Shown here: positions 1-64,000 of the stretch, piece after piece
How the letters are laid out: every line of letters starts with the position of its first letter
Numbering within the stretch: the first letter of the stretch is position 1
Source of the DNA: Thermoanaerobaculia bacterium
GTDB lineage: Bacteria; Acidobacteriota; Thermoanaerobaculia; Gp7-AA8
Length of the DNA stretch: 64,000 nucleotides
NCBI GenBank assembly: GCA_041748075.1
Contig: JBGTDX010000083.1
Coordinates: 16,383 to 80,382 of the forward strand
Direction of reading: 5' to 3'
The notes under the pieces: model-generated
Told to the model about the DNA's origin: nothing
What the model saw: only the letters and a program-made list of their open reading frames with translations
The model's database searches: none
Position numbers and translations under genes: made by a program

Positions 1-704
1 CGGGAGCGATCATGATCACGCCGCTTCCAGGGCTGGTCGATACCAAACCCGGCTCTGCTACGCTGCCCTTTCCCGGCATACAGGCTGAGATTCTCACGGA
101 TCGAGGAGGCGCGATCGAAGTGGGAGGCGGTTACCTCGCCGTAACCCGGCCATGGCCATCGATGCTTCGCGGCATCTGGAAGGATCCCGAGCGCTTCAAG
201 AGTCAGTACTGGTCGAAATGGCCCGGGATTTACTTCACGGGCGATGGAGCGAAACGGGATGAGGAAGGTTACTACTGGCTCCTGGGACGCGTCGATGACG
301 TGATCAACGTCGCGGGCCACAGGATCGGAACGATGGAGGTCGAATCTGCGCTCGTCGATCATCCTGCGGTGGCTGAAGCAGCAGTCGTCGGTATCGCCCA
401 CGAGCTGAAAGGAACTGCGATCGCCGCCTTCGTCATCGTCAAGGAGTCTGGAGCCTTTGCACCCGAGAACCGCGCCAGATTCGAACAGGAACTCAAGGAA
501 CATGTCGTCCGTAAGATCGGCGCGCTGGCGCGGCCCGAGTCGATCCTGTTCACCGCCGAGCTGCCGAAGACGCGGAGCGGCAAGATCATGCGGCGGCTCC
601 TGCGCGATGTTGCAGAAGGCCGCGCGCTCGGAGACGTGACGACTCTGGCCGACCCAGGCGTGGTCGCCTCGCTCAAGGACAAGTACGAAGAGCAGGAAGG
701 CTAG
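1..704 (+). CDS. acs: acetyl-CoA synthetase (AMP-forming), C-terminal fragment running off the window start
   Basis: Translation has the C-terminal AMP-binding-enzyme region ([30 protein letters not shown]...[14 protein letters not shown]). The ORF is open to base 1. Confidence 0.85.
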
Positions 705-1438
705 TGGGACGCACCGTCTTCGTCACAGGAGGAGCTCGAGGCATCGGTCGATCCATCGTCGAGCGGCTGTCAAGGGACGGCTGGAACGTCGCGTTCACCT
801 ATCGAAACTCCAGAGAGGCGGCCAAAGCACTCGAAGCCCGGACGGCCGAGGTTGGGTGCAGAGCTGTCGCGTTCGAGGCGGACGTGAGAGACCGCGAGGC
901 GACCAGGAACGTCATCGATCGCATCACCTCCGAGCGCGGGTCGCTCGACGCTTTGGTGAACAACGCAGGAATCCGTCGCGACGTGCTCGCCTTCAACATG
1001 AGCGACGAAGACTGGCGGGACGTACTCGACACCAATCTCGACGCGGCCTTCACGACCATCCGCACTGTGATTCCCATCATGATGAAACAGCGCAGCGGTG
1101 CCATTGTGAATGTGGCGTCGCTCTCGGCTATTCATGGCGTTCCGGGCCAGGCCAATTACTCGGCCGCAAAGGGTGGCCTGATCGCCATGAGCAGGACTCT
1201 CGCGAGAGAGCTCGCCCGGAGCGGCGTGCGTGTGAACTGCGTGGCGCCCGGGCTGGTCGAGACCGACATGATTCGGGATCTAGATCCCGAAGCGCGTAAA
1301 GAGATGATCCGCGCGATTCCTATGCGAAGGGTGATAAGACCGGAAGAGGTCGCCGCCGCCGTCGCGTTTCTTCTCTCGGACGACGCCAGCGCGATTACGG
1401 GACAGGTGCTGTCCGTGGACGGGGGCGTTTCCGCCTGA
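704..1438 (+). CDS. fabG: SDR-family 3-oxoacyl-ACP reductase (FabG-like); GTG start overlaps the acs stop (TAGTG)
   Basis: TGGARGIGRSI Rossmann motif, NNAG, and a YSAAK catalytic tetrad region; 244 aa. Confidence 0.75.
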   Translation: MGRTVFVTGGARGIGRSIVERLSRDGWNVAFTYRNSREAAKALEARTAEVGCRAVAFEADVRDREATRNVIDRITSERGSLDALVNNAGIRRDVLAFNMSDEDWRDVLDTNLDAAFTTIRTVIPIMMKQRSGAIVNVASLSAIHGVPGQANYSAAKGGLIAMSRTLARELARSGVRVNCVAPGLVETDMIRDLDPEARKEMIRAIPMRRVIRPEEVAAAVAFLLSDDASAITGQVLSVDGGVSA

Positions 1439-1447
1439 AAGGAAGAC

Positions 1448-1554
1448 GAATGTTGAATGTTGAATGTTGAATGTTGAGTGGAGCACGACCGAGGTGGCGG
1501 GAGCGTCGATATCCAGTTCAACATTCAACATTCGACATTCAACAATTCGACATG
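1448..1554. repeat. long hairpin with arms made of tandem 7-mers (GAATGTT x4 on the 5' arm, complementary AACATTC units on the 3' arm) and a GC-rich loop of about 37 nt
   Basis: The sequence reads gaatgttgaatgttgaatgttgaatgttgag ... ttcaacattcaacattcgacattcaacaattc. The stem is roughly 28 bp with few mismatches. It fills the fabG-to-GT2 gap and reaches the GT2 ATG at 1556. Confidence 0.6.
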
Positions 1555-1555
1555 A

Positions 1556-2497
1556 ATGACAACTCGGCCCTACTTTTCCGTCGTCATCCCGACCTATAAC
1601 AGGCTCGAGGTGCTGCTCCGGGTTCTCGACTCTCTCGCGTACCAAATGGACGCTCCACCGTTTGAGGTCATCGTGATCGACGACGGATCGGAGGATGCTA
1701 CAGAGTCGACGATAGTCAAGCGCTCGATCGCGAATGTGGACCCTTACCGGCTCACCTTTGAATCGCAGAAAAACTCGGGCCCCGGAGTGGCAAGGAACCG
1801 CGGCGTCCAGCTCGCTCGCGGAACATTCATCATCTTCATCGGAGACGACACGGTCCCGGAATCCGCCTTCCTTCGCGAGCACGCCCTGACCCACCACGAG
1901 ACCGGCAACGCCAGGCTTGCCGCCTGCCTCGGCTATACCGGCTGGCCGGTGGATGAGCGAGTGACGAGCTTCATGCATTACATCAACAACTATGGCCTGC
2001 AGTTCGGCTATAAGCTCATCGGTGACGGTGAGGTCGTCCCATTCAACTTCTTCTACACCTCGAATATCTCAATCAGCCGGGAACTGCTCCTCGAATTTCC
2101 GTTCGATACCAGCTTTCCATCCGCAGCGTGGGAGGACATCGAGCTCGCCTTCCGGCTCGATGCGTACGGCCTGAAGATTCATTACAACGCGAGCGCCGTG
2201 ACACGGCATTATCATCCGATGACGGTCGACTCATTCGCCCGCAGGCAGTACACGGTGGGCAGATCGGGGGCGATCTTTTACAGGAAGCATCCCGAGCTCG
2301 GCCACTTTTTGGGTGTGCACGAGCTCGCTGAACGCGGCCTTGCCAGCGAACGGCAGATCAGCTGGCTTCGCCGTACCGCGAAGGTCGGGGAGAAATTCTC
2401 GCTGCTCGCCAGACACGACAGCTTCGAGAAACTCATGCGGCAGCACTATCTGCGGGGACTCCGAGATGGTCTGGCTGCGGATGCTGAGGGAAAGTAG
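1556..2497 (+). CDS. glycosyltransferase family 2
   Basis: SVVIPTYNRLEVL...IVIDDGSEDAT GT-A fold signature; 313 aa. Confidence 0.75.
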   Translation: MTTRPYFSVVIPTYNRLEVLLRVLDSLAYQMDAPPFEVIVIDDGSEDATESTIVKRSIANVDPYRLTFESQKNSGPGVARNRGVQLARGTFIIFIGDDTVPESAFLREHALTHHETGNARLAACLGYTGWPVDERVTSFMHYINNYGLQFGYKLIGDGEVVPFNFFYTSNISISRELLLEFPFDTSFPSAAWEDIELAFRLDAYGLKIHYNASAVTRHYHPMTVDSFARRQYTVGRSGAIFYRKHPELGHFLGVHELAERGLASERQISWLRRTAKVGEKFSLLARHDSFEKLMRQHYLRGLRDGLAADAEGK

Positions 2498-2500
2498 AGA

Positions 2501-2580
2501 GTAAACAGTAGCCACCCGACCGCGCACGGTGTGCCCTATTCGAGAGGGTGAGGGGCTACTGTCTACTGTCTACTGTGTCT
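2501..2580. repeat. hairpin with gtaaacagtagcc paired to ggctactgtctac and a tandem TACTGTC x3 on the 3' arm
   Basis: Inverted repeat read directly in the GT2-to-tmk intergenic gap. The loop carries two small GC hairpins. Confidence 0.5.
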
Positions 2581-2615
2581 TGTCTCCTCCAGAACGTCAG
2601 GTAGAATGCGCCGCT

Positions 2616-3293
2616 ATGAGCTCGCGAGGTTTTTTTCTCACCGTTGAAGGCATCGAAGGTTCCGGAAAGACGACGCAGGTACATCTCATCGCACAGGCGC
2701 TCCGAGGGTCGGGACAGCATGTTGTGCTCACCAAGGAGCCCGGCGGCACCCCGCTCGCCGACCGGATCCGGTCCATCCTGCTCGACCCCCACGAGGAAGG
2801 GATGGATCCGACCACCGAGTTGTTTCTCTACGCCGCTTCACGCAGGCAGCACGTCATCGAGGTGATCGCACCATCGCTCGAAGCCGGCGTCCCGGTCCTC
2901 AGCGATCGTTACACCGATGCGACACTCGCTTATCAGGGGTTCGGACGTCTGCTGGACCTGGATCAGTTGCGGACGCTGAACCACTGGTCGACCGACGGAA
3001 TTCAACCGGACGTGACGCTGATCTACGATCTCTCCGAGGAAATCGGGCTCGGACGCGCGAGAGAGCGAAACAGGACTTCGGATCACCTTCAGACCGAGAG
3101 CCGTCTCGAGGGAGAAGACTTTCGCTTTCACCGCCGTGTGCGCGAGGGCTACCTCACCCTCGCCGCTTCCGAGCCCGACCGTTACGTGGTCATCGATGCA
3201 ACCGGAAGCGTCGAGGAGGTCTTCGAACGGACCCTCGCAGAGTTGCGCGCGCGGGCACCGAAGCTCAATTTTTCCGGCGCACCCGACGCATGA
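2616..3293 (+). CDS. tmk: thymidylate kinase (dTMP kinase); start taken at the internal ATG at 2616 within ORF 2529..3293
   Basis: FLTVEGIEGSGKTTQ P-loop and the DRY motif region (LSDRYTDATLAYQG). Confidence 0.85.
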   Translation: MSSRGFFLTVEGIEGSGKTTQVHLIAQALRGSGQHVVLTKEPGGTPLADRIRSILLDPHEEGMDPTTELFLYAASRRQHVIEVIAPSLEAGVPVLSDRYTDATLAYQGFGRLLDLDQLRTLNHWSTDGIQPDVTLIYDLSEEIGLGRARERNRTSDHLQTESRLEGEDFRFHRRVREGYLTLAASEPDRYVVIDATGSVEEVFERTLAELRARAPKLNFSGAPDA

Positions 3294-4189
3294 CCGGAGC
3301 CGCCGCGCTTCTTCTCGAGGCCGCCAGGCGGGAGGAGCTGCACCATTCGCTGATTCTTCACGGCCCCTCTCCGGCCGTACTTCTGGAAACGGCCGTTCGC
3401 GTCGCGAAAGCTCTGACGTGTCTCGAGAGAACTACCGGCGACGACTGCCTTTCCTGCCAGAAGATCGATCGAGGCAATCATCCCGACGTTCATTTGATAC
3501 AGATCTCCGACGACCGGAAGCTGATTTCGGCCGAGCAGGTTCGTGACGTTGTATCGTCCGCGACGCTCAAACCGTACGAAGGACGATGGAAAGTATTCAT
3601 CATCGAGCGCGCCGACGCGACCAGCGTCACCGCTGCCAATGTCCTGCTCAAGACCCTGGAAGAACCGACGGGCCAGACCGCCTTCATGCTCCTGACCCGC
3701 TCGCCTGACCTTCTTCTGCCGACGATTCGATCCCGATCACAATCGATCTACATCGGTCCCCCGGTCATGCCCCGCGCGACTGCCCTCCAGTCGCTGCAGG
3801 CCTCCCGATTCTCACGTGAAGAAACCCTGCACGGTCTGGAACCTGGAAGCTCCGCGGCACTCGCTTCCGGCATCGTCGAAGCGCTCGATGCGTACGCCAG
3901 CGACGGCGACAACGCAGCGCTCCTCGGCATCGCGCCACTGCTGGCGTCTCAGGAAGATGCCGGAACTGCTCTCGCACTTTTTGCTGCCGTCCTTCGGGAC
4001 CTTGCCGCGCTTCCACTGGAAGATCACCTCGATCCCGCGCGGGCACGACGAATCCGGGAGCGGCTCTCAGCCGCCACCCTGCTCTCCGCGGCCGCTCTCG
4101 CTGTTCGATCTCTGAGCCGTCTGGTGGTGAATGCCGACCCGCGAATGCTTGCGGAACAGTCCCTGGCGGAACTGGCGCGAGAGAAGTAG
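3290..4189 (+). CDS. holB: DNA polymerase III delta-prime subunit
   Basis: AAA+ clamp-loader-like N-terminus (HHSLILHGPSP), zinc-module cysteines (CLERTTGDDCLSCQKI), and a 4-bp overlap with tmk (ATGA), which is the classic tmk-holB linkage. Confidence 0.8.
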   Translation: MTGAAALLLEAARREELHHSLILHGPSPAVLLETAVRVAKALTCLERTTGDDCLSCQKIDRGNHPDVHLIQISDDRKLISAEQVRDVVSSATLKPYEGRWKVFIIERADATSVTAANVLLKTLEEPTGQTAFMLLTRSPDLLLPTIRSRSQSIYIGPPVMPRATALQSLQASRFSREETLHGLEPGSSAALASGIVEALDAYASDGDNAALLGIAPLLASQEDAGTALALFAAVLRDLAALPLEDHLDPARARRIRERLSAATLLSAAALAVRSLSRLVVNADPRMLAEQSLAELAREK

Positions 4190-4226
4190 CCGGGGACTCC
4201 GCCCACGTTTGAGCCGGACATTCGAC

Positions 4227-4258
4227 AAAAAAAAAGGCCCCGGATTTCTCCGGGGCCT
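4227..4258 (-). terminator. intrinsic terminator for minus-strand transcripts (ggccccgg-n6-ccggggcc followed by a U9 tract on the minus strand)
   Basis: The plus strand reads aaaaaaaaaggccccggatttctccggggcc; on the minus strand this is a GC hairpin followed by a U tract. Confidence 0.7.
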
Positions 4259-4414
4259 TCAAATCTACTGGATGGGTTTCGGAAACGCTCAGGGACGGGA
4301 TGAACGGGCAGTGTGGGTACTGCGGCATCTTTTTGAAGTGATTTTCATCACGGTTGGCAGGCTGAACGACTGGAAAGAGTCTCCACCTGCCCATCCAGTA
4401 AAGACTGTGTTTTC
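4227..4414 (-). ncRNA. candidate small RNA of about 190 nt (promoter to terminator, no ORF), identity unknown
   Basis: An AT-richer island in a GC-rich genome. A near-consensus sigma70 promoter lies on the minus strand (TTGAGA, 19-nt spacer, perfect TATAAT at plus-strand 4422-4427). A long-range closing stem ACUGGAUGGG/CCCAUCCAGU encloses two internal hairpins, and the transcript ends at the intrinsic terminator at 4227-4258. Confidence 0.4.
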
Positions 4415-4421
4415 CGGGCGC

Positions 4422-4452
4422 ATTATAGACGACTTTGTGAAAAATTTCTCAA
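4422..4452 (-). promoter_or_regulatory. putative sigma70-type promoter (-35 TTGAGA, -10 TATAAT) driving the minus-strand sRNA candidate
   Basis: The minus strand reads cttgagaaatttttcacaaagtcgtctataatg. A perfect TATAAT is rare in this GC-rich context. Confidence 0.4.
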
Positions 4453-4528
4453 GCGTAACAATTTTGTGACCACGAAATCCGGACCCGGGCCGCCTGGCCA
4501 TCAGTAAGTGGATACGCGCGATGGGCCG

Positions 4529-5143
4529 TCAACGTTTCGCAACGAGAAAACTTAGCGGCCTCAACGGTTTGTCGAGATCCACATGACCACCAAGGGTCTC
4601 GGCAACCTGCCCGTTGATCAGCAGGCGGACCTGACGTACCGACGGAAAGTTCGAAATCACGGTCTCGACGATTGAGTAGGCCGCAATGAGCTCCTGGTGG
4701 CTTCCGGCATTCCAGCCTGCAGTCAGGGTCGCTCCCCCCAGATCCACAATCGCATTTCCATCGGGCAGAAGGTACGCAGCACGAACGACCGTATCCGGAG
4801 GGAACGAACGCGGAACCGATGCATTCGCCGATCCCTCGAGCAATTCACGGATGACCATCGCGAGGGCCGCGGCGTCATTTTCCGGCAGCGTAACGCTCCG
4901 GATCTCGGGCACGAGGAGCATCGCCGGCGACTCGTAGAAGAGCTGGATTGTACGGCTCGAAACGCGGTCAGCCTGGGTGGTCGAGGTCGCCGTGGAGTCT
5001 TCAGAGCGACAGGCGGTCAGCACGAGCAGGAAGAGAAAGATTGCCGCCGATCCAGTGGCGAGGACACCCATCCCGAACATTTTTTCCGCCGCTGTGCGAT
5101 GTACTCGCTTGCAGTCGGAAATCGTGATTCGAGTGCCAGCCAA
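4529..5143 (-). CDS. GerMN-domain lipoprotein
   Basis: Signal peptide with a lipobox (LLVLTAC). The GerMN-like region reads LLPDGNAIVDLGG...QVRLLINGQ. The start may be the internal M near 5080. Confidence 0.65.
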   Translation of the reverse strand: MAGTRITISDCKRVHRTAAEKMFGMGVLATGSAAIFLFLLVLTACRSEDSTATSTTQADRVSSRTIQLFYESPAMLLVPEIRSVTLPENDAAALAMVIRELLEGSANASVPRSFPPDTVVRAAYLLPDGNAIVDLGGATLTAGWNAGSHQELIAAYSIVETVISNFPSVRQVRLLINGQVAETLGGHVDLDKPLRPLSFLVAKR

Positions 5144-5146
5144 TGC

Positions 5147-6691
5147 TTACTCTCCCGGGGTGGTGGTTCCGGGGGCGGCGGATGGGGAATCGGCTTCCTG
5201 CCGACCGAGTACCGGAGCGGGCGACGGGCTTGCCACGCCGATCCTGACTTCGTATTCATTCTTGTAACGCTCGACTGCCGAGGTCAGGGCATTCACAATA
5301 GCGTCCTGGAAAGCGGCGTCCTGCATTTTTGCTTCTTCCTGAGGATTGGAAATGAAGCCGAGCTCCACCAGGGCTGCGGGCATGGTTGCACCCACGAGCA
5401 CCTTGAACGGCGCCTGTTTGACTCCCCTGCTCTGAACGCCGGTCGCGCCGTTCATTTCGGTCTGAATGATCTCGGCCAGACGGCTCGACTCCTTGAGGTA
5501 TTCCTGCTGAGCGAGATCCCAGAGAATCAGCCGCAAGTCCGATCCTCCGCTCTGACGCGACGAAGGGGACGAGGCATTCTCCCGCTCGGCGGCCTGACGG
5601 GAAAGATCGTCCGATGCTTCAACCGAAAGGAAGTACGTTTCCGATCCGTGGGCACCCTGGATGAGCGAGGCGTTCAGGTGAATCGACAGAAAGAGATCCG
5701 CCTTGTACTGGTTCGCAATGGCCGTTCTGTCATCGAGCGATACCAGCTCGTCTCCTGTCCGCGTAAGCACCACACGCGTGTTCAGTTTGCGCTCGAGCGA
5801 CGCGGCGAGCTTGCGTGAAATGGTCAGCGTCGCATTCTTCTCCATCAGTCCGCCGGGACCGACGGCTCCCACTTCCTTACCGCCATGACCGGGATCGATC
5901 ACGATGGTCCGAATGCCGGGCGGATCGACCGCGGGTGCAGGAGTCACGAGACCAGGCAGCCTCGGAGCCGATCCGGGACGAAGATCGAGCACGATGCGGA
6001 ACGGTGATTCCAGTTTGTAGGCGTCGGCGGTCACTTCAGTCGCCTTCAAGGCGATGCGGACTGCTCGTTCGGTATAAGAGATCCGCGACACCAGTGGATT
6101 TTCGACACTCTGCTCGGGCGCGCTGCTGCGGATCGGCGATGCGAGCCGGATGAGGAAAAAACCGGGTTCACGCTCGATCGTGTACTCAGTGCTGCCGGAA
6201 AGTTGAATGACGATTTTGGTCATCCCCTGGAGGTCGACCACTGAGGTCTGTGCGGTCAGGACCGCACGCACGGCCGGACGGAACTCGAGAACCCCGGATG
6301 CGGCGTTCCAGGAAGTCTGCATCCCCGAAGCGGCTGCGAGGAAACCCTGGAAGAACTGCCACGGGACAAACACCCGGCCCTCGATGATGACGGGCGGCTC
6401 CGGCATCTCGACCATCTTGTCGCCGATGACCGCGAATCGGCTGTCGGATGCGAAGCTGATCTCCACTCCGTTCAAGCGCGCCCGATACCCTTCCGGATCG
6501 CTCGAGACCGTACCGCCGAGTATCGCCAGGACCTGGTCCACGGGAAACAGAGTCCGCTCGCCCTGCCTGACGATCTGGATCTGACGCTCGCCTGCGGAAG
6601 TGCGCACGCTAGCCTGCTGAGGGCCCTGCGCCCAGACCAGACCAGCCAGAGCAATTCCGAGTGCTGTGAGTAAGGGAATGATTTTCTTCAT
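5147..6691 (-). CDS. N-acetylmuramoyl-L-alanine amidase (AmiC-like: AMIN domain plus Amidase_3)
   Basis: Signal peptide, an AMIN-like N-terminal domain, IVIDPGHGG...LFLSIHLNAS, and a C-terminal ELGFISNPQEE. Confidence 0.8.
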   Translation of the reverse strand: MKKIIPLLTALGIALAGLVWAQGPQQASVRTSAGERQIQIVRQGERTLFPVDQVLAILGGTVSSDPEGYRARLNGVEISFASDSRFAVIGDKMVEMPEPPVIIEGRVFVPWQFFQGFLAAASGMQTSWNAASGVLEFRPAVRAVLTAQTSVVDLQGMTKIVIQLSGSTEYTIEREPGFFLIRLASPIRSSAPEQSVENPLVSRISYTERAVRIALKATEVTADAYKLESPFRIVLDLRPGSAPRLPGLVTPAPAVDPPGIRTIVIDPGHGGKEVGAVGPGGLMEKNATLTISRKLAASLERKLNTRVVLTRTGDELVSLDDRTAIANQYKADLFLSIHLNASLIQGAHGSETYFLSVEASDDLSRQAAERENASSPSSRQSGGSDLRLILWDLAQQEYLKESSRLAEIIQTEMNGATGVQSRGVKQAPFKVLVGATMPAALVELGFISNPQEEAKMQDAAFQDAIVNALTSAVERYKNEYEVRIGVASPSPAPVLGRQEADSPSAAPGTTTPGE

Positions 6692-6963
6692 CGCCGCTCC
6701 TGCCCCTCCCGCCCAAGGCTCGACCTCACAGCCACGTGTGCCGTGTGATCTCCGCTCGAGGACACCATGGCATTATCACCGGAATGGGATTCAGCGGCAA
6801 ATACGCAGCGCTCATTCGCTTCGATTCAAGTGAACCAGCTGTGTCATTCCGAGCGCAACGAAACACCTTTTTCGCCTGGACAATATTTTAGCCGGCCGAT
6901 ACGTTACCCTGCGCGATCCACTCATGGGCAGGACGCTCTGAGGTCTGCCACGGGAGTTGAGTA

Positions 6964-7539
6964 ATGAGAATTGCACTGACAGCAGTCGTAACCACTCTGG
7001 CGTTCACAGTGATCAGTTGTGGACCGAGCGAGGGTCGCCCGGAAGTCAGCAAAACGCCCGCGAGTCTTCGAGGCTGGATCGGCGACATCGAGCTTCCGCC
7101 GAATGAGATGTACCGGCTCATGGAACAGACCACCGGGATCAATCAGCTGAAGCTCCAGATCCTGCAGGACACGAGCCTCTCCGTGGAGGGGCAGATCGCC
7201 ACAGGCGGCCTTGAAGACAACGGAGCTTTCATCATTCTCGACGTGGCACCCGGAAACACTACGATCATCTTCAGTGCGCCGGGACTTCCGGAGAACATGT
7301 TGATGCTCGAAGGCGTTCCGCCGAATGCGGACATCCTGCTGCCCGGGGTCGAGCTTACGCTGGCCGGACCAAAGATCGACGCAACACGCGTCGTCGTGCG
7401 CATTCCGGAGAAAAGGGGCGGACCCACTCCGATTCCACCGCCAGTCCGTGTGATGGGCCAGGAAGTTCCGGTCCGCGCCGTCGGCCTGGGAGAACTGATC
7501 GATCGCCGGGACTACCCGGCGCCGGTGAGGAAACAGTAA
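6964..7539 (+). CDS. hypothetical lipoprotein
   Basis: Signal peptide with a lipobox (VISCG); no recognisable domain. Confidence 0.5.
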   Translation: MRIALTAVVTTLAFTVISCGPSEGRPEVSKTPASLRGWIGDIELPPNEMYRLMEQTTGINQLKLQILQDTSLSVEGQIATGGLEDNGAFIILDVAPGNTTIIFSAPGLPENMLMLEGVPPNADILLPGVELTLAGPKIDATRVVVRIPEKRGGPTPIPPPVRVMGQEVPVRAVGLGELIDRRDYPAPVRKQ

Positions 7540-7600
7540 TTCTGCTCCGCGTTTGCGCGGCGATGAGTCATCTTGGTTCCTATGGCTCAGGACGAACCTC

Positions 7601-8572
7601 TCACGTATCTTCGGCCACGAGCTCCGAAAACGTCGCCAGGTCGATGTTCCCTCCGGACACGACGGCCACGATGGGTCCTTCGCCAGCCTCGCCGCTCATC
7701 GCCGCCGCCACAGCGAGCGCTCCGGCTCCCTCGGCAATCACTCTGACGTTTTCTGCAATCAGCTTCATTGCCTTTCGTATGTCAGGAAGCGACACGACGA
7801 TCGAACCGTCCACCTGCCCCTCGAGACGTTCCCACATCGCCGGAAACATGCTCTTGCCGCCGGCACCGTCGACGAAGGACCGTTGCCATGCCTCGAAAAT
7901 CTGCGGTGAGCCCTGCCTGAGGGACAACGCGAGAGGCGCGGCCGTCTCGGGTTCCGCTCCGAAGATCCGCACTGCCGAGTTCTGCGGGCGGATCGCAGCA
8001 GCAATCCCTGCAATGAGGCCGCCGCCTCCGATCGAAGCGACGACGGCCCGGACCTCGGGAAGGTCCTCGAGGATCTCGAGCCCAACCGTTCCGTTTCCCG
8101 CGATGAAACCGTCGTCGTCGAACGGATGGATGAAGACACCTTCGACGTCGGCGAATCGACGTTCTTCCATCGCCCGCCAGCAAGCATCGAATGGCGCCTT
8201 CACGAGGCGTGCATCGAGCCGCCGCATCCGCTCGACTTTGGTTTCCGGTGCCGTGTCGATGACCACGACGGTGCAGGACACTCCCGCAGCGCGCGCCGCG
8301 TAGGCGACCCCCTGTCCGGCGTTCCCTGCGCTGATCGTCCAGACGCCGCGGGCACGTTGTTCGTCAGTGAGAAGGGCGACCGCGTTGGCGGCTCCCCGCA
8401 GCTTGAATGCGTTGATCGGCTGCAGCGTCTCGAGCTTCAGATAAATCGAGGGCCCGCCACCCGACGGGAAGAGGGGAACCAGGGGCGTACGAACGGCGAC
8501 ATTGCTGATGCGCTCTCGTGCCGCCAGAACCTCATCGAGCGTAATCTGCCTTCCCCGGATTTGCTGGTTCAT
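7601..8572 (-). CDS. PLP-dependent threonine dehydratase / threonine ammonia-lyase (short form)
   Basis: PLP-binding region LKLETLQPINAFKLRGA and a glycine-rich loop. The start is set at the internal ATG (MNQQIRG) because the longer ORF overlaps the neighbouring gene. Confidence 0.8.
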   Translation of the reverse strand: MNQQIRGRQITLDEVLAARERISNVAVRTPLVPLFPSGGGPSIYLKLETLQPINAFKLRGAANAVALLTDEQRARGVWTISAGNAGQGVAYAARAAGVSCTVVVIDTAPETKVERMRRLDARLVKAPFDACWRAMEERRFADVEGVFIHPFDDDGFIAGNGTVGLEILEDLPEVRAVVASIGGGGLIAGIAAAIRPQNSAVRIFGAEPETAAPLALSLRQGSPQIFEAWQRSFVDGAGGKSMFPAMWERLEGQVDGSIVVSLPDIRKAMKLIAENVRVIAEGAGALAVAAAMSGEAGEGPIVAVVSGGNIDLATFSELVAEDT

Positions 8573-8632
8573 CTCGTGATGATAGCCGACACCCCATTGT
8601 TCACTCGCCCGTATGCATCGGCTCGATTCTCC

Positions 8633-9430
8633 ATGGCACGGCTCATGCTGGATTTTCAGTTCATGACAGACATACTCGAATCCATCGAAACGAATCTCAA
8701 CGCACGTCTTCATTCTTCTTCAGCTGACATCAACGTGGGAGGAACGGAACGTCTCGCGTCGGTGATCGGCGGGAGCGCCGTCGCGCTTTATGGGCTCACA
8801 CGGGGCTCGGTCGGAGGGGTTGCCGCCGCATTGCTTGGAGGGCTGCTCGTTTACCGGGGGACCACGGGGCACTGCCCCGCATTCAGCGCGCTCGGCATCA
8901 GCTCGGCTGACGAGGAGACCAGCGAGAACACCAGCATTTCATACGGCCGTGGAATCGGCGTCGAAAAATCGATCATCATCCGCCGCGAACCGTCCGAGAT
9001 CTACCGATTCTGGCGTAATCTCGACAATCTGCCGCGATTCATGGCACACCTCGAATCAGTCGTTGAAACGGATGAGAAGCGTTCGCATTGGGTGGCAACG
9101 GGACCCGCGGGGAAAACCGTCGAATGGGACGCGGAGATCATCAACGAGATACCTGATGAGCTGATCGGCTGGCGCTCTCTCGAAGGCTCCGAGGTCGACA
9201 ACGCGGGATCGGTTCAGTTCCGAACCGCGGCCGGCAATCGCGGAACTGAAGTGCGCGTATCCCTGCGCTATGACCCGCCCGGCGGCGCTCTGGGGGCGGT
9301 CGTGGCAAAACTTTTCGGAGAAGAGCCGGGCCAGCAGGTCGAGGGAGACCTCAGGCGGCTCAAATCGTTGCTCGAAACCGGAGAGGTTCCCACGACCGAA
9401 GGGCAGCCGACCGGCCGCGCCGAGGCGTGA
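8633..9430 (+). CDS. DUF2892 (YgaP-like membrane anchor) plus SRPBCC/cyclase-dehydrase domain protein
   Basis: The N-terminal TM region is Gly/Ala-rich with a CP motif ([15 protein letters not shown]). The C-terminal part has a polyketide-cyclase/SRPBCC-like fold. The start could be the ATG at 8633 or at 8663. Confidence 0.6.
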
Positions 9431-9437
9431 GGGCGGA

Positions 9438-10607
9438 ATGAGGGCACTCTGCTGGTTCGGCAAACATGATGTCAGGATTCAGGAAGTCAGCGATCCGACA
9501 ATCCTCAATCCGCGCGACGCGATCGTCCGCGTGACTTCCACCGCAATCTGCGGCTCTGATCTTCACCTCTACAACGGCTACATCCCCACCATGCGCGAAG
9601 GCGACATCCTGGGCCACGAGTTCATGGGTGAGGTCGTCGAGACAGGGCCTGCGGCCAATGGCTTGAAGACCGGTGACCGGGTCATCGTTCCCTTCTGCAT
9701 CGGATGCGGCAACTGCTACTTCTGCGACAAACAGCTGTGGTCCCTCTGCGACAACTCGAATCCCAACGCGTGGCTTCCGGAGAAAATCTATGGCCACGCC
9801 CCATCGGGACTCTTCGGCTACTCACACCTTACCGGGGGTTACGCCGGAGGACAGGCGGAGTACGTTCGCGTGCCTTACTCGGATGTGAACTGCTTCAAGG
9901 TTCCTCAAACGCTTCGAGACGAGCAGCTGCTTTTCCTCACCGACATCTTTCCCACCGGATATATGGCTGCCGAGAACTGCAACATCCAGAAGGACGATAC
10001 GGTGGCCGTCTGGGGCTGCGGCCCCGTCGGACAATTCTCCATCAGAAGCGCGTGGATCCTGGGTGCCGGACGCGTGATCGCCATCGATCGATTCGAAGAG
10101 CGGTTGGATCTCGCGGCAAGTGACGACAGAACCGAGACCATCAACTACGAAGAGTCCGATGTCTTCGACACACTCAAACTGATGACGGGCTCGCGCGGCC
10201 CTGACGCCTGCATCGATGCAGTCGGGCTCGAATCGCACGGTACGAGTATCGACGCCATCTATGACCAGGCCAAACAGGCTGTCCGCCTCGAGAGTGATCG
10301 CCCTCACGTTCTACGCCAGGTGATCCATGCCTGCCGTAAGGGCGGAACGGTGTCCATTCCCGGCGTCTACGGCGGGTTCATCGACAAGGTTCCATTCGGT
10401 GCCGCCTTTCAGAAGGGGCTCACTCTCAAAATGGGGCAGACTCACGTCCATAGGTACGTTCGTCCCCTGCTCGACCTGATCGAGCGAAGCGAGATCGACC
10501 CATCCTTCGTCATCAGTCACGAGCTCCCGCTTGAAGATGGGCCTTACGGCTACCAGATCTTCAAAGACAAAGAGGACGGCTGCACGAAGGTCGTGCTCAA
10601 GCCGTAG
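9438..10607 (+). CDS. zinc-dependent alcohol dehydrogenase, glutathione-independent formaldehyde dehydrogenase-like
   Basis: [17 protein letters not shown]...ICGSDLHLY has the Zn-ligand pattern, and there is a CxxCxxC structural-zinc motif ([10 protein letters not shown]). The start is the internal ATG at 9438. Confidence 0.75.
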
Positions 10608-10634
10608 TTCGGTGGCGTCAACTCAGAGCCCTAC

Positions 10635-10722
10635 GTGTCATCCTGAGCGCAGCGAAGGATCCCCTCAGATCTTGCGATACAGCCGGTAGGCGGGGGATCC
10701 TTCGCTGCGCTCAGGATGACAC
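10635..10722. repeat. palindromic MITE-like repeat, copy 1 (inner palindrome GTGTCATCCTGAGCGCAGCGAAGGATCCCC ... GGGGATCCTTCGCTGCGCTCAGGATGACAC); a degraded outer arm tggcgtcaact lies upstream
   Basis: Read directly; the same roughly 30-bp arms recur at 47237, 54355, 59731 and 63348. Confidence 0.7.
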
Positions 10723-10830
10723 TCGCTACTGCGCGGACTAAACCTCCTTTGCCGTGCGGCACACGCAAAATGCATGATGAATGCGCGATCATCTTGAATC
10801 CCACACCCCTGGGGTTCACAATCTCCGCGC

Positions 10831-12513
10831 GTGGCTCTGACGATCATCGCGGTCGCCTTCGTTGCTCTCCTCTGGAGTGCGTACCACTTTTATGGTCGCT
10901 GGCTGGCAAACCAGTTCGCGCTCGACGACGCCCGGACCACGCCCGCCCATCTGCTCAACGACGGCGTGGATTTCATTCCGGCAAAACGTTTCTACCTTTT
11001 CGGCCAGCATTTCTCGGCCATCGCAGCGGCCGGCCCGATCGCAGGACCGATCATTGCCTGCCAGGCGTTCGGCTGGCTGCCATGTCTTCTCTGGGTCGCG
11101 CTCGGCGTCGTTCTCATCGGAGCAGTTCACGATCTGGCTGCACTGACGGCGTCGGTTCGTCACGGCGCCCGGTCGATTGCAGAAATCGTCCGTGAACACA
11201 TGGGCAACGGCGCCGGAATGGCGATGATGGCGTTCATCTGGATCGCCCTGGTCTACGTCATCATCGCGTTCGCCGACATCACGGCGGCCAGCTTCGCGGG
11301 AGGTATTGACGAGCTGGTAGGAGCGAGTTTGACATTCAACGCCGGAGGCGCGGTCGCCGCAGCCAGCATCATGTATCTGATGCTCGCGATCCTGATGGGC
11401 ATCATCCAGCGCTTCCTCAAACCACCGCTGTGGCTCATGACAATCATCTTCGTTCCGGCGACGTTCGGGGTCGTCTGGTTCGGAACGAAGATCTCCACAC
11501 TGCTTCTCATGGATGCGAAGACCTGGGCCGTGCTGATCCTCGCCTACTGCATCGTTGCGTCGGTCGTTCCGATGTGGGCGCTGCTGCAGCCCCGCGGATA
11601 CCTCGGCGGGTTCGTGCTGTATATCGCCCTTGCGCTCGGCGTCATCGGCGTTTTCTTCGGTGGCTATGAAATCCGCCAGCCGGCGTTCCGGTCGTGGGAT
11701 GTCGGAGGGATGACCGGAATGCTTTTCCCCTTCCTCTTCGTCACGATCGCCTGCGGCGCGTGCTCCGGATTTCACGGGCTCGTTTGCTCCGGAACGACAT
11801 CGAAGCAGATCGACCGGGAGACACACATCCGCAGCGTTGGCTATGGTGCCATGCTCGCGGAAGGATTCGTCGCACTGATCGCGCTCGTGACGGTGATGAT
11901 CGTCGCCCAGGGCGATCTGGAGGGACTGAAGCCGGGAACCATCTATGGAAACGGAATCGGTGAGTTTCTGACGCTCATCATCGGAAAAGAGCATCTGAAT
12001 TTCGCGATCACGTTCGGCGCGATGGCATTCTCCACGTTCGTGTTCGATACCCTCGACGTCTGCACGCGTCTCGGACGCTACATCGTGCAGGAGTTGTTCA
12101 AATGGCAGACCTCAATGGGCGCTCTGGTCGGAACTCTTCTGACGATCGCGCTTCCCTTCTACTTCGTGCTCGCATCGGAAGAAGGAAGCTGGATCCGGTT
12201 CTGGACGCTTTTCGGCGCTTCGAATCAGCTTCTGGCGGCCCTGACTCTGCTCACGATCACCGTGTGGCTCTACAAATCGCGACAGCGAATCGGGTTCACG
12301 CTGCTTCCGATGACATTCGTTCTCGTCATCACGCTGTGGGCGCTGGTGAAGCTGACCACGGCAAACCTGGCCATCTCGGAAGGTGTCGATCTGGCTCTCG
12401 TGAACGCAGTGGCTTCGGCTTCGCTCATCGTGCTGGCTCTGTACATCGTGATCCGCGCCCTGATCACGATGCGCACGCCGGGAGTCAGGGAGCTGGCACC
12501 GGTCGAGGGGTGA
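10831..12513 (+). CDS. cstA: carbon starvation protein A family transporter
   Basis: 560 aa polytopic membrane protein with the CstA N-terminal signature (YHFYGRWLANQF...FGQHFSAIAAAGPIAGPI). Confidence 0.85.
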   Translation: MALTIIAVAFVALLWSAYHFYGRWLANQFALDDARTTPAHLLNDGVDFIPAKRFYLFGQHFSAIAAAGPIAGPIIACQAFGWLPCLLWVALGVVLIGAVHDLAALTASVRHGARSIAEIVREHMGNGAGMAMMAFIWIALVYVIIAFADITAASFAGGIDELVGASLTFNAGGAVAAASIMYLMLAILMGIIQRFLKPPLWLMTIIFVPATFGVVWFGTKISTLLLMDAKTWAVLILAYCIVASVVPMWALLQPRGYLGGFVLYIALALGVIGVFFGGYEIRQPAFRSWDVGGMTGMLFPFLFVTIACGACSGFHGLVCSGTTSKQIDRETHIRSVGYGAMLAEGFVALIALVTVMIVAQGDLEGLKPGTIYGNGIGEFLTLIIGKEHLNFAITFGAMAFSTFVFDTLDVCTRLGRYIVQELFKWQTSMGALVGTLLTIALPFYFVLASEEGSWIRFWTLFGASNQLLAALTLLTITVWLYKSRQRIGFTLLPMTFVLVITLWALVKLTTANLAISEGVDLALVNAVASASLIVLALYIVIRALITMRTPGVRELAPVEG

Positions 12514-12522
12514 GATAGACTA

Positions 12523-12625
12523 GTGACGAATGACGAATGACGAATGGAGACGACGGCGTCGCACCCACGCGAAGGGTGGGTGTGCATTCGTCATTCGTCA
12601 CTCGTCATTCGTCATTCGTTGATCA
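12523..12625. repeat. long hairpin with heptamer-repeat arms (GACGAAT x3 against CATTCGT x4-5), with a nested GC hairpin in the loop
   Basis: The sequence reads gtgacgaatgacgaatgacgaatgga ... cattcgtcattcgtcactcgtcattcgtcattcg. It lies between the cstA stop and the M64 peptidase start. Confidence 0.6.
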
Positions 12626-12651
12626 CTCGTACCAACGACGACAGGAGACTT

Positions 12652-14079
12652 ATGCGACCGACTCGAACTGTTCTCGCCGCGCTGTTGCTTACCATCACTT
12701 CGACGATTCTCGCCCAGGGCGGCTTCGACCAGCACTTCACGGGCGACACCATGCGCGTCGATTACTTTCACACGGGCGGAATGGGCAAGGAGATCGTCAG
12801 CCTCGACAACATCGTCTCCGATGGCCCATGGCCCGGCAGCCGAACGCGGCTCATCGATCCCACCAATCTCGGGAAATACCTGTTCGTCGTCGTCGATCGC
12901 GAAACCAATCTGACGATCTACTCGCGGGGATTCGCTTCCGTCTTCGGAGAATGGGAGACTACGGCCGAGTCGAAAAAGGTTCATCGCACCTACCACGAAT
13001 CTCTGCGCTTTCCCTGGCCGAAGAACCCCGTACAGGTCGTACTTCGAAAGCGGGGTGACGACGGAAGCTTCCGCGAAGTCTGGTCAACCCTCGTCGATCC
13101 GAACTCACGCTTCGTGAATCGGGGACGCGCAAAACCAGTGGGACGCATGACGACGATTCTCGACAGTGGGCCTCCATCACAGAAGGTGGACCTGCTTCTC
13201 ATCAGCGAAGGCTACACGGAGGCCGAACTGCCGAAATTCCGCGCGGATGCAAAACGTCTGCTCGACAGACTCTTCGCGACGGAACCCTTCAAGAGCAGGA
13301 AGAGCGACTTCAATGTCCGTGCACTCGAGATCCCGGCTGAGGAGAGTGGCGTCAACCAGCCGCGGACCGGCGAGTTCCGCCGCACGGCGATCGGGACTCA
13401 ATACAACATCTTCGACTCCGAACGGTACATCCTCACGCTCGACAACAAAGCCTTCCGCGATGCCGCTTCCGCCGCGCCTTACGAGTTCGTCGAGATTCTC
13501 GTCAACGAAGCCCAGTACGGAGGGGGAGGCATTTTCAACGATCAGGCGACCACGTCGGTCGACAGCGCCTACTCCGAATACGTCTTCGTTCACGAGTTTG
13601 CGCACCACTTCGCGGCTCTCGCCGACGAGTACTACACCTCGGACGTTGCTTACGAAACGGGCGGGACCGATCATCCGGAACCGTGGGAGCCAAACATCAC
13701 GGCGCTACACGATCCTGCAAAGCTGAAGTGGCGCCACCTGGTCGAGCCGGGAACTCCCATCCCGACGCCGTGGGACCAGGCGGCGTTCGACAAACACAGC
13801 TACGGCGTCCAGGGCGAGCGGCGCGAGATCCGACGGAAGGGTGAACCAGAGTCCGTGATGGATCGCCTCTTCCGCGAGCAGCAGGCCTGGGAGACGAAAT
13901 TTCTAGCGTCGCAAAAGCATGCGGGCAAGGTCGGCGCGTTCGAAGGCGCGGGCTACGAGGCCAGGGGCCTGTATCGTCCGGAGATCGACTGCATCATGTT
14001 CACGAGGAACGACGTCGGATTCTGTGCGGTCTGCACCGAGGCCATCGAGCGGATCATCGACCTCTACACGAAGCCTTAG
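12652..14079 (+). CDS. secreted zinc metallopeptidase, M64 (IgA-peptidase-like) family candidate
   Basis: Signal peptide; HEFAHHFAALADEYY is the HExxH ... ADEY pattern typical of M64. The internal ATG at 12652 is preceded by AGGAGA. Confidence 0.6.
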   Translation: MRPTRTVLAALLLTITSTILAQGGFDQHFTGDTMRVDYFHTGGMGKEIVSLDNIVSDGPWPGSRTRLIDPTNLGKYLFVVVDRETNLTIYSRGFASVFGEWETTAESKKVHRTYHESLRFPWPKNPVQVVLRKRGDDGSFREVWSTLVDPNSRFVNRGRAKPVGRMTTILDSGPPSQKVDLLLISEGYTEAELPKFRADAKRLLDRLFATEPFKSRKSDFNVRALEIPAEESGVNQPRTGEFRRTAIGTQYNIFDSERYILTLDNKAFRDAASAAPYEFVEILVNEAQYGGGGIFNDQATTSVDSAYSEYVFVHEFAHHFAALADEYYTSDVAYETGGTDHPEPWEPNITALHDPAKLKWRHLVEPGTPIPTPWDQAAFDKHSYGVQGERREIRRKGEPESVMDRLFREQQAWETKFLASQKHAGKVGAFEGAGYEARGLYRPEIDCIMFTRNDVGFCAVCTEAIERIIDLYTKP

Positions 14080-14120
14080 AGATCTGAGAGCAACAATGTA
14101 AGGTCTGCGCGGATCCCATT

Positions 14121-14150
14121 CCCCTCTCCCCGTGTGAACGGGGAGAGGGG
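14121..14150. terminator. very stable GC hairpin CCCCTCTCCCCG-tgtgaa-CGGGGAGAGGGG, about 40 nt after the M64 peptidase stop
   Basis: A 12-bp perfect stem. A second copy of the same stem (ccctctccccgacttcgcggggagaggg) lies at 14283-14310, and a half-copy at 14221-14232. Confidence 0.5.
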
Positions 14151-14254
14151 TCAGGGGTGAGGGGCCGCGCAGGCAATTCGAATGCAGCCGACTGGCATGC
14201 GTAGCTGCAAGCCCCCAACGCCCCTCTCCCGGCGCGCGACGATCTCGCAAGTCC

Positions 14255-15739
14255 TCAACGTCTGCGCGGAGGCCGCGCGCCACCCTCTCCCCGACTTCGC
14301 GGGGAGAGGGAGAGCACGCGAGCGTCACCCGACTGGTTCATCGCTTCCGCGTCATTCGCAATTGCGCGCGCGAGATCGCTGAAGATAAGACCGTGCAGCG
14401 GGTAGAGAGCGTACCAGTACAGCACACCGAACAGGCCTTTCGGCGCGAAAAGCGCCGTCTGCACGAGTTTCGAGACGTTGCCCTCTTCCACCACTTCCCA
14501 CTGCAACCAGGCGCGACCTGGAACTTTCATCTCGGCGCGCAGGCGCAGCAGATGACCCTGCTCGATCGCCTCGACGCGCCAGAAATCGAGCGCCTCTCCG
14601 ACGAAAAGCTTCTGACGGTCGCGGCGTCCACGGCGCAGGCCGGGACCTCCGAAGAGGCGGTCCATCCATCCACGAACTCGCCACGCAAAGTTCCAGCGAT
14701 GCCATCCGCGATCCCCTCCAAGTGACGTGAACGCGGCGAACACCTTCTCCGGCGAAGCGTTCACTTCGATCGAGCGGACCTCGCGCATCATTCCTTCCCG
14801 ATCGGTCAATTCATAGGCAGGCGTGTCGTGCAGTGCGCCGCTCCAGCGCGTTTCGATCTCGATGTCCGGCTCGATCGCTGCAATCACGGCATCGCGATAG
14901 GACGTCGGCTTGATTTTTGGGAAGAGCTCTTCCGCCCGGCCTGTGTCCGCGACGACCGGCTCGACGATCCCTTCCATGAGAGGCACGGCCAGCCGGTTCG
15001 GGATCGGCGTGACGAGTCCCACCCACAAACCGGCAATGCGGGGAGCAAGAACAGGAACCGCGATGATCTTCCGCCGAAGCCCCCTCACGTCCGCGTACGT
15101 CTGCATCATCTGCCGAAAGCTCAGTCTGTCGGCACCGATCTCCACGATGCCCGACGCATCGCTTTCCGTTGCCGCGACCAGATAGCTGATGACGTCCCGG
15201 ATTGCGATCGGCTGCACGAGGTTCTCGATCCAGCGCGGCGCGACCATTGCCGGCAACCGCTCGGTGAGATACCGAAGCATTTCAAAGGACGCGGAACCCG
15301 ACCCGATGATGGGGCCGGCACGGAACTCCAGCGCCGGCAGCGAAGCTCGTAGAATCGATCCCACTTCCGCGCGGCTGCGCAGGTGCTCCGATCGCCCCTC
15401 TCCGGTCGGCAGGAGCCCTCCGAGATAAATCACCTTGCGCAGAGTCCGCGGGGAGGCGGCGACGAACGTGTCTGCTGCGCGGCGATCGGTCTCCTGGAAG
15501 CCTTCGGCCATCATCGAGTGAACCAGGTAGTAAGCCTGGTCGACATCCGCGAGTGCCCGCTCCATCGACTCGCGGTCGAGCAGGTTTCCTTCTACGACCT
15601 CTACTGAATCAAGCCACGGGCGGCCGGCAATCCGCGAGGCGTCCCGTACGAGCACGCGGACCTGATGACCCGCTGCAAGCAAAGGAGGGATGAGACGTCC
15701 GCCGATGTAGCCGGTTGCGCCCGTGACGAGAATCCGCAT
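14255..15739 (-). CDS. NAD-dependent epimerase/dehydratase (SDR, NmrA-like) fused to a DUF2867-like C-terminal domain
   Basis: MRILVTGATGYIGGRL Rossmann N-terminus. The C-terminal 20 codons run through the GC hairpin repeat, so the true stop may have been altered by the repeat. Confidence 0.65.
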   Translation of the reverse strand: MRILVTGATGYIGGRLIPPLLAAGHQVRVLVRDASRIAGRPWLDSVEVVEGNLLDRESMERALADVDQAYYLVHSMMAEGFQETDRRAADTFVAASPRTLRKVIYLGGLLPTGEGRSEHLRSRAEVGSILRASLPALEFRAGPIIGSGSASFEMLRYLTERLPAMVAPRWIENLVQPIAIRDVISYLVAATESDASGIVEIGADRLSFRQMMQTYADVRGLRRKIIAVPVLAPRIAGLWVGLVTPIPNRLAVPLMEGIVEPVVADTGRAEELFPKIKPTSYRDAVIAAIEPDIEIETRWSGALHDTPAYELTDREGMMREVRSIEVNASPEKVFAAFTSLGGDRGWHRWNFAWRVRGWMDRLFGGPGLRRGRRDRQKLFVGEALDFWRVEAIEQGHLLRLRAEMKVPGRAWLQWEVVEEGNVSKLVQTALFAPKGLFGVLYWYALYPLHGLIFSDLARAIANDAEAMNQSGDARVLSLSPRSRGEGGARPPRRR

Positions 15740-15740
15740 G

Positions 15741-15956
15741 TCAGGCCGTTACGACGCCCCAGCGACGCTGAATCGCCCGGAACGTGACGATCTGGTAGAG
15801 AGCGGCCAGGCCGACCAGCGCGTAGACGATACTCGCGAGGATCGTTCCCGATCCGAACAGCGCCGCTACGAGATTGAAATCGAGAATGCCGACCAGGCCC
15901 CAATTCAGGCCTCCCACGACTAATAGAACTGCAGCAATGACATCGATGGGCTTCAT
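15741..15956 (-). CDS. small membrane protein (DUF378-like)
   Basis: 71 aa with two TM segments (GGLNWGLVG motif); 2 bp from the upstream SDR gene. Confidence 0.5.
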   Translation of the reverse strand: MKPIDVIAAVLLVVGGLNWGLVGILDFNLVAALFGSGTILASIVYALVGLAALYQIVTFRAIQRRWGVVTA

Positions 15957-16123
15957 GATTGATTTCCTTTTTAGAGTTCACGAGGCACGCCAACCCGGAG
16001 TGCGGCTGGCGGCCGTCGTGAGGGTTGAAATGTTGAGGCTTAGTTCGGCCGAAATGCACGGCGGTGGTCATCACGACACCGTGACCCTTGCGGGCATGGG
16101 CGCTGCGGTTATAATCCGCGCCC

Positions 16124-17512
16124 ATGCAAGAGCTTCAGGAGTTTTTGAACGCGGCGTCGAGCTTCGTCTGGGGACCCTGGCTTCTGGTTCCTCTTCTTCT
16201 GTTAACGGGCCTCTACCTCACGGTCATCCTGCGGGGAATTCAATTCCGGGAGCTCGGCCGTTCGCTCTGGCTTGCCCTGGTTGTCCGAACCGAAAAGGGC
16301 GCCGACGGCGACATCAGCCACTACCAGGCGTTGATGACGGCTCTGGCAGCGACGGTGGGGACCGGAAACATCGTCGGGGTCGCGACTGCGATCGCCCTAG
16401 GGGGGCCGGGGGCACTGTTCTGGATGTGGATGACGGGGCTCGTCGGAATGGCCACCAAATACTCCGAGGCTCTGCTGTCGGTGAAGTACCGGATCACGGA
16501 TCATTCGGGCGAGCAGGCGGGCGGGCCGATGTACTACCTGCGGGATGGCATCAGGTCGAAGCCGCTCGGAGCAACTCTGGCTTTTCTGTTCGCGCTATTT
16601 GCCTCGGTTGCGGCCTTCGGGATCGGCAACATGGTGCAGTCCAATTCTGTTGCCGGTGCCCTGAACACATCCTTCGGAATCCCGACGTGGATCAGCGGGC
16701 TCGTCATTGCTCTACTGGCAGCCGCCGTGATTCTCGGAGGGATCAAGTCGATCGGGCGCTTCAATGCCCTGTTCGTCCCGGCGATGATCGTCGCCTACAT
16801 GATCGGCGCATCCGTGATCATCGCCATGAATATCAGTAGCGTTCCCGAGGCGTTCCGACTCATCTTCACGAACGCATTCACGCCGACAAGCGCCGCCGGA
16901 GGATTTCTCGGCGCCTCCGTGATGGCCGGAATCCGGTACGGTGTGGCGCGCGGTATCTTCTCGAACGAGTCCGGGCTCGGATCGGCCGGCATCGCAGCTG
17001 CTGCCGCGCGGACCCGCGAGCCGGCTCGGCAGGCATTCGTCTCGATGACGCAGACTTTCATCGACACGATCGTGGTCTGCACATTCACAGGCGTCGCGAT
17101 CATCTCGACCGGAGCCTGGACCTCGGGAGAAGGAGGGGCAGCGATCACCCAACTCGCGTTCCGCGAGGGACTTCCCGGCAACTGGGGCGGCTGGATCGTT
17201 GCCATCAGCCTCTCGATGTTTGCTTTCTCGACGATCCTCGGCTGGAGCTACTACGGCGAGAAGTCGATCGAGTATCTGCTCGGCGAACGGTCGAAACTTC
17301 CCTACCGCATCCTCTTCGTCATCGCCACGTTCTTCGGAGCGATCTACAGTCTCGATTTCGTCTGGACCCTCTCGGACCTGATGAACGGCCTCATGGCGCT
17401 GCCAAACCTGATCGGATTGCTGCTGCTCAGCGGCGTGATCGTCGCGGAGACGAAGGCGTACATAGCGCGCCGGAAGGCCGAGGAGCCGATGAACAGGAGG
17501 GGCGGTCTATGA
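16124..17512 (+). CDS. alanine/glycine:cation symporter (AGCS family)
   Basis: 462 aa polytopic protein with a [12 protein letters not shown] sodium:alanine-symporter signature. Confidence 0.85.
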
Positions 17513-17613
17513 AAGCTGCGCTAAGCCGTGTTCTTTTTTCGCTCCCCCATCGCTGGGAAGAGTGGACGATTATCGAACCGCTGTCCTGGCCCTGCTTGGG
17601 TATGCGTGGGGGG

Positions 17614-17751
17614 GGGGCGCGGTCGGGAATACCATTGAAACGAAACCCTGATTCGGGCTGTTGTGTCCCCCATCCATCGGAATGGCTTCGTTTCGCAAAT
17701 CCCATATTGAGGACCGGTTGGCTTCGTTTCGTAATCGGCCCCCCCGCACGC
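17614..17751 (+). ncRNA. candidate structured RNA element: a 12-bp G10/C7-containing closing stem encloses about 110 nt with one segment and two alternative complementary partner copies
   Basis: gcgtgggggggggg pairs with cccccccgcacgc. Inside, ccattgaaacgaaacc can pair with either of two ggcttcgtttcg copies (17688 or 17720). It sits in a 516-bp non-coding gap between convergent genes; strand and function are unknown. Confidence 0.3.
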
Positions 17752-18028
17752 ATCGCCCCGATTGCCTTCCTTTCTTCAATCCACCTTCGACCGCCCGCAG
17801 TCGGCCTGTGGGCTTCCCGCCAGGAGACAGATTCGCCTCCGTCGTCGACATGATGCGTGATGTCCATACTGATCGGTGCGGTTACCGAAGTCGCTGGATG
17901 CGCTCGATCCCGTGCAGGGTTGGCGCGATGATATTTCCATCTCTATCACCTGCGGTTTCATAGTTCGCAGTGAGTGTTGCGCCGCCGAAGCGGCGAGAGG
18001 AGAAGTCGCGATTTTTCTTGCTTCATGG

Positions 18029-20254
18029 TCAATCCGCATCCGCTCGAACGCGCCTGACCGGCACGATCTCGACGCGCGTACGCGTCGCGACCGGCCGATC
18101 AAAGAAACGGTCGATACGAGACGTTGCCAGCGCGACCTCGCGTGAAGGCTCGAGGCGGAATTCGGCATCGTACGAGCCTGTCGGGGCCGACGCTGTCAGA
18201 ATCGTGTCGGGCTGATAACTGAGTGCAGTTAAACGCACAACTCCGAAGCTTCCCGTTGAGCTGCCCGCAAAGCTTTCCCGTCGACCGATGAAGTAACGTC
18301 CGCCCCCCATTGCGAAGTCGAACACCATGTTCCCTCCTCTTTCGTCGAGGCGAAGAGACGCCGTTCCTGCGAGCGCTACGCGAGACGACAGATCAAAGGA
18401 TCCCTGGAGGAGAGCCTCGACCAGGAGCCGTTGCCCGGGCCTCGTTTCCCCGGGCAGACAGGCCGTGCGTCCGAGAGTGCCACCTTGGCTCTCCCACTCG
18501 ACCTGGAAGCACGGCGGATCTTCGGCGCGGATCTCCAACACCGCAAGTTGAACTCGATCCAGACGGAATGCAGATCCCAGGCTCGGGTAGACGGCCACTC
18601 GTTCGGGGAATGAGGAGGGGTACTCGTCGAAGAGGTGCAGCCGATGCTCTCCGAGGTCGCGAATCTCCCGGCCGATCATCTTCGCCTGATGCAGCTCAGG
18701 CCAGTTCGAGCGACCGCCGCCTTTGCGCGCCATGGCCGTGCCTTTGTTTGCCACCGACTCGGGATCGAAGGTCTCGATGGCGGCGCGCAATGCCAGGCGA
18801 TGGGGCCCGTCGCTCTCGCTTCTGGGGCCGAAAGACTCGGCCAGGTTCGTCATCGTACCGAACGCGAGTCCCGTTGAAAAGGTCGCGCCATACAACGGGA
18901 TCCAGGAACCGCCATCAAACGAACCTTGAAGCTCCGCCCAGGCGAAGAGCGGTGGCAAACCGGAAACGCAAGAGAAACTGGTGTAAAGATGAGGGGGTTC
19001 GGACGTCAAGCCGAACATAGAGACATCGGGAACGACCTGAATGGAGGCTCGGCGAACCAGCAGTCTCAGTTCTTCATCATTGTGCCGGGCGAGTCGCTTT
19101 GCAACGTCTGCCTCGAAGGCGGGCCAGTACGAATCCACGAAGGACGGGCTGACGTTACGGGCAATGGACTGATCGAGCACTTCCTTGATCCTCTCCCGTT
19201 GCCGCCGGTCCGCAGATTGTCGCTGGGCCAGTTCGAGGCCACCAGCAAGGCCAGCCAACGCCAACAACAGTGCGGTTACCGCTACAGCTTGCCGGTACCG
19301 TCGCACCCATTTATAGCTGCGCCACAGCCAGGTGATCGGACGCGCATGGATCGGCTTTCCCTGCAGGAAGAGCTCGAGATCATCAGCCAGTTCGCCCGCC
19401 GTCCGATAGCGCCTTTCTGGCTCTTTTTCGAGACAGTGAAGCACGATCGCCTCGAGATCGCGGTCGACGTCGCGGCGGAGACTCGAAAGCTTCGCGGGTT
19501 CGTCCTGCAACACCTGGCGCAGTGTGTCGATGATCGACTCTCCACGAAACGGCGGACGGCCAGCGAGTAGATCGTAGAGAAGCGCGCCGAGGGCGTAGAT
19601 GTCCACGGCGGTGGTGAGGACCCGCCCCCCAGCGGCCTGTTCGGGCGCCATATAACTCGGCGTTCCGACGATCGCATCGCTCTTGGTGAGGCTCGGCTCG
19701 TTCCCGAAGCGCCGCGCCAGTCCGAAATCCGCGACCTGGGGTTCGCCCTGAGAATCGATCAGGACGTTCGCCGGCTTCAGATCGCGGTGAACGACGCCCC
19801 GCCTGTGTGCGTAATCGACGGCCCGAGCGGTCTTCATGATGATCGTGGCCGCGCCATTCTGCTCTCGTCCCATCTCGTCGGGCCGTTCCCGGAGGCTCTT
19901 CCCGTCGATCAGCTTCATCGTGAAGTAGTGCGTTCCGTCATGTTCTCCGACCTCGTAGATGGGGACGATGTTCGGATGATCGAGTTGTGCGGCGGCTTCG
20001 GCCTCTCGCCGGAAACGACGCACAGAACCTTCAGATGCGAAATCTCCACCCAGGATGACTTTCAGCGCGACGAGGCGGTCGAGAGTGACCTGACGCGCTC
20101 TGTAGACGATCCCCATCCCGCCGCGAGCGATCTCCTCGAGAATCTCGAAGTCGCCGAAGTAACGGAGTTGCGATCCCGCCTCAAGACCCTTCTTCTCCGG
20201 GTCGCGGTCGGGGCCTCCTGAGATGGTCGACTCGAAGGATGAATCGGGACTCAT
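18029..20254 (-). CDS. Ser/Thr protein kinase with a C-terminal domain of about 450 aa of unknown function
   Basis: Hanks kinase subdomains: GGMGIVYRARQ, VALKVI, HRDLKPANVLID, DFGLAR, GTPSYMAPE. Confidence 0.85.
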   Translation of the reverse strand: MSPDSSFESTISGGPDRDPEKKGLEAGSQLRYFGDFEILEEIARGGMGIVYRARQVTLDRLVALKVILGGDFASEGSVRRFRREAEAAAQLDHPNIVPIYEVGEHDGTHYFTMKLIDGKSLRERPDEMGREQNGAATIIMKTARAVDYAHRRGVVHRDLKPANVLIDSQGEPQVADFGLARRFGNEPSLTKSDAIVGTPSYMAPEQAAGGRVLTTAVDIYALGALLYDLLAGRPPFRGESIIDTLRQVLQDEPAKLSSLRRDVDRDLEAIVLHCLEKEPERRYRTAGELADDLELFLQGKPIHARPITWLWRSYKWVRRYRQAVAVTALLLALAGLAGGLELAQRQSADRRQRERIKEVLDQSIARNVSPSFVDSYWPAFEADVAKRLARHNDEELRLLVRRASIQVVPDVSMFGLTSEPPHLYTSFSCVSGLPPLFAWAELQGSFDGGSWIPLYGATFSTGLAFGTMTNLAESFGPRSESDGPHRLALRAAIETFDPESVANKGTAMARKGGGRSNWPELHQAKMIGREIRDLGEHRLHLFDEYPSSFPERVAVYPSLGSAFRLDRVQLAVLEIRAEDPPCFQVEWESQGGTLGRTACLPGETRPGQRLLVEALLQGSFDLSSRVALAGTASLRLDERGGNMVFDFAMGGGRYFIGRRESFAGSSTGSFGVVRLTALSYQPDTILTASAPTGSYDAEFRLEPSREVALATSRIDRFFDRPVATRTRVEIVPVRRVRADAD

Positions 20255-20339
20255 GCCTGACCCCCTCGCCGCAGCCTGGAACGATCAGTCATCCCATGAC
20301 GCTGCACGGAATCAGTATCGTGCAGGGACCCTCCCGAAG

Positions 20340-20499
20340 CATGAGAGGTTTATGAGATTTTTGTGTGCCCGCTGTTTCGTCGATAGACCAGGTACTCGAT
20401 CCCGCCCTGATCGCGAGCGAAGGATGGCCCAATTCCAGCCACGGGCCGTTCCTTCCTGGTCCGCGCCGTTCCTCGCGTCAATTTGATGAACAGTACCTT
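20340..20499 (-). pseudogene. remnant of a gene 3' end homologous to the C-terminal tail of the kinase at 23496..26708
   Basis: The minus-strand translation ...RPVAGIGPSFARDQGGIEYLVYRRNSGHTKIS* parallels RPGWSWTWLGVSHPELARDEGRIEYMTYRRNSGSQ... The nucleotide similarity continues through the spacer into the next start codon. Confidence 0.4.
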
Positions 20500-23484
20500 T
20501 TACGAGTTCGGTGCTGGTTTGACCAAAGTAATCGTTTCCTCGGTGGAGACTTCGTTGGCGGTGCTGGAAGATCTGTCCAAGGTTTGAAATAGCGTGCCCA
20601 TCTGACTGAGGTCGCGGAGGACTTCGTTTCCATTGCGGAGTCGCCGGTCGAGGCTGGGGTCGATCATTCGCTCGATCAACGACGTGAGCTGCGAAGGAAT
20701 ACGCGCGTCGGGCACTTCCGGTCTGGTGGAAAGAATCTCCAGAGCCAGATTGGTCGAATCGTGTGATTTCCAGGGGCGACGTCCCGTGAATATCTCGCTT
20801 AGCACGATTCCGAACGACCAGACGTCCGCGCGAGAGTCGACCGACTCGCCTCGCAACTGCTCCGGCGAAATGTACGGCAAGGATCCGAGCACCCGCTGCT
20901 GCGACGTGATTGATGTCGTCCCCGCCGAACGTGCGATCCCGAAGTCAAGAAGAACGGTCCGGCCGGATCGGGTGAGCATGACATTCGAGCTCTTCACATC
21001 GCGATGAACTACGCCGGCCTGGTGAAGTGCGGCGAGCGCAGAAGCGACTTCCAGGGCCACCTGGTACGCTGTGAGTTGATTCCAGGATGACCGCCGGATC
21101 GACTCCGCCAGCGTGTCACCTTCGAGCAACTCCATGGCCAGATAGATGCGACCGTCATGCTCACCGCGCTCGAGGAGGCGCACGACATTCGGGTGGGCTA
21201 ACGAAGAGATCACCGCTCCTTCCCGTTCGAGGCGTTTGCGCGCTTCCTCTTTTTCGATCTCCAGCTCGGGAAGAAGCTTGATTGCCGCGAAGGAGTCGTC
21301 GTGAACGTTGACTGCGCGAAAGACTTCGCCCATGCCCCCGGATCCGATCTTCTCCATCAATTCGTAGGCGCCAATCCTCTGCTTCAGCCCATCGGCCAGA
21401 CCTCGAAGCGGGCGTCTGACGTCAGGGAGGGCCAGAAACCTCGTGTCGCCGACTTCGAATCGTTCATTGCGGAGGACGATCGTCGACCGATCGAGCAGAC
21501 GCTGCACGCCGACGCCGATCTGGATTTCCGAGGTTTTGATGCCCGCGTCAAGAAACATTTGCTTCAACCCTTCGATCAGCGCTTCCTTCGAGTCGAGCTG
21601 AGCTGTCGTCAGGCGAGTGATCCCGGCGAAAATGAGACGACTGTGGCGATCGAGCATTCGCCAGTCTGACTCCGCCACGCGAAGTGTACGCAACCTCTGA
21701 TTCTCGATTCCCACAGAGAGCTGACGCGCAACGTCGAGGAGAAATTCTTCATCTCGAGCATCGAACTCCTCGTCGGAGAGTTTCCAGCCGATTCCGATGA
21801 GGGCAACGAGCTCTCCGGTCACTCGGACGGGAACAATCAGACTCGCCTGCGTTCGTTGAATCGTGGCGCTGTCCTCGTCGCTGAGACCTCCGCCGGAGGC
21901 CCGAAGGATCGAGGAGAGATCGGCCAGGGAGCTCGTGGAGCTGATGGTCGTGTCTCGCACGTCAACGTCCACGAGCCCGGCCTGAGCCGCCACGTGGAAG
22001 AAGGGCATGAAGGGCTCACGGCTGAAGATCACGATGGATCGAGCTCGCAACGTATCGCAAAGATGGAGGGCGACGCTGTGAAAGAGCACGTCCGTCGTCG
22101 ATGCCTTGAGGATCTCTTCGCTGACCACTCGTAGCGCTTCAGCGTGTTGATAGGGCTCGCGGAAGAATCTCTGATCGACGACCCGTTGAATCCTGTTCTT
22201 CAGGGGGACGAAGATCCCGGCGATTGCCAGCGTGGAGACAATGGTTACTGTCTGGTTCTGCAGGCCCGATGAGGCCACGAACAACCGTCCCAGAACAGCC
22301 ACGAGCCCGACGTAAAGGAGGATCAATATGACACTCAGCGCGGAATACGCGATCGTCTTCTTGATGAGTCTGTCGATTCCGAGCAGGTTGCGTTTCAGGA
22401 TGGCGAAGGCAAAGGTAATCGGAATGATCATCAGACCTCGAGGATCGATTCCGAATTGGATTTCGTTCATTCCTTCTTCTTCGCTGATTCGAAGATTCAT
22501 GACCGTCGGAAGCAACACGGAGACAATGATTCCAACGATGATTCCCCAGACTGGCCAACGGATCTGGCGTTTCTCCTCCAGACTCGATTGGCGATAGGCC
22601 TTGATGAGATTGACGGGGGCCAGAATGAAATAGGCGATCCCCGAAAGGATGAAGCCTACGAGGCCGACCAGCGCGGGCGTCGGCATGTCAGTCCCCATCG
22701 CATCGATCGTGCCGAAAAAGAGCAAGGCGAACGCCGCGGGGAGGAGGTACAGCGCCGGCTTGAGTGCCGGCTTTCTCTCCACCAGCGGCCGCGGACGGGG
22801 GAAGATCAGACTGAGGTGCAGCGTCATGGCCGGGATGAAAACCAGGATGGATAACACCGAGAAGAGCATCAACACGACGAGAAGAGGATCCTTTACTGCG
22901 TTAGCGACAAGCCTCTCCGCAGCGGGAGACAAAGCGAGAATTCCGAGAAATCCGCACAACCAGTGGAACAGACGTGCGCGCGCATCACCTAGTTTTCGAT
23001 AGTGCACCAGAGTCCCCAGCCCGAGGAGGAATGCGGCCATGAGCGACCCGGAGATGAGCGAGATGATGAAGAAGCGCGAGTCGATGAGCCGTCGCGGAGT
23101 CACCGTGACCTCGCGTTCTCCCGTGATCTCGGCCTTTCCGCGCTTCTGTTCGACGCGGCCGAAAACATAGCGCCGCGGCTCGCCCGTGAATAGCCTCGTT
23201 GCACCGGCCTTGCCCGGCGAACGATGATCGATCTGGAGAAGAAGCTCGCCACTGCGCACTCCGGCGTCGTCGGCGGGACTATGCTTGTCGACGTCGATCC
23301 ACACCGACTGATCACCCTCCGGTTCCTGGCGGAAACGGATTCCGTCCCAGGCAGACCGGTAGAGAATCGTGACGGCGATCGACAGCGTGGCAATTGCCAG
23401 GACGCCGAGGACACCACTGGCGATGAGAAACGCTCGAAGTTCTGTGGCCATTGATCCCTGACTTGGAGATTCGATCGGAACCAT
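20500..23484 (-). CDS. membrane sensor Ser/Thr kinase: N-terminal TM, periplasmic PDZ-like segment, about 8 TM helices, GAF-like domain, C-terminal Hanks kinase
   Basis: The kinase motifs are at the C-terminus (GSGGMGEVFRAVN, HRDVKSSNVMLT, DFGIARS). The N-terminal two-thirds is polytopic. Confidence 0.8.
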   Translation of the reverse strand: MVPIESPSQGSMATELRAFLIASGVLGVLAIATLSIAVTILYRSAWDGIRFRQEPEGDQSVWIDVDKHSPADDAGVRSGELLLQIDHRSPGKAGATRLFTGEPRRYVFGRVEQKRGKAEITGEREVTVTPRRLIDSRFFIISLISGSLMAAFLLGLGTLVHYRKLGDARARLFHWLCGFLGILALSPAAERLVANAVKDPLLVVLMLFSVLSILVFIPAMTLHLSLIFPRPRPLVERKPALKPALYLLPAAFALLFFGTIDAMGTDMPTPALVGLVGFILSGIAYFILAPVNLIKAYRQSSLEEKRQIRWPVWGIIVGIIVSVLLPTVMNLRISEEEGMNEIQFGIDPRGLMIIPITFAFAILKRNLLGIDRLIKKTIAYSALSVILILLYVGLVAVLGRLFVASSGLQNQTVTIVSTLAIAGIFVPLKNRIQRVVDQRFFREPYQHAEALRVVSEEILKASTTDVLFHSVALHLCDTLRARSIVIFSREPFMPFFHVAAQAGLVDVDVRDTTISSTSSLADLSSILRASGGGLSDEDSATIQRTQASLIVPVRVTGELVALIGIGWKLSDEEFDARDEEFLLDVARQLSVGIENQRLRTLRVAESDWRMLDRHSRLIFAGITRLTTAQLDSKEALIEGLKQMFLDAGIKTSEIQIGVGVQRLLDRSTIVLRNERFEVGDTRFLALPDVRRPLRGLADGLKQRIGAYELMEKIGSGGMGEVFRAVNVHDDSFAAIKLLPELEIEKEEARKRLEREGAVISSLAHPNVVRLLERGEHDGRIYLAMELLEGDTLAESIRRSSWNQLTAYQVALEVASALAALHQAGVVHRDVKSSNVMLTRSGRTVLLDFGIARSAGTTSITSQQRVLGSLPYISPEQLRGESVDSRADVWSFGIVLSEIFTGRRPWKSHDSTNLALEILSTRPEVPDARIPSQLTSLIERMIDPSLDRRLRNGNEVLRDLSQMGTLFQTLDRSSSTANEVSTEETITLVKPAPNS

Positions 23485-23495
23485 TTCTTCCCAGC

Positions 23496-26400
23496 CTAGT
23501 CCTTGCGAAACTGTACCTCGACGAGTCTGATTTCGCGCTGACTCCCGCTGTTTCGTCGATACGTCATGTATTCGATCCGGCCCTCGTCGCGAGCGAGCTC
23601 AGGATGGCTCACTCCCAGCCACGTCCAGCTCCATCCTGGTCTGGAGGGCAAGGTGTCGATCTCGATCACCGCTTCCGACCACGGGCCCTCCGGACGGTCG
23701 GCGAGACGAATCTGGATTCGCTCGTCGAGAACCCGGCTTCCGACGGCCATGAATTTGCCGAGGAATGCATTCCAATGGACGCTGAAAATCCCCCGCTGAA
23801 TTCCTGCACTGAGAACCGGCTGCGCGTCCTTCCAGTCGCTGCTCCAGCGTCCGTGTGCCCCAAGAAACCGCCACGCAGAGCGGTCAAGGGCCGCGGCAAG
23901 GGGGACGCGCGCCAGTCGGCACGAAGCCTCGAGGCCGCGAGGCTCGCAGGCGTATGCGTACATCTGATCGCCGACGACCAGCGCCGCCGCTCCCCACGCC
24001 GGTTCATCCGGTCCGAAGAGCAGCGTTGGGGTATCCGTTTCCGGGCGAACCGCCGGCCGATCGCCCGTGAGACTCCCCCGGGTCCAGACGGCCAGAGACG
24101 TCCCGACGGACTCGTCGTCTCGCGGCGGCTGCCTCAGCATTCGACGGTAGAAGACGAGAAGGCGATCTCGCTCGCCGTCCGCGACGACCGCTGCGGGCGC
24201 GAGAATCCACCCCACCCCGCACGGCTCAACGCAGTTCGCGCCACTGTGCGCTGCGTTGAAGGCCGCTTCCTCCTTTGTCAACGGCAATAGCTCGCTCGGC
24301 ACGCCTGTTCCATCCTTCAACTCGTCGAGGACGTCGAGGCCCTTCCTGGCATCCAGCTTGTCCGTCCAGGCAAGAGTCGCTTGTCTCGAAGTCGAGCCCT
24401 TCCTCCCCGAACGTGTCGTTGTCGTCTCCCCGAAGACCCAGACGGACTCTCCGCCGAGACGCGCGCTGTAGCCTCCCTCGCGATCGACTACGGTCTCGTC
24501 GAAGTCGAGCGGTCCCATGTCGCGCGCCTCCTCGACGAAGATCACCGGCAGAAGAGCCTGCGTGCGGGCGGCGGCTTGGGGACGCCTCCAGGACCGATAG
24601 AGACTCGCGAGTCTGACGAGCGCCTGCTGCGTCGAGGCGTTGTTTCCGCCACGCTCTGTTTCCAGCACCGGGATCGCCTCCAGGAGCAGCGTCTCGGCCT
24701 CCCCGAACCGCTCGCGGGCGGTCAGGAACGCGCCGAGGTCTGACCGAAGCCTGGCCGCACGCGCGGATCGCTCCAGTCCAACTTCTCCCAGAAGGCTCAA
24801 TGCTTCGCGGAGGACCGGCTCCGCCGCGGCGTCGCCGACTTGCAGCAAGCGAGCACCGTTGCGCTCGAGAATCGTGGCCAGCGACCGCTGCGTTTCGAGC
24901 AGACTCGGCGCCCCCGGCGGGAGTACTCTTCTACGCCGCGCCAACGAGGCGCGGTAGACCGACTCGAGAGCCTCGTCATTCGCGTCGGCCGGCCGCAGCG
25001 ACTTGGCCTCGAGCCGCTCAACCAGACGCTCCATGAGCTCGATCATGTGCTCGTCCGCGCTGGCGATCTTCCCGCGCATCTGCGCCAGGATCCGCCGTCG
25101 CAACGCGTCAGCCTCTTCCGGGGCCAGCAGCTCCGTCATCAGGACGGCCGCATGGACTGCGTCGGGGTCGCCCCGATCGAGCGCCCGATCGACGAGCGTC
25201 AAACCCTCACGCATCAACTTCTCCCGCCCCTCATATTCGCTGCTCGAGGAGAAGAAGCCGTAACGAAACAACTCGAGCAGGAAGAGTCGGTTCACCGCAT
25301 ACGAGGCGAGGCCAGGACTCCCCTCTCCGAGCAGCGAATTGTGCAGATCCATCGCCTCGCCGGATAGCTTCACATAACGGCTGCGGTCTCCGAGCAGCGC
25401 CGCCTGCACCGACTGAGCCTCCAACGCGTTGCGAGCGGCCTCCGACTCGGCGCGTTGCTGCGCAGCTTCAGACCGAAAGTACAGGGAGGTGATCACCACG
25501 GCACCAGCGAGAAGGATGACCAACAACCCGGCCGCGGCCGCGAACGCAGCGCGATGCTTCCGGACGAGTTTCTTCAATCGATAGGAGCGACTCGGCGGGC
25601 CGGCCAGGACAGCTTCGTCGGCAAGGTGTCGTCTTGCATCGGCAGCCAGCTCGGATGCGGATTGGTACCTTCGGTCCGGATCCTTTTCCATCGCGCGCAG
25701 CGTGATCCACTCCAGTTCCCCGCGAAGCTGCCGGGCCAGAGAGCGGATGTCCGTGTGCCGCCGCCGCGCGATCTCCGGTGCTGAGTCCCCGAGACTGCCG
25801 AACTTCGTCGTCGGCCTCGGCGGCTCCTCCTCCTGGATGATGCGGAGCATCTCCACCGCCGCGGCCCGCCGAAGGGTGGCCGGATCGAAAGGAAGGGCGC
25901 CAACGAGAAGCTCGTAGAGCAGGACTCCAAGAGAGTAGATGTCGGTCCGGGCGTCGACGTCGAGCGCCGTCGTTCCCGCCTGCTCCGGACTCATGTACTC
26001 GGGGGTGCCCATCATGACACCCTGCTTGGTGAACAACGTCTGCTCGGTCAGTGTCTGGCCGGTTGCCGTGGCCAGCCCGAAGTCGATGACTTTCGGAACC
26101 GGGGTTCCATCGTCCGAGGACACCAGGACGTTCGACGGCTTGACGTCCCGGTGGATGACGCCTTTCTGATGGGCATGCTGAATTGCGTCGCAAACCTTCG
26201 TAAATAGAGCCAGCCTTTCTCGAAGTGGAAGACATCGCAAGTCGCAGTACTCGGTGATCCGGATGCCGGGCACGTACTCCATGACGAAGTACGGCCGTCC
26301 CTGATCCGTGGCGCCTGCGTCGAAGACTTTGGCCACGTTGGGGTGGTTCATGACGGCGAGAGCCTGACGCTCGGCAGCGAAGCGGGCCAGCACTTCGCGG

Positions 26401-26708
26401 GTGTCCATGCCCGGCTTGATCACTTTGAGTGCCACACGGCGGCGGATCGGCTCGATCTGCTCGGCGAGGTACACGATGCCCATTCCGCCCTGGCCAAGGA
26501 TCTGGAGGATCCGATAGTTGCCGACGTGAGTGGGGTGGTCAGTTGAAAGAAGTTGCGATTCTGCGGGAGCTCCCCCGGTAATGGTGGACTCGCCCTCTCC
26601 CTCATTGGGCGCGAGCTCCAGATTCTGCAGGCATTTCGGACAGAGTCCGTTCGCGATCTCCTTCGGAAGGGCGTCACCACAGTCGGGGCATCTTGGATCG
26701 GAGTTCAT
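23496..26708 (-). CDS. Ser/Thr protein kinase with an N-terminal zinc ribbon, a TM helix, a TPR-like helical region and a C-terminal beta-rich domain (DUF4185-like guess)
   Basis: CPDCGDALP...CPKCL zinc ribbon; GQGGMGIVYLAEQ, HRDVKPSNVLV, DFGLA. It lies 12 bp upstream of the next kinase. Confidence 0.85.
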   Translation of the reverse strand: MNSDPRCPDCGDALPKEIANGLCPKCLQNLELAPNEGEGESTITGGAPAESQLLSTDHPTHVGNYRILQILGQGGMGIVYLAEQIEPIRRRVALKVIKPGMDTREVLARFAAERQALAVMNHPNVAKVFDAGATDQGRPYFVMEYVPGIRITEYCDLRCLPLRERLALFTKVCDAIQHAHQKGVIHRDVKPSNVLVSSDDGTPVPKVIDFGLATATGQTLTEQTLFTKQGVMMGTPEYMSPEQAGTTALDVDARTDIYSLGVLLYELLVGALPFDPATLRRAAAVEMLRIIQEEEPPRPTTKFGSLGDSAPEIARRRHTDIRSLARQLRGELEWITLRAMEKDPDRRYQSASELAADARRHLADEAVLAGPPSRSYRLKKLVRKHRAAFAAAAGLLVILLAGAVVITSLYFRSEAAQQRAESEAARNALEAQSVQAALLGDRSRYVKLSGEAMDLHNSLLGEGSPGLASYAVNRLFLLELFRYGFFSSSSEYEGREKLMREGLTLVDRALDRGDPDAVHAAVLMTELLAPEEADALRRRILAQMRGKIASADEHMIELMERLVERLEAKSLRPADANDEALESVYRASLARRRRVLPPGAPSLLETQRSLATILERNGARLLQVGDAAAEPVLREALSLLGEVGLERSARAARLRSDLGAFLTARERFGEAETLLLEAIPVLETERGGNNASTQQALVRLASLYRSWRRPQAAARTQALLPVIFVEEARDMGPLDFDETVVDREGGYSARLGGESVWVFGETTTTRSGRKGSTSRQATLAWTDKLDARKGLDVLDELKDGTGVPSELLPLTKEEAAFNAAHSGANCVEPCGVGWILAPAAVVADGERDRLLVFYRRMLRQPPRDDESVGTSLAVWTRGSLTGDRPAVRPETDTPTLLFGPDEPAWGAAALVVGDQMYAYACEPRGLEASCRLARVPLAAALDRSAWRFLGAHGRWSSDWKDAQPVLSAGIQRGIFSVHWNAFLGKFMAVGSRVLDERIQIRLADRPEGPWSEAVIEIDTLPSRPGWSWTWLGVSHPELARDEGRIEYMTYRRNSGSQREIRLVEVQFRKD

Positions 26709-26796
26709 AAGGTCCCTCCCTCACCCTCTTCTAAAGAGACGCGAGAACGACGAAGTTCTCTAGTCATTGATTCCTGATCTGGAACTCGGTGTGAAA

Positions 26797-28629
26797 TCAT
26801 TTTAGGAACCTCGGAAGCGCCAATGTCAAGAAGGGAACATAGGTAATTGCCAGTACGCCGAGAAGTAGCACAAAGACAAACGGCAAGACCGCCAGCGCCA
26901 GCTCGCCTAACGGTTTGTTGAAGCGATAGGCCGAGATGAACAGATTCTCTCCAACCGGTGGCACGAGGAACCCGAGCTCGAGGTTCGCCAGGAAGATGAT
27001 CCCCAGGTGAATTGGGTCGATTCCGAAGGCGACTCCGAGCGGCAGGATCAGCGGGACGACGACGACGATGGCCGAATAGACATCCATCAATGCACCGACG
27101 ACGATCAGAAAGAGATTGAGCAGAAGCAGGAAGACAAGCTTCGATTCGATGTTCGCTGTCACCCACTCGACCGCGAGCTGGGGGATCTCTGCGTCGACCA
27201 GGTATCCCGTCAGGCCGAGCGAGACACCGAGGATGAGGAGAATGCCACCGACGAGAAGCCCCGAGTCGACGAAAACCGAGGTGAGCTTTGACGGACTGCG
27301 ATAGTCCCGATAGATCACCGTTTCGATGAAGAGTGCGTAGAGAGCAGTGACGGCTGCGGTCTCGACCGCGGTGGCAAGCCCTGTGAGCAGCGGCGCCAGA
27401 GCGACAACCGGGAGAAAAAGCTCCCATTTCGCTGCCCAGACTGCGCGAGCCGCGTCACCTGCGTTGAATCGCACATCATTGCTACCCCGCGGCTGCTGCG
27501 AACGGCCTAACCATCCGCTGAGCACCAGAAGCAGAAAGCCCGGTACTATCCCGGCGAGAAAGAGCTGGCTCATCTCCAGACCGGCGGCGATTCCATAGAG
27601 AATGAGGGGGAGACAGGGAGGGAAGAGGATCCCGAGCGCGCCGGCGCCGGTCAGTAGTCCAAGCGCAACGCGCTCGGAGTAACGCGCCTCGAGGAGAATC
27701 GGCAGGAGCAGACCCCCCAGAGCCAGGATCGTTACGCCCGACCCTCCGGTGAACGTCGTGAAGAACGCACACGCGAGCACGGTGACGATGGCCGGCCCGC
27801 CACGAACTCCCCCGACGAGCGTACGGAACACTCTCACAAGCCGCCCTGACGCGCCTCCTTCGGCCAGGATGTACCCGGCGAGAGTGAACAGCGGGATCGC
27901 CGGCAGCGAGGGGTTGACCACCAGAGAGTAGTGGCTCACCGCCATCGCGGCGAGCGGAATCTGCGCAGACCAGTAGGAGACGATCGCCGCTCCCCCGAGG
28001 ACGGCGAAGATGGGCGCGCCGAGAACCGCTGCGGCGAAGACCACGGCGAATCCGGCGAGGATCATGGAGTGACTCGAGATCTCGCCCTGGCTGACGAGAA
28101 GCATGACAAGCGTTGCCGCGCTCGTGATGAGCCGGGAAGACCACTGGTTGGATGCTGCCATGATGAGCCGCAACGCGATCAACCCGAAACCGATCGGAAG
28201 GATCGCCTGAATCACCCAGGTGGGCACTCCGTAGGCGAGCGTTCTCTCGTCCAGACGTTCGGTGAGAACGAATCGAGCGCTGGCGATGGCCAGTAGAGCG
28301 CTCACCGCCGCGCCAATCGAGCCGGCGACGATCCTGGCGACAGCAGCCCAGCGACCGTGCAGCAGGCTGCTCGTGGCCAGACTCAGGAGACGCCGCTCCC
28401 GCGCGGCGATCGCAGCGCCGATCATGCCGACGGCGAGCGTGCAGTGCTGCACGATCACACTCGCCCCGGAGACTCCCGTTCCGCGCAGCTTTCGCAGCAC
28501 GATCTCCGCGATCGGAACGGCGATCATCAGGAGCAACACGATGAGGAGGAGCCCGTTCTCGAGTTGCTCGAGCGGTCGAGTCTTCCTCGAGCGCACCTCG
28601 ACCATCGGGGAAAAAGCCAACTCGCTCAT
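26797..28629 (-). CDS. TRAP transporter fused small/large permease (DctQ-DctM fusion)
   Basis: 610 aa; an N-terminal DctQ-like four-TM module followed by a DctM-like 12-TM module. Confidence 0.85.
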   Translation of the reverse strand: MSELAFSPMVEVRSRKTRPLEQLENGLLLIVLLLMIAVPIAEIVLRKLRGTGVSGASVIVQHCTLAVGMIGAAIAARERRLLSLATSSLLHGRWAAVARIVAGSIGAAVSALLAIASARFVLTERLDERTLAYGVPTWVIQAILPIGFGLIALRLIMAASNQWSSRLITSAATLVMLLVSQGEISSHSMILAGFAVVFAAAVLGAPIFAVLGGAAIVSYWSAQIPLAAMAVSHYSLVVNPSLPAIPLFTLAGYILAEGGASGRLVRVFRTLVGGVRGGPAIVTVLACAFFTTFTGGSGVTILALGGLLLPILLEARYSERVALGLLTGAGALGILFPPCLPLILYGIAAGLEMSQLFLAGIVPGFLLLVLSGWLGRSQQPRGSNDVRFNAGDAARAVWAAKWELFLPVVALAPLLTGLATAVETAAVTALYALFIETVIYRDYRSPSKLTSVFVDSGLLVGGILLILGVSLGLTGYLVDAEIPQLAVEWVTANIESKLVFLLLLNLFLIVVGALMDVYSAIVVVVPLILPLGVAFGIDPIHLGIIFLANLELGFLVPPVGENLFISAYRFNKPLGELALAVLPFVFVLLLGVLAITYVPFLTLALPRFLK

Positions 28630-29675
28630 TTTGGCTCCGCGGCCTTCGGAGATGCGATCGGGCGGCGATATTCACTGAGAAGCCGTTTGACCTCGTCGAA
28701 GAGATCCACAGGCACGATCCGTCCGCGAATCATCGGATAGCTCTGTTCGGCCGCGCGCTGCCACTCGGCTTCGAACTGCGGGGGGACTTTGTGAACGCGG
28801 AGATCGCGCTTTTTCATCGCTTCGACCGCCTGGTCGCTTTCCAGTCGATTGCGCGCTTTCATCGTCCTTCCGGCATCCGCCGCGGCAGTCGCCAGCGCCT
28901 TTTGAGTTGCGGGTGGAAAGGTGTTCCATGCCGTTTCCGTGATCACGAAAGCGCCGACCAGCGGCGCCCAGTTGAGCTCCAGCATGTGCGGAGCCTGTTT
29001 GAACACCTGCGTGGCCAGGGCTACGTAGGGCGGCAAAGGAACGGCGTCGATCATTCCCATCTGCAGAGAAGGAAGAATGTCAGTGGTCTCGAGAGGAACC
29101 GGCCGGAACCCTGCAGCCTTGTAGATGTCAGTTGCCTCGACGTCACCCGCCCAGGTAAAGAGCTTGGTTCGCTTCAGGTCGTCAGGACGCAGGATCTCGC
29201 TCTTGGAGAAGAAACGCACCCACCCGGCATCTGCCCAGAAGAGAACGACGAACCCCTTGTCCCGGAGGCGTCGCTCCAGCCTCGGACGCAGTTTCTCGCC
29301 GATGAAATCGACCTCTTCGAGGGAGCGGAACATCATGGGCATGCTTTGCAGAGCTTCGACAGAGTCGTCGATCTCGGAGAGGCCGACCACGGTCAGTAGG
29401 CCGGCGTCGAGAGCGCCGTTTTTCATTCTCCGCACCATCTCCGCCTCTCCGCCCAGAGTTCCCCCGGGATAGATCTTCAGTACGACGTCATGCTTCTGCC
29501 ACTTCTGACCCATCTCGACGAGGATCTTGTCGAACGACGAATCTTTCGGCGCTACGGTGCCGAGCTTGATCCTCGCGGGCTTGTGGGCCGGCGTCTGCTT
29601 TGCTGACAGCGACATCGTGAACAACAGGGCAGCGGCTACTGACGATAGGGTGATTCGAAGTGATTTGCGCATCAT
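28626..29675 (-). CDS. TRAP transporter periplasmic solute-binding protein (DctP family)
   Basis: Signal peptide plus a DctP-like fold; 4-bp overlaps on both sides mark an operon. Confidence 0.8.
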   Translation of the reverse strand: MMRKSLRITLSSVAAALLFTMSLSAKQTPAHKPARIKLGTVAPKDSSFDKILVEMGQKWQKHDVVLKIYPGGTLGGEAEMVRRMKNGALDAGLLTVVGLSEIDDSVEALQSMPMMFRSLEEVDFIGEKLRPRLERRLRDKGFVVLFWADAGWVRFFSKSEILRPDDLKRTKLFTWAGDVEATDIYKAAGFRPVPLETTDILPSLQMGMIDAVPLPPYVALATQVFKQAPHMLELNWAPLVGAFVITETAWNTFPPATQKALATAAADAGRTMKARNRLESDQAVEAMKKRDLRVHKVPPQFEAEWQRAAEQSYPMIRGRIVPVDLFDEVKRLLSEYRRPIASPKAAEPK

Positions 29676-30616
29676 TCATCTCCGGTAGCTGAGTCGAGAA
29701 ACAGTTCGTCTGCACGTGAAAGAAGCCATCGCGCTCGCCGCTGGGCCAGGACGTTTTCGAGACGCCATTCAGGTCGGGCATTGGTGTCGACGGCGAGAGC
29801 GCGATTCAGCAACTCTTCGAACTCGCCGCGGTTTTGAGAAGGCAATGCGAAGATCTCGGCGGCTGACACGAAGGGTGAGGCCAACTTGCCTTGCGATAGC
29901 TGAACGGCACGATCGAAATGCGTCCGAGCGTTGACTGAGGCGTCGCGCGAGAGCGGGCCCTGCGCCGCGTCATAGCTCATCAGGAAGGAATCGATGGATC
30001 CCTCTCCAAATCCGGGCTCGAGCTCGGCAGCGCGGTCGATCATGGCCTTGGTGATGGGGAGATCGGCCAGCATCTCCAGGTCATCCATGCTGCGCGCGAT
30101 GGCCAGCCCCCATGAGGCGGCGGCCCAGTAGAGCGCGGGGACATCATTCTTGTTCGTGCGGGCCAGGGCCGAGGCGGGGTTAGCCATGAGTCGCTTTTCG
30201 AAGTCCTCACCGAGGGCGCGCAGGGCGTACTTGCGCGCGCGAAGATAGAGCCGCTTGGCGCGCTCGCGCTCGGCCGCGGCCGCCGCTGGATCGACCTCCT
30301 CCAGTTCGTCGGATGTCTGGTCGACCCAACCATAGCTGTACTGCATGAATCCTCGCGCCGCGGCCACGAGGAGTGGGCGATGATTCGGTGATTGCTCAAG
30401 GAGACTCTCGATCAGCTTCAGCGTGAAGGGGAGCGCCTGGCCGACCAGATCAGGATCGTCGTCGGCGGTGAAGGTTGATCCACCGCCGGCAATGACGTTC
30501 CCCACCTCGTTGACCGCGAGCGTTCGGAGCGAGCATCCGCCCGCGAACGACAACGAAAGAAGCAGCGCGAGAGTCCGGGCCAGAGTTCTATCTTCGAGTT
30601 TCCGCCAGTTCTGCAT
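29672..30616 (-). CDS. TatT-like TPR lipoprotein (T component of TPR-protein-associated TRAP transporters)
   Basis: Lipoprotein signal (LSFAGGCS). The helical TPR-like body resembles TatT. The start at 30616 (ATGCAG) has a strong AGGAGG RBS. First gene of the tatT-dctP-dctQM operon. Confidence 0.6.
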   Translation of the reverse strand: MQNWRKLEDRTLARTLALLLSLSFAGGCSLRTLAVNEVGNVIAGGGSTFTADDDPDLVGQALPFTLKLIESLLEQSPNHRPLLVAAARGFMQYSYGWVDQTSDELEEVDPAAAAAERERAKRLYLRARKYALRALGEDFEKRLMANPASALARTNKNDVPALYWAAASWGLAIARSMDDLEMLADLPITKAMIDRAAELEPGFGEGSIDSFLMSYDAAQGPLSRDASVNARTHFDRAVQLSQGKLASPFVSAAEIFALPSQNRGEFEELLNRALAVDTNARPEWRLENVLAQRRARWLLSRADELFLDSATGDE

Positions 30617-30704
30617 ACAATCCTCCTCGAACCAAGATAAGCATCGGTTGGCGGGCATTCGAAGTCTTGGAGGAATCCTTGTGTTTTCATGACTTCCGAG
30701 CGGC

Positions 30705-31358
30705 ATGATGGCCATCATTCGATTCGGAGTTTTTGAGCTCGACCGGGGTCGGCGGATGCTCCTCCGAGAGGGTGCCGGTGTCCATCTTTCGCCTAAAGCC
30801 TTCAGGCTTCTCGAGGTCCTGATCGAGAGGAGACCCGACGCGATCTCCAAGCAGCAACTTCACGACGAGGTGTGGCCGGAGACGTTCGTGTCAGAATCGA
30901 ACTTGGCCGGTCTGATCACCGAGGTGCGCGGCGCACTTGGTGACGACGCGCGATCGCCTGCATTCATTCGAACCGTTCATGCGTTCGGGTACGCCTTCTG
31001 CGGGACCGATGTAAAGGCTGGATCTGAGCCGGGCGGATCAATCTCTGCGCTCGTGGAATGGAATGGGCGTCAGACCGCGCTCGCTGAGGGCGAGAACGTG
31101 ATTGGACGCGATGGCAGCGTGGCGGTGTTCATCGACGACTCGACGGTTTCGCGCCACCATGCGCGCATCACGGTGACGCCGGACAAAGCCACACTGGAGG
31201 ATCTGCGAAGCAAGAACGGAACATTCATCCGCGGCCAGAGGATTGAATCGGCCGACCTCGAAGATGGCTCCGAGTTTCACGTCGGCGGAGTCAAGGTTAT
31301 CTTTCGCCGAGCGCACGCCGATAGTTCCACGATGACACTCGATGTCTCACGCCGCTGA
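30705..31358 (+). CDS. transcriptional regulator: OmpR/CadC-type winged-helix DNA-binding domain plus C-terminal FHA domain
   Basis: The N-terminus IRFGVFELD...LSPKAFRLLEVL...TVHAFGYAF has the trans_reg_C pattern. The C-terminus GRDGSVAVFIDDSTVSRHHARI...NGTFIRGQRI has the FHA pattern. It is divergent from the TRAP operon. Confidence 0.7.
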   Translation: MMAIIRFGVFELDRGRRMLLREGAGVHLSPKAFRLLEVLIERRPDAISKQQLHDEVWPETFVSESNLAGLITEVRGALGDDARSPAFIRTVHAFGYAFCGTDVKAGSEPGGSISALVEWNGRQTALAEGENVIGRDGSVAVFIDDSTVSRHHARITVTPDKATLEDLRSKNGTFIRGQRIESADLEDGSEFHVGGVKVIFRRAHADSSTMTLDVSRR

Positions 31359-31372
31359 ATCCCTGGAGAATT

Positions 31373-31756
31373 TCATCTCTCCGGAGTGTCCTGCGGCCGA
31401 TCCTCACTCCGCTCCTCATGACGTCTGGAGTCCTCACCAGGAGTGTCCTCCTCGACGAGCGTCAACAAAAGGCGAGACGGAACCTGCTCCCACATCGCAC
31501 CGGTGAGTGCATCCAGGCCCACTCCCACTGCCGTGAAGAGCCCGAGGACCAGCCCGTCCTTTAGCGACTCCGCCTTCTCCATGAGCACGAAATTGTCATC
31601 CACCGAATCGGAGGTCACACGGGTGAGAGTCACCGTCTGGTCCGCGTAGCCCGGAAACGACAGAGTCAAGCTGCAGCGGGTGGCACGACGGCTGACCCAG
31701 ACCGTAGCGGGAGTTCGCAGGCGAGCGGCTCGCCATCCACCGCAATCCGGCGCCAC
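31373..31756 (-). CDS. hypothetical membrane protein (possible PEGA-like segment plus one TM)
   Basis: ORF only; weak. Confidence 0.3.
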   Translation of the reverse strand: MAPDCGGWRAARLRTPATVWVSRRATRCSLTLSFPGYADQTVTLTRVTSDSVDDNFVLMEKAESLKDGLVLGLFTAVGVGLDALTGAMWEQVPSRLLLTLVEEDTPGEDSRRHEERSEDRPQDTPER

Positions 31757-31797
31757 CGCTACCTGGAAAGGATGGACGCGAGTCGAATCTCCATTGC

Positions 31798-32244
31798 TTG
31801 CGCTGGAGTAAGTTCGCCGGAGTCCTCGCTCTGCTGATCGTGAAATCAGCCTTCGCGGAAAGCCTCGGTGAGGTTCGGCAATCGTTGGGCGAGCTGCGGG
31901 GGCTCTCGCCGATCGCCGCGCACATCGAAACGGAAGGGACGGAGATCAACGGAAAGGAGAAAAAGGAATTCAGGCTAAGTTCGTTGATCGAACATGACGG
32001 TACGACACTTCGCGTCGTTTACTCGAAGACAGAGCCGGCCGAGTCAGCTCCGAAAAAGCGCAAGTCCGCCGGTAATGAAGGTGAGGGCGACGATTCGCCA
32101 CGAGGCTGGAGTGGGATCAGCCTCCGCCCTTGGCCAAACGAGCAGATTCACAAGCTCGACAACGGTGACCATTCGAGAGTGATGTCGGTAACGCAATCTC
32201 GATGGCACTGTCGAATCTGCCTGCGAAATATTCACGTTCGATAG
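31798..32244 (+). CDS. hypothetical secreted protein
   Basis: N-terminal signal peptide (LALLIVKSAFA); no recognisable domain. Confidence 0.35.
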   Translation: MRWSKFAGVLALLIVKSAFAESLGEVRQSLGELRGLSPIAAHIETEGTEINGKEKKEFRLSSLIEHDGTTLRVVYSKTEPAESAPKKRKSAGNEGEGDDSPRGWSGISLRPWPNEQIHKLDNGDHSRVMSVTQSRWHCRICLRNIHVR

Positions 32245-32287
32245 TGATCGCAGATTACTTTTTTGGCCTTTAAACCATTGAAAAGGT

Positions 32288-32363
32288 TGGCTGTGGCGGC
32301 AGGATTCGAACCTGCAACCTACGGATTAACAATCCGCCGCTCTACCAGTTGAGCTACACCACA
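32288..32363 (-). tRNA. tRNA-Asn (anticodon GTT), CCA encoded
   Basis: Hand-folded cloverleaf: acceptor TGTGGTG/CGCCACA, D-arm GCTC..GAGC, anticodon arm GCGGA-TTGTTAA-TCCGT, T-arm GCAGG-TTCGAAT-CCTGC, discriminator G; 76 nt. Confidence 0.8.
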
Positions 32364-32409
32364 TCACCGGGAGCGGCATTGTAGGTGATACGCGGCCCGG
32401 GACCAATGT

Positions 32410-32904
32410 TCAGGCGTCCTCACGAGTGTACTCGTCAGGAATGGCCAGATCCTTCCGCTCGATCTCCCACATGATATTGAGCGCTGCCCAGCCGTGCCCC
32501 TGCTTGAGGAGCTGGATACTGTTGATACCGCGCTCGAAAGGCCTGGGCTCGTCCGCGAGACTCGACTCGTAGGTGCTGAACACGTGCGCGACGTTACCGA
32601 AGGCTTCCACGCTCCGGAACACCTCACGCTGGAAGAACCCCCTCCTTTCGAGCTCGCTTCCCGTGATGATTCCCTGCGACCTTTCCAGGAAAGGCTCGAC
32701 ATCAAGCACCTCGGCCGCCAACGAGTCGTCGGCCCGCGGCGGTGTGATCCGCGCGCGCGGATGGAACAGGGTGCGCAGGCGCCGGTAATCAGGCAGCTTG
32801 CCGGCTGCGAAGGAAATGCTCGCGTAATAGGCACGGATGATCGCGTCGATCGATTCGAGATCTTCGAGTTTGGGCTCCGGCATAGGCTCTGAGCTCCTCA
32901 GCAT
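32410..32904 (-). CDS. hypothetical protein
   Basis: ORF only; 164 aa with no recognisable motif. Confidence 0.4.
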   Translation of the reverse strand: MLRSSEPMPEPKLEDLESIDAIIRAYYASISFAAGKLPDYRRLRTLFHPRARITPPRADDSLAAEVLDVEPFLERSQGIITGSELERRGFFQREVFRSVEAFGNVAHVFSTYESSLADEPRPFERGINSIQLLKQGHGWAALNIMWEIERKDLAIPDEYTREDA

Positions 32905-33000
32905 TCTGAGATCGAAAGATCAGCAAAACGTGGGCCCGAACACGCTCCGGAATGACTCAAAGGCGTCAGACCCGTTAGAATCCGCAACCAAGGAGAACCG

Positions 33001-33804
33001 ATGCCCACGATGACCGAATCCACGTCCACCACAACCGACCCTTTCGTACTCGCCGGAAAGACCTTCGAGTCCCGGCTGATCGTCGGGACGGGCAAGTATC
33101 CGACCATGGAGTTGATGGCCGAGGCGCTCGAGGCTTCAGGCGCAGAAATGGTGACGGTAGCCGTGCGGCGTACCTCGATCGCCGACGCGTCCCAGCCGCG
33201 CCTGTTCGATTACATCGACGCGAAGAAGTACTTTCTCCTGCCGAACACGGCTGGTTGCTACACGGCCGAAGACGCCATTCGCTACGCCCGTCTGGGTCGG
33301 GAAGTCGGTCTTTCCGAATGGGTCAAGCTCGAAGTGATCGGCGATCCGAAGACGCTGTTCCCCGACAACGAAGCGCTTCTGGATGCGGCGAAAGTACTTC
33401 TCGACGAGGGCTTCGTGGTGCTGCCATACACCAACGATGATCCGATCGTCTGCAGAAAGCTCCAGGATATGGGCTGTGCGGCAGTCATGCCTCTGGGAGC
33501 GCCGATAGGATCAGGTCTCGGGGTGAGGAACACGGCCAACATACGGATCATCCGCGAGTTCTCTACCGTACCGGTAATTCTCGACGCAGGGGTCGGCACG
33601 GCATCCGACGCAACGATCGCCATGGAGCTCGGTGTCGATGCCGTTCTGATGAATACAGGCATTGCCGGCGCGCAGGATCCGGTCGCGATGGCGAGGGCGA
33701 TGAATCACGCTGTCAAGGCTGGACGTCTTGCGTACAGAGCGGGACGGATGGAGCGCAAGCTCTACGCGACGGCGTCGAGTCCACTGTCGGGCATGATCGA
33801 GTAG
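33001..33804 (+). CDS. thiG: thiazole synthase
   Basis: Full-length ThiG signature (LIVGTGKY...LPNTAGC...[11 protein letters not shown]); AGGAGA RBS. Confidence 0.9.
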
Positions 33805-33831
33805 GAGGCGCAGCGCGATCGCAACAATGAC

Positions 33832-34620
33832 CTACCGGAACTTTCGGCTCAGCCGGTCCCGGCTGAGGCTGTCCACTTCCGCAAGGATGGGGTTCAGAAT
33901 TTCACGCTGCTTGTCGATGAGCTGAGCGATCCCTGAGCGGCCGAGCGAGAGCATCCCCTGCAGTTCTTCATCGCTGAACGTCGCCCCCTCGGCAGTGGCC
34001 TGCAGCTCGATGAACCGCATTTTGTCGGTTGCAACGATGTTCATGTCGACGCCGGCTTTCGAATCCTCGATGTAATTGAGATCGAGTACCGGAATTCCAT
34101 CGACCACGCCGACCGAAACGGCGGCGACCCACTCCCGGATTGGCCAGGAAACGATCTTTCCGTTCACGTAGAGCTTGCCAAGCGCGAGCCCCAGAGCGAC
34201 GAATGCGCCGGTGATCGACGCTGTGCGCGTTCCACCATCTGCCTGGATCACATCGCAATCGATCCAGATCGTTCGTTCTCCGAGCTTCTCCAGATCCACG
34301 GCAGCCCGGAGAGATCTGCCGATGAGCCGCTGAATCTCCATCGTGCGGCCACCCTGCTTGCCTTTGGTCGCCTCCCGCTGGGTCCTGTCGGAGGTCGCAC
34401 GCGGCAGCATTCCGTATTCGGAAGTGATCCATCCCTTTCCCGTCCGATACAGAAACGAAGGAACTTTCTCCTCGATCGAGGCGGTGCAGATGACCCGGGT
34501 CTCACCGACTTCGATCAGCACCGACCCTTCGGCATGCGTGGTGAAACCGGGACGAAGAATGATGGGACGCAACTCGTCGGCCGCGCGGCCGTCAACACGT
34601 TGTTTCGGATTCGAGGACAT
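33832..34620 (-). CDS. rph: ribonuclease PH
   Basis: [13 protein letters not shown]...[16 protein letters not shown]...[13 protein letters not shown] signature. Confidence 0.9.
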
Positions 34621-34632
34621 TGGGCTCCTGGG

Positions 34633-34719
34633 GAGAATTAAGAATTCAGAATTCAGAATCAGAATTCAGAATGAAGGCCGTTCCCCTTTCTGAATTCTTG
34701 ATTCTAAATTCTCAATTTC
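34633..34719. repeat. long imperfect hairpin with GAATTCA/GAATCA heptamer-repeat arms between the glgC stop and the rph start
   Basis: gagaattaagaattcagaattcagaatcagaattcagaatgaagg ... ctttctgaattcttgattctaaattctcaatttc; the stem is about 35 bp. Confidence 0.6.
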
Positions 34720-34722
34720 GTT

Positions 34723-35973
34723 TCACGGCTCCACGACCGTGCCCTTCGGCACGACGACGATTCCGGTATCGGTCACCGTGAAGCGTTCGCGGTCGTGTTC
34801 GAGGTCGTAACCAATGGTGATGTTCGGAGGAACCTTGACGCCTTTGTCAATGATGGTTTTTTTGATTCGCGAGTGCCGTCCGACCTCGACGCCGTCCATG
34901 AGAATCGATTCGTGGACATCGGAGAAGGAGTGAATTTTGACCCGCGGAAAGAGGATCGAGCGGTTGATCGTCCCCCCCGAGATGATGACCCCGTCCGACA
35001 CCATCGAATCCGTCGCCTGTCCGACCCTCTTGGTATTCGCTTCGGCGAATACGAACTTAGCAGGCGGAAGATGCAACGCCGAAGAGACGATCGGCCAGCT
35101 CGGGTTGTAGAGGTTGAAAAGCGGGGTGACGGCGATCAGATCCATCGAAGCCGCGTAATACGATTCGATCGTTCCGACGTCGCGCCAGTATCCCTGGTTG
35201 AAGTCATCCTCTCCAGGCACCATGTTCGTCCCGAAGTCGTAGGCATATACTTTCATCGTGGGATACATCAGCGGAATGACTTCCTTGCCGAAGTCGTGCG
35301 CGGAATCCCGCAGAGCGTTGCGCTCGAGCACGTCGGTCATGACTCTGGATTTGAAGATGTAGTTCCCCATCGATGCCAGAACCATGTCGGGCCGTCCCGG
35401 GATCGTCTTCGCTCCCGATTTCGGTTTCTCGACGAAGCCGGTTACCCGGAAGTCGTCATCGATCTCCACAATGCCGAACGAATGCGCCTCCTCGAGCGGG
35501 ACCGGAATCGTCGCGATCGTAAGGTCAGCGTCGATATCGAGATGGTTCTGCATCATGTGGTTCACATCCATCTTGTAGATGTGGTCGCCGCCGAAAACGC
35601 AAACCTGTTCCGGACGTTCGTCGAAGATGAGCTCGAGGTTCTGGTACACGGCGTCCGCTGTTCCTCGGAACCAGAAGGGACCCTTCCGCATCTGAGCCGG
35701 AACGACGTCCACATATTGTCCGATCTCCGGAACCAGCCGCCAGGTTCGGGTGATGTGCTCGATCAGGGATGTCGACTTGAACTGCGTCAGCACCTTGACT
35801 TTGAAGAATCCCGAATTGATGAAATTGTTCAGCGCGAAATCGATGATGCGGTAGCGCCCTCCGAAGGGCACAGCGGGTTTGGCACGGTCCCGAGTCAGCG
35901 GATACAGCCGTTCTCCCATGCCGCCCGCGAGCACCATCGTGAGAACATTTCTGTACCCTAAAGAACCGTGCAT
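34723..35973 (-). CDS. glgC: glucose-1-phosphate adenylyltransferase
   Basis: LAGGMGERLYPLTRDRAKPAVPFGGRYRIIDF signature; 416 aa. Confidence 0.9.
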   Translation of the reverse strand: MHGSLGYRNVLTMVLAGGMGERLYPLTRDRAKPAVPFGGRYRIIDFALNNFINSGFFKVKVLTQFKSTSLIEHITRTWRLVPEIGQYVDVVPAQMRKGPFWFRGTADAVYQNLELIFDERPEQVCVFGGDHIYKMDVNHMMQNHLDIDADLTIATIPVPLEEAHSFGIVEIDDDFRVTGFVEKPKSGAKTIPGRPDMVLASMGNYIFKSRVMTDVLERNALRDSAHDFGKEVIPLMYPTMKVYAYDFGTNMVPGEDDFNQGYWRDVGTIESYYAASMDLIAVTPLFNLYNPSWPIVSSALHLPPAKFVFAEANTKRVGQATDSMVSDGVIISGGTINRSILFPRVKIHSFSDVHESILMDGVEVGRHSRIKKTIIDKGVKVPPNITIGYDLEHDRERFTVTDTGIVVVPKGTVVEP

Positions 35974-36089
35974 GATTTTTCCTCGGTCAGCAGATCACAA
36001 CTTCCCTGAAAAGGGAACCGGATCCGTCACCGGGCCATAAAGATCCGTCGAACCCTGAATGCAGATTCTCTTATGATCTAATTCGCGCT

Positions 36090-37130
36090 ATGGCCCGTAA
36101 GAACTACTACGAAATTCTTGGTGTCAAGAACGATGCCAGCGAGGCCGACATCAAGAAGGCCTATCGGAAACTCGCCCGAAAATATCATCCCGACGTCAAT
36201 CAGGGAAAGAGTGAAGCCGAAACTCGATTCAAGGAAATCTCGGAAGCTTACGCCGTTCTTAGCGACAAGGAAAAGCGGGAACAATACGACCTCGGAGATT
36301 CTCAGGGATTCCCGTTCGGACAGCAGGCTGGAGGGCCCGGCGGTCCGGGCGCCGGCTTCGACTTCTCGCAGTTCATGGGAGGCGCCAGAGGAGGGCGTGG
36401 GCGTCGCGCGCAGACTGGTGGCGCCGACTTTCGCGACATCTTCTCGGATCTGTTCAGCGGTGCGGGAGGCGGAGGCGGAGGGTTCGGACAGACTGCGCCC
36501 CTTCGCGGCAGCGACGTGGAAGCCGAAGTCACCATCGATTTCCGCGACGCCATTCAGGGGACCGAGCTCCAGCTGACCATTCCGAGACAGAAGGAATGCC
36601 CCACGTGTCAGGGACTGGGCCATGTCGGGAACAACGTCTGCAATACCTGTCGTGGGTCGGGCGTGATCACCTCGACTGATTCATCCCGCGTCAAGCTCCC
36701 TCAGGGAGTTGCCGACCGGCAGCGGGTGCGCCTGCGCGGAAAAGGCTCAGCGGGAATTCATGGCGGTCCCCCGGGTGACCTGCTGGTCCGCGTCCACGTG
36801 AAACCCCACACATTCTTTGAACGGAAAGGCGACAACATCCACACTGAGATTCCCATCACCATCCGCGAAGCGATTCGCGGAGCCGAGATTGAAATTCCGA
36901 CCATCCAGGGCCCCGTTCGCGCAAAGATTCCCCCGGGAACCCAGGGAGGCCAGACTTTCAGACTCAGCGGGAAGGGTGTTCGACGGGCGAAGGGATCCGC
37001 GGGCGATCACTTTTACAAAGTGCAGATCGCAGTTCCCGGAAAGCTCGATCCGGATGGTGAGAGCGCAGTAGATTCACTCGAGAAGCAGTACGAAGCGAAT
37101 CCCCGGTCGAATCTGAAGGGGACACTTTGA
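36090..37130 (+). CDS. dnaJ: DnaJ-family molecular chaperone
   Basis: J domain with HPD ([13 protein letters not shown]), G/F-rich linker, CxxCxGxG zinc-finger repeats, and a C-terminal substrate-binding region. Confidence 0.8.
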
Positions 37131-37870
37131 CAGTCCCGGAGAAGCGAGTGATTCCGACAGGACAGATCTTCGTCATCGGCGATTCCCATATCGGCCTGAC
37201 TGACGGCGACGAGCAACCCATCGTCAAATGGCTCGACCGTCTGTCCGCCATCAGGCCTTCAGCGCTGTACCTGAACGGTGATGTCTTTCACTACCTGATC
37301 GGAGACCGAAAGTTCTTCACCCACTCAGTTCACAAGTTCTTCGCCAGACTCCGCGAGCTCAAAGCAGCGGGCGTTGAAGTTCACTACGTGGAGGGCAACC
37401 GCGACTTCTTCCTCGAGGGCACTCTCGCCGAAGAGTCGGTCACCGACCTCGGAACATCCGCCACATTCGAGGCCGGTCCGCACCGGTACCTCGTCATTCA
37501 TGGAGACATGATCAATGACCGCGATTACCAGTACCGGATGTGGAGACGCGTTTCGAAAAACCCGTTCATGCGCGCCGGTGTCCGCCTGGTCCCGGGACCA
37601 ATCGCCCGAAGATTCGTCCACCAGATGGAAAAAACCCTCGCAAAATCCAATTTCAAGCACAAGCGCCGCCTTCCCATCGAATTGATGGAAGCCTACGGAC
37701 GAAAGCAGCACGTCAACGGCTACGACAGGATCATTTTCGGGCACTTCCACCACAAGACGATCGTGCCCGCTGGCGAGGCCACGGTCTGCGTACTCCCAGC
37801 CTGGTACGAAAGCGGCGAAGCTCTGATGGTCTCGCCGGAAACGGGGGAGTACGAATTTGTGAAGATATGA
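37127..37870 (+). CDS. calcineurin-like metallophosphoesterase, LpxH-like (UDP-2,3-diacylglucosamine diphosphatase candidate)
   Basis: GDSHIG ... NGDVFHY ... GNRDFF ... HGD ... GHFH metallophosphoesterase motifs; 4-bp overlap with dnaJ. Confidence 0.65.
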
Positions 37871-37875
37871 TTTGC

Positions 37876-37915
37876 GGGAGTAGACAGTAGGCCGCCCGCC
37901 CCTTGTCTACTGTTC
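37876..37915. repeat. hairpin AGTAGACA-n17-TGTCTACT carrying the same TACTGTC/GACAGTA unit as the 2501-2580 element
   Basis: Read directly, immediately after the lpxH-like stop. Confidence 0.4.
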
Positions 37916-38009
37916 ATTGTCCACTGCGTGGCTCCTGTTTTCGGAAAAAGTGAATTGAGCCGTATCGGGTGGTGGGCTACTGTCAATTGGTTAACGTGCA
38001 ACTGAAATC

Positions 38010-38777
38010 ATGAAAATCTCCTTCCTCGGTAGCGGCACATCCACGGGCGTTCCCGTCATCGGTTGTCGGTGCGCGGTATGCACATCAGGCGTTCCGGAGA
38101 ATCAGCGGCTTCGCCAATCGGTGCGGGTCGAAGCCGGCGGGCTGTTCGGATTGATCGACACCACTCCCGACCTGCGGCAGCAGATCCTTCGCTGCCCGAT
38201 GCCCCGGCTCGACTTCATTCTTTACACTCACTCCCACTCCGATCACATCATGGGGCTCGACGACATCAGACCCTTCAATTTCCGGCAGCGCGAGGCGATC
38301 ACCGCATATGCCAACCCGATGACGGCGAAGGCCATTCGGCGTGCTTTCCGCTATATATGGGACGAGAGCCAGCTCGGCGGTGGCAAACCGCAACTCGATC
38401 TCCGCGAAGTAGAGCAACCATTCATGCACGACGGGCTGGAGATCATTCCCATTCCTGTGGCTCACGGGGACTGGACGATTCTCGGCTACCGGATCGGACC
38501 TTTTGCGTACATTACCGATACGAACGGGATCCCTGAAGCTTCGATGAAAATGCTCGAGGGTGTCGACACCCTCGCGCTCGACGGCCTTCGTCCGGCGCCC
38601 CGGCACAGCACACACTTCACGATTCATGAAGCAGTCGATGTGGCAAGCCGGATCGGTGCGCGCGCCACATGGCTGATCCACCTGGCGCACGAAGTCGATC
38701 ATCACGTCGTGGAAGCAGGGCTGCCCGAGTCTTTTCGTCTCGCATACGACGGGCTCGAGCTGGAGTTCGCAGATTGA
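38010..38777 (+). CDS. MBL-fold metallo-hydrolase (PhnP/YhfI-like)
   Basis: HSHSDH metallo-beta-lactamase motif with downstream His/Asp ligands. Confidence 0.7.
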   Translation: MKISFLGSGTSTGVPVIGCRCAVCTSGVPENQRLRQSVRVEAGGLFGLIDTTPDLRQQILRCPMPRLDFILYTHSHSDHIMGLDDIRPFNFRQREAITAYANPMTAKAIRRAFRYIWDESQLGGGKPQLDLREVEQPFMHDGLEIIPIPVAHGDWTILGYRIGPFAYITDTNGIPEASMKMLEGVDTLALDGLRPAPRHSTHFTIHEAVDVASRIGARATWLIHLAHEVDHHVVEAGLPESFRLAYDGLELEFAD

Positions 38778-38799
38778 CCACCAATTTCCACCACTGACG

Positions 38800-40110
38800 A
38801 TGAAAACCATCCCGAAGATACCCCCCGCGAGAGGAACGATTCGCGTCCCCCCGTCGAAATCCGCCACTGCTCGCGCTCTGCTTCTGGCGGCAATGTCCTC
38901 CGGGCAGACCACGATCCGAAATCCTCTCGATTCCGATGACACGCGCTACATGCTCGAAGCGATCCGAAAGATCGGTTTCGAGGTGTCTGGAACATTCGCA
39001 ACGGCGCTGACCATCGGCGAGCGGGTGAGCATGTCCGCGAACGATGTCGAGATCGATGTCGGTATGGCGGGCACGGCCATGCGTTTCCTCACCGGGTTTC
39101 TCAGCTTCACGCCGGGCCGCTACATCCTGAAAGGTGACGAGCGCATGCACGAGCGTCCCATCGGCGATCTCGTCGATGCCCTCCGTACCTGCTCCGCGGA
39201 GATCGAGTATCTGGGACAGGAGGGCTTCCCTCCACTTCAAATCCGGGGAAAGATCGTCCGCGGCGGCTTCGAGACGTCGGTCGATGCATCCACATCGAGC
39301 CAGTTCGTGTCGTCGGTCATGATGGCAGCCACGCGGCTTCCCGGCGGTATCACCATCAGAGTTGAATCGCCGGTTTCGCAGCCCTACCTGGACCTCACCG
39401 CCGCCATGCTGGTCTCGTTCGGCGCGCACGTGGAGCAGCTCGAAGCGGGAGGAGTGAGGGTATCGGCCGGAGCGATGAATCTCGAGGAATTCGTCGTCGA
39501 AGGGGACTACTCCTCCGCCTCCTACTGGCTTGCTGCCGCTGCCGCCAGCGAAGGTGAAGTGATTCTCGAGGGACTCTCGCCTGCGAGCGTGCAGGGTGAT
39601 GCAGCCTTCATCGACCTCCTCGTGCAACTCGGTTGCTCTGCGTCATGGGAAACAGAACGCCTGTATTTCCGAGGGGCGAAGAAACTCGGTGGCGGCAAAT
39701 TCGACATGAACCGGATGCCGGACGTGGTCCCGACACTCGCTGCAATCGCTCCGCTCGCATCAGCGCCGATCGAGATCTCGAACGTCGCAAACCTCAAGGT
39801 CAAAGAGTCGAATCGCCTCGAGGCAATCGCTTCGGAGCTGGCGAAGCTCGGCGCACGCTGCGAGACGCGTGAGGACGGACTTCTCATCCATCCGGGTTGG
39901 AGCGACTCCGCAGCATCCATCGATCCCCATGGGGATCACCGGATCGCCATGGGATTCGCCATCGCGGGACTCGCACGCGGCAACGTCTCCATCGAGGACG
40001 AACGAGTGGTCTCGAAGTCGTACCCGCGATTCTGGCGCACGCTCGACGAACTGGTAGAGAGCTCCGGTCACGCCGCCGAAAGCCCGCAGCCTGCCCCTCC
40101 GGCTATTTGA
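38800..40110 (+). CDS. aroA: 3-phosphoshikimate 1-carboxyvinyltransferase (EPSP synthase)
   Basis: PPSKSATARALLLAA...DDTRYMLEA and a full-length 436-aa EPSP synthase pattern. Confidence 0.9.
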   Translation: MKTIPKIPPARGTIRVPPSKSATARALLLAAMSSGQTTIRNPLDSDDTRYMLEAIRKIGFEVSGTFATALTIGERVSMSANDVEIDVGMAGTAMRFLTGFLSFTPGRYILKGDERMHERPIGDLVDALRTCSAEIEYLGQEGFPPLQIRGKIVRGGFETSVDASTSSQFVSSVMMAATRLPGGITIRVESPVSQPYLDLTAAMLVSFGAHVEQLEAGGVRVSAGAMNLEEFVVEGDYSSASYWLAAAAASEGEVILEGLSPASVQGDAAFIDLLVQLGCSASWETERLYFRGAKKLGGGKFDMNRMPDVVPTLAAIAPLASAPIEISNVANLKVKESNRLEAIASELAKLGARCETREDGLLIHPGWSDSAASIDPHGDHRIAMGFAIAGLARGNVSIEDERVVSKSYPRFWRTLDELVESSGHAAESPQPAPPAI

Positions 40111-40243
40111 TTTGTGTCCTGGATTCGCATCTAATCCCCCAGGCCGCACTTCCATGCTGCGACAAACCCGACGAGGCTCCTGATTGCCAGCCACGAATCC
40201 TTCGCACATTCACCGCAGATCGCGGCTTCCGGCAGAGTGCTGA

Positions 40244-42469
40244 ATGACCAGCCAGACAGACCGCTCGATCCGATCGGAAGCGCCGTCACACGCGCTCACG
40301 ATTCCGCTGCCGGAGCTCGACTGTGTCTCGTGCGCACACCGCCTTCGACTCCACCTGAGCAGAATCGAGGGACTCGATGTCAAACTGAGTCTCGCTGAGA
40401 AGTCCGTGACCCTGCCGCCCGCGTCCACTCCCGACTCGATTCAACAGGCGGTCGCAGCGATTCGGAACAACGGATTCGAGCCCGGAGCCGCGCGTATCTT
40501 CATTCCCTTATTCGATCTGCCTGCAGGCTCCCCTGCGGCGGTCGATATCGAAAATTCTCTCGAAGGCTCCGAGGGCGTCCTTCGCGCAATCGTGCACGTG
40601 ACCGACCAGGCGGTAGAGGTCTGGTATGTTCCCGGAAGAATCGACATCGCAGAGATCCGCCAGCAGATCCGCAGAACGGGCCACCGCAGCGAGGCACCCG
40701 CGGGATCGGCGGAGATTGAGAGCCGGCTGGACAAGACTCATCGCCGCATGCGTCTCGAGGCCATCGCCGCGGTGGCCGCCGCGATCCTGATCGCATTTCT
40801 CTCCATTCCTCTGGCGGGCGAACGAACTCCGACCGTGGCCGAACCAGTTGTTTCGGCTTCCCGGACTTTCGTGCAGGGCATTGTTCCGCAGCTCTTCTCG
40901 ATCGATCCGGTTGGGCTGGAGATCACGATTCTGTTTGTAACGTTCGGCTTCCTCGTCTGGCTCGGACGGAGCTGGATGGAATCAGGCTCGTTTACCCTTC
41001 TGGGACGGAATCCCGATTCGAACACGACCGCAGCGGCAGCTGTGTTCGTCCTCGCGGCTGGATTGACCATCTCGTCGATCCGTGTCGCGTGGCTGGAAGT
41101 CCCCAGCTACGCGTTTCCCGGATACGCCACGCTCTTCTGGATGATCTCGCTCTATTCACTGGCACGCCTGATGGAATCCCGGGAAATGCGACGAATCCGA
41201 ACAAAAGATGCGGCCCTCGGAGTGAGGTCTACAGCCCGAGGCACCGAAATCCAGCAGCGCGCTGAAACGACCATGTCGCTCACATTGAGAGTGATCATCT
41301 GCGTGGCGATCGCATCGTTCGTGCTCTGGTTCGACTTCGCACCGGATTCTCCATTGCTCTACGCCGTGATCGCTTTCGCGGGGATCATGATCGTGGCTCT
41401 CCCATCGCTGTTCGGCCTCGCGGCTCCCAGCGCGATTTCCACCGGAATGCAGGAAGTCACGAGGCGAGGCGTCATCGTCCGGGACGCACAGGCATTCGAA
41501 GACCTGAGCCGCCTGCGAAAAATCGCAATCCTCAAGGAGGGAGTCCTTACGGAGGGGCGCCCGGCGACGTCCGATTTCGTCCTTCTTGGCGGAATCGACC
41601 AGCGGGAATTGCTCGAGGCCGCGGCTTCGCTCGCGGCGCTCGCGCAATCCGACCTCGGGCGAGCCGTCGTCGCGCGGGCCGGACAATTCACCTCTCGAAG
41701 GGTTTCGGAATTTCACGAATCTCCCGGCAGGGGATTTCGAGGGATGGTGAATGGAAAAGAAGTCGCCGCCGGCACTCCCCGCTTTGTCGAGTCCCTTGGC
41801 TTCTCACTCGAAGGCCTTGATGAAGAGCTCACCCGCTATGGAAGCGAAGGAAAAAATTCGCTGGTCCTCGCCATCAAAGGGAACATAGCAGGCTTGATCG
41901 CCTTGCGTGATGCCCCCCTCGAAGGGGCAGATCGAGCCGTCGCGCGTCTCGAGGGGCTCGGGGTCACAACTCACCTGTTCGGTTCCGACGAAACAGCAAC
42001 ACTCGAGGCGATCGCAGCCCGGATGGGCATCCGGCATGTGACTGCTGAGGTCGAGCCAGGGATGTTGAGGGGATCGATGGCCGATGCGAAGGAGCACGGC
42101 AAACCGCTGGCTGTGCTCTGTGCGGAAAGGGGCGACGGTCTTCTGCTCACCGCCGCCGATCTCCCCATCGCGTTCGCGGAAGCGTCGAGCGAATCGCTCG
42201 ACTACGCCAGAGTCGTTCTTCCAGGCGCGGGGCTGGGTCCCATCGCCGATGCAATCGTCATTTCGCGAGCCGCATCTCGAGCAGCGGCACGCCGCATACG
42301 GTGGAGCGTGGGATATCACGCGGTCATGGCGCTCTTCGCGACCCAGATTTTCCATCCCCTGTTCGGAACCCTGATCTCACCGGCGCTCCTCGCCCTCGTC
42401 ATGTTCTCGGCGATGGGGGCGGCAATCTGGAACAGCCGGAGCTTCGAGAAAGAGGCAGGAACGCTTTGA
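40244..42469 (+). CDS. degenerate P1B-type (heavy-metal) ATPase homolog with two HMA-like domains; catalytic motifs lost
   Basis: Overall P1B topology (HMA domains, 8 TM, P/N-domain region) is present. DKTGTLTEG is replaced by LKEGVLTEG, the TM CPC by LPS, SEHPLA by QSDLGRA, and GDGxND by GDGLLLTAAD. The A-domain loop (TGES) is reduced to about 35 aa. Confidence 0.6.
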   Translation: MTSQTDRSIRSEAPSHALTIPLPELDCVSCAHRLRLHLSRIEGLDVKLSLAEKSVTLPPASTPDSIQQAVAAIRNNGFEPGAARIFIPLFDLPAGSPAAVDIENSLEGSEGVLRAIVHVTDQAVEVWYVPGRIDIAEIRQQIRRTGHRSEAPAGSAEIESRLDKTHRRMRLEAIAAVAAAILIAFLSIPLAGERTPTVAEPVVSASRTFVQGIVPQLFSIDPVGLEITILFVTFGFLVWLGRSWMESGSFTLLGRNPDSNTTAAAAVFVLAAGLTISSIRVAWLEVPSYAFPGYATLFWMISLYSLARLMESREMRRIRTKDAALGVRSTARGTEIQQRAETTMSLTLRVIICVAIASFVLWFDFAPDSPLLYAVIAFAGIMIVALPSLFGLAAPSAISTGMQEVTRRGVIVRDAQAFEDLSRLRKIAILKEGVLTEGRPATSDFVLLGGIDQRELLEAAASLAALAQSDLGRAVVARAGQFTSRRVSEFHESPGRGFRGMVNGKEVAAGTPRFVESLGFSLEGLDEELTRYGSEGKNSLVLAIKGNIAGLIALRDAPLEGADRAVARLEGLGVTTHLFGSDETATLEAIAARMGIRHVTAEVEPGMLRGSMADAKEHGKPLAVLCAERGDGLLLTAADLPIAFAEASSESLDYARVVLPGAGLGPIADAIVISRAASRAAARRIRWSVGYHAVMALFATQIFHPLFGTLISPALLALVMFSAMGAAIWNSRSFEKEAGTL

Positions 42470-42855
42470 TGCAACCGGGACCTCTCGAAATTGCGGTTAC
42501 GCTCTCCGGAGTCGTCATGATCGCCCTGGCCCTTTGGTACCTGCGCCCACCTTCCGCACGGCGTCCCGCAGCCACCTCAACGGCGTTTCAGGAAGTGGTG
42601 GTCCGTATCCTTCCCGATCGATTCGATCCGTCCACGATCATCCTGGCCGCGAACACTCCGGCCAAGATACGGTTTCAGCGCATCGACGAATCCGACGAGT
42701 GGGAGACCTGCGTCGCTCCCGGTCTCGACATCGAACGGAAACTACCAGCGGGCAAGGTCACGACCATCGACGTCCCGTCCGACCAGCCCGGCGTCTATCC
42801 GTTTCACTCCACGGTGACGAGGCGCGACGGAACGATCGTCATAGCCGCAGCGTGA
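42469..42855 (+). CDS. small membrane-anchored cupredoxin-like domain protein, translationally coupled to the ATPase homolog (TGATG overlap)
   Basis: An N-terminal TM, then a beta-rich domain (ILPDRF...IRFQRIDE...GVYPFHSTVT) resembling the cupredoxin-like proteins often encoded beside copper ATPases. Confidence 0.45.
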   Translation: MQPGPLEIAVTLSGVVMIALALWYLRPPSARRPAATSTAFQEVVVRILPDRFDPSTIILAANTPAKIRFQRIDESDEWETCVAPGLDIERKLPAGKVTTIDVPSDQPGVYPFHSTVTRRDGTIVIAAA

Positions 42856-42879
42856 CGTCTCAGAACCTCGCGCTGGACA

Positions 42880-43611
42880 CTATCCCGCCGAGAGTCTCAC
42901 CAGTGCTTCGCTCATCGCATCGTGTGCCTGTCTCACGCTGTCATCGACGGAGTCGAAGCCGTTGGAAGCGATGGGCTCGAGCACTTCGATCCTGACAGTC
43001 GTCTCCCGCGCAAGGAACATTCTCCTGCCGGAAACCCACCCGTCCGGCACGGCACAGACGATAGGAACAACGGGCACTCCCGCGTTGCGGGCAAGGTGAA
43101 ACGCACCTTTCCTGAAAGGAAGCAGTGGCCGGCCGTGATTGCGTGTCCCTTCCGGAAAGACCCAGATGGAGCGCCCCATCTCGGTGATTGCGCGCTCGGC
43201 TCTGGCAAATCCCGCACGCGCGTTGTCGGAGTTTTTCCGGTCGATAGCGATGTTGCCACCCCGCTCGAAAATCGTTCCGAACAGAGGAGCCCGAAGGACT
43301 TCCTTCTTGCCGATCACGATGGTATTGGGTGGAAACACTCTCGAGAGAGTAATGACATCGAGGTTGCTGCGGTGATTGACCACGTAGACGCAGGGTTGCG
43401 CGGCGGTCAATCGCCCTTCATGGAAAATCTCATAGCGTAGATTGAGATACTTCCTGAAGCCTTCGGACAGCCTGGAAGCGTAGATGTGATCGAAATTTCC
43501 GGCCTCGTCACCTGAAAGAGGCGAGCGCGACAGACTCAGTGAAGTCTGCGCAAACCAGAACACCGAGCGCGAAACGCCGGAAAGAAAACGTAACGGTGCC
43601 GTCGCGCCCAT
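42880..43611 (-). CDS. plsC: 1-acyl-sn-glycerol-3-phosphate acyltransferase
   Basis: HRSNLD and FPEGTR acyltransferase motifs. The start is set at the internal ATG (MGATAPL) because the upstream part of the ORF is Arg-rich junk. Confidence 0.75.
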   Translation of the reverse strand: MGATAPLRFLSGVSRSVFWFAQTSLSLSRSPLSGDEAGNFDHIYASRLSEGFRKYLNLRYEIFHEGRLTAAQPCVYVVNHRSNLDVITLSRVFPPNTIVIGKKEVLRAPLFGTIFERGGNIAIDRKNSDNARAGFARAERAITEMGRSIWVFPEGTRNHGRPLLPFRKGAFHLARNAGVPVVPIVCAVPDGWVSGRRMFLARETTVRIEVLEPIASNGFDSVDDSVRQAHDAMSEALVRLSAG

Positions 43612-43675
43612 CGATGGATTGTACGAAAAAGGGCGACGCCATGCGTCGCCCTTTTCTGTCGAAAGATTGCTTCTG

Positions 43676-44185
43676 TCACCGCCGCAGATAAATCTTCTTG
43701 GTCTCGACCAGCCTGTTGCCTGGAAGATCCTCGCTCCACGCGGTGACTTTGATGTCTCCGGTCCGGTCGAGCGATCCGAATGCTGCGCGCACGTGATAGC
43801 GGACGTGGGAGGCCGACTGTGCGCCGACATGACCCGCGCGGTAGATGAACCGCTTTGTTCCCGTCGAGGTCATCATCTCCGAGGCCTGGAGATCAGATGC
43901 CGGCACGGTGCTAAGCACGATGAGCTCACTCGGCATCTCGACCTCGAAAACGACGTCTTTCATTCTGTTTACACCGCGGTTTCTGATCTCGACCTTCAAC
44001 TCTTCGGTGGCACCTTCCGAAAGATCGGTCGGTACACCGATGTCGATGGACAACGCGCGTCCGTCCCCGGTCACTGCAACACCGGAATGCTTGCAGGCGC
44101 CGAAAGCAAAGAGCGCCACGAGCGCAAGGGCCAGGGCAAGAACCCTCGAATGGCCTGAATTCTGTTTCATTGTGATCTCCTTCAC
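43676..44185 (-). CDS. hypothetical lipoprotein
   Basis: Signal peptide with lipobox (FAFGAC); no recognisable domain. Confidence 0.45.
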   Translation of the reverse strand: MKEITMKQNSGHSRVLALALALVALFAFGACKHSGVAVTGDGRALSIDIGVPTDLSEGATEELKVEIRNRGVNRMKDVVFEVEMPSELIVLSTVPASDLQASEMMTSTGTKRFIYRAGHVGAQSASHVRYHVRAAFGSLDRTGDIKVTAWSEDLPGNRLVETKKIYLRR

Positions 44186-44322
44186 TTCGAAAATGGAGCC
44201 CGTGGCATCCGAGAATAGAGCGGGCTCCGGATTGGGTACTGTTTCGCGGCGGCACGAAATACCGCCCCTGTTGGCGGTAACGTTGCAATTGGGGTACCCG
44301 TCCGGCGGAGGAGGTCAAATCA

Positions 44323-45273
44323 ATGGGTTCCCGGTACTTTCTGGGAGTCGACGGAGGAGGGTCCAAAACCTCCGCGATCGTCGTCGACGAGAAGATGCAA
44401 CCTCTCGGCGGTGCCGTGAGCGGCCCGTCCAACCACCTTCGGGTGGGAATCGACGAGGCTGCCCGCAACGTCGAGACCGCGATCCGTTCTTCGATCGCCT
44501 CGTCCCCTGTCGAGCTCGACGCAGTCGAGTACGCCTACTGCGGTATCGCGGGCTCTGATCACCCCACCCATCGCCAGAGGGTCATCGACTCACTGCGGTA
44601 CCTGTTCCCGCGAAGTAACTTCACCGTCGACAGCGATGCGCGTATCGCGCTGACTGCCGGAGTCGGATTCGGGCCGGGAATCGTCGTGATCGCGGGTACC
44701 GGCTCGGTAGCGTACGGCAGAAATGAATCACTCGAAGAGGCACGGGCCGGCGGCTGGGGACCGACGCTCGGCGACGAGGGAAGCGGATACTCCATCGCCC
44801 GGCGGGGACTCTCTGCGGTCGTCAGAGCGCACGATGGGCGAAGCCCTGCGACACAAATCACTGAACTGCTCTGTGCACATTATGGAATGTGCGATCCGGT
44901 CGATCTGCCCTACTTCGTCTACGCTCCTTCCACGCACGCCGATGACATCGCGCTCTACTGCAGACTCGTATTCGAGGCTGCACAGCAGGGTGATTCAGTC
45001 GCCAGGGATATCGTCCATGCGGAAGGAACCGAGCTTGGCATCATGGTCGCCGCGGTCGCCAGAAGGCTTCGCGTTTCCGATTCGCCCATCCCCGTCGCGT
45101 GGGTCGGAGGCGCGTTTCAGGGCGGCCCACTTCTGCTCGACCCATTGTTGGAGGTTCTCACACAACAGGTTCCGCACGCCTCCGTCCAACCCGCCCTCGA
45201 AACACCCGTGATGGGCGCCGCCCGCATGGCTATCCGAGGCGCAATCAGCGCAAGACCATCCAGGAAGCCGTAG
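44323..45273 (+). CDS. BadF/BadG/BcrA/BcrD-type ATPase (N-acetylglucosamine kinase-like)
   Basis: GVDGGGSKT phosphate-1 motif and AGTGS phosphate-2 motif of the ASKHA fold. Confidence 0.7.
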   Translation: MGSRYFLGVDGGGSKTSAIVVDEKMQPLGGAVSGPSNHLRVGIDEAARNVETAIRSSIASSPVELDAVEYAYCGIAGSDHPTHRQRVIDSLRYLFPRSNFTVDSDARIALTAGVGFGPGIVVIAGTGSVAYGRNESLEEARAGGWGPTLGDEGSGYSIARRGLSAVVRAHDGRSPATQITELLCAHYGMCDPVDLPYFVYAPSTHADDIALYCRLVFEAAQQGDSVARDIVHAEGTELGIMVAAVARRLRVSDSPIPVAWVGGAFQGGPLLLDPLLEVLTQQVPHASVQPALETPVMGAARMAIRGAISARPSRKP

Positions 45274-45305
45274 TCCTCATGCTCGAGAGGTGAAAACAGA
45301 AAGAG

Positions 45306-45329
45306 GTGCGGGCGCTCGAGCACCCGCAC
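45306..45329. terminator. hairpin GTGCGGG-cgctcgagca-CCCGCAC between convergent genes (possible bidirectional terminator)
   Basis: Read directly. Confidence 0.5.
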
Positions 45330-45381
45330 TCCCCACAGTGACATCCGAGGCTTACCTAGGCTCCTGCTCTTCGCCCTCCGA

Positions 45382-46038
45382 CTAGAACTGGAAACCCACC
45401 CCGGCAGAAAGAATCAGCGGATTGATGTCGATGTCTACCGACGTGCCGGGACCGCTCGCAAAACTCGCCGTCGCGGACGTGGATACAGGCACGTACTTGC
45501 CATCGAGATAGATTGCGAATGAAGGCGTGATATCGAACGTCAACCCTGCATTCACCACCAGCCCTACATCGTCGTCGAAATCAATTGCATCGAGATCGAT
45601 GCCCCCTACATCGCGGAAACCATCCACCCGATCGAACAGCACGTACGCCGCGCCGAGCCCCACGTAGGGATCGATCCGCCCCTCCGGATTGAAGTGATAC
45701 TGAAGGGTTGCTGTGATCGGAATCATTTCCAGCTCCCCTCCCGTCAGCAACGGGAACAACGGATTGTCGGATCGGAAAACCACATCAGGCTCAACTACGG
45801 ATGCAGCAAATTCTGCCGAGACGCGATTCGAGAAGAAAACGTTCACTGCAATCCCGAATCCCTGAGCAGAATCGAACTCGACCCGTGCATCATCAACCCC
45901 GCCCGCGTCGAATACGCTGTCGCCGCTCGGATCCACCCACGTCGCGAAGCCGTAAATGTCGACCGAGCGCGACTGTGCAGCCAGCGGCATCGCCGCCAGC
46001 ACTGCAAAAACGACTATCCAAATTCTCAACGACTTCAT
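45382..46038 (-). CDS. outer-membrane beta-barrel protein (OmpW-like)
   Basis: Signal peptide, alternating hydrophobic beta-strands, C-terminal GVGFQF. Confidence 0.6.
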   Translation of the reverse strand: MKSLRIWIVVFAVLAAMPLAAQSRSVDIYGFATWVDPSGDSVFDAGGVDDARVEFDSAQGFGIAVNVFFSNRVSAEFAASVVEPDVVFRSDNPLFPLLTGGELEMIPITATLQYHFNPEGRIDPYVGLGAAYVLFDRVDGFRDVGGIDLDAIDFDDDVGLVVNAGLTFDITPSFAIYLDGKYVPVSTSATASFASGPGTSVDIDINPLILSAGVGFQF

Positions 46039-46260
46039 AAAACCTCCCTGCACCTGGTTATTTGCAACTATTCCGCGATCTCCCCATAGCAAGACTCCCG
46101 CCCATTTGCAGCAACGTTGTGACGTTCGTGCAAACAGAGACCGGGGGCACGGCCAGGCCCCGGATGAGACTCAGGCGCAATGCGCGCAGCCGGTAAGCCG
46201 GGGGGGACTGACTACTTCCGCCGGCCTTTTCGTCCCACCTCGGGCAGGTACAATCCGTCG

Positions 46261-46938
46261 ATGGACCGACGATTCGACACAATCACCTTCGACTGCTACG
46301 GGACCCTGATCGATTGGGAAGACGGCATCTGGTCGGCGTTCGAGACTCTCGCGACAGAACAGGGCTGGACGATCACGCGCGAAGGCGTTCTCGCCGCGTA
46401 CCAGGAGGTCGAGCCGCTCGTCGAAGGCGAGGAGTACCGGAGCTACAGAGAAACGCTCGCAGAATCATCCAGGAGGGTCGCACGAACCTTCGGAGTCGAC
46501 CTGCCTTCAGCTTCTGAGGGTTTCCTTAGCGATAGCCTCGCCTCTTGGCGTCCCTTCGCGGACACGAACCGCGCGCTCGAGCGAATCCATCGCGCCGGTT
46601 ACCGACTCGGGATTCTCTCCAATGTCGATGACGATCTGCTCGCGCAATCGCTGCAGCATCTGACCGTCCCGTTCGATCTGGTCATCACGGCACAGCAGGT
46701 CCGCTCTTACAAGCCGGAGCTCGGACACTTTCTGGCAGCCCGCAAAGCCCTCGGTGACGCCCGCTGGCTTCACGCCGCTCAGAGTTACTTCCATGACATC
46801 GTGCCTGCTCGCGCGCTCGAGATTCCTGTAGCCTGGATCAACCGGCACGCCGCCGTCGCGGAGCTTGAAGTGAAGCCGGATTTCGAGGTTCGTAATCTCG
46901 ACGAACTCGCGGATATACTTACCGGAGCGGCGGACTGA
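46261..46938 (+). CDS. HAD-superfamily hydrolase (haloacid dehalogenase type II-like)
   Basis: The N-terminal FDCYGTLIDWE is the DxYGTL motif I; downstream SN(V)DDD motifs. Confidence 0.7.
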   Translation: MDRRFDTITFDCYGTLIDWEDGIWSAFETLATEQGWTITREGVLAAYQEVEPLVEGEEYRSYRETLAESSRRVARTFGVDLPSASEGFLSDSLASWRPFADTNRALERIHRAGYRLGILSNVDDDLLAQSLQHLTVPFDLVITAQQVRSYKPELGHFLAARKALGDARWLHAAQSYFHDIVPARALEIPVAWINRHAAVAELEVKPDFEVRNLDELADILTGAAD

Positions 46939-46946
46939 ACAATCGA

Positions 46947-47220
46947 TCAGAATACGCCACGCACGGACTCGAGCCCCAGATACATCACGGACGAGCTCGC
47001 AGGAGAAAAGACAATCGAATTGACCCCATGATGGTCGTTGTGCGTCGTGGTCAGCGAGTCCTCTCCCGCATCGTACTTGTAGAGGTCGGTTCCGTAATCG
47101 AAAACGTGGGTTCCGAAAACCCAGTACAGGATGTCGATATCCTCGGGATGTGCGGCCATCACTGGTCCATTCGTAATCGTCACTTCTGCAGACGCGTCGA
47201 CCACCGGTACGAAGGTCTCG
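46947..47220 (-). CDS. hypothetical small protein; 5' end and start overlaid by a MITE copy
   Basis: Coding-like GC3 bias. The N-terminal 25 codons of the ORF (to 47282) are repeat-derived (..HPERSEGSP..). Confidence 0.25.
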
Positions 47221-47236
47221 CCGGAATCAGTGCGAT

Positions 47237-47324
47237 GTGTCATCCTGAGCGAAGCGAAGGATCCCCTTCCTCGAGGCGTCACGGCAAGTCTTCAGGGGAT
47301 CCTTCGCTTCGCTCAGGATGACAC
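47237..47324. repeat. palindromic MITE-like repeat, copy 2 (subfamily with right-hand extension ccacaatgac-n7-gtcattcg reaching about 47365)
   Basis: Read directly; shares its inner loop and right extension with the copy at 63348. Confidence 0.7.
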
Positions 47325-47436
47325 CCCGTGTTCATTTCTCACCACAATGACCGTCCTGTCATTCGCCGGCTCGGGATGTCACATCGTCTGACTTCTTCAC
47401 AGGATGTCACTTGGTTCAGGTCGCTCGAGTGAGCGA

Positions 47437-48105
47437 TCAGTTTCCCGCGGAGGCGGCCTTCGTCCCCACCTTCGGTCCCCGAGGCTTTGTCTTTACGAGT
47501 CTCGTGTTCGGGTCCCGCGCAACCGGACAGTCGCAACCGTCCCGCTTTGCCCTCGTACGCCAGCTGCGTCCATCGATTTCCTTCGTCTTCCTGCCTGTTG
47601 CTGGATCGAATTTCGAGATGCCATCGATCGCGATCGTGTAGAGAGGAAGCCCGATCAGCTGCGCAACTTTCGTGTCCGCCCCCTCGTCATTTCTCGAAAC
47701 TCCCCGAGGAGCCGGGTGGGTGTGAACGAACGCAATCGCTCCCGGTGGCGGCACGGAGCTGAATGTCAGCTCGTTACATTGAAAGGTCGGCGGTACCTGA
47801 CTGCAGGAATGCGAGCCGTCTTCCTCCCTGATGATCCAGGCGCCGCGCTCATAGCACTGCACTCCGTTGTGGGTCAGTCTCCACAGCCGGACGAGCATCT
47901 CCACCACGTGGGGATCCTGGGTGATATCGGGAGGCATCGCGACGCGCTCGAGATCGTTCTGGTAGGGCACCGTGGGGCGCGATACCTCGAGCGTTGGCCC
48001 CGCGGGTATTCTTTCCGTATCCGCCGTTTCCGCCCGTAACACCAGGGCGGTTGTCAGAAAAACAAACAGCTGTACAACCAGAAAGCCAGGACTGCGTTTC
48101 ATCAC
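47437..48105 (-). CDS. hypothetical secreted protein with a JAMM-like HxH...S..D motif (FVHTHPAPRGVSRND)
   Basis: Signal peptide plus the motif; no confident family assignment. Confidence 0.45.
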   Translation of the reverse strand: MMKRSPGFLVVQLFVFLTTALVLRAETADTERIPAGPTLEVSRPTVPYQNDLERVAMPPDITQDPHVVEMLVRLWRLTHNGVQCYERGAWIIREEDGSHSCSQVPPTFQCNELTFSSVPPPGAIAFVHTHPAPRGVSRNDEGADTKVAQLIGLPLYTIAIDGISKFDPATGRKTKEIDGRSWRTRAKRDGCDCPVARDPNTRLVKTKPRGPKVGTKAASAGN

Positions 48106-48365
48106 GAAACCTCCCGGCGGAGCGCACGGGCGGGTCGGATCCCGTCAGGGAGTTACGACCCGATCCCGATTGATGCTCGCTTCCGCATACAGGAGATGAC
48201 GCAGTAAAACGGGGAGAGTTTGCGCTTTGAGAGCGGAGTTGCCGATGCGTTTCCCATGTTCACAGATCGGCGTTATCACGGTCACTCAAACGGCCTTTCT
48301 GCAACCGCAGTTCATCGAGCTGTGACCACGGGAAAGGGGCGTGCGCTTCGAATGACTCGTCAGGG

Positions 48366-48410
48366 GCACGCAAGTCTTCCGGGGATCCTTCGCTTTTCTT
48401 CAGATCCCCT
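48366..48410. repeat. truncated half-copy of the MITE-like repeat
   Basis: gcacgcaagtcttccggggatccttcgct matches the right half of copies 2 and 5. Confidence 0.5.
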
Positions 48411-49563
48411 GTTGACTCCAGACTTCACGGCGCCGCGCAACGTCGGGAAACGATCCGCGCCCGAAGAACAGATGCCATGCGATTCCGCGGAACCCCGGAA
48501 ATCTGGCGAGAGCAAGGCCAAGGTCCAGAACATACGGTGAATCGAGTGCAGCAATCACCCTCCTCATCCAGAGCCGCGAAATGAATCGCGCCCGAAATGC
48601 CTCACCTGAATAGATGGAGCTGGGTGAGACACCCTCATCGAGACATGCTGCAACCGTCTCGGCAGCGAACCGCGAGAGCCGCATGGCGCCATCCAGCCCT
48701 CCTGCGGTGAGCGGAGATACCGCGCCGGCCGCATCTCCCACGAGCAGGCCCCGCTCGTTCGCAATCCGTGGAAGGACGCCGCCCACAGGGATCCGACCTC
48801 CCCTAATCTCTTCAACGCGTACTCGCGAGAAGTCGAACCGTTCGGCGACAGACTCCCGGAAGCGGCACAAGGCTTCCTCAGGGCGAAACTTCGAGGGATA
48901 TCCTCCGACTCCGAGGTGAACTTCACGTCCGTCATGTACGAGCCATGCGATGTATCCCGGAGCAAGGCGGGGATCGAGGAAACAATGGAAGCGGGGCTGT
49001 CCTTCGAGCGGAACCCCGGAGAGGATCTCTTCGACCCCGACGATCCAGCTCTCGTTCTGGCTCAGACCGAGATCCGCCGAAACGCGTGATGCGGCGCCAT
49101 CCGCCCCGATCAAAAATTTGGTGATGGCAACGAGCTGCCGGCCGGCGGATTCCAGATGGACCCGTGACACTCGATCGCACGCAGTACCCACTACGGATTC
49201 AGAACGCACGAAATGGGTGGATGGAAGCCATTCGAGACCCAGAGAGAACGCTTCATCGAGCATGCGCTGGTAAATGCGTCCCATATCGCCGATCCGGAAT
49301 TCCTCGTGAGGGCTCTCGAGCTCGAGCGTGCGACCTGAGGGAGAGTAGAGCGTGACGTGCCGGACCACTGGACCGAGCAGATCCTGCGGAAGGTCGAAGT
49401 CTTCGAGCGTCCGGCGAACGAAGATGCCGGTCGTGTGAACGATCTGCGAAGGGCGCGATTTGCGGTCGACGAGCAGCACCGTGCGGCCGCGTCTTAGGAG
49501 CTCCAGAGCACACTGAAGGCCGGCAAGACCGGCGCCGATGATCACCGTGTCAAATCGTTTCAT
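48400..49563 (-). CDS. FAD-dependent oxidoreductase (geranylgeranyl reductase family)
   Basis: The N-terminus FDTVIIGAGLAGL is a GxGxxG FAD-binding motif; start at the internal ATG (MKRFD). Confidence 0.75.
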   Translation of the reverse strand: MKRFDTVIIGAGLAGLQCALELLRRGRTVLLVDRKSRPSQIVHTTGIFVRRTLEDFDLPQDLLGPVVRHVTLYSPSGRTLELESPHEEFRIGDMGRIYQRMLDEAFSLGLEWLPSTHFVRSESVVGTACDRVSRVHLESAGRQLVAITKFLIGADGAASRVSADLGLSQNESWIVGVEEILSGVPLEGQPRFHCFLDPRLAPGYIAWLVHDGREVHLGVGGYPSKFRPEEALCRFRESVAERFDFSRVRVEEIRGGRIPVGGVLPRIANERGLLVGDAAGAVSPLTAGGLDGAMRLSRFAAETVAACLDEGVSPSSIYSGEAFRARFISRLWMRRVIAALDSPYVLDLGLALARFPGFRGIAWHLFFGRGSFPDVARRREVWSQQGI

Positions 49564-49584
49564 GATTCGAGCCCCATCAGGAAG

Positions 49585-49601
49585 TACTTTGCATTGCAAA
49601 G
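49585..49601. promoter_or_regulatory. palindromic operator-like site ACTTTGCA-T-TGCAAAGT about 25 bp upstream of the oxidoreductase start; a related direct copy aagtactttgtatagtaaag lies at 49752-49771
   Basis: Read directly; the two sites share AAGTACTTTG...AAAG. Confidence 0.35.
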
Positions 49602-49777
49602 TTATCTCGCAAAATTTCTTCGGCCCGTCCGGGATTCATGGATGGCTCATTCCATCGTCGAGCGGATGAAGTGAGGGTTGCCGTGTGCGGGGAGGGAAGT
49701 TCGTCGGACCTGAGCATCACGGACAATCTGAGGCCGCATGTTGCTAGTGTCAAGTACTTTGTATAGTAAAGCTACCC

Positions 49778-50263
49778 TCACACCCGGCCGGGCAATAACC
49801 TCTTGATGAGCTGAATCTGACCCGCATGGTACAGATCGTGCGCCGCTACCCCGTAGATGACCGTCGCATTGTCATTCCTGCTTCCCCCCGGGCGAAGCGC
49901 CAGATCCGCAGAGCTCAGCGAGGAGACTGCTGCAATGAGTTTGCGGTGCTCGTCGCCGAGGAGCTTGAGCTCGCGCTTCCAGTCAGCTTCGGCCCCACCG
50001 TCCGGACGGACGAACCAGTTGCTGCCCTCCAGAGGAAAGGATCCTCTGTCGCTGCCGGTGAGCCGGCGGTGGACAGCATACTTCCAGTACGCGGCGTGCA
50101 GCATCAGCTCCCAGATGTTGTGCCGGCCCTTCGCAGGACGCCAGCAAGCTTCCTCTTTCGTGAGCCCGCGCAACGAGCCACGCAAATTCGTCCCATGCCA
50201 CGACCTCTTCGAGTACGCTTCCTCCAGTATCCGAAGCAGAAGCCCTATCTCGCCGTTCGCCAT
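49778..50263 (-). CDS. DinB/YfiT-like (DinB_2) family protein
   Basis: Four-helix-bundle pattern with the conserved His triad (HAAYWK...HDLYHAGQI). Confidence 0.75.
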   Translation of the reverse strand: MANGEIGLLLRILEEAYSKRSWHGTNLRGSLRGLTKEEACWRPAKGRHNIWELMLHAAYWKYAVHRRLTGSDRGSFPLEGSNWFVRPDGGAEADWKRELKLLGDEHRKLIAAVSSLSSADLALRPGGSRNDNATVIYGVAAHDLYHAGQIQLIKRLLPGRV

Positions 50264-50293
50264 GGTTGACCTCCATCAGAAAAAGAGCCGCGT

Positions 50294-50899
50294 ATGAATG
50301 TACCGAAAATGGGAGACTCGTTCTATCGCCTTCTTGAAACACTTTTCAAAGAGCTCGATCAGGAATCGATCGAGAAGGAAGTCGCGAAGCTGCGGAACGA
50401 CCATCCTGGTGCGTCAAATACCGAACTGGCGCGGGTGCTGACGAAAAAATCAGCGCGCGCTGCTGCCGCCGTCGGTGCGGTAGCCGGTTCTGCAGGCGGA
50501 CCGATCGGCCTGCTCGCGATGGGACCGGATATCTTCAACCTCGTGCGCCTCCAGAGCCGGCTGGTCCTCGCGATCGCATTCCTGCATGGCCGGAAGCCTC
50601 ACATCCAGGAACGGTTCCGCGAAGTTCTCGCAACGCTCGCAATCTCCACCGGCGCCTCCGCCAGCCGCCAGGGAGCGCGCTATCTGTTGCGTCGCGGGCT
50701 CGAAGGCAAGGCGGCAGAGAAGATCGTGCGGCAGATCGCGGGGAGGTTCGTCGCCCGGAGAGTTCCCGCAGCGATTCCCCTCATCGGCGGCGCCGCGGGC
50801 GCCGGACTGAATTACCTCGCAGTCAACGCGACCGCGAAAGCCGCTATGGCCTACTACGCGAATGAAGCCCCTGATCAGAAAACCCTGCCTCCACCCTGA
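50294..50899 (+). CDS. EcsC-like family protein (tentative)
   Basis: Ala/Gly-rich helical protein of about 200 aa resembling EcsC. Confidence 0.45.
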   Translation: MNVPKMGDSFYRLLETLFKELDQESIEKEVAKLRNDHPGASNTELARVLTKKSARAAAAVGAVAGSAGGPIGLLAMGPDIFNLVRLQSRLVLAIAFLHGRKPHIQERFREVLATLAISTGASASRQGARYLLRRGLEGKAAEKIVRQIAGRFVARRVPAAIPLIGGAAGAGLNYLAVNATAKAAMAYYANEAPDQKTLPPP

Positions 50900-50972
50900 C
50901 AAAGGGATATCTTCATGCCTCACCCTCCACTCTTCACTCTTCATCTTTCATCTTTCCGACTATCCTTCATCC

Positions 50973-51389
50973 ATGGCCCGTTACTCGATCGAAGAATATG
51001 TCCGATGGGAAGACATCGACGCCGCCGGCATCATCAACTACCAGGCGTATCTGCGCTTCTTCGGCCTCGCGGAAGCGGAGCTTTTCCGTTCTTGCGGACT
51101 CTCGTACAAGACACTGTTCGAGGAGCTGAACATCTGGCTCCCGCGCGTTCACGTCGAATGTGACTTCAAAGTTCCCGTAACCCTCGATGAGCTTCTCGTG
51201 GTCGAAGCGTACTTCGGACGCATCGGGTCTTCTTCCGTACAACTCGACTTCCGCGTTCACAGGAAGAGCGACCCGTCCGTGACGGTGGCAACGGGTCAGT
51301 ACGTTCTCGTTACGGTGCGACGAGGAGAGTTCAATCCTGCGCCGGTGCCGGACGTGCTAAGGCAGAGAATCGCACCGTACCTCGAATAG
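50973..51389 (+). CDS. acyl-CoA thioesterase, hotdog fold (4HBT/YbgC-like)
   Basis: YSIEEYVRWEDIDAAGIINYQAYLRFF is the 4HBT N-terminal pattern. Confidence 0.7.
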   Translation: MARYSIEEYVRWEDIDAAGIINYQAYLRFFGLAEAELFRSCGLSYKTLFEELNIWLPRVHVECDFKVPVTLDELLVVEAYFGRIGSSSVQLDFRVHRKSDPSVTVATGQYVLVTVRRGEFNPAPVPDVLRQRIAPYLE

Positions 51390-51422
51390 ATCGAAGCTCC
51401 TCTTGCCACACGCGGTGACGTC

Positions 51423-52202
51423 TCACAACCTCAACAGTTTGTCGCGCAGAATCCGTGAATGCAGACGGCTCGTCTGGAGCTCCTGGCCGTTCGAGAGGGT
51501 CACGCGGTACGTACCGCCCGGCATCGAGTGGACCTTCGTGATCATCGCCACGTTCGCAAGCGAGCCGCGGCCGAGCCGGATGAACTTCCCTTCGTCCAGC
51601 CGGGCTTCGAGATCCTTCAGACGATAGGAGATCGTGTGCTTCTCGTTCTTCGCAGTGAGAATGTGCAGCAGCTCGCCGTCGGCGATGATCGAAGCGATCT
51701 GCTCGACGGGAAGCAGGATGATCTCGTCCCGCTTCCGCACAGGGATGCGCTCGAGTGGCGCGCTGTCCTGTTGTGACATCGTCGACGCCACAGTCTCCAG
51801 CCGGGCGACATCATCGGCGCGGACATCGGCGCGGTCCAGCCGGTCCAGTGCCCTGCTGAGAGTCTCGCGTAACCGCCCCGCTTCGACAGGCTTGAGCAGG
51901 TAGTCGACCGCGTTGAGCTCGAACGCGCGGACCGCGTATTCGTCGTACGCCGTGACGAACGCGATCATCGGCGTTGCGTTGCGCTTGAGAAGTCTCACGA
52001 CACCCAGTCCGTCGATCTCCGGCATCTGAAGATCGAGCAGCGCGAGATCGGGACGGGTCTTCTCGATCAGCTCGATGGCTTCGGCTCCGTTCTCGGCCTC
52101 GCCGACAAAGTCGACGTCGTCGTGCGAGGCGAGCATCGACTTGAGCAGCGAACGCGCGGGACGTTCGTCGTCCGCGATGACGACCCTCAATCTTTCTTTC
52201 AT
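51423..52202 (-). CDS. LytTR-family response regulator
   Basis: REC domain (VVIADDE...DLALLDLQMP) plus C-terminal LytTR DNA-binding domain; 4-bp overlap with the upstream kinase. Confidence 0.85.
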   Translation of the reverse strand: MKERLRVVIADDERPARSLLKSMLASHDDVDFVGEAENGAEAIELIEKTRPDLALLDLQMPEIDGLGVVRLLKRNATPMIAFVTAYDEYAVRAFELNAVDYLLKPVEAGRLRETLSRALDRLDRADVRADDVARLETVASTMSQQDSAPLERIPVRKRDEIILLPVEQIASIIADGELLHILTAKNEKHTISYRLKDLEARLDEGKFIRLGRGSLANVAMITKVHSMPGGTYRVTLSNGQELQTSRLHSRILRDKLLRL

Positions 52203-54178
52203 TTCCGGCCGCCCGCGGCACCGGTCTCGAGCTCAGCCCGACGAAGGAAAACCGGAAGCGAAACTTCCACGTGCGTCCCGCTCACCGGATCACTGGCGAG
52301 ACGGAGATGCGCCTCTTCGCCATAGAGAGCGCGCAGACGATCCTCCACGTTTCTCAGCCCCACTCCCCGCCTACGACCCTGCGCGATCTCGATCTCGCTC
52401 GCGGCACTGCCTGTGTTCGATACCGTAATCACAAGACGTTCGTCGTCTCCGTCCGCATCTGCTGCGCGGGCGACGAGCGAAACGTCTCCACCCTGGCGGC
52501 TTTTCGCAATTCCATGCTTGATCGCGTTCTCCACCAGTGGCTGGAGAATCAGCGACGGAATGTCTATCTCGAGCAGTTCGTCCGGCACGTCCACCAGCAC
52601 CGTCAGCCTTTCCTCGAATCGTTCCCGCTCGATGTCGAGATAGGCCGTAATGAGCGAGAGCTCTTCCTTCAGCGTGACCGTGGAGGCGCTCGATCTCAGG
52701 ACCCCTCGAAGAAGCGAAGTGAGTTTCATCAGGGTCTTGCCCGCTCGCTCAGGAGAGACCTGCACCAGCCATGTGATCGTGTTCAGGGCGTTGAAGAGGA
52801 AATGTGGATTGATCTGCGCGCGAAGGGCCCGAAGCTCGGCCTCGGTCGCGAGCTTGCCCATCTCCTGCTCCCGCGCGGACTGAATCATCCTCTCGCGCAT
52901 GATGCGCAGCGCGTCGATTCTCCGCGCGATGATGTTGGCAGCGTTCAGAAGCATCTGGTCGTCGTCGGACAGCAGCCTTCGCCCTCCCGCCAGGGGTCCC
53001 ACGACGATCACGTAGTGTGGAGCCTCGCTCGTCGGAACCGCGATCGTCGCCGTCGATTCCACGAGTCCATTCCGCGAATTTTCGGGTGGATCGACCGCCC
53101 AGCTCATCGTCCGCGCCAGCAGTGCCGGCTGCAGAAGAGCGCAGGCGCGGTCGAGCAGCCGCTCGTCCGATTCTTCTTCCGCGGCGATGGCAGCCAACTC
53201 CTGCTGCAGTCCCGCATAGTCCGCCCGCCGGAGCACGATCCGGTCCACGAACCAGCTCGAAGCGCGGCTCATCAGCGGGTAGAGCAGCGCGGTGCCGACC
53301 CAGAGAACCAGCAACGTCCCGGCAACTACAGGATCTCCATCTGCTGCATTGGATGTGATCACAGGCTCTGCCACGGTGACGAACAGTCCAGCCGCGACGC
53401 CGACCAGCATGAAGAGGGCAAGGGCGCGCTTGAGAAAGATGTCGGCGAGCGCAAATCGGTAGTCCTGATAAAGGATCGCAAAGGCAAGCGGCAGTGAAGC
53501 GTGATGTCCCACGAGCTCGGTCACCCACGATTCCTGACCCTGATCGTGCTGGCTGAATCGGATCGCGAGTACGGCAAAGATCGAGAGCGCAATGATCCAC
53601 CAGCGCCGAAGCCATCCGGCCCATTTGCGCGTCATGAGCAGAAGCGGGATTGTGAGGACGACGAAACTGACCGTCAGCACTTCCATGGCCAGGCTCGAAG
53701 GCACCGAGGCATCCCGCACTCCTGCGAACTGCAACGTTGCAGCAACCGAGGCGACGCCATACGAGATCGCAATCAGGATGCCGGCGTTTCTCCGCTTCCG
53801 ATGATGATCAGACGCGATCAGAACGGAATGAACCACGACGGCGGGAAGAAATCCGAGTGCACTGAACGCGATCGCCATGAGGAATGGGTGGGGCTGGCCG
53901 ACACCCAGATCCCGCACTCCGTACGCTGCCAGTCCTGCTACGTTCCACACCAACCCCAGAATGGCGGTCGCGATCGGCAGACGATCGGGAAACGAAGCAC
54001 TCCCTGAGCCCGAAGTCCGGAACGGCCGTCCCCGAAGAACCAGCCCCATGAGCATCGCATAGAGCGCGGCCCCGGTAAGAAAGCCGAGTATGTGCACGAG
54101 TGCGGCGAAATTGGCTCCGCTCATGGTCCCCATCGCTTCGATTTGATGATGATCCCCACCGGCCGGCAAGTCTGTCAC
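52199..54178 (-). CDS. LytS/YehU-type sensor histidine kinase (multi-TM 5TMR-LYT-like sensor, GAF-like, His_kinase, HATPase_c)
   Basis: HPHFLFNALNTITWLV is the LytS-type H-box; the C-terminus has the G1/G2 ATPase boxes. Confidence 0.85.
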   Translation of the reverse strand: MTDLPAGGDHHQIEAMGTMSGANFAALVHILGFLTGAALYAMLMGLVLRGRPFRTSGSGSASFPDRLPIATAILGLVWNVAGLAAYGVRDLGVGQPHPFLMAIAFSALGFLPAVVVHSVLIASDHHRKRRNAGILIAISYGVASVAATLQFAGVRDASVPSSLAMEVLTVSFVVLTIPLLLMTRKWAGWLRRWWIIALSIFAVLAIRFSQHDQGQESWVTELVGHHASLPLAFAILYQDYRFALADIFLKRALALFMLVGVAAGLFVTVAEPVITSNAADGDPVVAGTLLVLWVGTALLYPLMSRASSWFVDRIVLRRADYAGLQQELAAIAAEEESDERLLDRACALLQPALLARTMSWAVDPPENSRNGLVESTATIAVPTSEAPHYVIVVGPLAGGRRLLSDDDQMLLNAANIIARRIDALRIMRERMIQSAREQEMGKLATEAELRALRAQINPHFLFNALNTITWLVQVSPERAGKTLMKLTSLLRGVLRSSASTVTLKEELSLITAYLDIERERFEERLTVLVDVPDELLEIDIPSLILQPLVENAIKHGIAKSRQGGDVSLVARAADADGDDERLVITVSNTGSAASEIEIAQGRRRGVGLRNVEDRLRALYGEEAHLRLASDPVSGTHVEVSLPVFLRRAELETGAAGGRK

Positions 54179-54308
54179 AACGAAAAGCCCGAATTGACCG
54201 ACGAACGGCCGGAGCGAGGCTACCGATGGGAGAAAACGCGACGGACAGCGGGAAATTCTTCACATCACTCTATCGGACCGTGACGCGTCGGCTCACCGGG
54301 TTCGAGCC

Positions 54309-54480
54309 CGGACTGGTGCCCCAATGGCGTCAACTTAAGGACTGAGCACGAGCAAGTGTCATCCTGAGCGCAGCGAAGGATCCCCATACTATGGGCTGGG
54401 ATCGCAAGGCTTTGGGGGATCCTTCGCTTCGCTCAGGATGACACCTTGTGCCTTAAGTTGACGCCATTGGGACTGGTGCC
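54309..54480. mobile_element. MITE: 12-bp target-site duplication (ggactggtgccc), perfect 19-bp TIRs (CAATGGCGTCAACTTAAGG) and the nested inner palindromic repeat
   Basis: TSD at 54309-54320 and 54469-54480; TIRs at 54321-54339 and 54450-54468; inner palindrome at 54355-54443. Confidence 0.7.
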
Positions 54481-54496
54481 CGGCGAAGCAGCGAGC

Positions 54497-57223
54497 TCAC
54501 CCCTTCGGCGGCGACCAGTGCACGATCACGTTGTGCGGCTCGTTCAGGGACTCGTCCGAGATCACCATGAGAAACCTGCCGTCCCGCGCGACGTCGAACC
54601 AAACGATCTCCTCGGATACCTCGAACAGAAATCGCGGCTCCGGCCGTGCCAGATTCGCGCTCGTTTCGAGATTGACTTCGTAGATCTTGTTCTCACGCTC
54701 ATAGTACAGAGCTCGCCGCTCCCGGTCCCAGATCGGGACACGACCCCCCTCGGTCGAGATCTGGATGCTTCGTCCCGGTCCCGGAAACGGCTTTAACCAG
54801 ACTTCGTCCCGTCCCGTTTCGCCGGACGTATACGCGACGAAGAGCCCATCGCGAGAGAATCGCGCTCCAGTCTGCGATTCCGGTACAATAAGGAAGGGGC
54901 GCGCATTCGGTTCCCCCTCCAGATCGGCCAGCCACAGGTCGTTTCGGGAACCGGGATCGAATCTGTAGTAGACGACGACCTTCCCGTCGGGTGACACGTC
55001 GCAGGGGTGCGTGAGATCATCCGAACCGACGATCACTCGTTCCTCTCCCGAGCCCTCGAGATCCTTGATGAAGATGTCCGGGCGTCTCAACCGGTCCGAA
55101 TCAAAGACAAGGGCATTCCCCGAGGGGGTCCAGACCGGATTCGCTTCCTCTGCCGGATGCGTGGTGAGCCTGCTGCGCGTATCGCGGCTCAGCCCATAGA
55201 GCCAGAGATCACTCGTCCCGGTGCGCGTGTCCCTGAGGTCGAACGCGACCTGCTGGCCATCCGGGGAGATCGCCACGGAAAAGCCACTCACGCCTTCCAC
55301 CAGGGCGGCGCCGCGACTGCCATCCCGATCGAACCATCGAATCGAACTGTTGGAATCCGCTTTCCTGTAGCCGATCGTTCCATTGCGGGCGGAGGTGAAC
55401 GAGGCGCCTCCCGTCGGCATGAAGTAGTTGACCCCACGCACCACCGGGATCGGCTTTCCCGTGAAACGGAGTGCCTTCTCGTCAAATGGCATCGCCACCA
55501 GAGTCCCGTCGACCACATGCAGCAGGTGCCCCGAGTCGAGGAGATCGAACTTCGAGCCGATCTCCCCCACCTCGGCCGTGTCGGGCGAATCGAGCCGGCC
55601 CGAGCGCAACTTGTAGCTGTTCCTCTCCCGCGACGGTTCACGAGTCAGCGACATATAGAGAAAGCGGTTCCCGTTGCGCAGAAACTTCGGATACATCGGC
55701 GCGATTTCGAATCGACCAGGCTCCGGCGCGACGATCCGCTCGCTCGTGCCTCCCAGCGCCGATACCCGAAAGATCCCGTTTCCCTCGGTCGCGAACAGGA
55801 TGACGTCCTCGGGGCTCCACGTGCCCCCGCGAGGGATACCCTGCACCGCCGAGATGTCGCGCGAGGTTCCTTCGACGATGTCCATCACCTTCAGCCGCCC
55901 ATCCTCGATCACCGCGAGCTCGTTGCCACGCGGCGACCAGCATAAAAGGCTCATCCGCCCGCTGCCGGGAAACATCTTCAGCGAGTCGGAGCCGAGCTCC
56001 CGCAGACCGATGACCCATGCCCCGTCAGGTCGCTTGACGCGCATAGCGACGTTGCGGCCATCCGGAGAGAGGAGAGGATCACCCACATCGACGTATTCGG
56101 CCGTCCGGCCTGGGAACGACAGGTGGATGGTCTCCGGATCCGAAGGAGCAGTCACGTACCAGTACAGATTCGATGCGACCAGGGCGAGTGCTGCGAACCC
56201 TCCCAGCAGCCAGGCCAGCCGCGACCGATGCTTTCTCCGGAACGCGAGCGGAGCAGCGACTCCCGCCTCCGAGCCTGCTTCGCTGATCCACTGGAGCTCG
56301 CTCGCGATGTCGTGCGCCGATTGCCATCGGTCGTCCGGATCTTTTTCCAGGCACTTCCGAACGACATGATCGAGCGCGGGGGGCGACATCGGCGCCACGC
56401 TCGATATCGGCTCCGGCTGCTGCGAGACGATCGCCGCGATCAGACTCGTCTTCGACGCACCCTTGAATGCCCGTCGCCCCGTCGCCATCTCGTAGAGCAC
56501 CGCACCGAAGGCGAAGATGTCTGTTCGCGCATCCGCCTCGAGACCTTCGAGCTGTTCCGGCGCCATGTACTGGAAGGTGCCGAGGATGGTTCCTTCCGCC
56601 GTCAGCGGCGCCTTCTCAGTCAGCAAGTCGGATGCGTGGGTACCGGAAACTGGTGCGGCGGCGATTCGGGCAAGGCCGAAGTCGAGCAGCTTCGCTCCGC
56701 TGCGCGTGAGCATCACGTTGCCCGGCTTGAGATCGCGATGGACGATGCCGCGGCGGTGTGCTGCCGCGAGCGCCTGGGCGATGTGCTGGCCGTGGCGGAG
56801 CACCTCCGTCATGGGAAGCGGCCCCCGTTTGAGGCGGTCGGCGAGCGATTCTCCCTCCAGGTACTCCATCACGAGAAAGCTCGTCCCGCCCTCGTGTCCC
56901 ACGTCATGGAGCGTGCAGATGTGCGGGTGGCTGAGTGCGGAGATCGCCTTCGCCTCGCGATCGAAGCGCGCGTTCAGCTTCGCGTTCGCCGCCAGCGCTG
57001 CGGGAAGGACCTTGACTGCCACGTGGCGGTCGAGCCGCGTGTCGAGCGCCTTCCACACCTCTCCCATTCCCCCCGCGCCGATGGGCGCGACGATCTCGTA
57101 CGGTCCGAGGCGCGTACCTGTCTTGACGGGCAAGGGAACAGCATAGAGAGTCGAGCCGTCCTGGTCCACTCCTCGTCGAACCCGTACCCCGTGCAGTCCT
57201 GGACCGTGGCAGGTGCGTTTCAC
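54497..57223 (-). CDS. Ser/Thr protein kinase with a TM helix and a C-terminal TolB-like (PD40/WD40-like) beta-propeller
   Basis: GAGGMGEVWKA, HRDLKPGNVML, DFGLAR, then repeated PD40-like units (SPDGQ...DLWL). The start is uncertain because the first M is far upstream of the kinase core. Confidence 0.8.
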   Translation of the reverse strand: MKRTCHGPGLHGVRVRRGVDQDGSTLYAVPLPVKTGTRLGPYEIVAPIGAGGMGEVWKALDTRLDRHVAVKVLPAALAANAKLNARFDREAKAISALSHPHICTLHDVGHEGGTSFLVMEYLEGESLADRLKRGPLPMTEVLRHGQHIAQALAAAHRRGIVHRDLKPGNVMLTRSGAKLLDFGLARIAAAPVSGTHASDLLTEKAPLTAEGTILGTFQYMAPEQLEGLEADARTDIFAFGAVLYEMATGRRAFKGASKTSLIAAIVSQQPEPISSVAPMSPPALDHVVRKCLEKDPDDRWQSAHDIASELQWISEAGSEAGVAAPLAFRRKHRSRLAWLLGGFAALALVASNLYWYVTAPSDPETIHLSFPGRTAEYVDVGDPLLSPDGRNVAMRVKRPDGAWVIGLRELGSDSLKMFPGSGRMSLLCWSPRGNELAVIEDGRLKVMDIVEGTSRDISAVQGIPRGGTWSPEDVILFATEGNGIFRVSALGGTSERIVAPEPGRFEIAPMYPKFLRNGNRFLYMSLTREPSRERNSYKLRSGRLDSPDTAEVGEIGSKFDLLDSGHLLHVVDGTLVAMPFDEKALRFTGKPIPVVRGVNYFMPTGGASFTSARNGTIGYRKADSNSSIRWFDRDGSRGAALVEGVSGFSVAISPDGQQVAFDLRDTRTGTSDLWLYGLSRDTRSRLTTHPAEEANPVWTPSGNALVFDSDRLRRPDIFIKDLEGSGEERVIVGSDDLTHPCDVSPDGKVVVYYRFDPGSRNDLWLADLEGEPNARPFLIVPESQTGARFSRDGLFVAYTSGETGRDEVWLKPFPGPGRSIQISTEGGRVPIWDRERRALYYERENKIYEVNLETSANLARPEPRFLFEVSEEIVWFDVARDGRFLMVISDESLNEPHNVIVHWSPPKG

Positions 57224-57362
57224 CAGCCAAAATCACCCATCCATCCGTCAGAAAGAACCGCTCACTGGAAACGATTCCAGGCACACCTGTGGCAATCCGT
57301 ATTCTGGTGGCCCGGAAAGCCGCTCCGGCTTGCCTATAATCCACACCGACAGGAACAACCTG

Positions 57363-59660
57363 ATGACAATCGAATCGCCTTTACGTTCAGCCGTTCTCTG
57401 GATCTCAGCAGCGATCCTCTTCGTCTCGCTCGCCGCATTCCCCGCCTCGGCCCAGAGCACAGGGAGCGTTACCGGTCGGGTCATCTCCAGCACAGGAGCC
57501 GTCGCGGCCGGAGTCGAAGTCTCGCTCGTCGAACTGCGGCGCAGAACGACGACTTCCGCGGATGGGACCTTTCGGTTTGACAGGGTCCCTCCCGGGCGTT
57601 ACCTGGTTCTTGTCGAAAGCCCGCGCCTCGGATCGAGTGTGGGAAGCATCCAGGTCACTCCAGGTGCGACTGCCGAGGTCGACATCGAGCTCGATCTCGC
57701 CGTTCACTCGGAACAGATCGTCGTCAGTGCGGGGCCTGAGAGCAGGGCCGCGGACGACGTTTATCAGCCGATCGATGTGGTCAGCGGAGACGAACTTGCC
57801 CTCCGGATGCAGCCAACGCTGGGAGAGACGTTATCGAACCAGCCCGGCGTCAGCTCGACGTACTTCGGGCCCGCATCCAGCCGGCCCGTAATCCGCGGGC
57901 TCGGAGGCGACAGAATCCGGATTCTCGAAGAAGGCATCGGGACGGGCGATGCGTCCAACGTCAGCCCCGATCACGCCGTCACGTTCGATCCGATGAACGC
58001 CGACAGAATCGAGATCGTCCGCGGCCCGGCAACTCTCCTGTACGGCAGCAACGCCGTCGGCGGTCTCGTGAACATCATCGACAGCCGCGTTCCCGAGTAC
58101 GTTCCGACCTCCCCGATCGGTGGGTCGGTCGATCTTCTTTTCGGTACTGTTGCCGACGAGCGCAGTGGCGGTGTGGCTCTCCAGGGTGGCGCAGGCTCCT
58201 TTGCATGGAATCTCCGTCTGGGCCGGAGGGAGACGAATGACATCGAAATTCCCGGACCTGCCGCGCACGAAGACGACCATGATGACGACGATCACGACGA
58301 CGAAGAGTTCTCAGGAGTGCTGGAGAACAGCGCTCTGAAGAACGACACCGGCTCTCTCGGTGTGTCGTGGGTTGGTGAGCGCGCATTCTTCGGAGTCGCA
58401 GTGAGCGGGCTCGATTCCTTTTACGGAGTGCCGGGACACGGCCATCATGACGAAGAGGGTGAGGAGGAAGAGGAAGAAGAGGAAGAAATCGTCAGCATCG
58501 ATATGCGGCAGCGGCGCGTCGATCTTCGCGGCGAGATCCGCAATGACGGCGGCCTCTTTTCCGCTTACAGACTGCGTGCCGGCCGCACAGATTACAAACA
58601 TACAGAGCTCGAAGGTGACGAAATCGGCACGCTCTTCACCAATGACGCCACCGAAGCACGCATCGAGGCGATCCATCGGGCCATCGGACCGTTCCGCGGT
58701 TCGATCGGGCTTCAGCTTTCGAACCGCGATTTCTCAGCGGTCGGAGCCGAAGCGTTCGTGCCTCCGAGTGAGACCGACACCCTCGCCCTCTTCATCTTCG
58801 AGGAGACCGGGAGCGGGCCGCTGCGCTACCAGTTCGGTGCGCGATACGAAAAGCAGGACGTGTCGGCACGAATCAACGATCTTCCCAGCCGATCCTTTGC
58901 AGGTCTCTCCGGCTCTGCCGGCGTGATCTGGAGAGCGCCAGAGGATCCATACGCTGTTGCCGTTTCGGTTGCACGTGCGGTGCGCGCTCCCACGGCCGAG
59001 GAGCTTTACGCAAACGGTCCGCACATTGCGACGCGCTCGTTCGAGATCGGAAATCCTGATTTCGATGAGGAGACGAGTCTCGGGCTCGATCTGTCTTTCA
59101 GAAAAACCGAAGGACGCGTGAAAGGGGAGCTGAATCTCTTCGCCCAGCGCTTCGACGACTTCATCTTCGAGCGTCCCACGGGTGAAGAAGAGGACGAGCT
59201 TCCCGTGTTCCAGTTCGAGCAGGCCGAGGCGAACTTCCGCGGCGCCGAGGTTCATGCCGACATCGAGCTCTTTCACACCGAGCCGCATCACTTCGATCTC
59301 GAGCTGTCAGCCGACTACGTCCGCGGAACGCTCGATGGAGGCGGCAACCTTCCCCGGATCACTCCTTTACGCCTGGGCGCGGGCCTTCGCTACCGCGGCC
59401 CCCGAATCTGGTCGCTGGTCGAGGTGCGGGAGGTTGCGGACCAGAACCGCACCGCAGATTTCGAAGAGGAGACCGATGGCTACACCATGTTCAATGCGGC
59501 GGTCGGCTATCGATTCTTCCTCGGCATGACGATCCACGAGCTCGTGCTTCGGGGCACCAACCTGACCGACGAGCTCGCGCGCAGTCACGTCTCGCCGCTC
59601 AAGGAGCTCGCACCACTGCCCGGCCGCGACTTCAGCCTCGCCTACAAGGTGATGTTCTGA
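57363..59660 (+). CDS. TonB-dependent receptor with an N-terminal carboxypeptidase-regulatory-like domain and His/Asp/Glu-rich insertions
   Basis: Signal peptide, plug domain (IVRGPATLLYGSNAVGGLVNII), C-terminal beta-barrel ending in F. Inserts: HEDDHDDDDHDDEEF and GHGHHDEEGEEEEEEEEE. Confidence 0.85.
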   Translation: MTIESPLRSAVLWISAAILFVSLAAFPASAQSTGSVTGRVISSTGAVAAGVEVSLVELRRRTTTSADGTFRFDRVPPGRYLVLVESPRLGSSVGSIQVTPGATAEVDIELDLAVHSEQIVVSAGPESRAADDVYQPIDVVSGDELALRMQPTLGETLSNQPGVSSTYFGPASSRPVIRGLGGDRIRILEEGIGTGDASNVSPDHAVTFDPMNADRIEIVRGPATLLYGSNAVGGLVNIIDSRVPEYVPTSPIGGSVDLLFGTVADERSGGVALQGGAGSFAWNLRLGRRETNDIEIPGPAAHEDDHDDDDHDDEEFSGVLENSALKNDTGSLGVSWVGERAFFGVAVSGLDSFYGVPGHGHHDEEGEEEEEEEEEIVSIDMRQRRVDLRGEIRNDGGLFSAYRLRAGRTDYKHTELEGDEIGTLFTNDATEARIEAIHRAIGPFRGSIGLQLSNRDFSAVGAEAFVPPSETDTLALFIFEETGSGPLRYQFGARYEKQDVSARINDLPSRSFAGLSGSAGVIWRAPEDPYAVAVSVARAVRAPTAEELYANGPHIATRSFEIGNPDFDEETSLGLDLSFRKTEGRVKGELNLFAQRFDDFIFERPTGEEEDELPVFQFEQAEANFRGAEVHADIELFHTEPHHFDLELSADYVRGTLDGGGNLPRITPLRLGAGLRYRGPRIWSLVEVREVADQNRTADFEEETDGYTMFNAAVGYRFFLGMTIHELVLRGTNLTDELARSHVSPLKELAPLPGRDFSLAYKVMF

Positions 59661-59696
59661 TCCACAAAGCAGCACCCGAACAGCTTTCGCGCGCGT

Positions 59697-59843
59697 CAAT
59701 GGCGTCAACTTAAGGCCCGCGCAGGGGCAAGTGTCATCCTGAGCGCAGCGAAGGATCCCCTTACTACTGGCTGTTTCGCAAGGTCTGAGGGGATCCTTCG
59801 CTCCGCTCAGGATGACACTTCGGACCTTAAGTTGACGCCATTG
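59697..59843. mobile_element. second MITE copy with the same 19-bp TIRs and inner palindrome; no clear TSD
   Basis: TIRs at 59697-59715 and 59825-59843; inner palindrome at 59731-59818. Confidence 0.65.
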
Positions 59844-59951
59844 CGGCCCGCGCGAGAGTTCAACTGCAGTGAGGCTCGAGGGCCGAAAATGCAACTCCGG
59901 GCGACAAGTGTCGATTTAGAAATTTGCGGGCAGTCTCATCAATCGCAACCC

Positions 59952-60773
59952 TCATCCCGCCTCCGGCTTCCGCGCGACGAGGGCCGTGGCATGCCCGAAC
60001 GGAAGGTTCACTCTACCAGCGACCTTCGCCTCGATCGCCAGAACCCCGTACAGAATCTCATTGAGCCACGCCAGCGAGCTGGGGTAGAGCCTGATGCCGA
60101 GCCCCGGAGCATGCCCGGAATTCACATGCGCGGGAGGAGGCCGAAGCCGTTCACGGACTATCCCCCACAGTGAAGGAAGCGCGTTGAGGTACGTCGCACG
60201 GACGACGACAAGACCCGCGTCCCGTGCGAGCTCAGACATTCTCTCGATCCGGAACCGCCTGTAACCGTCCTTTGTCACCTGTCGCTGGCCGAATGCCGAG
60301 TTCGAGCGGGCGTAGAGGATCCCTCCCGGCCGAAGGAGCCGGGCCATTTCCCTCATTGCCCGCGCTTCACCACCTTCCGGCAGATGCTGCAGGGTATCGA
60401 TGCAGGTGACCAGGTCGAATGTTCCATCCGGCAGAGGCAGATCGAGCGCGCTGCCGATCATCACATCGGTGCGTCCTCGATCGCGCGCCCGCAGAAGCGC
60501 GTGCCACGAGAGATCGAGTCCCGCTGCGCGATCGATTGAAACGCGCCGCGACAGGTGCTCGAGCAGGAACCCTGTGCCGCAGCCGACATCCGCAACGCGC
60601 AGCGGTCCTGAGCCGCGAAGCTCGCGCACGAGCAGCGCGTCCATGCCCGCGCGCATTCCTCGCGCCCACCAGTGCCGCTCCTCGATCTCCTGCAGCCGTT
60701 CGTAATACTCCGGCTCGAAGATCTGCGGGTCTCGCCGCTTCGAGGGCGAGTCTGACTTCTTCCGTTTCGTCAC
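59952..60773 (-). CDS. class I SAM-dependent methyltransferase
   Basis: VADVGCGTGFL is the SAM-binding motif I; LLRPGGIL is the post-II motif. The GTG start overlaps the flippase stop (GTGA). The 836-aa ORF in this frame is otherwise antisense junk. Confidence 0.65.
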   Translation of the reverse strand: MTKRKKSDSPSKRRDPQIFEPEYYERLQEIEERHWWARGMRAGMDALLVRELRGSGPLRVADVGCGTGFLLEHLSRRVSIDRAAGLDLSWHALLRARDRGRTDVMIGSALDLPLPDGTFDLVTCIDTLQHLPEGGEARAMREMARLLRPGGILYARSNSAFGQRQVTKDGYRRFRIERMSELARDAGLVVVRATYLNALPSLWGIVRERLRPPPAHVNSGHAPGLGIRLYPSSLAWLNEILYGVLAIEAKVAGRVNLPFGHATALVARKPEAG

Positions 60774-62218
60774 AGGCCCGCCTCGGTACTTTCGATTGCC
60801 CGCTCTGCTGCAAGCGATTCGATGAATGCCCGCACGTCCGTCACCGTGATGACCCGCATGAGGAAGATCAGAACGATATACGAAACCGCGCCCAGCATCG
60901 CGCGCGCCAGGAGGGGAAGAGGTCCCGTGACCGCAACCAGGGCCAGCATCAGGCTCACCGTGATCGCAGGTCGCACGAGGTAACGTCCCAGAGGAACATG
61001 CCGTATCAGGATCCACGTCGCGATGTACCCAGCAATCAGTATGAACACCTCCGATGCGACCGTCGCTGCCGCCGCGCCGGTGAGACCGTAGTGCGGAATC
61101 AACACGATGTTGAGTACGAGGTTGATCGCAGCGGCGCCCGACATGATCCAGAAGTCCATCCCCTGGCGATTGAAGCACACCAGAATCAGACGATAGTTCC
61201 GGCTGATCGTGAGCAGCCCCAGAGCGAGGAAGAGCAGCTGCAACGGCTGCGTGGCCGCCGCGTACTCCTGACCGAACAGCAACGTTACGAGCGGCTCTGC
61301 GAGAAGCACCCCGCCGGCGACGACGCCCGGCACCAGCCCCATCGTGATCCGGGTCGAACGCCCCAGAAGGCTCTCGATCGTCCCGATACCGCTCGTGGAA
61401 GCCTTCGCGAAGATGGGACGGAGCACGACGTAATAGGAAGTCACGAGCAGCGTAGGCACCCAGACCACGCGGTAAGCCGCAGCGTAGAGTCCCGCCGGAG
61501 CCGACCCGAGGACCAGTCCGATGTAGATCAGATCGAAGTTGTGGGAGACCATCGCGAGACCCGCCGTTCCTGCGAGCGGTGCAGCGGCCAGCAGGAGCCG
61601 TTTGGCGACTTGTCTGTCGATGCCCGGCATGACCCGGCCGAACCTTCGAAACGCCATGACGATCAGAAAAGCCGACGACGCAAGGCGCGAGACCAGATAG
61701 ACGATCGGAACGAGGATCACATCCTCGGGACCGTGGACGAAGATCAGCACCCCGGTCAGCATCACCGCCTGATTCAGGATCTCGGCCGCGGCTGAGACGT
61801 GCATGAGCTGGGCGCCGAGAAACAGCCAGTCGAGATCTGCTGCCGTCGTCACGAGCGAGATCCCGTAAATCATGATGACGAGTGCAGTCACGGAAGTGAC
61901 CGGTGCGATTCCGACAAACAGAAGAAGTGCCCCGAAACCTGCAAGCGTAAGCACGAGCCGCAATCCGATGACGTTCCGCATGAGAGTCGTGGCGGGCAGG
62001 CTCTGCCGGGCAACTTCCAGGGGCGCGTACTGCATCAACCCGAAGTCGACGATCAGCGCGGCCCAGGCAAGCACGCCGGTTGCGAATGCCGTGATTCCGA
62101 AATTCTCGGCGGACAACACGCGCGTGAGATAGATCGTCGTTCCGAACAGGATCAGACGGCCGATGATCTGTCCGGTCGAGAGCAATGCGAGATTGCGGCT
62201 GAATGACGGAACCGTCAT
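60770..62218 (-). CDS. polysaccharide biosynthesis protein / Wzx-like oligosaccharide flippase (MOP superfamily)
   Basis: About 12-14 TM helices and an N-terminal LALLSTGQIIGRLILFGTTIYLTR Wzx-like pattern. The start at the internal ATG gives a 4-bp overlap with the upstream GT2. Confidence 0.7.
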   Translation of the reverse strand: MTVPSFSRNLALLSTGQIIGRLILFGTTIYLTRVLSAENFGITAFATGVLAWAALIVDFGLMQYAPLEVARQSLPATTLMRNVIGLRLVLTLAGFGALLLFVGIAPVTSVTALVIMIYGISLVTTAADLDWLFLGAQLMHVSAAAEILNQAVMLTGVLIFVHGPEDVILVPIVYLVSRLASSAFLIVMAFRRFGRVMPGIDRQVAKRLLLAAAPLAGTAGLAMVSHNFDLIYIGLVLGSAPAGLYAAAYRVVWVPTLLVTSYYVVLRPIFAKASTSGIGTIESLLGRSTRITMGLVPGVVAGGVLLAEPLVTLLFGQEYAAATQPLQLLFLALGLLTISRNYRLILVCFNRQGMDFWIMSGAAAINLVLNIVLIPHYGLTGAAAATVASEVFILIAGYIATWILIRHVPLGRYLVRPAITVSLMLALVAVTGPLPLLARAMLGAVSYIVLIFLMRVITVTDVRAFIESLAAERAIESTEAGL

Positions 62219-63237
62219 CGCGGAACCAGCGGAGCAGGTCCTCTGCCGCGATGGTCTCTGTCCCGAAACGACAGGATCGCGCCAATGAGGAATCCGGCGG
62301 TTGCGTAGAGGTAGTAGAGCCAGTGGAGAGGAATCGCCCGGAGCGCGAACAGAGTGCCTCGCTCCCGCGCAAGGAAACGGTAGAAATCGAGATTGAGCAC
62401 AACCAGCAGACCTCCCGCCACGAGACCTGCAGTCCCCGCGGGTGGATAAAAGGGCGCAGCAAGGATGAGCAGCAAGAGCAGCCACGCCGCTACGCCGCTC
62501 ACGCGATGATGCGCGCGGAGATTCAGGTCCGAGACGAGATCACGCCGGACAAACATCAGTCGCGACCATGGAATCGCGCGGTCGAACAGATCGGCCTTGA
62601 GCAGGGACACGAAGTTCCATGCCTTGAGGTGCGTGACTTGAATCTCTCGCACCAGACGGATCGTCTTACCGTCTCTCACGAGGCGCCCGCCGAGCTCGAT
62701 GTCCTCGATGGACGGCCGGCGAAAGCGCTCCGCGTCGAACCCGCCCGCCTCGAGAAATGTCTCCCGCCGCACGGCTCCGCACCCGGCCCAGAACGTCGAG
62801 GCCTCCTCGCTGCTCTGCTGATGAATGTAGTGGTGAAAAAGATTCTTGTACTGTGCGATGAAGCCCGGAGCCGCCGGCGTCCTGTCGTACGATCCGAAGG
62901 CCGCGTCGACTTCCGGGTGCGCGCGAAAGTAATCGACGAGCCTTCCGAGAGTGTCCGTATGGACCGCGCAGTCGGCATCGATGAAACAGAAGATTCCGCC
63001 ACGAGCGCGCCTGCTTCCGAGATTGCGCGCCGCCCCCGGCCCGCTGCGCACGCTCGTCGACAGCACCTCTGCGCCGAACCGGCGTGCAACCTCGGCCGAT
63101 GCGTCGGTCGAACCGTCATCGACGACGATGAGCTCGAAGCCGGAGAATTCCGAGGCCCGAAGGGCCGCGAGACACCGCTCGAAGAGGGCCCCGCCGTTGA
63201 ACACCGGCACGATCACCGTCAATTCTGCTACGTTCAT
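62215..63237 (-). CDS. family 2 glycosyltransferase with two C-terminal TM helices (polyprenol-phosphate sugar synthase type: GtrB/ArnC/DPM1-like)
   Basis: TVIVPVFNG...LIVVDDGSTDAS...FIDADC, and a C-terminal pair of TM helices. Confidence 0.8.
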   Translation of the reverse strand: MNVAELTVIVPVFNGGALFERCLAALRASEFSGFELIVVDDGSTDASAEVARRFGAEVLSTSVRSGPGAARNLGSRRARGGIFCFIDADCAVHTDTLGRLVDYFRAHPEVDAAFGSYDRTPAAPGFIAQYKNLFHHYIHQQSSEEASTFWAGCGAVRRETFLEAGGFDAERFRRPSIEDIELGGRLVRDGKTIRLVREIQVTHLKAWNFVSLLKADLFDRAIPWSRLMFVRRDLVSDLNLRAHHRVSGVAAWLLLLLILAAPFYPPAGTAGLVAGGLLVVLNLDFYRFLARERGTLFALRAIPLHWLYYLYATAGFLIGAILSFRDRDHRGRGPAPLVPR

Positions 63238-63347
63238 AGGATCTGGCTCGAACGCCGTCGCTCTGAAAGGCCGGGACGAGTCACGAGAGCGTTGTCATCC
63301 CAGGCCATGAAAATGGTCGGGCCATTGAACCGGAAAAAGGAACCAAC

Positions 63348-63432
63348 GTGTCATCCTGAGCGAAGCGAAGGATCCCCCTCGAGGCAATGCGGCAAGTCTT
63401 CAGGGGATCCTTCGCTGCGCTCAGGATGACAC
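63348..63432. repeat. palindromic MITE-like repeat, copy 5 (same subfamily as 47237, with a right extension to about 63470)
   Basis: Read directly. Confidence 0.7.
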
Positions 63433-63669
63433 AGCGGTTCATCGCTCGCCACAATGACGCGCCCGTCATTCGTATATTGCTCAATATAACGCGAGTTCAG
63501 TATTGTGAACCAAGGCTTTCTGCGGACTAATCGGGGAAGGTAACGACTGCGCTCTCCACTGACTGAAAAGCTGGCCGCGATTGGCGCGCCGGTCTCATTG
63601 GCCGCTGGCATCGCCCTCTTCACGCTCGCCGAGCCTCGCTTTCAGATTCTCGCTGCCGCTCTGCTGCTG

Positions 63670-64000
63670 ATGTCCGTGATGTTGTTCGCCGGCCCACGCG
63701 TGAGCCGCTGGTGGACAGCCGCTCCTCCCCTCACTCGCACGGCAGTGGGCCTCGAGCCCGAAACGTCTCCTTCCCGACATGCGCTTCCCGCACTGGCAGC
63801 GTTGACAGCCGCCGCCGCGGCGCTTCGGCTGCCCGGGCTCGCCGGCGATCTCTGGCTCGATGAGATCGGCACGGTCGTGGTCTACCTGAGACTCCCGCCG
63901 CTCGAAACCCTCCAGACATACATTTCGGCCAACCAGCACCTGTTGTACTCTCTGGCCGGCAGTATCTCCTTTCAGTTGTTCGGCGAGAGCGCCCTGGCGG
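63670..64000 (+). CDS. GT-C superfamily glycosyltransferase (GT39/PMT_2/ArnT-like), 5' part, running off the window end
   Basis: Open frame to the window end with TM helices and a LRLPGLAGDLWLDEIGT motif resembling the N-terminal DE motif of PMT_2/GT39 enzymes. The start could be further upstream (the frame opens at 63544). Confidence 0.4.
   Translation, partial: MSVMLFAGPRVSRWWTAAPPLTRTAVGLEPETSPSRHALPALAALTAAAAALRLPGLAGDLWLDEIGTVVVYLRLPPLETLQTYISANQHLLYSLAGSISFQLFGESALA

Follow-up and report, generated by a model that had tools for sequence, protein, structure and literature searches.

Heptanucleotide repeats have been known from bacteria since 1990. As summarized in PMC4679880 and PMC4692102, heptanucleotides are the most over-represented of the long simple sequence repeats (SSRs) in many bacteria, and polymerase slippage has been given as the cause of this excess (Mrazek, 2007). 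In Xanthomonas, the heptamer GGGAATC forms 70-75 convergent pairs per genome, which lie in conserved gene contexts and vary in length (Rehm et al., 2015; PMC4692102). Other heptamer repeats include the STRR sequences of Calothrix and Nostoc (Mazel et al., 1990, as cited in PMC4692102), the TAACTGA repeats of Beggiatoaceae and cyanobacteria (PMC4679880), and the TTTTGAA repeats of Nostoc (bioRxiv 10.1101/2022.06.06.494920). REP sequences and REPINs are palindromes of 20-40 nt that are mobilised by RAYT, and their dimers are predominantly arranged with "GTAG outside" (PMC3733652).

Here we analyzed a 64-kb stretch of DNA (hereafter, the window) from a metagenome-assembled genome of the Thermoanaerobaculia in which several intergenic spacers are occupied by hairpins with arms made of tandem heptamers. 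These elements are of a kind that is already known, resembling the cyanobacterial STRR sequences and the GGGAATC repeats of Xanthomonas, and they provide a new example in an abundant, fast-evolving Thermoanaerobaculia class. The closest match is the GGGAATC pairs of Xanthomonas: in both cases, tandem 7-mers are found between genes, mostly as two nearby arrays with one on each strand. The two differ in host phylum, which here is Acidobacteriota, and in their units. Whereas GGGAATC is a single unit type with a G3 tract that is read as G-quadruplex-forming, dozens of units are found here and several unit families occur together in one 64-kb window. The units of the window (GAATGTT, GACGAAT, GAATTCA, and ACAGTAG) all lack GGG, unlike the G-quadruplex heptamers GGGAATC and GGGGAYT of Xanthomonas and Nostoc.

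With the cyanobacterial heptamers, the elements described here share the co-existence of several families and the presence of many dispersed intergenic copies that often adjoin start codons, although both the units and the host lineage are different. In addition, cyanobacterial arrays are mostly direct repeats, with few inverted pairs in Nostoc, whereas about two thirds of the arrays here belong to inverted pairs. In heterocystous cyanobacteria, the STRR1-3 units are CCCCAGT, TTGGTCA, and CAACAGT, and none of these is found among the 102 arrays that were identified here, for which the host is Thermoanaerobaculia. Our search of the literature found no description of such elements for Acidobacteriota, and no relevant paper with these exact repeat strings.

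Heptamer hairpins in the window

The initial annotation of this DNA reported three sites at which tandem 7-mers make up both arms of a hairpin that fills the spacer between co-directional genes. On reading the sequence of the 64-kb window, all three were found as described, at 1448-1554, 12523-12625, and 34633-34719 (hairpins 1, 2, and 3, respectively). They rank among the longest inverted repeats of the window in an inverted-repeat search, and each occupies the whole spacer between a pair of co-directional genes with unrelated functions. RNA folding energies, which had been suggested as a check, identify all three as stable hairpins on the transcribed strand (z = -7.6, -6.8, and -5.2), with z-scores relative to dinucleotide shuffles of -3.2 to -8.6 across the three elements.

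Hairpin 1 (plus strand, RNA stem 1447-1549) lies between the stop of an SDR gene at 1438 and the start of a family-2 glycosyltransferase gene (GT2) at 1556. Its 5' arm extends from 1448 to 1481 and includes a (GAATGTT)x4.3 array at 1448-1477, as identified by Tandem Repeats Finder (TRF). Across a GC-rich loop of ~35 nt, this arm faces a (TTCAACA)x5.1 array at 1517-1553, in which five AACATTC/TTCAACA units (1517-1549) form the paired part and the register continues to 1554. The minimum free energy (MFE) of the fold is -55.8 kcal/mol, compared to -28.1 +/- 3.6 kcal/mol in shuffled sequences. Hairpin 2 (plus strand, 12518-12624) is built of a (TGACGAA)x3.3 array at 12524-12546 that faces a (CATTCGT)x5 array at 12585-12619 (TRF), and its loop carries a small inner hairpin, CACCCAC/GTGGGTG (MFE of -64.7 kcal/mol for the whole element). 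It is flanked by the stop of CstA at 12513 and the start of an M64 peptidase at 12652, with a Shine-Dalgarno (SD) sequence, AGGAG (12643-12647), and the peptidase ATG (12652) both positioned 3' of the hairpin. Hairpin 3 (minus strand, 34633-34719), with the unit GAATTCA/GAATCA, fills the spacer between two minus-strand genes, glgC (stop at 34723) and rph (encoding RNase PH, start at 34620). TRF detects an (AGAATTC)x5.7 array at 34634-34672, whose counterpart at 34688-34717 is a degenerate complementary array, and the transcribed minus strand (MFE -39.5 kcal/mol) folds better than the plus strand (MFE -31.9 kcal/mol, z = -3.2). As is the case for hairpin 2, hairpin 3 is followed by its own AGGAG and start codon.

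A scan for tandem periods revealed a further pair of hairpins with this architecture and one unpaired array in the window. The first of these, hairpin 4 (plus strand, 2493-2576), was not listed in the initial annotation and lies between GT2 and tmk. It uses the unit ACAGTAG/CTACTGT: the 5' arm reads AGTAGAG AGTAAAC AGTAGCC and continues into a GC-rich inner stem, while the 3' arm consists of (CTACTGT)x3, and the fold has an MFE of -44.5 kcal/mol (z = -4.0). The stop codon of GT2 (2495-2497) falls within the 5' arm of hairpin 4. Directly 3' of the element is a promoter-like site, TTGTCT-16-TAGAAT (plus strand, 2580-2607), followed by the tmk ATG at 2616, and relatives display a TAGAAT or TACAAT box at an equal distance from the tmk ATG. 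Hairpin 5 (37876-37986) is a degenerate member of the ACAGTAG family with only one or two units per arm, AGTAGACAGTAGGCCGCCCGCCCC ... GGGTGGTGGGCTACTGT (MFE -40.7 kcal/mol). Finally, a C-rich array of approximately five TTCACTC/TTCATCT units is located at 50920-50956 on the plus strand, just upstream of a thioesterase gene that starts at 50964, and no inverted partner was found for it within 350 nt.

These additional elements change how the repeats are to be defined. They had been grouped as a "GAATKNN family", but the GAAT core is common only to the three elements originally listed; hairpins 4 and 5 use ACAGTAG and the relatives considered below use dozens of unrelated units, and GAATKNN is therefore not a defining feature. 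Instead, the elements are defined by their 7-nt register and their inverted arrangement.

The preference for a period of 7 is evident from the window alone. Among tandem runs with a score of at least 12, six have a period of 7 and none has a period of 4-6, 8, or 10-12; the sole other run with such a score is a 9-mer run at 58461-58487. Block shuffles of the window yielded no period-7 runs, and the repeats thus far exceed what chance would produce. In both respects the elements conform to the long heptamer SSR class, with at least three head-to-tail 7-nt units (TRF and period scan) and an excess of period 7 over other unit lengths.

Related genomes and orthologous spacers

With GT2 as the query, 39 orthologous loci were retrieved (64-83% identity), nearly all of which are titled as Thermoanaerobaculia or Acidobacteriota metagenome-assembled genomes (MAGs). 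Together with one locus of 42% identity, they constitute a survey set of 40 loci (L002-L041, 645 kb). This set contains 71 arrays with a period of 7, while periods of 4, 5, 6, 8, 9, 10, 11, and 12 account for 0, 1, 2, 7, 5, 0, 5, and 4 arrays, respectively. The abundance of arrays is patchy among relatives, ranging from none in several loci to ten in L040 (CALMZP01) and 14 in L034 (JAJXWV01). Arrays are also plentiful in L033, L035, and L037, and OY970284.1 and OY970380.1 look poor in them. Their units are highly diverse (for example, AAGGATG, AAGGCAG, AAAATCC, ACTCAGY, AATTCTC, ACACCCG, and ACCTCTC, the last of which is present in ~70 copies in L035), and several units recur in different genomes at different loci.

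When the arrays of the window are included, 65 of 102 have an inverted partner within 350 nt, a pairing criterion that is passed by about 5% of control segments. The paired arrays yield 39 hairpin elements with MFEs of about -26 to -227 kcal/mol. Though ~84% of the sequence is coding, none of the 39 elements resides in a credible coding region. The initial annotation had emphasized that each hairpin sits exactly between co-directional genes, but a functional reason for this placement is not borne out in the 39-element set, as the spread over spacer types matches the numbers of such spacers: 24, 6, and 7 elements were observed in co-directional, convergent, and divergent spacers, respectively, versus 22.8, 7.2, and 7.0 expected.

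Several contigs begin or end inside heptamer arrays (L001, L037, L171, L173, and L177), indicating that assemblers struggle with these sequences. This observation would fit an assembly artefact, yet we regard an artefact, or a similarity by chance, as hardly credible. The Logan contig L001 is identical in sequence to the window and stems from an independent assembly (run SRR28170463), typical reads are longer than the arrays, and shuffled sequences contain none. Such elements are also carried by MAGs of independent origin, in dozens, and by over 120 contigs from metagenomes. Exact-protein look-ups of the window proteins for strain variation returned nothing beyond one Logan contig of the same sequence as the window.

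The occupancy of orthologous spacers differs widely among relatives. At the SDR-GT2 junction, L015 and L029 have no spacer but a 4-nt ATGA overlap, and a similar overlap or abutment is found in L014 and L017. Heptamer hairpins at the same junction have the unit GAATGTT in the window, GTTGTCG in L016 and L010, and ATTTTGG in L040. L027 possesses a TTCTGCC array on the 3' side only, with no clear partner, and L002 and L005 contain an unrelated hairpin family, GTCATCCTGAGCG...GGATC. Comparison of the filled SDR-GT2 junctions revealed no consistent target-site duplication. A similar range of units is observed at the neighboring GT2-tmk spacer, where the window and L002 have ACAGTAG, L009 has GGGGGTC, L028 has GATGAAC, and L034 has AGAATTG, and where many other relatives are without a hairpin. 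The ACAGTAG element of L002 is the orthologue of hairpin 4, and it harbors five to six units compared to three in the window.

A closer comparison was provided by a sister species found via RNase PH (P0002, 89% identity) and represented by ten loci from different samples (ERZ272985xx, ROVI19). The initial annotation had called for a comparison of orthologous intergenic regions for presence or absence, and the outcome is mixed: hairpin 3 is kept, whereas hairpin 2 is replaced by an unrelated GC-rich hairpin in the CstA-M64 spacer. The hairpin 3 orthologue retains the GAATTCA unit in a different arrangement. The elements thus survive divergence at the species level and turn over at greater distances.

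At the spacer orthologous to that of hairpin 5 (window positions 37871-38009), the sister species has a compound heptamer element of 363 nt, and the number of units in its (GACTACY)n arm varies with the sample (5, 8, or at least 11), as read from short-read assemblies. Long arrays thus change in 7-nt steps within a species, and replication slippage, which had been suggested as the source of the heptad periodicity, is a reasonable explanation for it. Copy-number variation of this type, seen here in (GACTACY)n and ACAGTAG, is a further property of the long heptamer SSR class. Short arrays are stable, a point that counts against slippage: the hairpin 3 orthologue is identical in all ten samples of the sister species.

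Possible RNA-level effects at gene boundaries

An intrinsic terminator consists of a GC-rich stem followed by a U-tract, and such terminators are enriched in convergent spacers and depleted in divergent ones. The heptamer hairpins are similar to Rho-independent terminators in that stop codons are directly followed by a stable stem-loop, but they lack a U-tract, their stems are 3-10 times longer, and they are found equally in divergent promoter regions. No U-tract terminators were predicted at the sites of hairpins 1-3. The absence of U-tracts and of any bias in placement among spacer types rules out canonical terminators. Likewise, a search of Rfam at the gathering threshold found no family for the hairpins, with tRNA-Asn as the only match in the window, and at a permissive threshold hairpin 1 gave only sub-threshold matches to eukaryotic miRNA precursors. 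We agree with the initial annotation that these are not canonical REP, BOX, or ERIC elements.

Hairpin 1 had also been proposed to occlude translation initiation, as it reaches the start codon of the downstream gene. The stem ends 6 nt before the GT2 ATG at 1556 with no SD between the two, and an SD-like sequence, AGGAAG (plus strand, 1440-1445), is positioned immediately 5' of the stem. When the stem is closed, AGGAAG is ~9 nt from the ATG (1556-1558), a spacing that makes bridging as plausible as occlusion. Judging from these positions, the folded hairpin may bridge the SD and the ATG rather than block initiation, with occlusion of the start codon also possible. At the other end of the elements, the 5' arm contains the stop codon of the upstream gene in 7 of 29 abutting cases, and the elements can therefore reshape the ends of genes.

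These observations raise the question of whether the elements are selected for a role in RNA, acting in cis as U-tract-independent terminators, insulators, or processing or stability hairpins, for which heptamers would simply be an easy route to a long stem. Such a role would be consistent with the extreme stability of hairpins that start 0-20 nt after stop codons, with the location of hairpin 4 exactly between the GT2 stop and the tmk promoter-like site, and with the different hairpin found at the same place between cstA and the M64 gene in the sister species; at the flanks of GT2, too, structure recurs and sequence does not. Folding is better on the sense strand in all four window elements considered, but in only ~14 of 21 co-directional cases overall. 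This difference between sense and antisense strands is not significant and fails to support RNA-level selection through a sense-strand G-U advantage. Furthermore, the elements have no U-tracts, are neither enriched in convergent or co-directional spacers nor depleted in divergent ones, and are missing along with the entire spacer from the same junction in many relatives. Base pairing itself can be lost: at one divergent spacer that is occupied by proper hairpins in L039 and L019 (with a period of 8 in L019), L004 combines a 5' arm of the L039 type with a 3' arm of the L019 type. The two arms of this chimera are non-complementary, indicating that pairing is not indispensable. Considering the evidence on both sides, we judge selection for a cis-acting RNA to be an unlikely explanation of the elements.

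Arm anatomy, polarity, and proposed origin of the elements

In an all-against-all comparison of the 39 elements, similarity is confined to arms of the same unit family and never extends to the loops. The loops, which measure about 10 to 290 nt, often hold a GC-rich mini-hairpin of their own, and some contain a complete hairpin of the GTCATCC... family (L040 15976-16248, L027 10910-11267, and L169 6418-6780). A MITE with conserved cargo is ruled out because the arms alone are similar between elements and the loops are unrelated, and the elements also depart from MITEs in having no consistent target-site duplication at the filled SDR-GT2 junctions.

The arms of individual elements can match one another in detail. 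In L002 (5414-5599), the two arms are perfect mirrors of each other, irregular variant units included, and two copies in L002 have arms that are 97% identical with the same order of variant units. Mirrored arms with a shared order of variants point to entire arms having been copied, not to slippage in each arm independently. Simple slippage also does not explain the presence of one unit at multiple loci that are not orthologous, both within a genome and between genomes; this recurrence, along with the shared order of irregular units in the two L002 copies, suggests that arms are copied or mobilised.

Among these elements, the ACAGTAG family alone has an additional conserved feature, a GC-rich inner stem (GCCnCCCnCCC / GGGnGGGnGGC) that is present in the window, in L002, and in the sister species. 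With this inner stem and its GTAG motif the family resembles REPs, and it looks like a REP-like core with an outer stem amplified in 7-nt steps. More generally, the heptamer elements and REPs or REPINs are dispersed intergenic palindromes that are often head-to-head with a fixed polarity and variable between strains, and REPs and REPINs are also thought to act as RNA hairpins. They differ in that a REP is one sequence-defined palindrome without tandem 7-mers, whereas here the units differ between elements. Of the tags associated with REPs, GTAG is found in hairpins 4 and 5 and CGTC in the 3' arm unit of hairpin 2, while hairpins 1 and 3 have neither; unlike REPs, most units in our set have no GTAG or CGTC.

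When the units are aligned, they share a weak core, nnYGRRn (3.78 bits versus 3.12 +/- 0.12 in shuffled units), a value that is confounded by related families being counted several times. This core, together with a 7-nt register that is exact whatever the sequence, could be taken as a sign of binding-site arrays, which would be recognized either by a protein that reads single strands in 7-nt steps, such as a cold-shock-domain protein, or by a DNA regulator of repeated half-sites, as the initial annotation had suggested. CspB has been reported to bind heptamer repeats with one protein per unit, as cited in PMC4679880. We consider this very unlikely, given that the units are too diverse for one sequence-specific protein, that both arms are normally sequestered in duplex, and that the window genes scanned include no linked candidate.

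The arms also differ from each other in a consistent manner. A hairpin reads alike on both strands, so that the identity of its G-rich arm is an intrinsic property of the element. G exceeds C in the 5' arm of 37 of the 39 elements, C exceeds G in the 3' arm of the same proportion (37/39), and all seven elements in divergent spacers have a G-rich 5' arm. No such bias is observed among the ordinary inverted repeats of these loci (171 versus 148, n = 319), which rules out polarity as a general trait of hairpins in this lineage. The occurrence of stop codons in the 5' arm is likewise insufficient as a cause, since the seven elements in divergent spacers show the polarity too, and all three frames are stopped in only 12 of 39 arms. 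We read the "convergent" pairs of Xanthomonas as having the same polarity, with the G-rich arm first.

Polarity is not a universal rule of heptamer hairpins. In metagenome contigs that contain (GAATGTT)3, 32 hairpins begin with the G-rich arm (G-first) and 20 with the C-rich arm (C-first), and the C-first (GAATGTT)n hairpins stand apart as a family of their own that has a conserved inner AACGCCCAA...TTGGGCGTT. That 37 of 39 heptamer elements are G-first when ordinary inverted repeats are divided 171:148 does not follow from simple slippage, and neither the 7-nt length of the unit nor the spread of elements to new loci is accounted for by slippage.

These features can be read in terms of REPIN- or MITE-like mobile elements, in which an enzyme that recognizes structure, for example a Y1/HUH transposase of the RAYT or TIRYT type, would act in trans to move each hairpin or each arm. 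The way in which this enzyme recognizes or processes the ends would be the source of the 7-nt units and the fixed polarity, and slippage would only modulate copy number. Mobility of this kind would agree with the sharing of units by non-orthologous loci within and across genomes and with the nearly identical arms of the two L002 copies, with spacers that are filled here and empty in relatives, with nesting of the elements with another mobile-looking hairpin family, and with the REP-like inner stem and GTAG motif of the ACAGTAG family. It would also agree with a polarity that is specific to heptamer elements and recalls the "GTAG outside" REP dimers (PMC3733652), and with the existence of a different metagenome lineage in which (GAATGTT)n elements have an equally consistent polarity of the opposite type and a conserved inner core. 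On the other hand, mobile elements would not be expected to have loops that are unrelated between copies or to lack a consistent target-site duplication, and dozens of unrelated units would need either many enzymes or one that is blind to sequence. Moreover, the window genes scanned (~40 of the 48 called) are ordinary housekeeping genes and include neither a transposase (such as RAYT, a Y1 transposase) nor a reverse transcriptase, and ORFs in the gene-free gaps near the arrays of L034 and L040 encode no Pfam domain and no transposase, a search that covers a small part of any genome. We view mobilisation by such an enzyme as the main rival of our preferred reading, although the less likely of the two.

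Our preferred reading is that the elements are lineage-wide heptanucleotide-repeat palindromes, that is, non-essential intergenic DNA that grows and shrinks by 7-nt slippage, stays palindromic through inverted copying, and has incidental effects as RNA hairpins, and we assign it a probability of roughly 0.5. Arms lengthen and shorten in 7-nt steps through slipped-strand mispairing, as the unit counts from short-read assemblies indicate, and their complementarity would be upheld by inverted copying, either through fold-back or through template switching across the hairpin. Elements survive only where 7-nt repeats are harmless, namely in intergenic spacers, and a given spacer gains, loses, or replaces its element over genus-level divergence. 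Upon transcription, an element would form a very stable RNA hairpin that probably behaves in a REP-like manner, as a barrier to 3' exonucleases or as a pause or insulator between cistrons. Any such effect in RNA would be incidental, making the element neither a canonical terminator nor a dedicated regulatory switch.

A more speculative proposal, which we think unlikely, is that the elements belong to an as yet unclassified, structure-defined repeat class, widespread among soil and freshwater bacteria, that is built and spread by a dedicated, handed mechanism, such as an HUH nuclease or a polymerase with fold-back priming that adds 7-nt units symmetrically to the stem of a hairpin. If true, a handed mechanism would explain the predominance of G-first elements (37/39), the opposite polarity in the other lineage, and the sharing of arms without the sharing of loops.

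For the study of heptamer repeats as a family, this lineage represents a rich data set, with many unit families, mostly in the form of hairpins, a strict polarity, and gain, loss, and replacement at orthologous spacers. It is thus a good test of whether slippage alone or a dedicated enzyme builds heptamer repeats. On a practical level, heptamer elements break short-read assemblies, can absorb stop codons and shift the ends of genes (the 7 of 29 cases above), and leave neighboring cistrons separated by hairpins of -40 to -230 kcal/mol, making them relevant to the annotation of Acidobacteriota genomes and to models of their gene expression.

A second hairpin family and a small third hairpin

Besides the heptamer hairpins, the window contains five copies of a second, unrelated hairpin family, located at 10635-10722, 47237-47324, 54356-54444, 59729-59820 and 63340-63440. 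The arms, 30-38 nt in length, have the sequence GTGTCATCCTGAGCG(A/C)AGCGAAGGATCCCC and enclose loops of about 26 nt, and two of the five copies are surrounded by an outer inverted repeat (CCAATGGCGTCAACTTAAGG...), spanning 54320-54471 and 59688-59852. In related loci carrying the glycosyltransferase GT2 (L002, L005, L016, L027 and L040), second-family hairpins occupy the SDR-to-GT2 or GT2-to-tmk spacers, and some heptamer hairpins hold a second-family hairpin within their loop. A literature search found no paper containing the second-family sequence.

A third, small hairpin, CCCTCTCCCCG...CGGGGAGAGGG, was observed in two copies (14122-14149 and 14283-14310) in the convergent spacer past the M64 peptidase gene; hairpins resembling it lie downstream of GT2 in L003 and L015.

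Recombinant-like, asymmetric and reversed arrays

One divergent spacer is orthologous across three related loci and differs in the element that it carries. At L019 (about 9040-9230) the hairpin has a period of 8 (GGGTTGCT), and at L039 (6790-6925) it has a period of 7, with the unit GGGGGTC. At L004 (9101-9230), the 5' arm is of the L039 type and the 3' arm of the L019 type, such that the two are non-complementary; the L004 element looks like a recombinant of the two hairpin types. Extreme arm asymmetry was found at another related locus (L035, 5486-6265), where about 5 units of AGAGGTG stand opposite about 70 units of ACCTCTC/TCTCACC. This C-rich unit is similar to the anti-Shine-Dalgarno end of 16S rRNA.

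Hairpins of the form (AACATTC)n ... (GAATGTT)n, reversed in polarity relative to the window lineage, are present in metagenome contigs from another lineage (L050, L057, L059, L061, L070, L071, L075, L078, L080, L083, L092, L111 and L124), and their inner AACGCCCAA...TTGGGCGTT is conserved. Because L050 and L111 apparently have flanking sequence in common, they may represent orthologous loci; their unit variants differ.

Possible origins of the heptamer units

In the sister-species locus L169, the spacer at 16893-17139 contains a one-unit mini-hairpin, GAATGACGAAAGTCGTCATT, close to the M64 peptidase gene's 3' end, together with the 3' half of an ACAGTAG-family heptamer hairpin. The mini-hairpin unit is that of the window hairpin in the cstA-to-M64 peptidase spacer (12518-12624), at the opposite end of the peptidase gene, and the mini-hairpin might represent either a seed or a remnant. 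Array units occasionally match the adjoining conserved gene start: the unit GTTCATC of L028 (8993-9080) matches the tmk start ATGTTCATCAC, and the window units CATTCAA/TTCGACA (1517-1560) are similar to the unexpanded ...CTCGACCATTCAATGACG of L002 (2680-2720). Heptamer units may thus be seeded from local sequence, or the match to gene starts may be coincidental.

Window genes and promoter-like boxes

Three large, consecutive Ser/Thr protein kinase genes lie on the minus strand at 18029-26708 (741, 994 and 1070 aa), one with a GAF domain and one with TPR and DUF4185 domains. The RNase PH gene (33832-34620) encodes a protein 100% identical to P0001, which homology search placed on an 85,946-nt contig (NCBI and Logan); exact-sequence look-up returned no record for either protein.

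Upstream of tmk, in the window (2602-2616) and in relatives, a -10-like box, TAGAAT or TACAAT, ends just 8-10 nt before the ATG, and in many relatives a -10-like box is equally near the glycosyltransferase ATG (GCTACAATCCGCCGCCCGATG). Such proximity of -10-like boxes to both start codons suggests that leaderless or near-leaderless mRNAs occur in the window lineage.

Follow-up and report, generated by a model that had tools for sequence, protein, structure and literature searches.

A 64,000-nt window (the whole stretch of DNA analysed) from a Thermoanaerobaculia bacterium of soil (Acidobacteriota; Gp7-AA8; assembly GCA_041748075.1, contig JBGTDX010000083.1) contains a locus whose core we propose to be a signalling cassette of receptor Ser/Thr kinases and an FHA-domain transcription regulator. 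Such a cassette would control its own kinases, to which this lineage alone would add a transporter of the TatT type. We give this reading a probability of roughly 0.55. Among relatives the conserved partnership is that of regulator and kinase, with the transporter an optional passenger, and the evidence does not support a link dedicated to TPAT transport. Signalling from kinase to regulator is a well-supported prediction given how closely Ser/Thr kinase genes are associated with the regulator family; control of the transporter may be at most a lineage-specific wiring, since transporter and kinase genes appear to share a divergent promoter.

Organization of the locus

An ORF check of positions 18029–31358 found the genes where the earlier note had placed them. 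Six genes lie on the minus strand. Read towards falling coordinates, they are tatT, dctP, dctQM, K3, K2 and K1, so that the TRAP operon is upstream of the kinases and not downstream of them, as had been stated. The regulator gene is on the plus strand and diverges from tatT, with a spacing of 88 bp. The tatT and dctP genes overlap by 4 nt, as do dctP and dctQM, the dctQM–K3 spacer is 88 nt, and the gap between K3 and K2, given previously as 12 bp, measures 11 nt with the longest ORF or 44 nt with the NCBI start (983 aa), which an orthologue keeps; the K2 start is likely at 23451. The transporter genes thus look, from gene spacing alone, as if they precede the kinases in a single transcription unit, and membership of K1, 245 nt beyond K2, is uncertain. 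Terminator-like sites in the locus are no commoner than chance. The claim of three multidomain kinases in tandem on the minus strand agrees with both ORFs and Pfam, and the triplet is only mildly unusual here because kinases are abundant, a fourth lying at 54497–57223; no PP2C phosphatase was found among the genes of the 64-kb window.

The predicted TRAP operon is borne out by Pfam. The tatT gene (29672–30616, minus strand) encodes a TPR lipoprotein, the T-component of a TPAT-type TRAP transporter (Pfam TAtT, 8.6e-76, 255 bits), and its reading frame really begins at ATG 30616, with the lipobox FAGGC after it; a TTG-start ORF reaching 30850 was rejected as an artefact. The lipobox residues Cys28-Ser29 are unchanged in 33 homologues. 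The dctP gene (28626–29675, minus strand) encodes the solute-binding protein (Pfam DctP, 1.1e-36; NCBIfam TRAP_S1, 252 bits), and dctQM (26797–28629, minus strand) a fusion of the small and large permeases (Pfam DctQ, 1.3e-15, and DctM, 1.7e-70; TIGR00786, 312 bits). Characterised TatT-family proteins bind long-chain fatty acids (PMC11713862), and by analogy this transporter probably imports long-chain fatty acids or lipids. In the TPAT system of Treponema pallidum (Tp0956-0958) and that of the Enhygromyxa salina TatT, one operon likewise encodes the lipoprotein TatT together with DctP and a DctQM fusion, and the three-gene unit is kept across 80 related TatT loci, whereas kinase genes downstream and an FHA regulator upstream are found only in the window and in one strain (L012) that is about 98–99% identical to it and has the same arrangement.

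All three kinases retain the GxGxxG, VA(I/L)K, HRD, DFG and (A/S)PE motifs, and their accessory modules differ much as the earlier note described. K3 (23496–26708, minus strand; Pkinase, 1.7e-40) is a receptor kinase with an N-terminal zinc-ribbon-like Cys4 motif (two CxxC pairs), the kinase domain, a transmembrane (TM) segment at aa 388–406, a TPR/helical region and a DUF4185 ectodomain (53.5 bits, above cut-off), a beta-propeller of the GH183 family. K2 (20500–23484, minus strand) is a membrane sensor kinase. One TM segment at its N-terminus is followed by a PDZ-like domain (23.7 bits, under the Pfam cut-off of 27), about seven further TM segments and a GAF domain (27.7 bits), and the kinase domain (Pkinase, 2.4e-49) is C-terminal. 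K1 (18029–20254, minus strand; Pkinase, 1.2e-49; TM at aa 324–342) is a receptor kinase with a 400-aa ectodomain in which tandem beta-sandwiches come after a helical bundle (AF2 pLDDT 80.9). This ectodomain has no Pfam match, is rare (52 relatives among 1.84 billion representatives), and in a fold search gave nothing beyond generic Ig/FnIII-like matches.

The dctQM–K3 spacer contains a remnant uORF of 20 codons, MTRELRRSRVSLEEGEGGTL (26705–26767, minus strand), whose stop overlaps the K3 ATG (ATGA) and whose first six codons duplicate the K2 start. It lies within a duplicated junction region: a 51-nt segment at 26751–26801 has a second copy at 23435–23485, with 36 of 51 nt identical, and K3 itself is a secondary insertion.

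Conservation of the regulator–kinase neighbourhood

The regulator belongs to a large, apparently so far uncharacterised family of Acidobacteriota (at least 1780 clusters), often with several paralogues per genome. Its neighbourhood was sampled at 80 species-level loci. First, a receptor Ser/Thr kinase gene is directly adjacent (within 600 bp) at 37 loci, in 25 cases downstream and co-directional, and a kinase domain lies no more than 4.5 kb away at 58; at 25 loci there is no kinase in the available flank. Second, the first kb downstream of the regulator has a density of 3.66 kinase domains per 10 kb versus about 0.5 elsewhere in the flanks, and linkage to adjacent kinases, enriched about 7–9 fold across the family, is far above the background of related genomes (0.2–0.5 kinases per 10 kb). 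Third, nearer homologues of the regulator likewise adjoin kinases, and the architectures of the partner kinases vary among family members. Finally, none of the 80 loci has tatT, dctP or dctQM within 10 kb, and none of the 80 TatT loci has a wHTH-FHA regulator.

The two nearest sister lineages (L009 and L174), 84–88% identical to the window, have the interior of the TRAP operon deleted, with scars left behind. Both retain the regulator, the control region and a kinase gene, which is K3 in L174 and K2 in L009, where K3 is missing. The L009 K2 orthologue (82% protein identity) starts MTRELRAFL and is divergent from the regulator orthologue. The control region between regulator and tatT (30617–30704, 88 bp) is 86–89% identical in these lineages and the remnant of the tatT 5′ end (30514–30616, the first ~100 nt) 91–92%, as compared with 82–87% for the regulator gene and 84% for K2; the two together form the best-conserved stretch in these TRAP-less relatives, and the remnant is its most conserved segment. 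No sigma-70 consensus promoter or operator motif was found in the 88 bp, and no family-wide motif upstream of regulator genes.

These comparisons bear on the proposal in the earlier note that the kinases act through the FHA reader on TRAP transcription. Its first half gains support from the family-wide adjacency of kinase and regulator; its transporter output does not, and the conservation of the regulator with TRAP genes, offered as a check, fails at both sets of loci and in both sister lineages. A model in which the three kinases signal through the regulator chiefly in order to switch TPAT transcription can cite the short divergent spacing between regulator and tatT, the placing of the kinases after the transporter genes on their strand, and the same order in the L012 strain. 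We nonetheless consider it improbable, as the association is absent from all 80 loci on either side, lineages that lost the operon retained the regulator, its control region and a kinase gene, and the gene polarity is the reverse of that assumed.

It also seems unlikely that the neighbourhood is simply fortuitous, with the cognate kinase and the DNA targets of the regulator elsewhere in a kinase-rich genome. Four kinases in 64 kb, the kinase background of related genomes, the varied partner architectures and the secondary insertion of K3 would all fit such an explanation. Against it, three diverged lineages have kept the regulator beside K2 or K3 in spite of two rearrangements, adjacent kinases are enriched across the family, and the control region is better conserved than coding sequence.

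A predicted phospho-threonine switch

The regulator gene (30705–31358, plus strand) encodes 217 aa, or 216 aa from the probable true start, the second ATG at 30708. An OmpR/ToxR/CadC-type winged helix (aa 4–100; Pfam Trans_reg_C, 1.4e-16) is joined by a flexible linker to an FHA domain (aa ~115–202; Pfam FHA, 1.2e-18), the fusion that had been proposed from the sequence, and followed by a disordered tail (aa 203–217; AF2 pLDDT 86.8 for the model). The FHA ligand-binding residues G134, R135, S149, R150, H152 and N171, and T209 in the tail, do not vary in 39 homologues, and the phospho-threonine-binding residues of the FHA domain are intact. The tail, SSTMTLD, carries conserved Thr209 and Thr211; a TxT motif is present in 78 of 96 family members and STxS in most others, about 7–12 residues past the last FHA strand, where AF2 leaves disorder. 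The conserved tail threonine is the likely phospho-acceptor.

The proposed cassette would resemble a two-component system, but with a Hanks-type receptor kinase in place of the histidine kinase and an OmpR-type regulator whose receiver domain is replaced by the FHA domain and Thr-bearing tail. One or more membrane kinases (K2 being the best candidate, K3 and K1 possible) would autophosphorylate on threonine upon an envelope or membrane signal, the FHA domain would dock the regulator onto the phosphorylated kinase, and the kinase would phosphorylate the tail at Thr209 and perhaps Thr211. The FHA domain of a second molecule could then bind the phospho-tail, in trans rather than in cis to judge by the shortness of the tail and general FHA geometry alone, and the resulting dimer would set two winged helices on DNA. 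The target here would be the 88-bp divergent region with the adjoining first ~100 nt of tatT, which would drive the regulator gene in one direction and a tatT-dctP-dctQM-K3-K2 transcript (perhaps including K1) in the other, and through it the kinases plus, in this lineage only, the transporter. The cytoplasmic C-terminal motif of K2, ETITLVKP, speaks for this scheme: it resembles the STMTL of the regulator tail and persists in the K2 orthologue, where the residues around it have diverged. Points against the scheme are the 25 loci with no kinase in the available flank, the lack of a PP2C gene in the window, the negative search for a promoter or operator between regulator and tatT, and the scarcity of an ST.[ST] motif before the kinase domain in the adjacent kinases of distant members (3/40 near, 2/35 far).

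Alternatively, the FHA domain might bind the autophosphorylated kinase and thereby hold or release the regulator at the membrane, the kinase setting the level of free DNA-binder and the regulator being no phospho-acceptor. The invariant FHA ligand-binding residues accord with this, as do Thr-rich cytoplasmic stretches in K1 (ESTISGG), K3 (ESTITGG) and K2 (ETITLVKP); EmbR–PknH (PMC6213207) and GarA–PknB (PDB 6i2p) are established cases of an FHA domain that docks on a phosphorylated kinase. We regard sequestration as doubtful all the same: it leaves the near-universal tail threonine unexplained, in the precedents the FHA protein is phosphorylated once it has docked, and at distant loci an N-terminal extension is almost lacking in most adjacent kinases.

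Phosphorylation of the tail has precedents among other FHA proteins. In GarA/OdhI of actinobacteria and DgcB of Bdellovibrio the protein's own disordered tail is phosphorylated and then bound by the FHA domain, which constitutes the switch. Like the regulator, these proteins have a flexible tail with a conserved Thr motif, and they are the top structural matches to its FHA domain (6i2p, 2kb3, 6hc0, 6hc1). Their tail is N-terminal, however, whereas the predicted phospho-tail here is C-terminal (~7 residues past the last strand), and what they control is the inhibition of enzymes or diguanylate cyclase activity, where the regulator has a predicted DNA-binding domain.

In PDB profile searches the FHA domain matched EmbR, FhaA, GarA and also DgcB, and the winged helix OmpR, KdpE, ToxR and also CadC. 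A close precedent is PknH–EmbR of Mycobacterium tuberculosis, in which the kinase gene adjoins that of a regulator with a winged helix and C-terminal FHA domain, the best PDB sequence match to ours (2fez, E 1.4e-18); PknH phosphorylates EmbR via this domain, raising promoter DNA binding (PMC6213207). EmbR differs in its length (388 aa) and in a SARP-class BTAD between the two domains; its winged-helix segment scores only 5.9 bits, far below the fit to OmpR, KdpE, ToxR and CadC, and the conserved Thr tail and multiple paralogues in Acidobacteriota are features of the present family. The regulator is probably a kinase-coupled FHA transcription factor in the manner of EmbR, without the BTAD domain. 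The Trans_reg_C winged helix is shared with OmpR/PhoB response regulators and ToxR/CadC, but the regulator has neither the receiver domain and phospho-aspartate site of the former, its input being through FHA, nor the transmembrane or periplasmic part of the latter. FHA domains are also joined to DNA-binding domains in EspM, the mycobacterial FHA–HTH regulator of ESX-1 (a weak NCBIfam match), and to a forkhead winged helix in eukaryotic FOXK, although domain order and DNA-binding folds or families differ and homology is limited to the FHA domain.

Organization of the locus

The interval 18029–31358 contains seven genes. It is part of a chromosomal stretch (60–62% G+C across the window) for whose proteins the nearest matches come from Thermoanaerobaculia and other Acidobacteriota MAGs. 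Six genes occupy the minus strand, and in their reading direction, by descending coordinate, they are tatT (29672–30616), dctP (28626–29675), dctQM (26797–28629), and the Ser/Thr kinase genes K3 (23496–26708), K2 (20500–23484) and K1 (18029–20254). The seventh encodes the regulator (30705–31358, plus strand) and diverges from tatT across an 88 bp intergenic region (30617–30704). Pfam confirms every domain named in the earlier note and the kinase catalytic motifs are complete, so the described genes are all present; the transporter operon, however, had been placed downstream of the kinases and is in fact upstream of them.

The first three genes specify a TPAT transporter, since a TatT lipoprotein (TAtT, 255 bits), DctP (127 bits) and a fused DctQ and DctM are encoded in one operon. 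The TatT start is the ATG at 30616, which is followed by a lipobox with an invariant cysteine; a longer TTG-initiated tatT reading frame overlapping the regulator gene is an artefact. No curated NCBIfam family matches TatT at cut-off. Judged by its family, this transporter probably takes up long-chain fatty acids or other lipids; among TatT proteins, such fatty acids are known as ligands for Tp0956 and Es_TatT only (PMC11713862).

The minus-strand genes are closely packed: tatT and dctP overlap by 4 nt, as do dctP and dctQM, an 88-nt spacer with a possibly coupled uORF separates dctQM from K3, and the gap between K3 and K2 is 11–44 nt. Scanning 17.5–32 kb gave no sigma-70-like promoter sites, and terminator-like sites were present at chance level. 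The tight spacing and the lack of terminators above chance suggest, as far as sequence can indicate, that tatT through K2 form a single transcript. An inverted repeat at the tatT start (30592–30607 / 30649–30664) was rejected as an RNA structure, its fold energy being that of shuffled sequences (z = 0.15), and CATTCGA/TTCGA-type repeats in the intergenic region were rejected as operator candidates, with 18 copies in the window versus 16.7 expected (no enrichment). The sole Rfam match over 17.5–33 kb is a tRNA gene (32291–32363, minus strand, 74 bits) about 1 kb past the regulator, and the small open reading frames near the tRNA and regulator genes (31373–31756, 31798–32244 and 32410–32904) have no Pfam or NCBIfam match.

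A family of wHTH-FHA proteins associated with receptor kinases

The regulator is 217 aa long (216 aa from the second ATG, the probable start) and is, as the earlier note recognized, an OmpR/CadC-type DNA-binding domain joined to an FHA domain. First, its winged helix (aa 4–100) matches Trans_reg_C with 60.7 bits (cut-off 26.2) and is connected by a flexible linker of about 13 residues to the FHA domain, which scores 67.8 bits. Second, 39 homologues all share the canonical phospho-threonine-binding residues G134, R135, S149, H152 and N171, and the FHA domain resembles those of FhaA and GarA (Foldseek TM 0.8–0.9). Third, the protein ends in a 15-residue tail that is disordered in the predicted structure (overall pLDDT 86.8, with residues 207–217 below 50), and T209 of this tail does not vary among the 39 sequences, while conservation of T211 reaches at least 90%. 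A TxT motif is present in 78 of 96 family members from the fetched loci and STxS in most of the others, always a few residues past the last FHA strand. A conserved threonine in the disordered tail of an FHA protein is likewise a feature of GarA, OdhI and DgcB, and by this analogy the tail of the regulator is a candidate phospho-switch.

The closest functional parallel is PknH–EmbR, which would work alike: the regulator shares with EmbR a C-terminal FHA domain and an adjacent Ser/Thr kinase gene, and EmbR is the top FHA match (E 1.4e-18) in a PDB search with the 39-homologue profile. The winged helix, in contrast, matches the DNA-binding domains of OmpR, KdpE, ToxR, CadC, SaeR and PhoB, with that of EmbR far weaker, and Foldseek agrees with these likenesses. 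In EmbR and the SARPs a BTAD follows the winged helix, whereas Pfam finds no BTAD in the regulator, which places it outside that family. It is also not an OmpR-type response regulator; although it shares the Trans_reg_C winged helix with OmpR and PhoB, this domain is N-terminal, and Pfam finds no receiver domain (Response_reg), which in those proteins carries the phospho-acceptor aspartate. No NCBIfam model matches the regulator at cut-off. A literature search of incomplete coverage returned neither a description of a Trans_reg_C plus FHA regulator lacking BTAD nor a regulator of any TPAT system.

The family is large, with at least 1780 clusters at E ≤ 1e-5 (both domains are present in all of the best 120) and 507 confirmed matches in species-representative genomes, nearly all of them Acidobacteriota and several with more than one copy. 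We surveyed 80 loci from different species with regulators 43–52% identical. A kinase domain is encoded within 4.5 kb of the regulator gene in 58 of these, and the first kilobase downstream of it has such domains at a density of 3.66 per 10 kb, as against about 0.5 in the remainder of the flanks. At 37 of the 80 loci a kinase gene lies no more than 600 bp away, being co-directional and just downstream in 25, convergent in six, divergent in four, and upstream on the same strand in two. Most of these neighbouring kinases are receptors of the kinase-TM-PD40 beta-propeller or TPR type; closer homologues of the regulator (62–68% identity) adjoin kinases of yet other architectures, and for two of them no kinase is encoded within their short contigs. 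By genome context, the family is strongly coupled to receptor Ser/Thr kinases. No motif common to the family emerged when k-mers of 85 family upstream regions were compared with a control. In 7–9 of the 85 regions (150 nt, from regulator-family loci L014–L093) there are 8-mers around GCGCGATAATC that the coding controls lack altogether; these may be a promoter element of one subclade.

The association with the transporter is of a different kind. No tatT, dctP or dctQM gene is present within 10 kb of the regulator at any of the 80 loci. From the other side, a metagenome scan with TatT as a single query was empty and was repeated with an alignment query, yielding 80 TatT loci (47–58% identity) in which tatT-dctP-dctQM is a conserved three-gene unit and none has a wHTH-FHA regulator. 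The neighbourhood is thus conserved in neither direction, and the link to the transporter is incidental. The phospho-relay that had been predicted to run from the kinases through the FHA protein to TRAP transcription accordingly divides into two: the step from kinase to FHA regulator is supported, and a relay specific to TPAT systems is not, beyond possible local wiring. Ten of the 80 TatT loci have a kinase somewhere in the flank, and seven encode large CadC-like proteins in which the winged helix is the only match. Proteins of 560–940 aa with such an N-terminal winged helix lie about 4 kb upstream of tatT in L106, L121, L138 and L165, and one is directly divergent from tatT in L167; in these TatT-carrying lineages they are a possible alternative TPAT-associated regulator.

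Loss of the transporter in sister lineages

Comparison with the closest relatives reveals three states of the locus. L012, a near-identical strain (98% nucleotide identity), has the arrangement of the window; it also carries an additional stretch of about 393 bp (L012 5377–5771), which falls at window position 31762, a short way past the regulator gene. In L174, where the regulator is 88% identical, regulator and intergenic region are kept, but of the operon only ~125 nt from the tatT 5' end and ~66 nt from the dctQM 3' end survive; the two are fused, and K3 follows. In L009 and L008 (regulator 84% identical) regulator and intergenic region are likewise kept, the fusion is between ~100 nt of the tatT 5' end and ~135 nt of the dctQM 3' end, and a K2 orthologue (82% protein identity) comes immediately after it, with K3 absent. 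The junctions lie at L009 2997–3260, L008 1591–1880 and L174 1086–1300, corresponding to window 26932–30513, and the breakpoint on the dctQM side is common to both lineages without the transporter. The short tatT segment could in principle represent the state preceding insertion of the operon, but it retains the TatT signal peptide and lipobox, which identifies the remnants as deletion scars. The regulator, its control region and one kinase gene therefore persist after loss of the transporter.

Identity to the window is 91–92% for the tatT remnant, which is still an open reading frame, and 86–89% for the intergenic region, as against 82–87% for the regulator gene and 84% for K2. This higher conservation suggests that the segment has a function beyond encoding TatT, and most simply it would be a promoter, operator or leader that now feeds the kinase gene directly.

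K3 itself looks like a secondary insertion into the dctQM–K2 junction, because it is bracketed by a 51-nt direct duplication of that junction (26751–26801 and 23435–23485, 36 of 51 nt identical), the unit of which takes in the dctQM stop codon, the spacer and six codons at the start of K2. The uORF preceding K3 (26705–26767, minus strand) is a relic, 20 codons long, of the start of K2 (MTRELR...), and its stop codon overlaps the K3 start (ATGA), and K3 may be translationally coupled to it. Recombination between the 51-nt repeats appears to account for the loss of K3 in L009.

The kinases and a possible circuit

K1, K2 and K3 match Pkinase with 169.5, 168.5 and 139.5 bits respectively (cut-off 31.7), and the Gly-rich loop, VAIK lysine, HRD, DFG and APE motifs are present in each translation (K1: GGMGIVY, VALKV, HRDLKPAN, DFG, APE; K2: GGMGEVF, AAIKL, HRDVKSSN, DFG, SPE; K3: GGMGIVY, VALKV, HRDVKPSN, DFG, SPE). 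No curated NCBIfam family matches their accessory parts at cut-off. In K1 a single TM segment links the kinase to an ectodomain of 400 aa (aa 343–741; 18032–19228, minus strand). This ectodomain is a rare orphan module: a set of 1.84 billion representative proteins contains only 52 relatives, nearly all of them C-terminal in proteins of similar length. It is predicted to form a helical bundle followed by tandem beta-sandwiches (pLDDT 80.9, pTM 0.78), and a PDB comparison gave generic Ig/FnIII-like folds with no specific match. K3 has two CxxC pairs, a kinase, a TM segment, TPRs and a DUF4185 ectodomain (aa 753–1018, 53.5 bits, cut-off 39.5; the extracytoplasmic DUF4185 region, about aa 750–1070, corresponds to 23496–24450, minus strand); the DUF4185 family includes GH183 endo-D-arabinanases, which cleave mycobacterial arabinan and whose catalytic residues have been described (PMC10115798). 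Depending on these residues, the K3 ectodomain could be an enzyme or a glycan sensor. K2 has a TM segment, a sub-threshold PDZ domain, about seven TM segments, a GAF domain and a C-terminal kinase. A similar PDZ/multi-TM/GAF input with a SpoIIE (PP2C) output in place of the kinase is encoded in the TatT locus L168 (250–2844, minus strand), about 2 kb from tatT with an SLT/LysM transglycosylase gene between; no PP2C phosphatase gene was found within the window.

Which of these kinases would act on the regulator is suggested by two observations. K2 is the retained neighbour in L009, and its C-terminal ETITLVKP (aa 981–988 in the 994-aa numbering), which resembles STMTL of the regulator, is kept in the 82%-identical orthologue where the surrounding tail has diverged; K2 is therefore the best candidate partner. 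Similar threonine motifs precede the kinase domains of K1 (ESTISGG, aa 7–13) and K3 (ESTITGG, aa 39–45), so that the regulator tail (SSTMTLD, aa 207–213) has counterparts in predicted cytoplasmic tails of all three. A common role as phospho-acceptors or as FHA-docking sites is possible, and as evidence for partnership these resemblances are weak; among regulator-adjacent kinases of distant loci, [ST]T.[ST] ahead of the kinase domain is not enriched (3 of 40 versus 2 of 35).

EmbR–PknH is an established FHA system (PMC6213207), and from it, GarA/OdhI and DgcB a mechanism can be drawn. The FHA domain of the regulator would dock on the threonine-phosphorylated kinase, which would phosphorylate Thr209 and perhaps Thr211, and the phospho-tail would then be bound by the FHA domain of a second regulator molecule. 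The tail threonine lies only about seven residues past the last FHA strand. FHA termini are opposite the ligand-binding loops, and with so short a tail binding in cis looks unlikely on geometric grounds; binding in trans would yield a DNA-binding dimer. If tatT through K2 form one transcript, the regulator would autoregulate the kinases and, in the lineage of the window, the transporter. A bolder reading, given a probability of roughly 0.3, is that wHTH-FHA proteins are a large Acidobacteriota class of Ser/Thr-kinase-dependent 'response regulators', each paired with a receptor kinase and activated by a phospho-threonine in the C-terminal tail through FHA-mediated trans dimerization on DNA, and that in this organism the autoregulated operon of one such pair has taken in a TPAT importer of fatty acids or lipids together with two more sensor kinases by capture.

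To our knowledge, the routes from the large Ser/Thr kinase sets of soil Acidobacteriota, Myxococcota and Planctomycetota to the transcription machinery are largely unknown, and EmbR is almost the sole worked example of kinase signalling to an FHA-containing transcription factor. The regulators are compact (about 215 aa), abundant, often in an operon with a kinase and endowed with an obvious candidate phospho-acceptor, which would make the family a tractable model of kinase-driven transcription control; it is worth experimental attention, and a rule built on it would help to annotate MAG proteins by the thousand. The TPAT side matters less, as an instance in which a probable lipid importer can join such a circuit and then be lost; should the capture have occurred as proposed, envelope sensing would be linked to lipid uptake in this organism.

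The window holds a fourth Ser/Thr kinase gene (54497–57223, minus strand), which indicates that these genomes are kinase-rich. Its product is of the kinase-TM-PD40 type usual beside wHTH-FHA regulators elsewhere, and no FHA regulator adjoins it. A divergent gene for a TonB-dependent receptor (57213–59660, plus strand) overlaps the start of this kinase gene, which on its other side adjoins a LytTR-type two-component pair (51423–54178, minus strand) consisting of a His_kinase/HATPase_c sensor (52199–54178) and a REC-LytTR regulator (51423–52202).

Follow-up and report, generated by a model that had tools for sequence, protein, structure and literature searches.

Bacterial Hanks kinases are usually regarded as pleiotropic, and to our knowledge neither the signal nor the specific substrate is known for most of them. 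As a precedent, PknH phosphorylates EmbR, an OmpR-like regulator that contains an FHA domain, and the FHA-mediated phosphorylation changes DNA binding; PknB recruits GarA via activation-loop phosphothreonine (PMC6213207). A long signalling helix between the sensor and the catalytic output is standard for histidine kinases, PP2C phosphatases, cyclases and GGDEF proteins, and such helices were reported to be absent upstream of Ser/Thr kinases (Anantharaman, Balaji and Aravind 2006, PMC1592074). Here we describe a sensor Ser/Thr kinase and its neighbouring genes in a 64,000-nucleotide stretch of Thermoanaerobaculia DNA, which is referred to as the window.

Overall architecture of the sensor kinase

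From the N- to the C-terminus, the protein comprised a TM helix, a PDZ-like domain outside the membrane, nine further TM helices, a GAF domain, a long helix, a winged-helix-like adaptor and a Hanks kinase domain (Table 1). The first-pass annotation had placed a Ser/Thr kinase at the C-terminus behind a membrane sensor, and this arrangement was borne out by the Pfam Pkinase match, the intact motifs and the full-length ORF. As it had also stated, most bacterial Hanks kinases are built the other way around; the kinase domain was N-terminal in 74 of 91 related bacterial kinases, internal in 12 and C-terminal in five, and it was N-terminal in all three of the other kinases encoded within the window. 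Translation probably starts at M12 (position 23451), because P0002 and P0003 begin at the equivalent of M12 and the upstream ATG in context L001 is out of frame; this start would give a protein of 983 aa, matching the NCBI entry P0001.

The query formed a clade with P0002, P0028, P0029 and P0110, whose members were 30-39% identical overall and had in common the sensor, a linker found in no other relatives and a kinase domain of high conservation. As rearrangement scars are present at the locus, an assembly or gene-calling error might be suspected of having fused two separate genes into one ORF. We consider this extremely improbable, since independent contigs (NCBI, JGI and Logan samples) encode the identical complete architecture and the junction is bridged by a conserved linker. 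The gene is genuine, and the receptor it encodes is of a rare bacterial type: a ten-helix sensor that is usual on protein phosphatases or histidine kinases is attached to a Ser/Thr kinase.

Table 1. Positions of the sensor-kinase features and neighbouring genes in the window.
Feature	Residues	Position	Strand	Basis or remark
Sensor Ser/Thr kinase ORF		20500..23484	(-)	994 codons, uninterrupted
TM1, N-terminus inside	18-41	23362..23433	(-)	Hydropathy, loop charges, model helix 9-43
Outside (periplasmic) PDZ-like domain, degenerate	~44-130	23095..23355	(-)	Sub-cutoff PDZ_6, beta-rich model, relatives
Nine-helix TM bundle and juxtamembrane helix	137-440	22165..23076	(-)	Hydropathy, alignments, model, loop charges
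Motif LHxxLxFP	222-229			Cytoplasmic face
Motif YRxSxxEEKRQxRWPxWG	296-313			Cytoplasmic face; family consensus SYRxSxxEEKRQxRWPLWG
Motif AILKxxLxxID	361-371			Cytoplasmic face; family consensus AILKYRLMDID
Motif PxKNRxQxxVDxRFFR	427-442			Cytoplasmic face; family consensus PxRNRxQxxVDRRFFR
Cytoplasmic GAF domain	~443-595	21700..22158	(-)	Pfam and Foldseek
Post-GAF helix, C-terminal part	596-624	21613..21699	(-)	Invariant W608, L611, D612, R616
Clade-specific winged-helix-like adaptor	627-702	21379..21606	(-)	Models, fold matches, linker profile
Hanks-type Ser/Thr kinase domain	707-949	20638..21366	(-)	Pfam Pkinase, E 2.4e-49
K736 codon	736	21277-21279	(-)	
Catalytic D829 codon	829	20998-21000	(-)	
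Invariant activation-loop T860 codon	860	20905-20907	(-)	
C-terminal tail with T-[IL]-T motif	960-994	20503..20607	(-)	Motif in 4/5 clade members
Kinase B, N-terminal Pkinase, 741 aa		18029..20254	(-)	Downstream of the sensor kinase
Remnant of kinase C 3' end (23544-23641)		20368..20461	(-)	~82% identity; shortly after the sensor-kinase stop codon
Kinase C: Zn-ribbon-like leader, N-terminal Pkinase, TPR, DUF4185		23496..26708	(-)	Upstream of the sensor kinase
Remnant of sensor-kinase 5' end (23435-23486)		26751..26802	(-)	71% identity; overlaps the DctQM stop codon (ATGA)
TAtT-DctP-DctQM TRAP (TPAT-type) operon		26797..30616	(-)	Pfam; upstream, same strand as the kinase, divergent from the FHA gene
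FHA + Trans_reg_C (OmpR-type wHTH) regulator, 217 aa		30705..31358	(+)	Pfam Trans_reg_C 25-98, FHA 132-194

Structure of the input module

Hydropathy analysis revealed ten TM segments, one N-terminal and nine further on, in place of the approximately eight helices annotated initially. The AlphaFold2 model, which spans residues 1-720 (mean pLDDT 87, pTM 0.66), contained the same helices together with a beta-rich domain at residues 49-128 and a GAF fold. The short loops carried 20 Lys and Arg residues on the inside versus 4 on the outside, which supports a topology with both termini inside and residues 42-136 outside.

The periplasmic segment had been annotated as PDZ-like. It was beta-rich in the model and is placed outside by the predicted topology, and the provisional PDZ-like assignment comes from homology: in 46 of the 53 top relatives, the homologous segment scored above the cutoff of Pfam PDZ models. 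The query itself, however, scored 23.7 bits against a PDZ_6 cutoff of 27, with a match covering residues 64-89 only, and residues 86-103, the expected place of the second PDZ helix (α2), were irregular in the AlphaFold2 model. A sensing role of this domain is doubtful because it is degenerate here and absent from the clade members P0028 and P0110.

The TM bundle region contained four conserved motifs, all of which face the cytoplasm and align with the consensus of an unnamed PDZ-TM-GAF input-module family, to which the query belongs. The Pfam model HisKA_7TM (PF16927) did not match the query at E < 0.1. In the clade member P0029, this model was passed marginally over the TM region (29.1 bits vs 28.6), and it matched one of the 53 best sensor relatives, which points to a distant relationship and not to membership. 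The annotated GAF domain was recovered as well, as PF01590 scored 27.7 bits (cutoff 22.4), a GAF_3 match at residues 467-595 fell just under its cutoff, and Foldseek superposed the modelled fold on the solved GAF domains 3ci6, 3trc and 3oov with TM-scores of 0.70-0.75 and rmsd values of 3.0-3.5 Å.

The linker and the kinase domain

In the AlphaFold2 model, the GAF domain ran into a helix of 49 residues (576-624), which is followed by the adaptor. The linker of approximately 100 aa between the GAF and kinase domains was absent from every PP2C and histidine-kinase relative, and its profile matched clade members only. It had no Pfam match, and a comparison of the profile with PDB sequences returned nothing significant, the best hits being Vps36 and histone H1 (E 0.35-0.6). 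The adaptor was modelled at a pLDDT of 88.7 and a pTM of 0.83, with G648, R662, L663, D688, R691, P692, L693 and A697 invariant within the clade. Its best fold matches were winged-helix proteins throughout, yet at E >= 0.15, so that winged-helix-like is a statistically weak assignment drawn from the model. We also considered a degenerate PAS domain, as MAFFT had aligned the linker opposite the PAS of histidine-kinase relatives; this idea was rejected given the lack of a Pfam match, the confident helix plus helix/beta-hairpin fold and the fold matches to winged-helix proteins instead of PAS.

The C-terminal domain showed the hallmarks of a Hanks kinase, namely the G-loop GSGGMG at 714, AAIK with K736, HRDVKSSN at 827-834 with D829, DFG at 847 and SPE at 873, and its closest solved structures were the kinase domains of Stk1, StkP and PknB. 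The catalytic Lys and Asp, on whose presence the first-pass annotation had made its kinase assignment depend, were thus both in place. Across the clade, the activation loop followed the pattern [ST][ST][IL]T, with T860 invariant, and the T-[IL]-T motif of the C-terminal tail is a candidate phosphothreonine docking site. The PASTA kinase model NF033483 scored 232 bits, well short of its cutoff of 450, in a match restricted to the kinase domain, and the protein contained no PASTA domain. Neither HisKA/DHp nor HATPase_c was detected in the query with Pfam and NCBIfam, so the protein is not a sensor histidine kinase. As judged from these residues, it is most likely an active polytopic receptor Ser/Thr kinase. 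That the domain might be a pseudokinase or scaffold, signalling without phosphotransfer, was suggested solely by its C-terminal position, which is unusual in bacteria, and by nothing more specific; with every catalytic motif present and invariant over a clade of just 30-39% identity, we find this very improbable.

Relatives of the sensor and origin of the fusion

At E <= 1e-3, the sensor had 16,014 representative relatives; the number fell to roughly 5,800 at E <= 1e-10 and to 115 at E <= 1e-30. Among the best 149 relatives of an exhaustive search, the output was PP2C/SpoIIE in 115, a histidine kinase in nine and a Ser/Thr kinase in five, the other 20 being fragments or other proteins. Pfam identified SpoIIE in 50, PDZ in 46 and GAF in 43 of the top 53 relatives, and phmmer E-values to PP2C members were as low as 1e-67. 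Cyclase and GGDEF outputs were also seen on related sensors.

The first-pass annotation had proposed that a sensor histidine kinase exchanged its HisKA/HATPase transmitter for a Ser/Thr kinase, and it had suggested a search for homologues with the same sensor on HisKA/HATPase. Such homologues were found, with 21-27% identity and coverage up to 87%; the HisKA_7TM score of P0029 and a weak match of the PrsK histidine-kinase model to PP2C relatives over the TM and GAF regions point in the same direction. However, PP2C phosphatases were nearest by a wide margin, and histidine-kinase forms first appeared at rank 95 of the sensor relatives. In a crude neighbour-joining tree, the kinase forms made up basal branches of the PP2C clade, and the histidine-kinase forms were more remote. 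With the linker folding as a helix and a winged-helix-like domain, the failed PAS-remnant idea lends no help either, and we judge descent from a histidine kinase improbable. What stands of the shuffling idea is a modular sensor, also used by histidine kinases, joined to a C-terminal Hanks kinase; replacement of a histidine-kinase transmitter is not supported by the output counts (115/149 PP2C versus 9/149 histidine kinases). Nor was it a simple swap, as the clade has its own conserved adaptor of ~100 aa that is missing from PP2C and histidine-kinase relatives.

Ser/Thr kinase fusions of this sensor were rare (5/149 best relatives) and arose at least twice; P0109 and P0133 are independently fused kinases. 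The fusion in the query's clade is old, because its members are only 30-39% identical. A recent capture of the kinase from a neighbouring gene was rejected, as the domain shared just 30-36% identity with the window's other kinases and the clade kinases were far more conserved. A scan of a genome collection for clade members returned 80 loci, all of which matched the kinase N-lobe only, through a generic G-loop pattern. When the clade alignment was used in a word-indexed profile search, P0001-P0003 and then generic kinases were recovered; this search is not a census because P0028, P0029 and P0110 were missed.

Gene neighbourhood and the candidate regulator

The sensor kinase lies between two further kinase genes, B and C (Table 1), and the stop codon of kinase C is 11 nt ahead of the first ATG of the sensor ORF. 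The transporter operon further upstream is of the TPAT type, encoding TAtT (E 8.6e-76), DctP at 28626..29675 (E 1.1e-36) and DctQ and DctM in one 610-aa protein, and the TAtT lipoprotein is likely to start at 30616. The operon was adjacent in the window and in L083/L084, and L001 retained remnants of its ends. Scanned for promoters and terminators, the region 17500-31500 showed no signal above shuffled controls.

Divergent from this operon, and separated from it by 88 bp (30617-30704), we found a gene for an FHA-wHTH regulator, the proposed cognate partner of the sensor kinase. Its FHA domain has all of the phosphothreonine-binding residues R135, S149, H152 and N171. No bacterial transcriptional activation domain (BTAD) was detected in the regulator, and its 217 aa leave no room for one; it is outside the EmbR/SARP-type family, though by analogy it would work like EmbR. 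Five clade contexts, mostly short metagenomic contigs, were available in all, and an FHA + Trans_reg_C gene was present near the sensor kinase in four of them (the window, L001, L085 and L083/L084), 0-3 genes away; the homologue in L001, which adjoins the sensor kinase, was 84% identical. The association appears specific to the query's clade because the independently fused P0109 and P0133 had no FHA neighbour. More generally, the contexts of these two proteins and of the best PP2C relative, P0030, gave no hint of a partner for the sensor module itself.

Whether the two genes form a dedicated pair can be weighed from the same contexts. The sensor kinase might instead act on other substrates while the regulator serves kinases with N-terminal kinase domains, namely B and C, which flank the sensor kinase in the window, and the STK-TPR of L083, the clustering then being a Ser/Thr signalling island. 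Consistent with this, homologues of the regulator adjoin kinases of unrelated architectures, the FHA gene of L083 directly adjoins a co-oriented STK-TPR gene, and L086 has an STK-TPR neighbour with no FHA gene within the available sequence. On the other hand, in L085 and L001 no kinase other than the sensor kinase adjoins the FHA gene (divergent spacing of 50 bp and 384 bp), the linkage has outlasted large rearrangements of the locus, and P0109 and P0133 lack it. We therefore regard a non-dedicated partner as unlikely and favour a dedicated pair.

The wider FHA-wHTH family yielded 1,780 matches, and both domains were present in 120/120 among the matches listed. Three further regulator homologues each adjoin a Hanks kinase with another domain architecture, as expected of a kinase-dedicated regulator family. 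Because the family is large and a Hanks kinase was the neighbour in every one of the handful of contexts examined, PknH/EmbR-type kinase-regulator pairs may commonly serve as regulatory units in Acidobacteriota.

Proposed mechanism

Building on the domain anatomy, the topology, the catalytic and phosphothreonine-binding residues, the family distribution and the conserved gene linkage, we propose with moderate confidence that the sensor module drives the Hanks kinase, and that the system parallels PknH/EmbR, acting as a Ser/Thr counterpart of two-component signalling that controls the TRAP operon. The input would be formed by the outside PDZ-like domain, the nine-helix bundle with its conserved cytoplasmic loops and the cytoplasmic GAF domain. 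A signal, perceived either in the envelope or membrane or in the GAF pocket, would alter how the post-GAF helices pack in a putative dimer, and the adaptor would relay this change to the kinase domains, leading to trans-autophosphorylation on the activation loop, predicted at T856-T860. The activation-loop phosphothreonines would then draw in the neighbouring regulator through its FHA domain, and the regulator, once phosphorylated, may alter transcription from the divergent TAtT-DctP-DctQM promoter; the transcript of this operon would also carry the kinase genes.

A broader version of this proposal, which we offer tentatively as a possibility on the doubtful side, is an undescribed, self-contained Ser/Thr counterpart of two-component signalling. 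It would run from a polytopic sensor through the adaptor and the Hanks kinase to an OmpR-type regulator with an FHA domain in place of a receiver, and on to the TRAP operon, with PP2C paralogues carrying the same sensor as matched erasers in a push-pull response to one signal. If this is true, the adaptor would answer the question of how coupling is achieved, which is raised by the reported lack of signalling helices upstream of Ser/Thr kinases.

In this clade, the input module of the kinase is defined, and both a candidate substrate, the FHA-wHTH regulator, and a candidate target, the TRAP operon, are linked to its gene; signal-to-output specificity would thus become directly testable. In addition, one input module is joined to both a writer (kinase) and an eraser (PP2C) of Ser/Thr phosphorylation, and in this clade the coupling to a kinase is accompanied by an extra adaptor domain.

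Comparison with described systems

The M. tuberculosis PknH/EmbR system is similar in combining a membrane Hanks kinase with a regulator that has an OmpR-type winged helix and an FHA domain, a pairing suggested here by the genes. In contrast, PknH has its kinase domain at the N-terminus, crosses the membrane once and ends in an extracellular sensor, whereas here the order is reversed, the TM helices number ten and a GAF domain is present; EmbR also has a bacterial transcriptional activation domain, while the regulator of this locus consists of the wHTH and FHA domains only.

The nearest relatives of the sensor, the uncharacterised PDZ - multi-TM - GAF - SpoIIE/PP2C phosphatases, which no curated NCBIfam model names at cutoff, have an input module that is homologous throughout, with up to 36% identity across the PDZ segment, the TM bundle with its cytoplasmic motifs and the GAF domain. 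They differ in that the phosphatase comes straight after the GAF helix, without the winged-helix-like adaptor and without a kinase. The HisKA_7TM (PF16927) and PrsK (TIGR02916) histidine kinases have a related multi-pass TM sensor and a GAF domain, but are more distant relatives, and the query lacks HisKA and HATPase.

Among C-terminal kinases, we also found P0208, which combines Pkinase with CHASE2 (PF05226); the CHASE2 sensor family is also used by other output types. Such CHASE2-type receptor Ser/Thr kinases likewise place a membrane sensor N-terminal to a C-terminal Hanks kinase, but their sensor has an unrelated fold, and they lack both a GAF domain and a winged-helix-like adaptor. Finally, the query resembles proteins wired through signalling helices, as its sensor is followed by a long helix (576-624, as modelled) directed toward the catalytic output; it differs from them in having a Hanks kinase downstream of that helix and an extra adaptor domain in between.

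Domain organization and topology of the sensor kinase

The Pfam search revealed a Pkinase domain at residues 707-949 of the sensor kinase (E 2.4e-49), behind the transmembrane (TM) helices and a GAF domain, as the first-pass annotation had proposed. All of the Hanks catalytic motifs were found (GSGGMG at 714, AAIK with K736, HRDVKSSN with D829, DFG at 847 and SPE at 873), and the catalytic Lys and Asp are thus in place. A pseudokinase was excluded, as the catalytic residues are present and conserved across the clade of kinase fusions described below. The nearest solved structures to the catalytic part were the kinase domains of Stk1, StkP and PknB. A PASTA kinase identity was rejected, as the score of 232 bits is below the cutoff of 450 and only the kinase domain matched.

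Hydropathy analysis revealed one N-terminal TM helix, a hydrophilic segment of about 95 residues and nine more TM helices, giving ten in total rather than the approximately eight first proposed. Because the short loops hold 20 Lys and Arg residues on the cytoplasmic side vs 4 outside, the topology is fixed as N-in, C-in: residues 42-136 face outward, and the GAF and kinase domains are cytoplasmic. The first ATG, originally taken as the start, is probably upstream of the true one, M12 (coordinate 23451), because this is where the two close homologues start, and in L001, the locus of the 81% identical homologue P0002, the upstream ATG is in another frame.

Features of the minus-strand gene string and the divergent regulator gene
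Feature	Coordinates	Strand	Description
Sensor kinase ORF	20500..23484	-	994 codons without interruption
TAtT-DctP-DctQM, TPAT-type TRAP transporter	26797..30616	-	highest-coordinate unit of the minus-strand gene string
Kinase C	23496..26708	-	Ser/Thr kinase with TPR and DUF4185 domains; between TRAP genes and sensor kinase
Kinase B	18029..20254	-	next after sensor kinase toward lower coordinates
FHA-wHTH regulator, 217 aa	30705..31358	+	divergent; OmpR-type Trans_reg_C at 25-98, FHA at 132-194

An AlphaFold2 model of residues 1-720 (79 aligned relatives; mean pLDDT 87, pTM 0.66) placed a β-rich domain (49-128), the TM bundle and the GAF domain in order after TM1, followed by a 49-residue helix (576-624) and a small domain (627-702) of helices and a β-hairpin. 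The GAF assignment was borne out: PF01590 scored 27.7 bits against a cutoff of 22.4, GAF_3 spanned 467-595 slightly below its cutoff, and the GAF domain was the only part of this model to find partners in the PDB, scoring TM 0.70-0.75 against isolated GAF domains. CodY (GAF, long helix, wHTH) was also among the fold matches. The proposed PDZ-like periplasmic segment is degenerate. It lies outside, is β-rich, and 46 of the top 53 relatives match PDZ; in the sensor kinase itself, PDZ_6 matched only partially (64-89, 23.7 bits against a cutoff of 27), and residues 86-103, the expected second PDZ helix, are irregular in the model.

Family and outputs of the input module

In a word-indexed search, residues 1-648 matched histidine kinases, a PP2C phosphatase, an adenylate cyclase and stand-alone proteins of about 400 aa, all with the same sensor. 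An exhaustive phmmer search of residues 1-700 against 1.84 billion representatives returned 16,014 matches at E <= 1e-3, an upper bound for the sensor family since GAF-alone matches may contribute, with 5,795 at E <= 1e-10 and 115 at E <= 1e-30. The C-terminal outputs among the best 149 were SpoIIE/PP2C (115), HisKA+HATPase (9), Pkinase (5) and fragments or others (20), and Pfam on the top 53 relatives gave 50 SpoIIE, 46 PDZ, 43 GAF, 2 Pkinase and 1 HisKA_7TM. Judged from these counts, the canonical architecture of the family is PDZ, multi-TM, GAF and PP2C.

The TM region of the family is essentially without a Pfam model; P0029, a kinase-output relative, passes HisKA_7TM marginally, and the PrsK histidine-kinase model gave a weak, sub-threshold match to the TM and GAF part of PP2C relatives. 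Family-conserved residues (LHxxLxFP, SYRxSxxEEKRQxRWPLWG, AILKYRLMDID and PxRNRxQxxVDRRFFR) lie almost all on the cytoplasmic face of the bundle and may thus form a conserved interface with the domains in the cytoplasm.

Domain shuffling in which a Ser/Thr kinase replaced a histidine-kinase transmitter had been proposed from the sequence. Homologues with the same sensor on HisKA/HATPase do exist, and modular shuffling is supported. The replacement itself is disfavoured by the 115 vs 9 distribution of outputs and by a crude neighbour-joining tree of the sensor core, indicative only and without support values, in which the kinase-output proteins group near the base of the large PP2C clade and the histidine-kinase forms are more distant. 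The sensor is most closely related to that of PP2C phosphatases, and the fusion brings an adaptor domain of its own.

The kinase fusion clade and its linker

The best two non-self phmmer matches, P0028 and P0029, carry a kinase, as does P0110. These three, the query and P0002 make up a clade with a common sensor, a linker of about 100 residues and a strongly conserved kinase (e.g. GGMGEVFRAVNVHDGSFAA), at an overall identity of only 30-39%. The architecture recurs on independent contigs, which excludes an artefact. Since P0028 and P0110 are without TM1 and the PDZ-like domain, the core of the clade's sensor is the TM bundle and GAF domain.

The linker has no Pfam match, and among all proteins fetched its profile matches clade members only. 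It has invariant positions at W608, L611, D612, R616, G648, R662, L663, D688, R691, P692, L693 and A697. Modelled alone (pLDDT 88.7, pTM 0.83), its top fold matches were all winged-helix proteins (SlyA, RTP, ORC, Fur, IclR and Sso10a), none of them significant (E >= 0.15, TM about 0.45-0.54); the adaptor domain (627-702) is possibly winged-helix-like.

In place of this linker, P0109 and P0133 have a Cys-rich, zinc-ribbon-like leader ahead of a more distant kinase domain, and are independent fusions. Kinase fusion to this sensor is rare, old and of more than one origin. Beyond the query's own entry (P0001), P0002 and the 68% identical P0003, no close relatives emerged from a word-indexed search of 5.8 billion proteins. 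Recent capture of the kinase from a neighbouring gene was rejected, as identity to the window's other kinases is only 30-36%. The statement that bacterial Hanks kinases are mostly N-terminal held: of 91 related bacterial kinases, 74 have the domain at the N-terminus, 12 internally and 5 at the C-terminus, including a CHASE2-kinase fusion. From this sample, the reversed order is uncommon, not unique.

A similar Cys-rich motif directly precedes the kinase domain in kinase C (CPDCG..CPKC), P0109 (CPLCGVCYD..C..C) and the P0133 linker; kinases of this bacterial group may use it repeatedly as a leader module. The gene for P0133 (PDZ-TM-kinase; JGI 3300041965, genes 6112-9958) comes immediately after one for an ECF sigma factor (Sigma70_ECF), which hints at a different output route for this fusion.

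Genomic neighbourhood and the FHA-wHTH regulator

Counted from the kinase C stop, the sensor kinase begins after 11 nt, or after 44 nt should translation start at M12. The divergent regulator has the canonical phosphothreonine-binding residues R135, S149, H152 and N171. An FHA-wHTH gene is likewise divergent at 384 bp from P0002, with a product 84% identical to the window's regulator, and at 50 bp from P0028 (locus L085), and lies in a divergent operon about 3.3 kb from P0029 (L083/L084), where TAtT-DctP-DctQM is downstream of the sensor kinase in one operon. The only neighbour shown for P0110 (L086) is a divergent STK-TPR gene, and the contig stops directly after the gene. An FHA-wHTH neighbour is absent at P0109 and P0133, and the window holds no PP2C gene or other FHA domain.

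The chief alternative to a pairing with the sensor kinase is that the regulator acts for the N-terminal-kinase STKs nearby. The L083/L084 context agrees with this, as do FHA-wHTH homologues adjoining kinases of differing architecture: three further members (about 215 aa; L087, L088/L089 and L090) adjoin an 895-aa kinase, a kinase-FGE-sulfatase fusion and a 363-aa soluble kinase. However, no kinase other than the sensor kinase adjoins the regulator gene in L085 or L001. The FHA-wHTH family gave 1,780 matches, with both domains in 120 of the 120 listed and named members from Thermoanaerobaculia. The window's source is probably an Acidobacteriota bacterium related to Thermoanaerobaculia. Such genes of about 215 aa are abundant in Thermoanaerobaculia-like metagenome bins with a Hanks kinase alongside in every context examined, as if kinase and regulator were generally paired.

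Hanks kinases are numerous in the window, with three in tandem on one strand (18029-26708) and a fourth at 54497-57223 (908 aa, N-terminal kinase and PD40 β-propeller repeats), whose domain is the window's closest to the sensor kinase (36% identity). The longest TAtT ORF (29672-30850, TTG start 30850) overlaps the regulator gene by about 145 nt; the ATG at 30616 is the more plausible start, because a lipoprotein-type signal peptide (MQNWRK...LSFAGGC) begins there. Candidate operator elements in the resulting 88-bp divergent region (30617-30704) are an inverted repeat, CCAAGA-N27-TCTTGG, and a pair of TCGAA motifs.

Repeats and rearrangements

Two direct-repeat pairs were found in the window, 20368-20461 vs 23544-23641 and 23435-23486 vs 26751-26802. 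The former is a copy of about 94 nt (about 82% identity) of the kinase C 3' end just past the sensor-kinase stop (translating ..ARDQGGIEYLVYRRNSG..), and 26751-26802 repeats 52 nt of the sensor-kinase 5' end (71% identity) and overlaps the stop codon of DctQM (ATGA). Both the kinase C and sensor-kinase units are bracketed by these two short sequences, an arrangement that resembles the scar of a duplication or insertion with later deletions.

Comparison of L001 1-1224 with window 26751-31351 revealed that this 82-84% identical relative lacks some 3.6 kb of the TRAP operon and retains only the TAtT start and the final 180 nt or so of DctQM. L001 is without kinase C, and the DctQM end passes straight into the sensor-kinase start; this suggests either an earlier arrangement of DctQM then sensor kinase, or precise removal of kinase C by recombination between the 52-nt repeats. 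Upstream of P0003 (L002 1-364), a kinase C-like gene has its first 15 or so codons (MSSDPRCADCG..) fused to its last 60 or so, an internal deletion; the start of L002 resembles a sequencing adapter (..AGATGTGTATAAGAGACAG).

Proposed mechanism and comparison with known systems

We propose that the input module would control kinase activity via the post-GAF helix and the adaptor domain. Signalling (S-) helices are reported to be absent ahead of Ser/Thr kinases (PMC1592074), and the clade-specific adaptor may enable coupling of helix 576-624, a candidate S-helix, to the kinase. Because clade members can dispense with the outside PDZ-like domain, which is degenerate here, more likely inputs are the membrane bundle, the GAF pocket or TRAP transporter cross-talk. 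The kinase would then autophosphorylate its activation loop, which in clade kinases has the conserved pattern [ST][ST][IL]T with T860 invariant; the phosphothreonines would recruit the regulator's FHA domain, and the regulator, once phosphorylated, would alter transcription from the divergent TRAP and kinase promoter. The variable C-terminal tail (residues 960-994; 20503-20607) keeps T-[IL]-T (ETITLV, EALTLT, DAPTLT) in four of the five clade members and could be a second phosphothreonine docking site.

The sensor-kinase architecture with conserved linkage to the regulator and TRAP operon was not found in the literature searched or in curated family libraries. The parts of the locus are all of known kinds, and the pairing of a kinase with an FHA regulator has precedent: PknH/EmbR and PknB/GarA are known systems that we took as models for the mechanism, and they form the basis of the analogy for the sensor kinase and its FHA regulator (PMC6213207).
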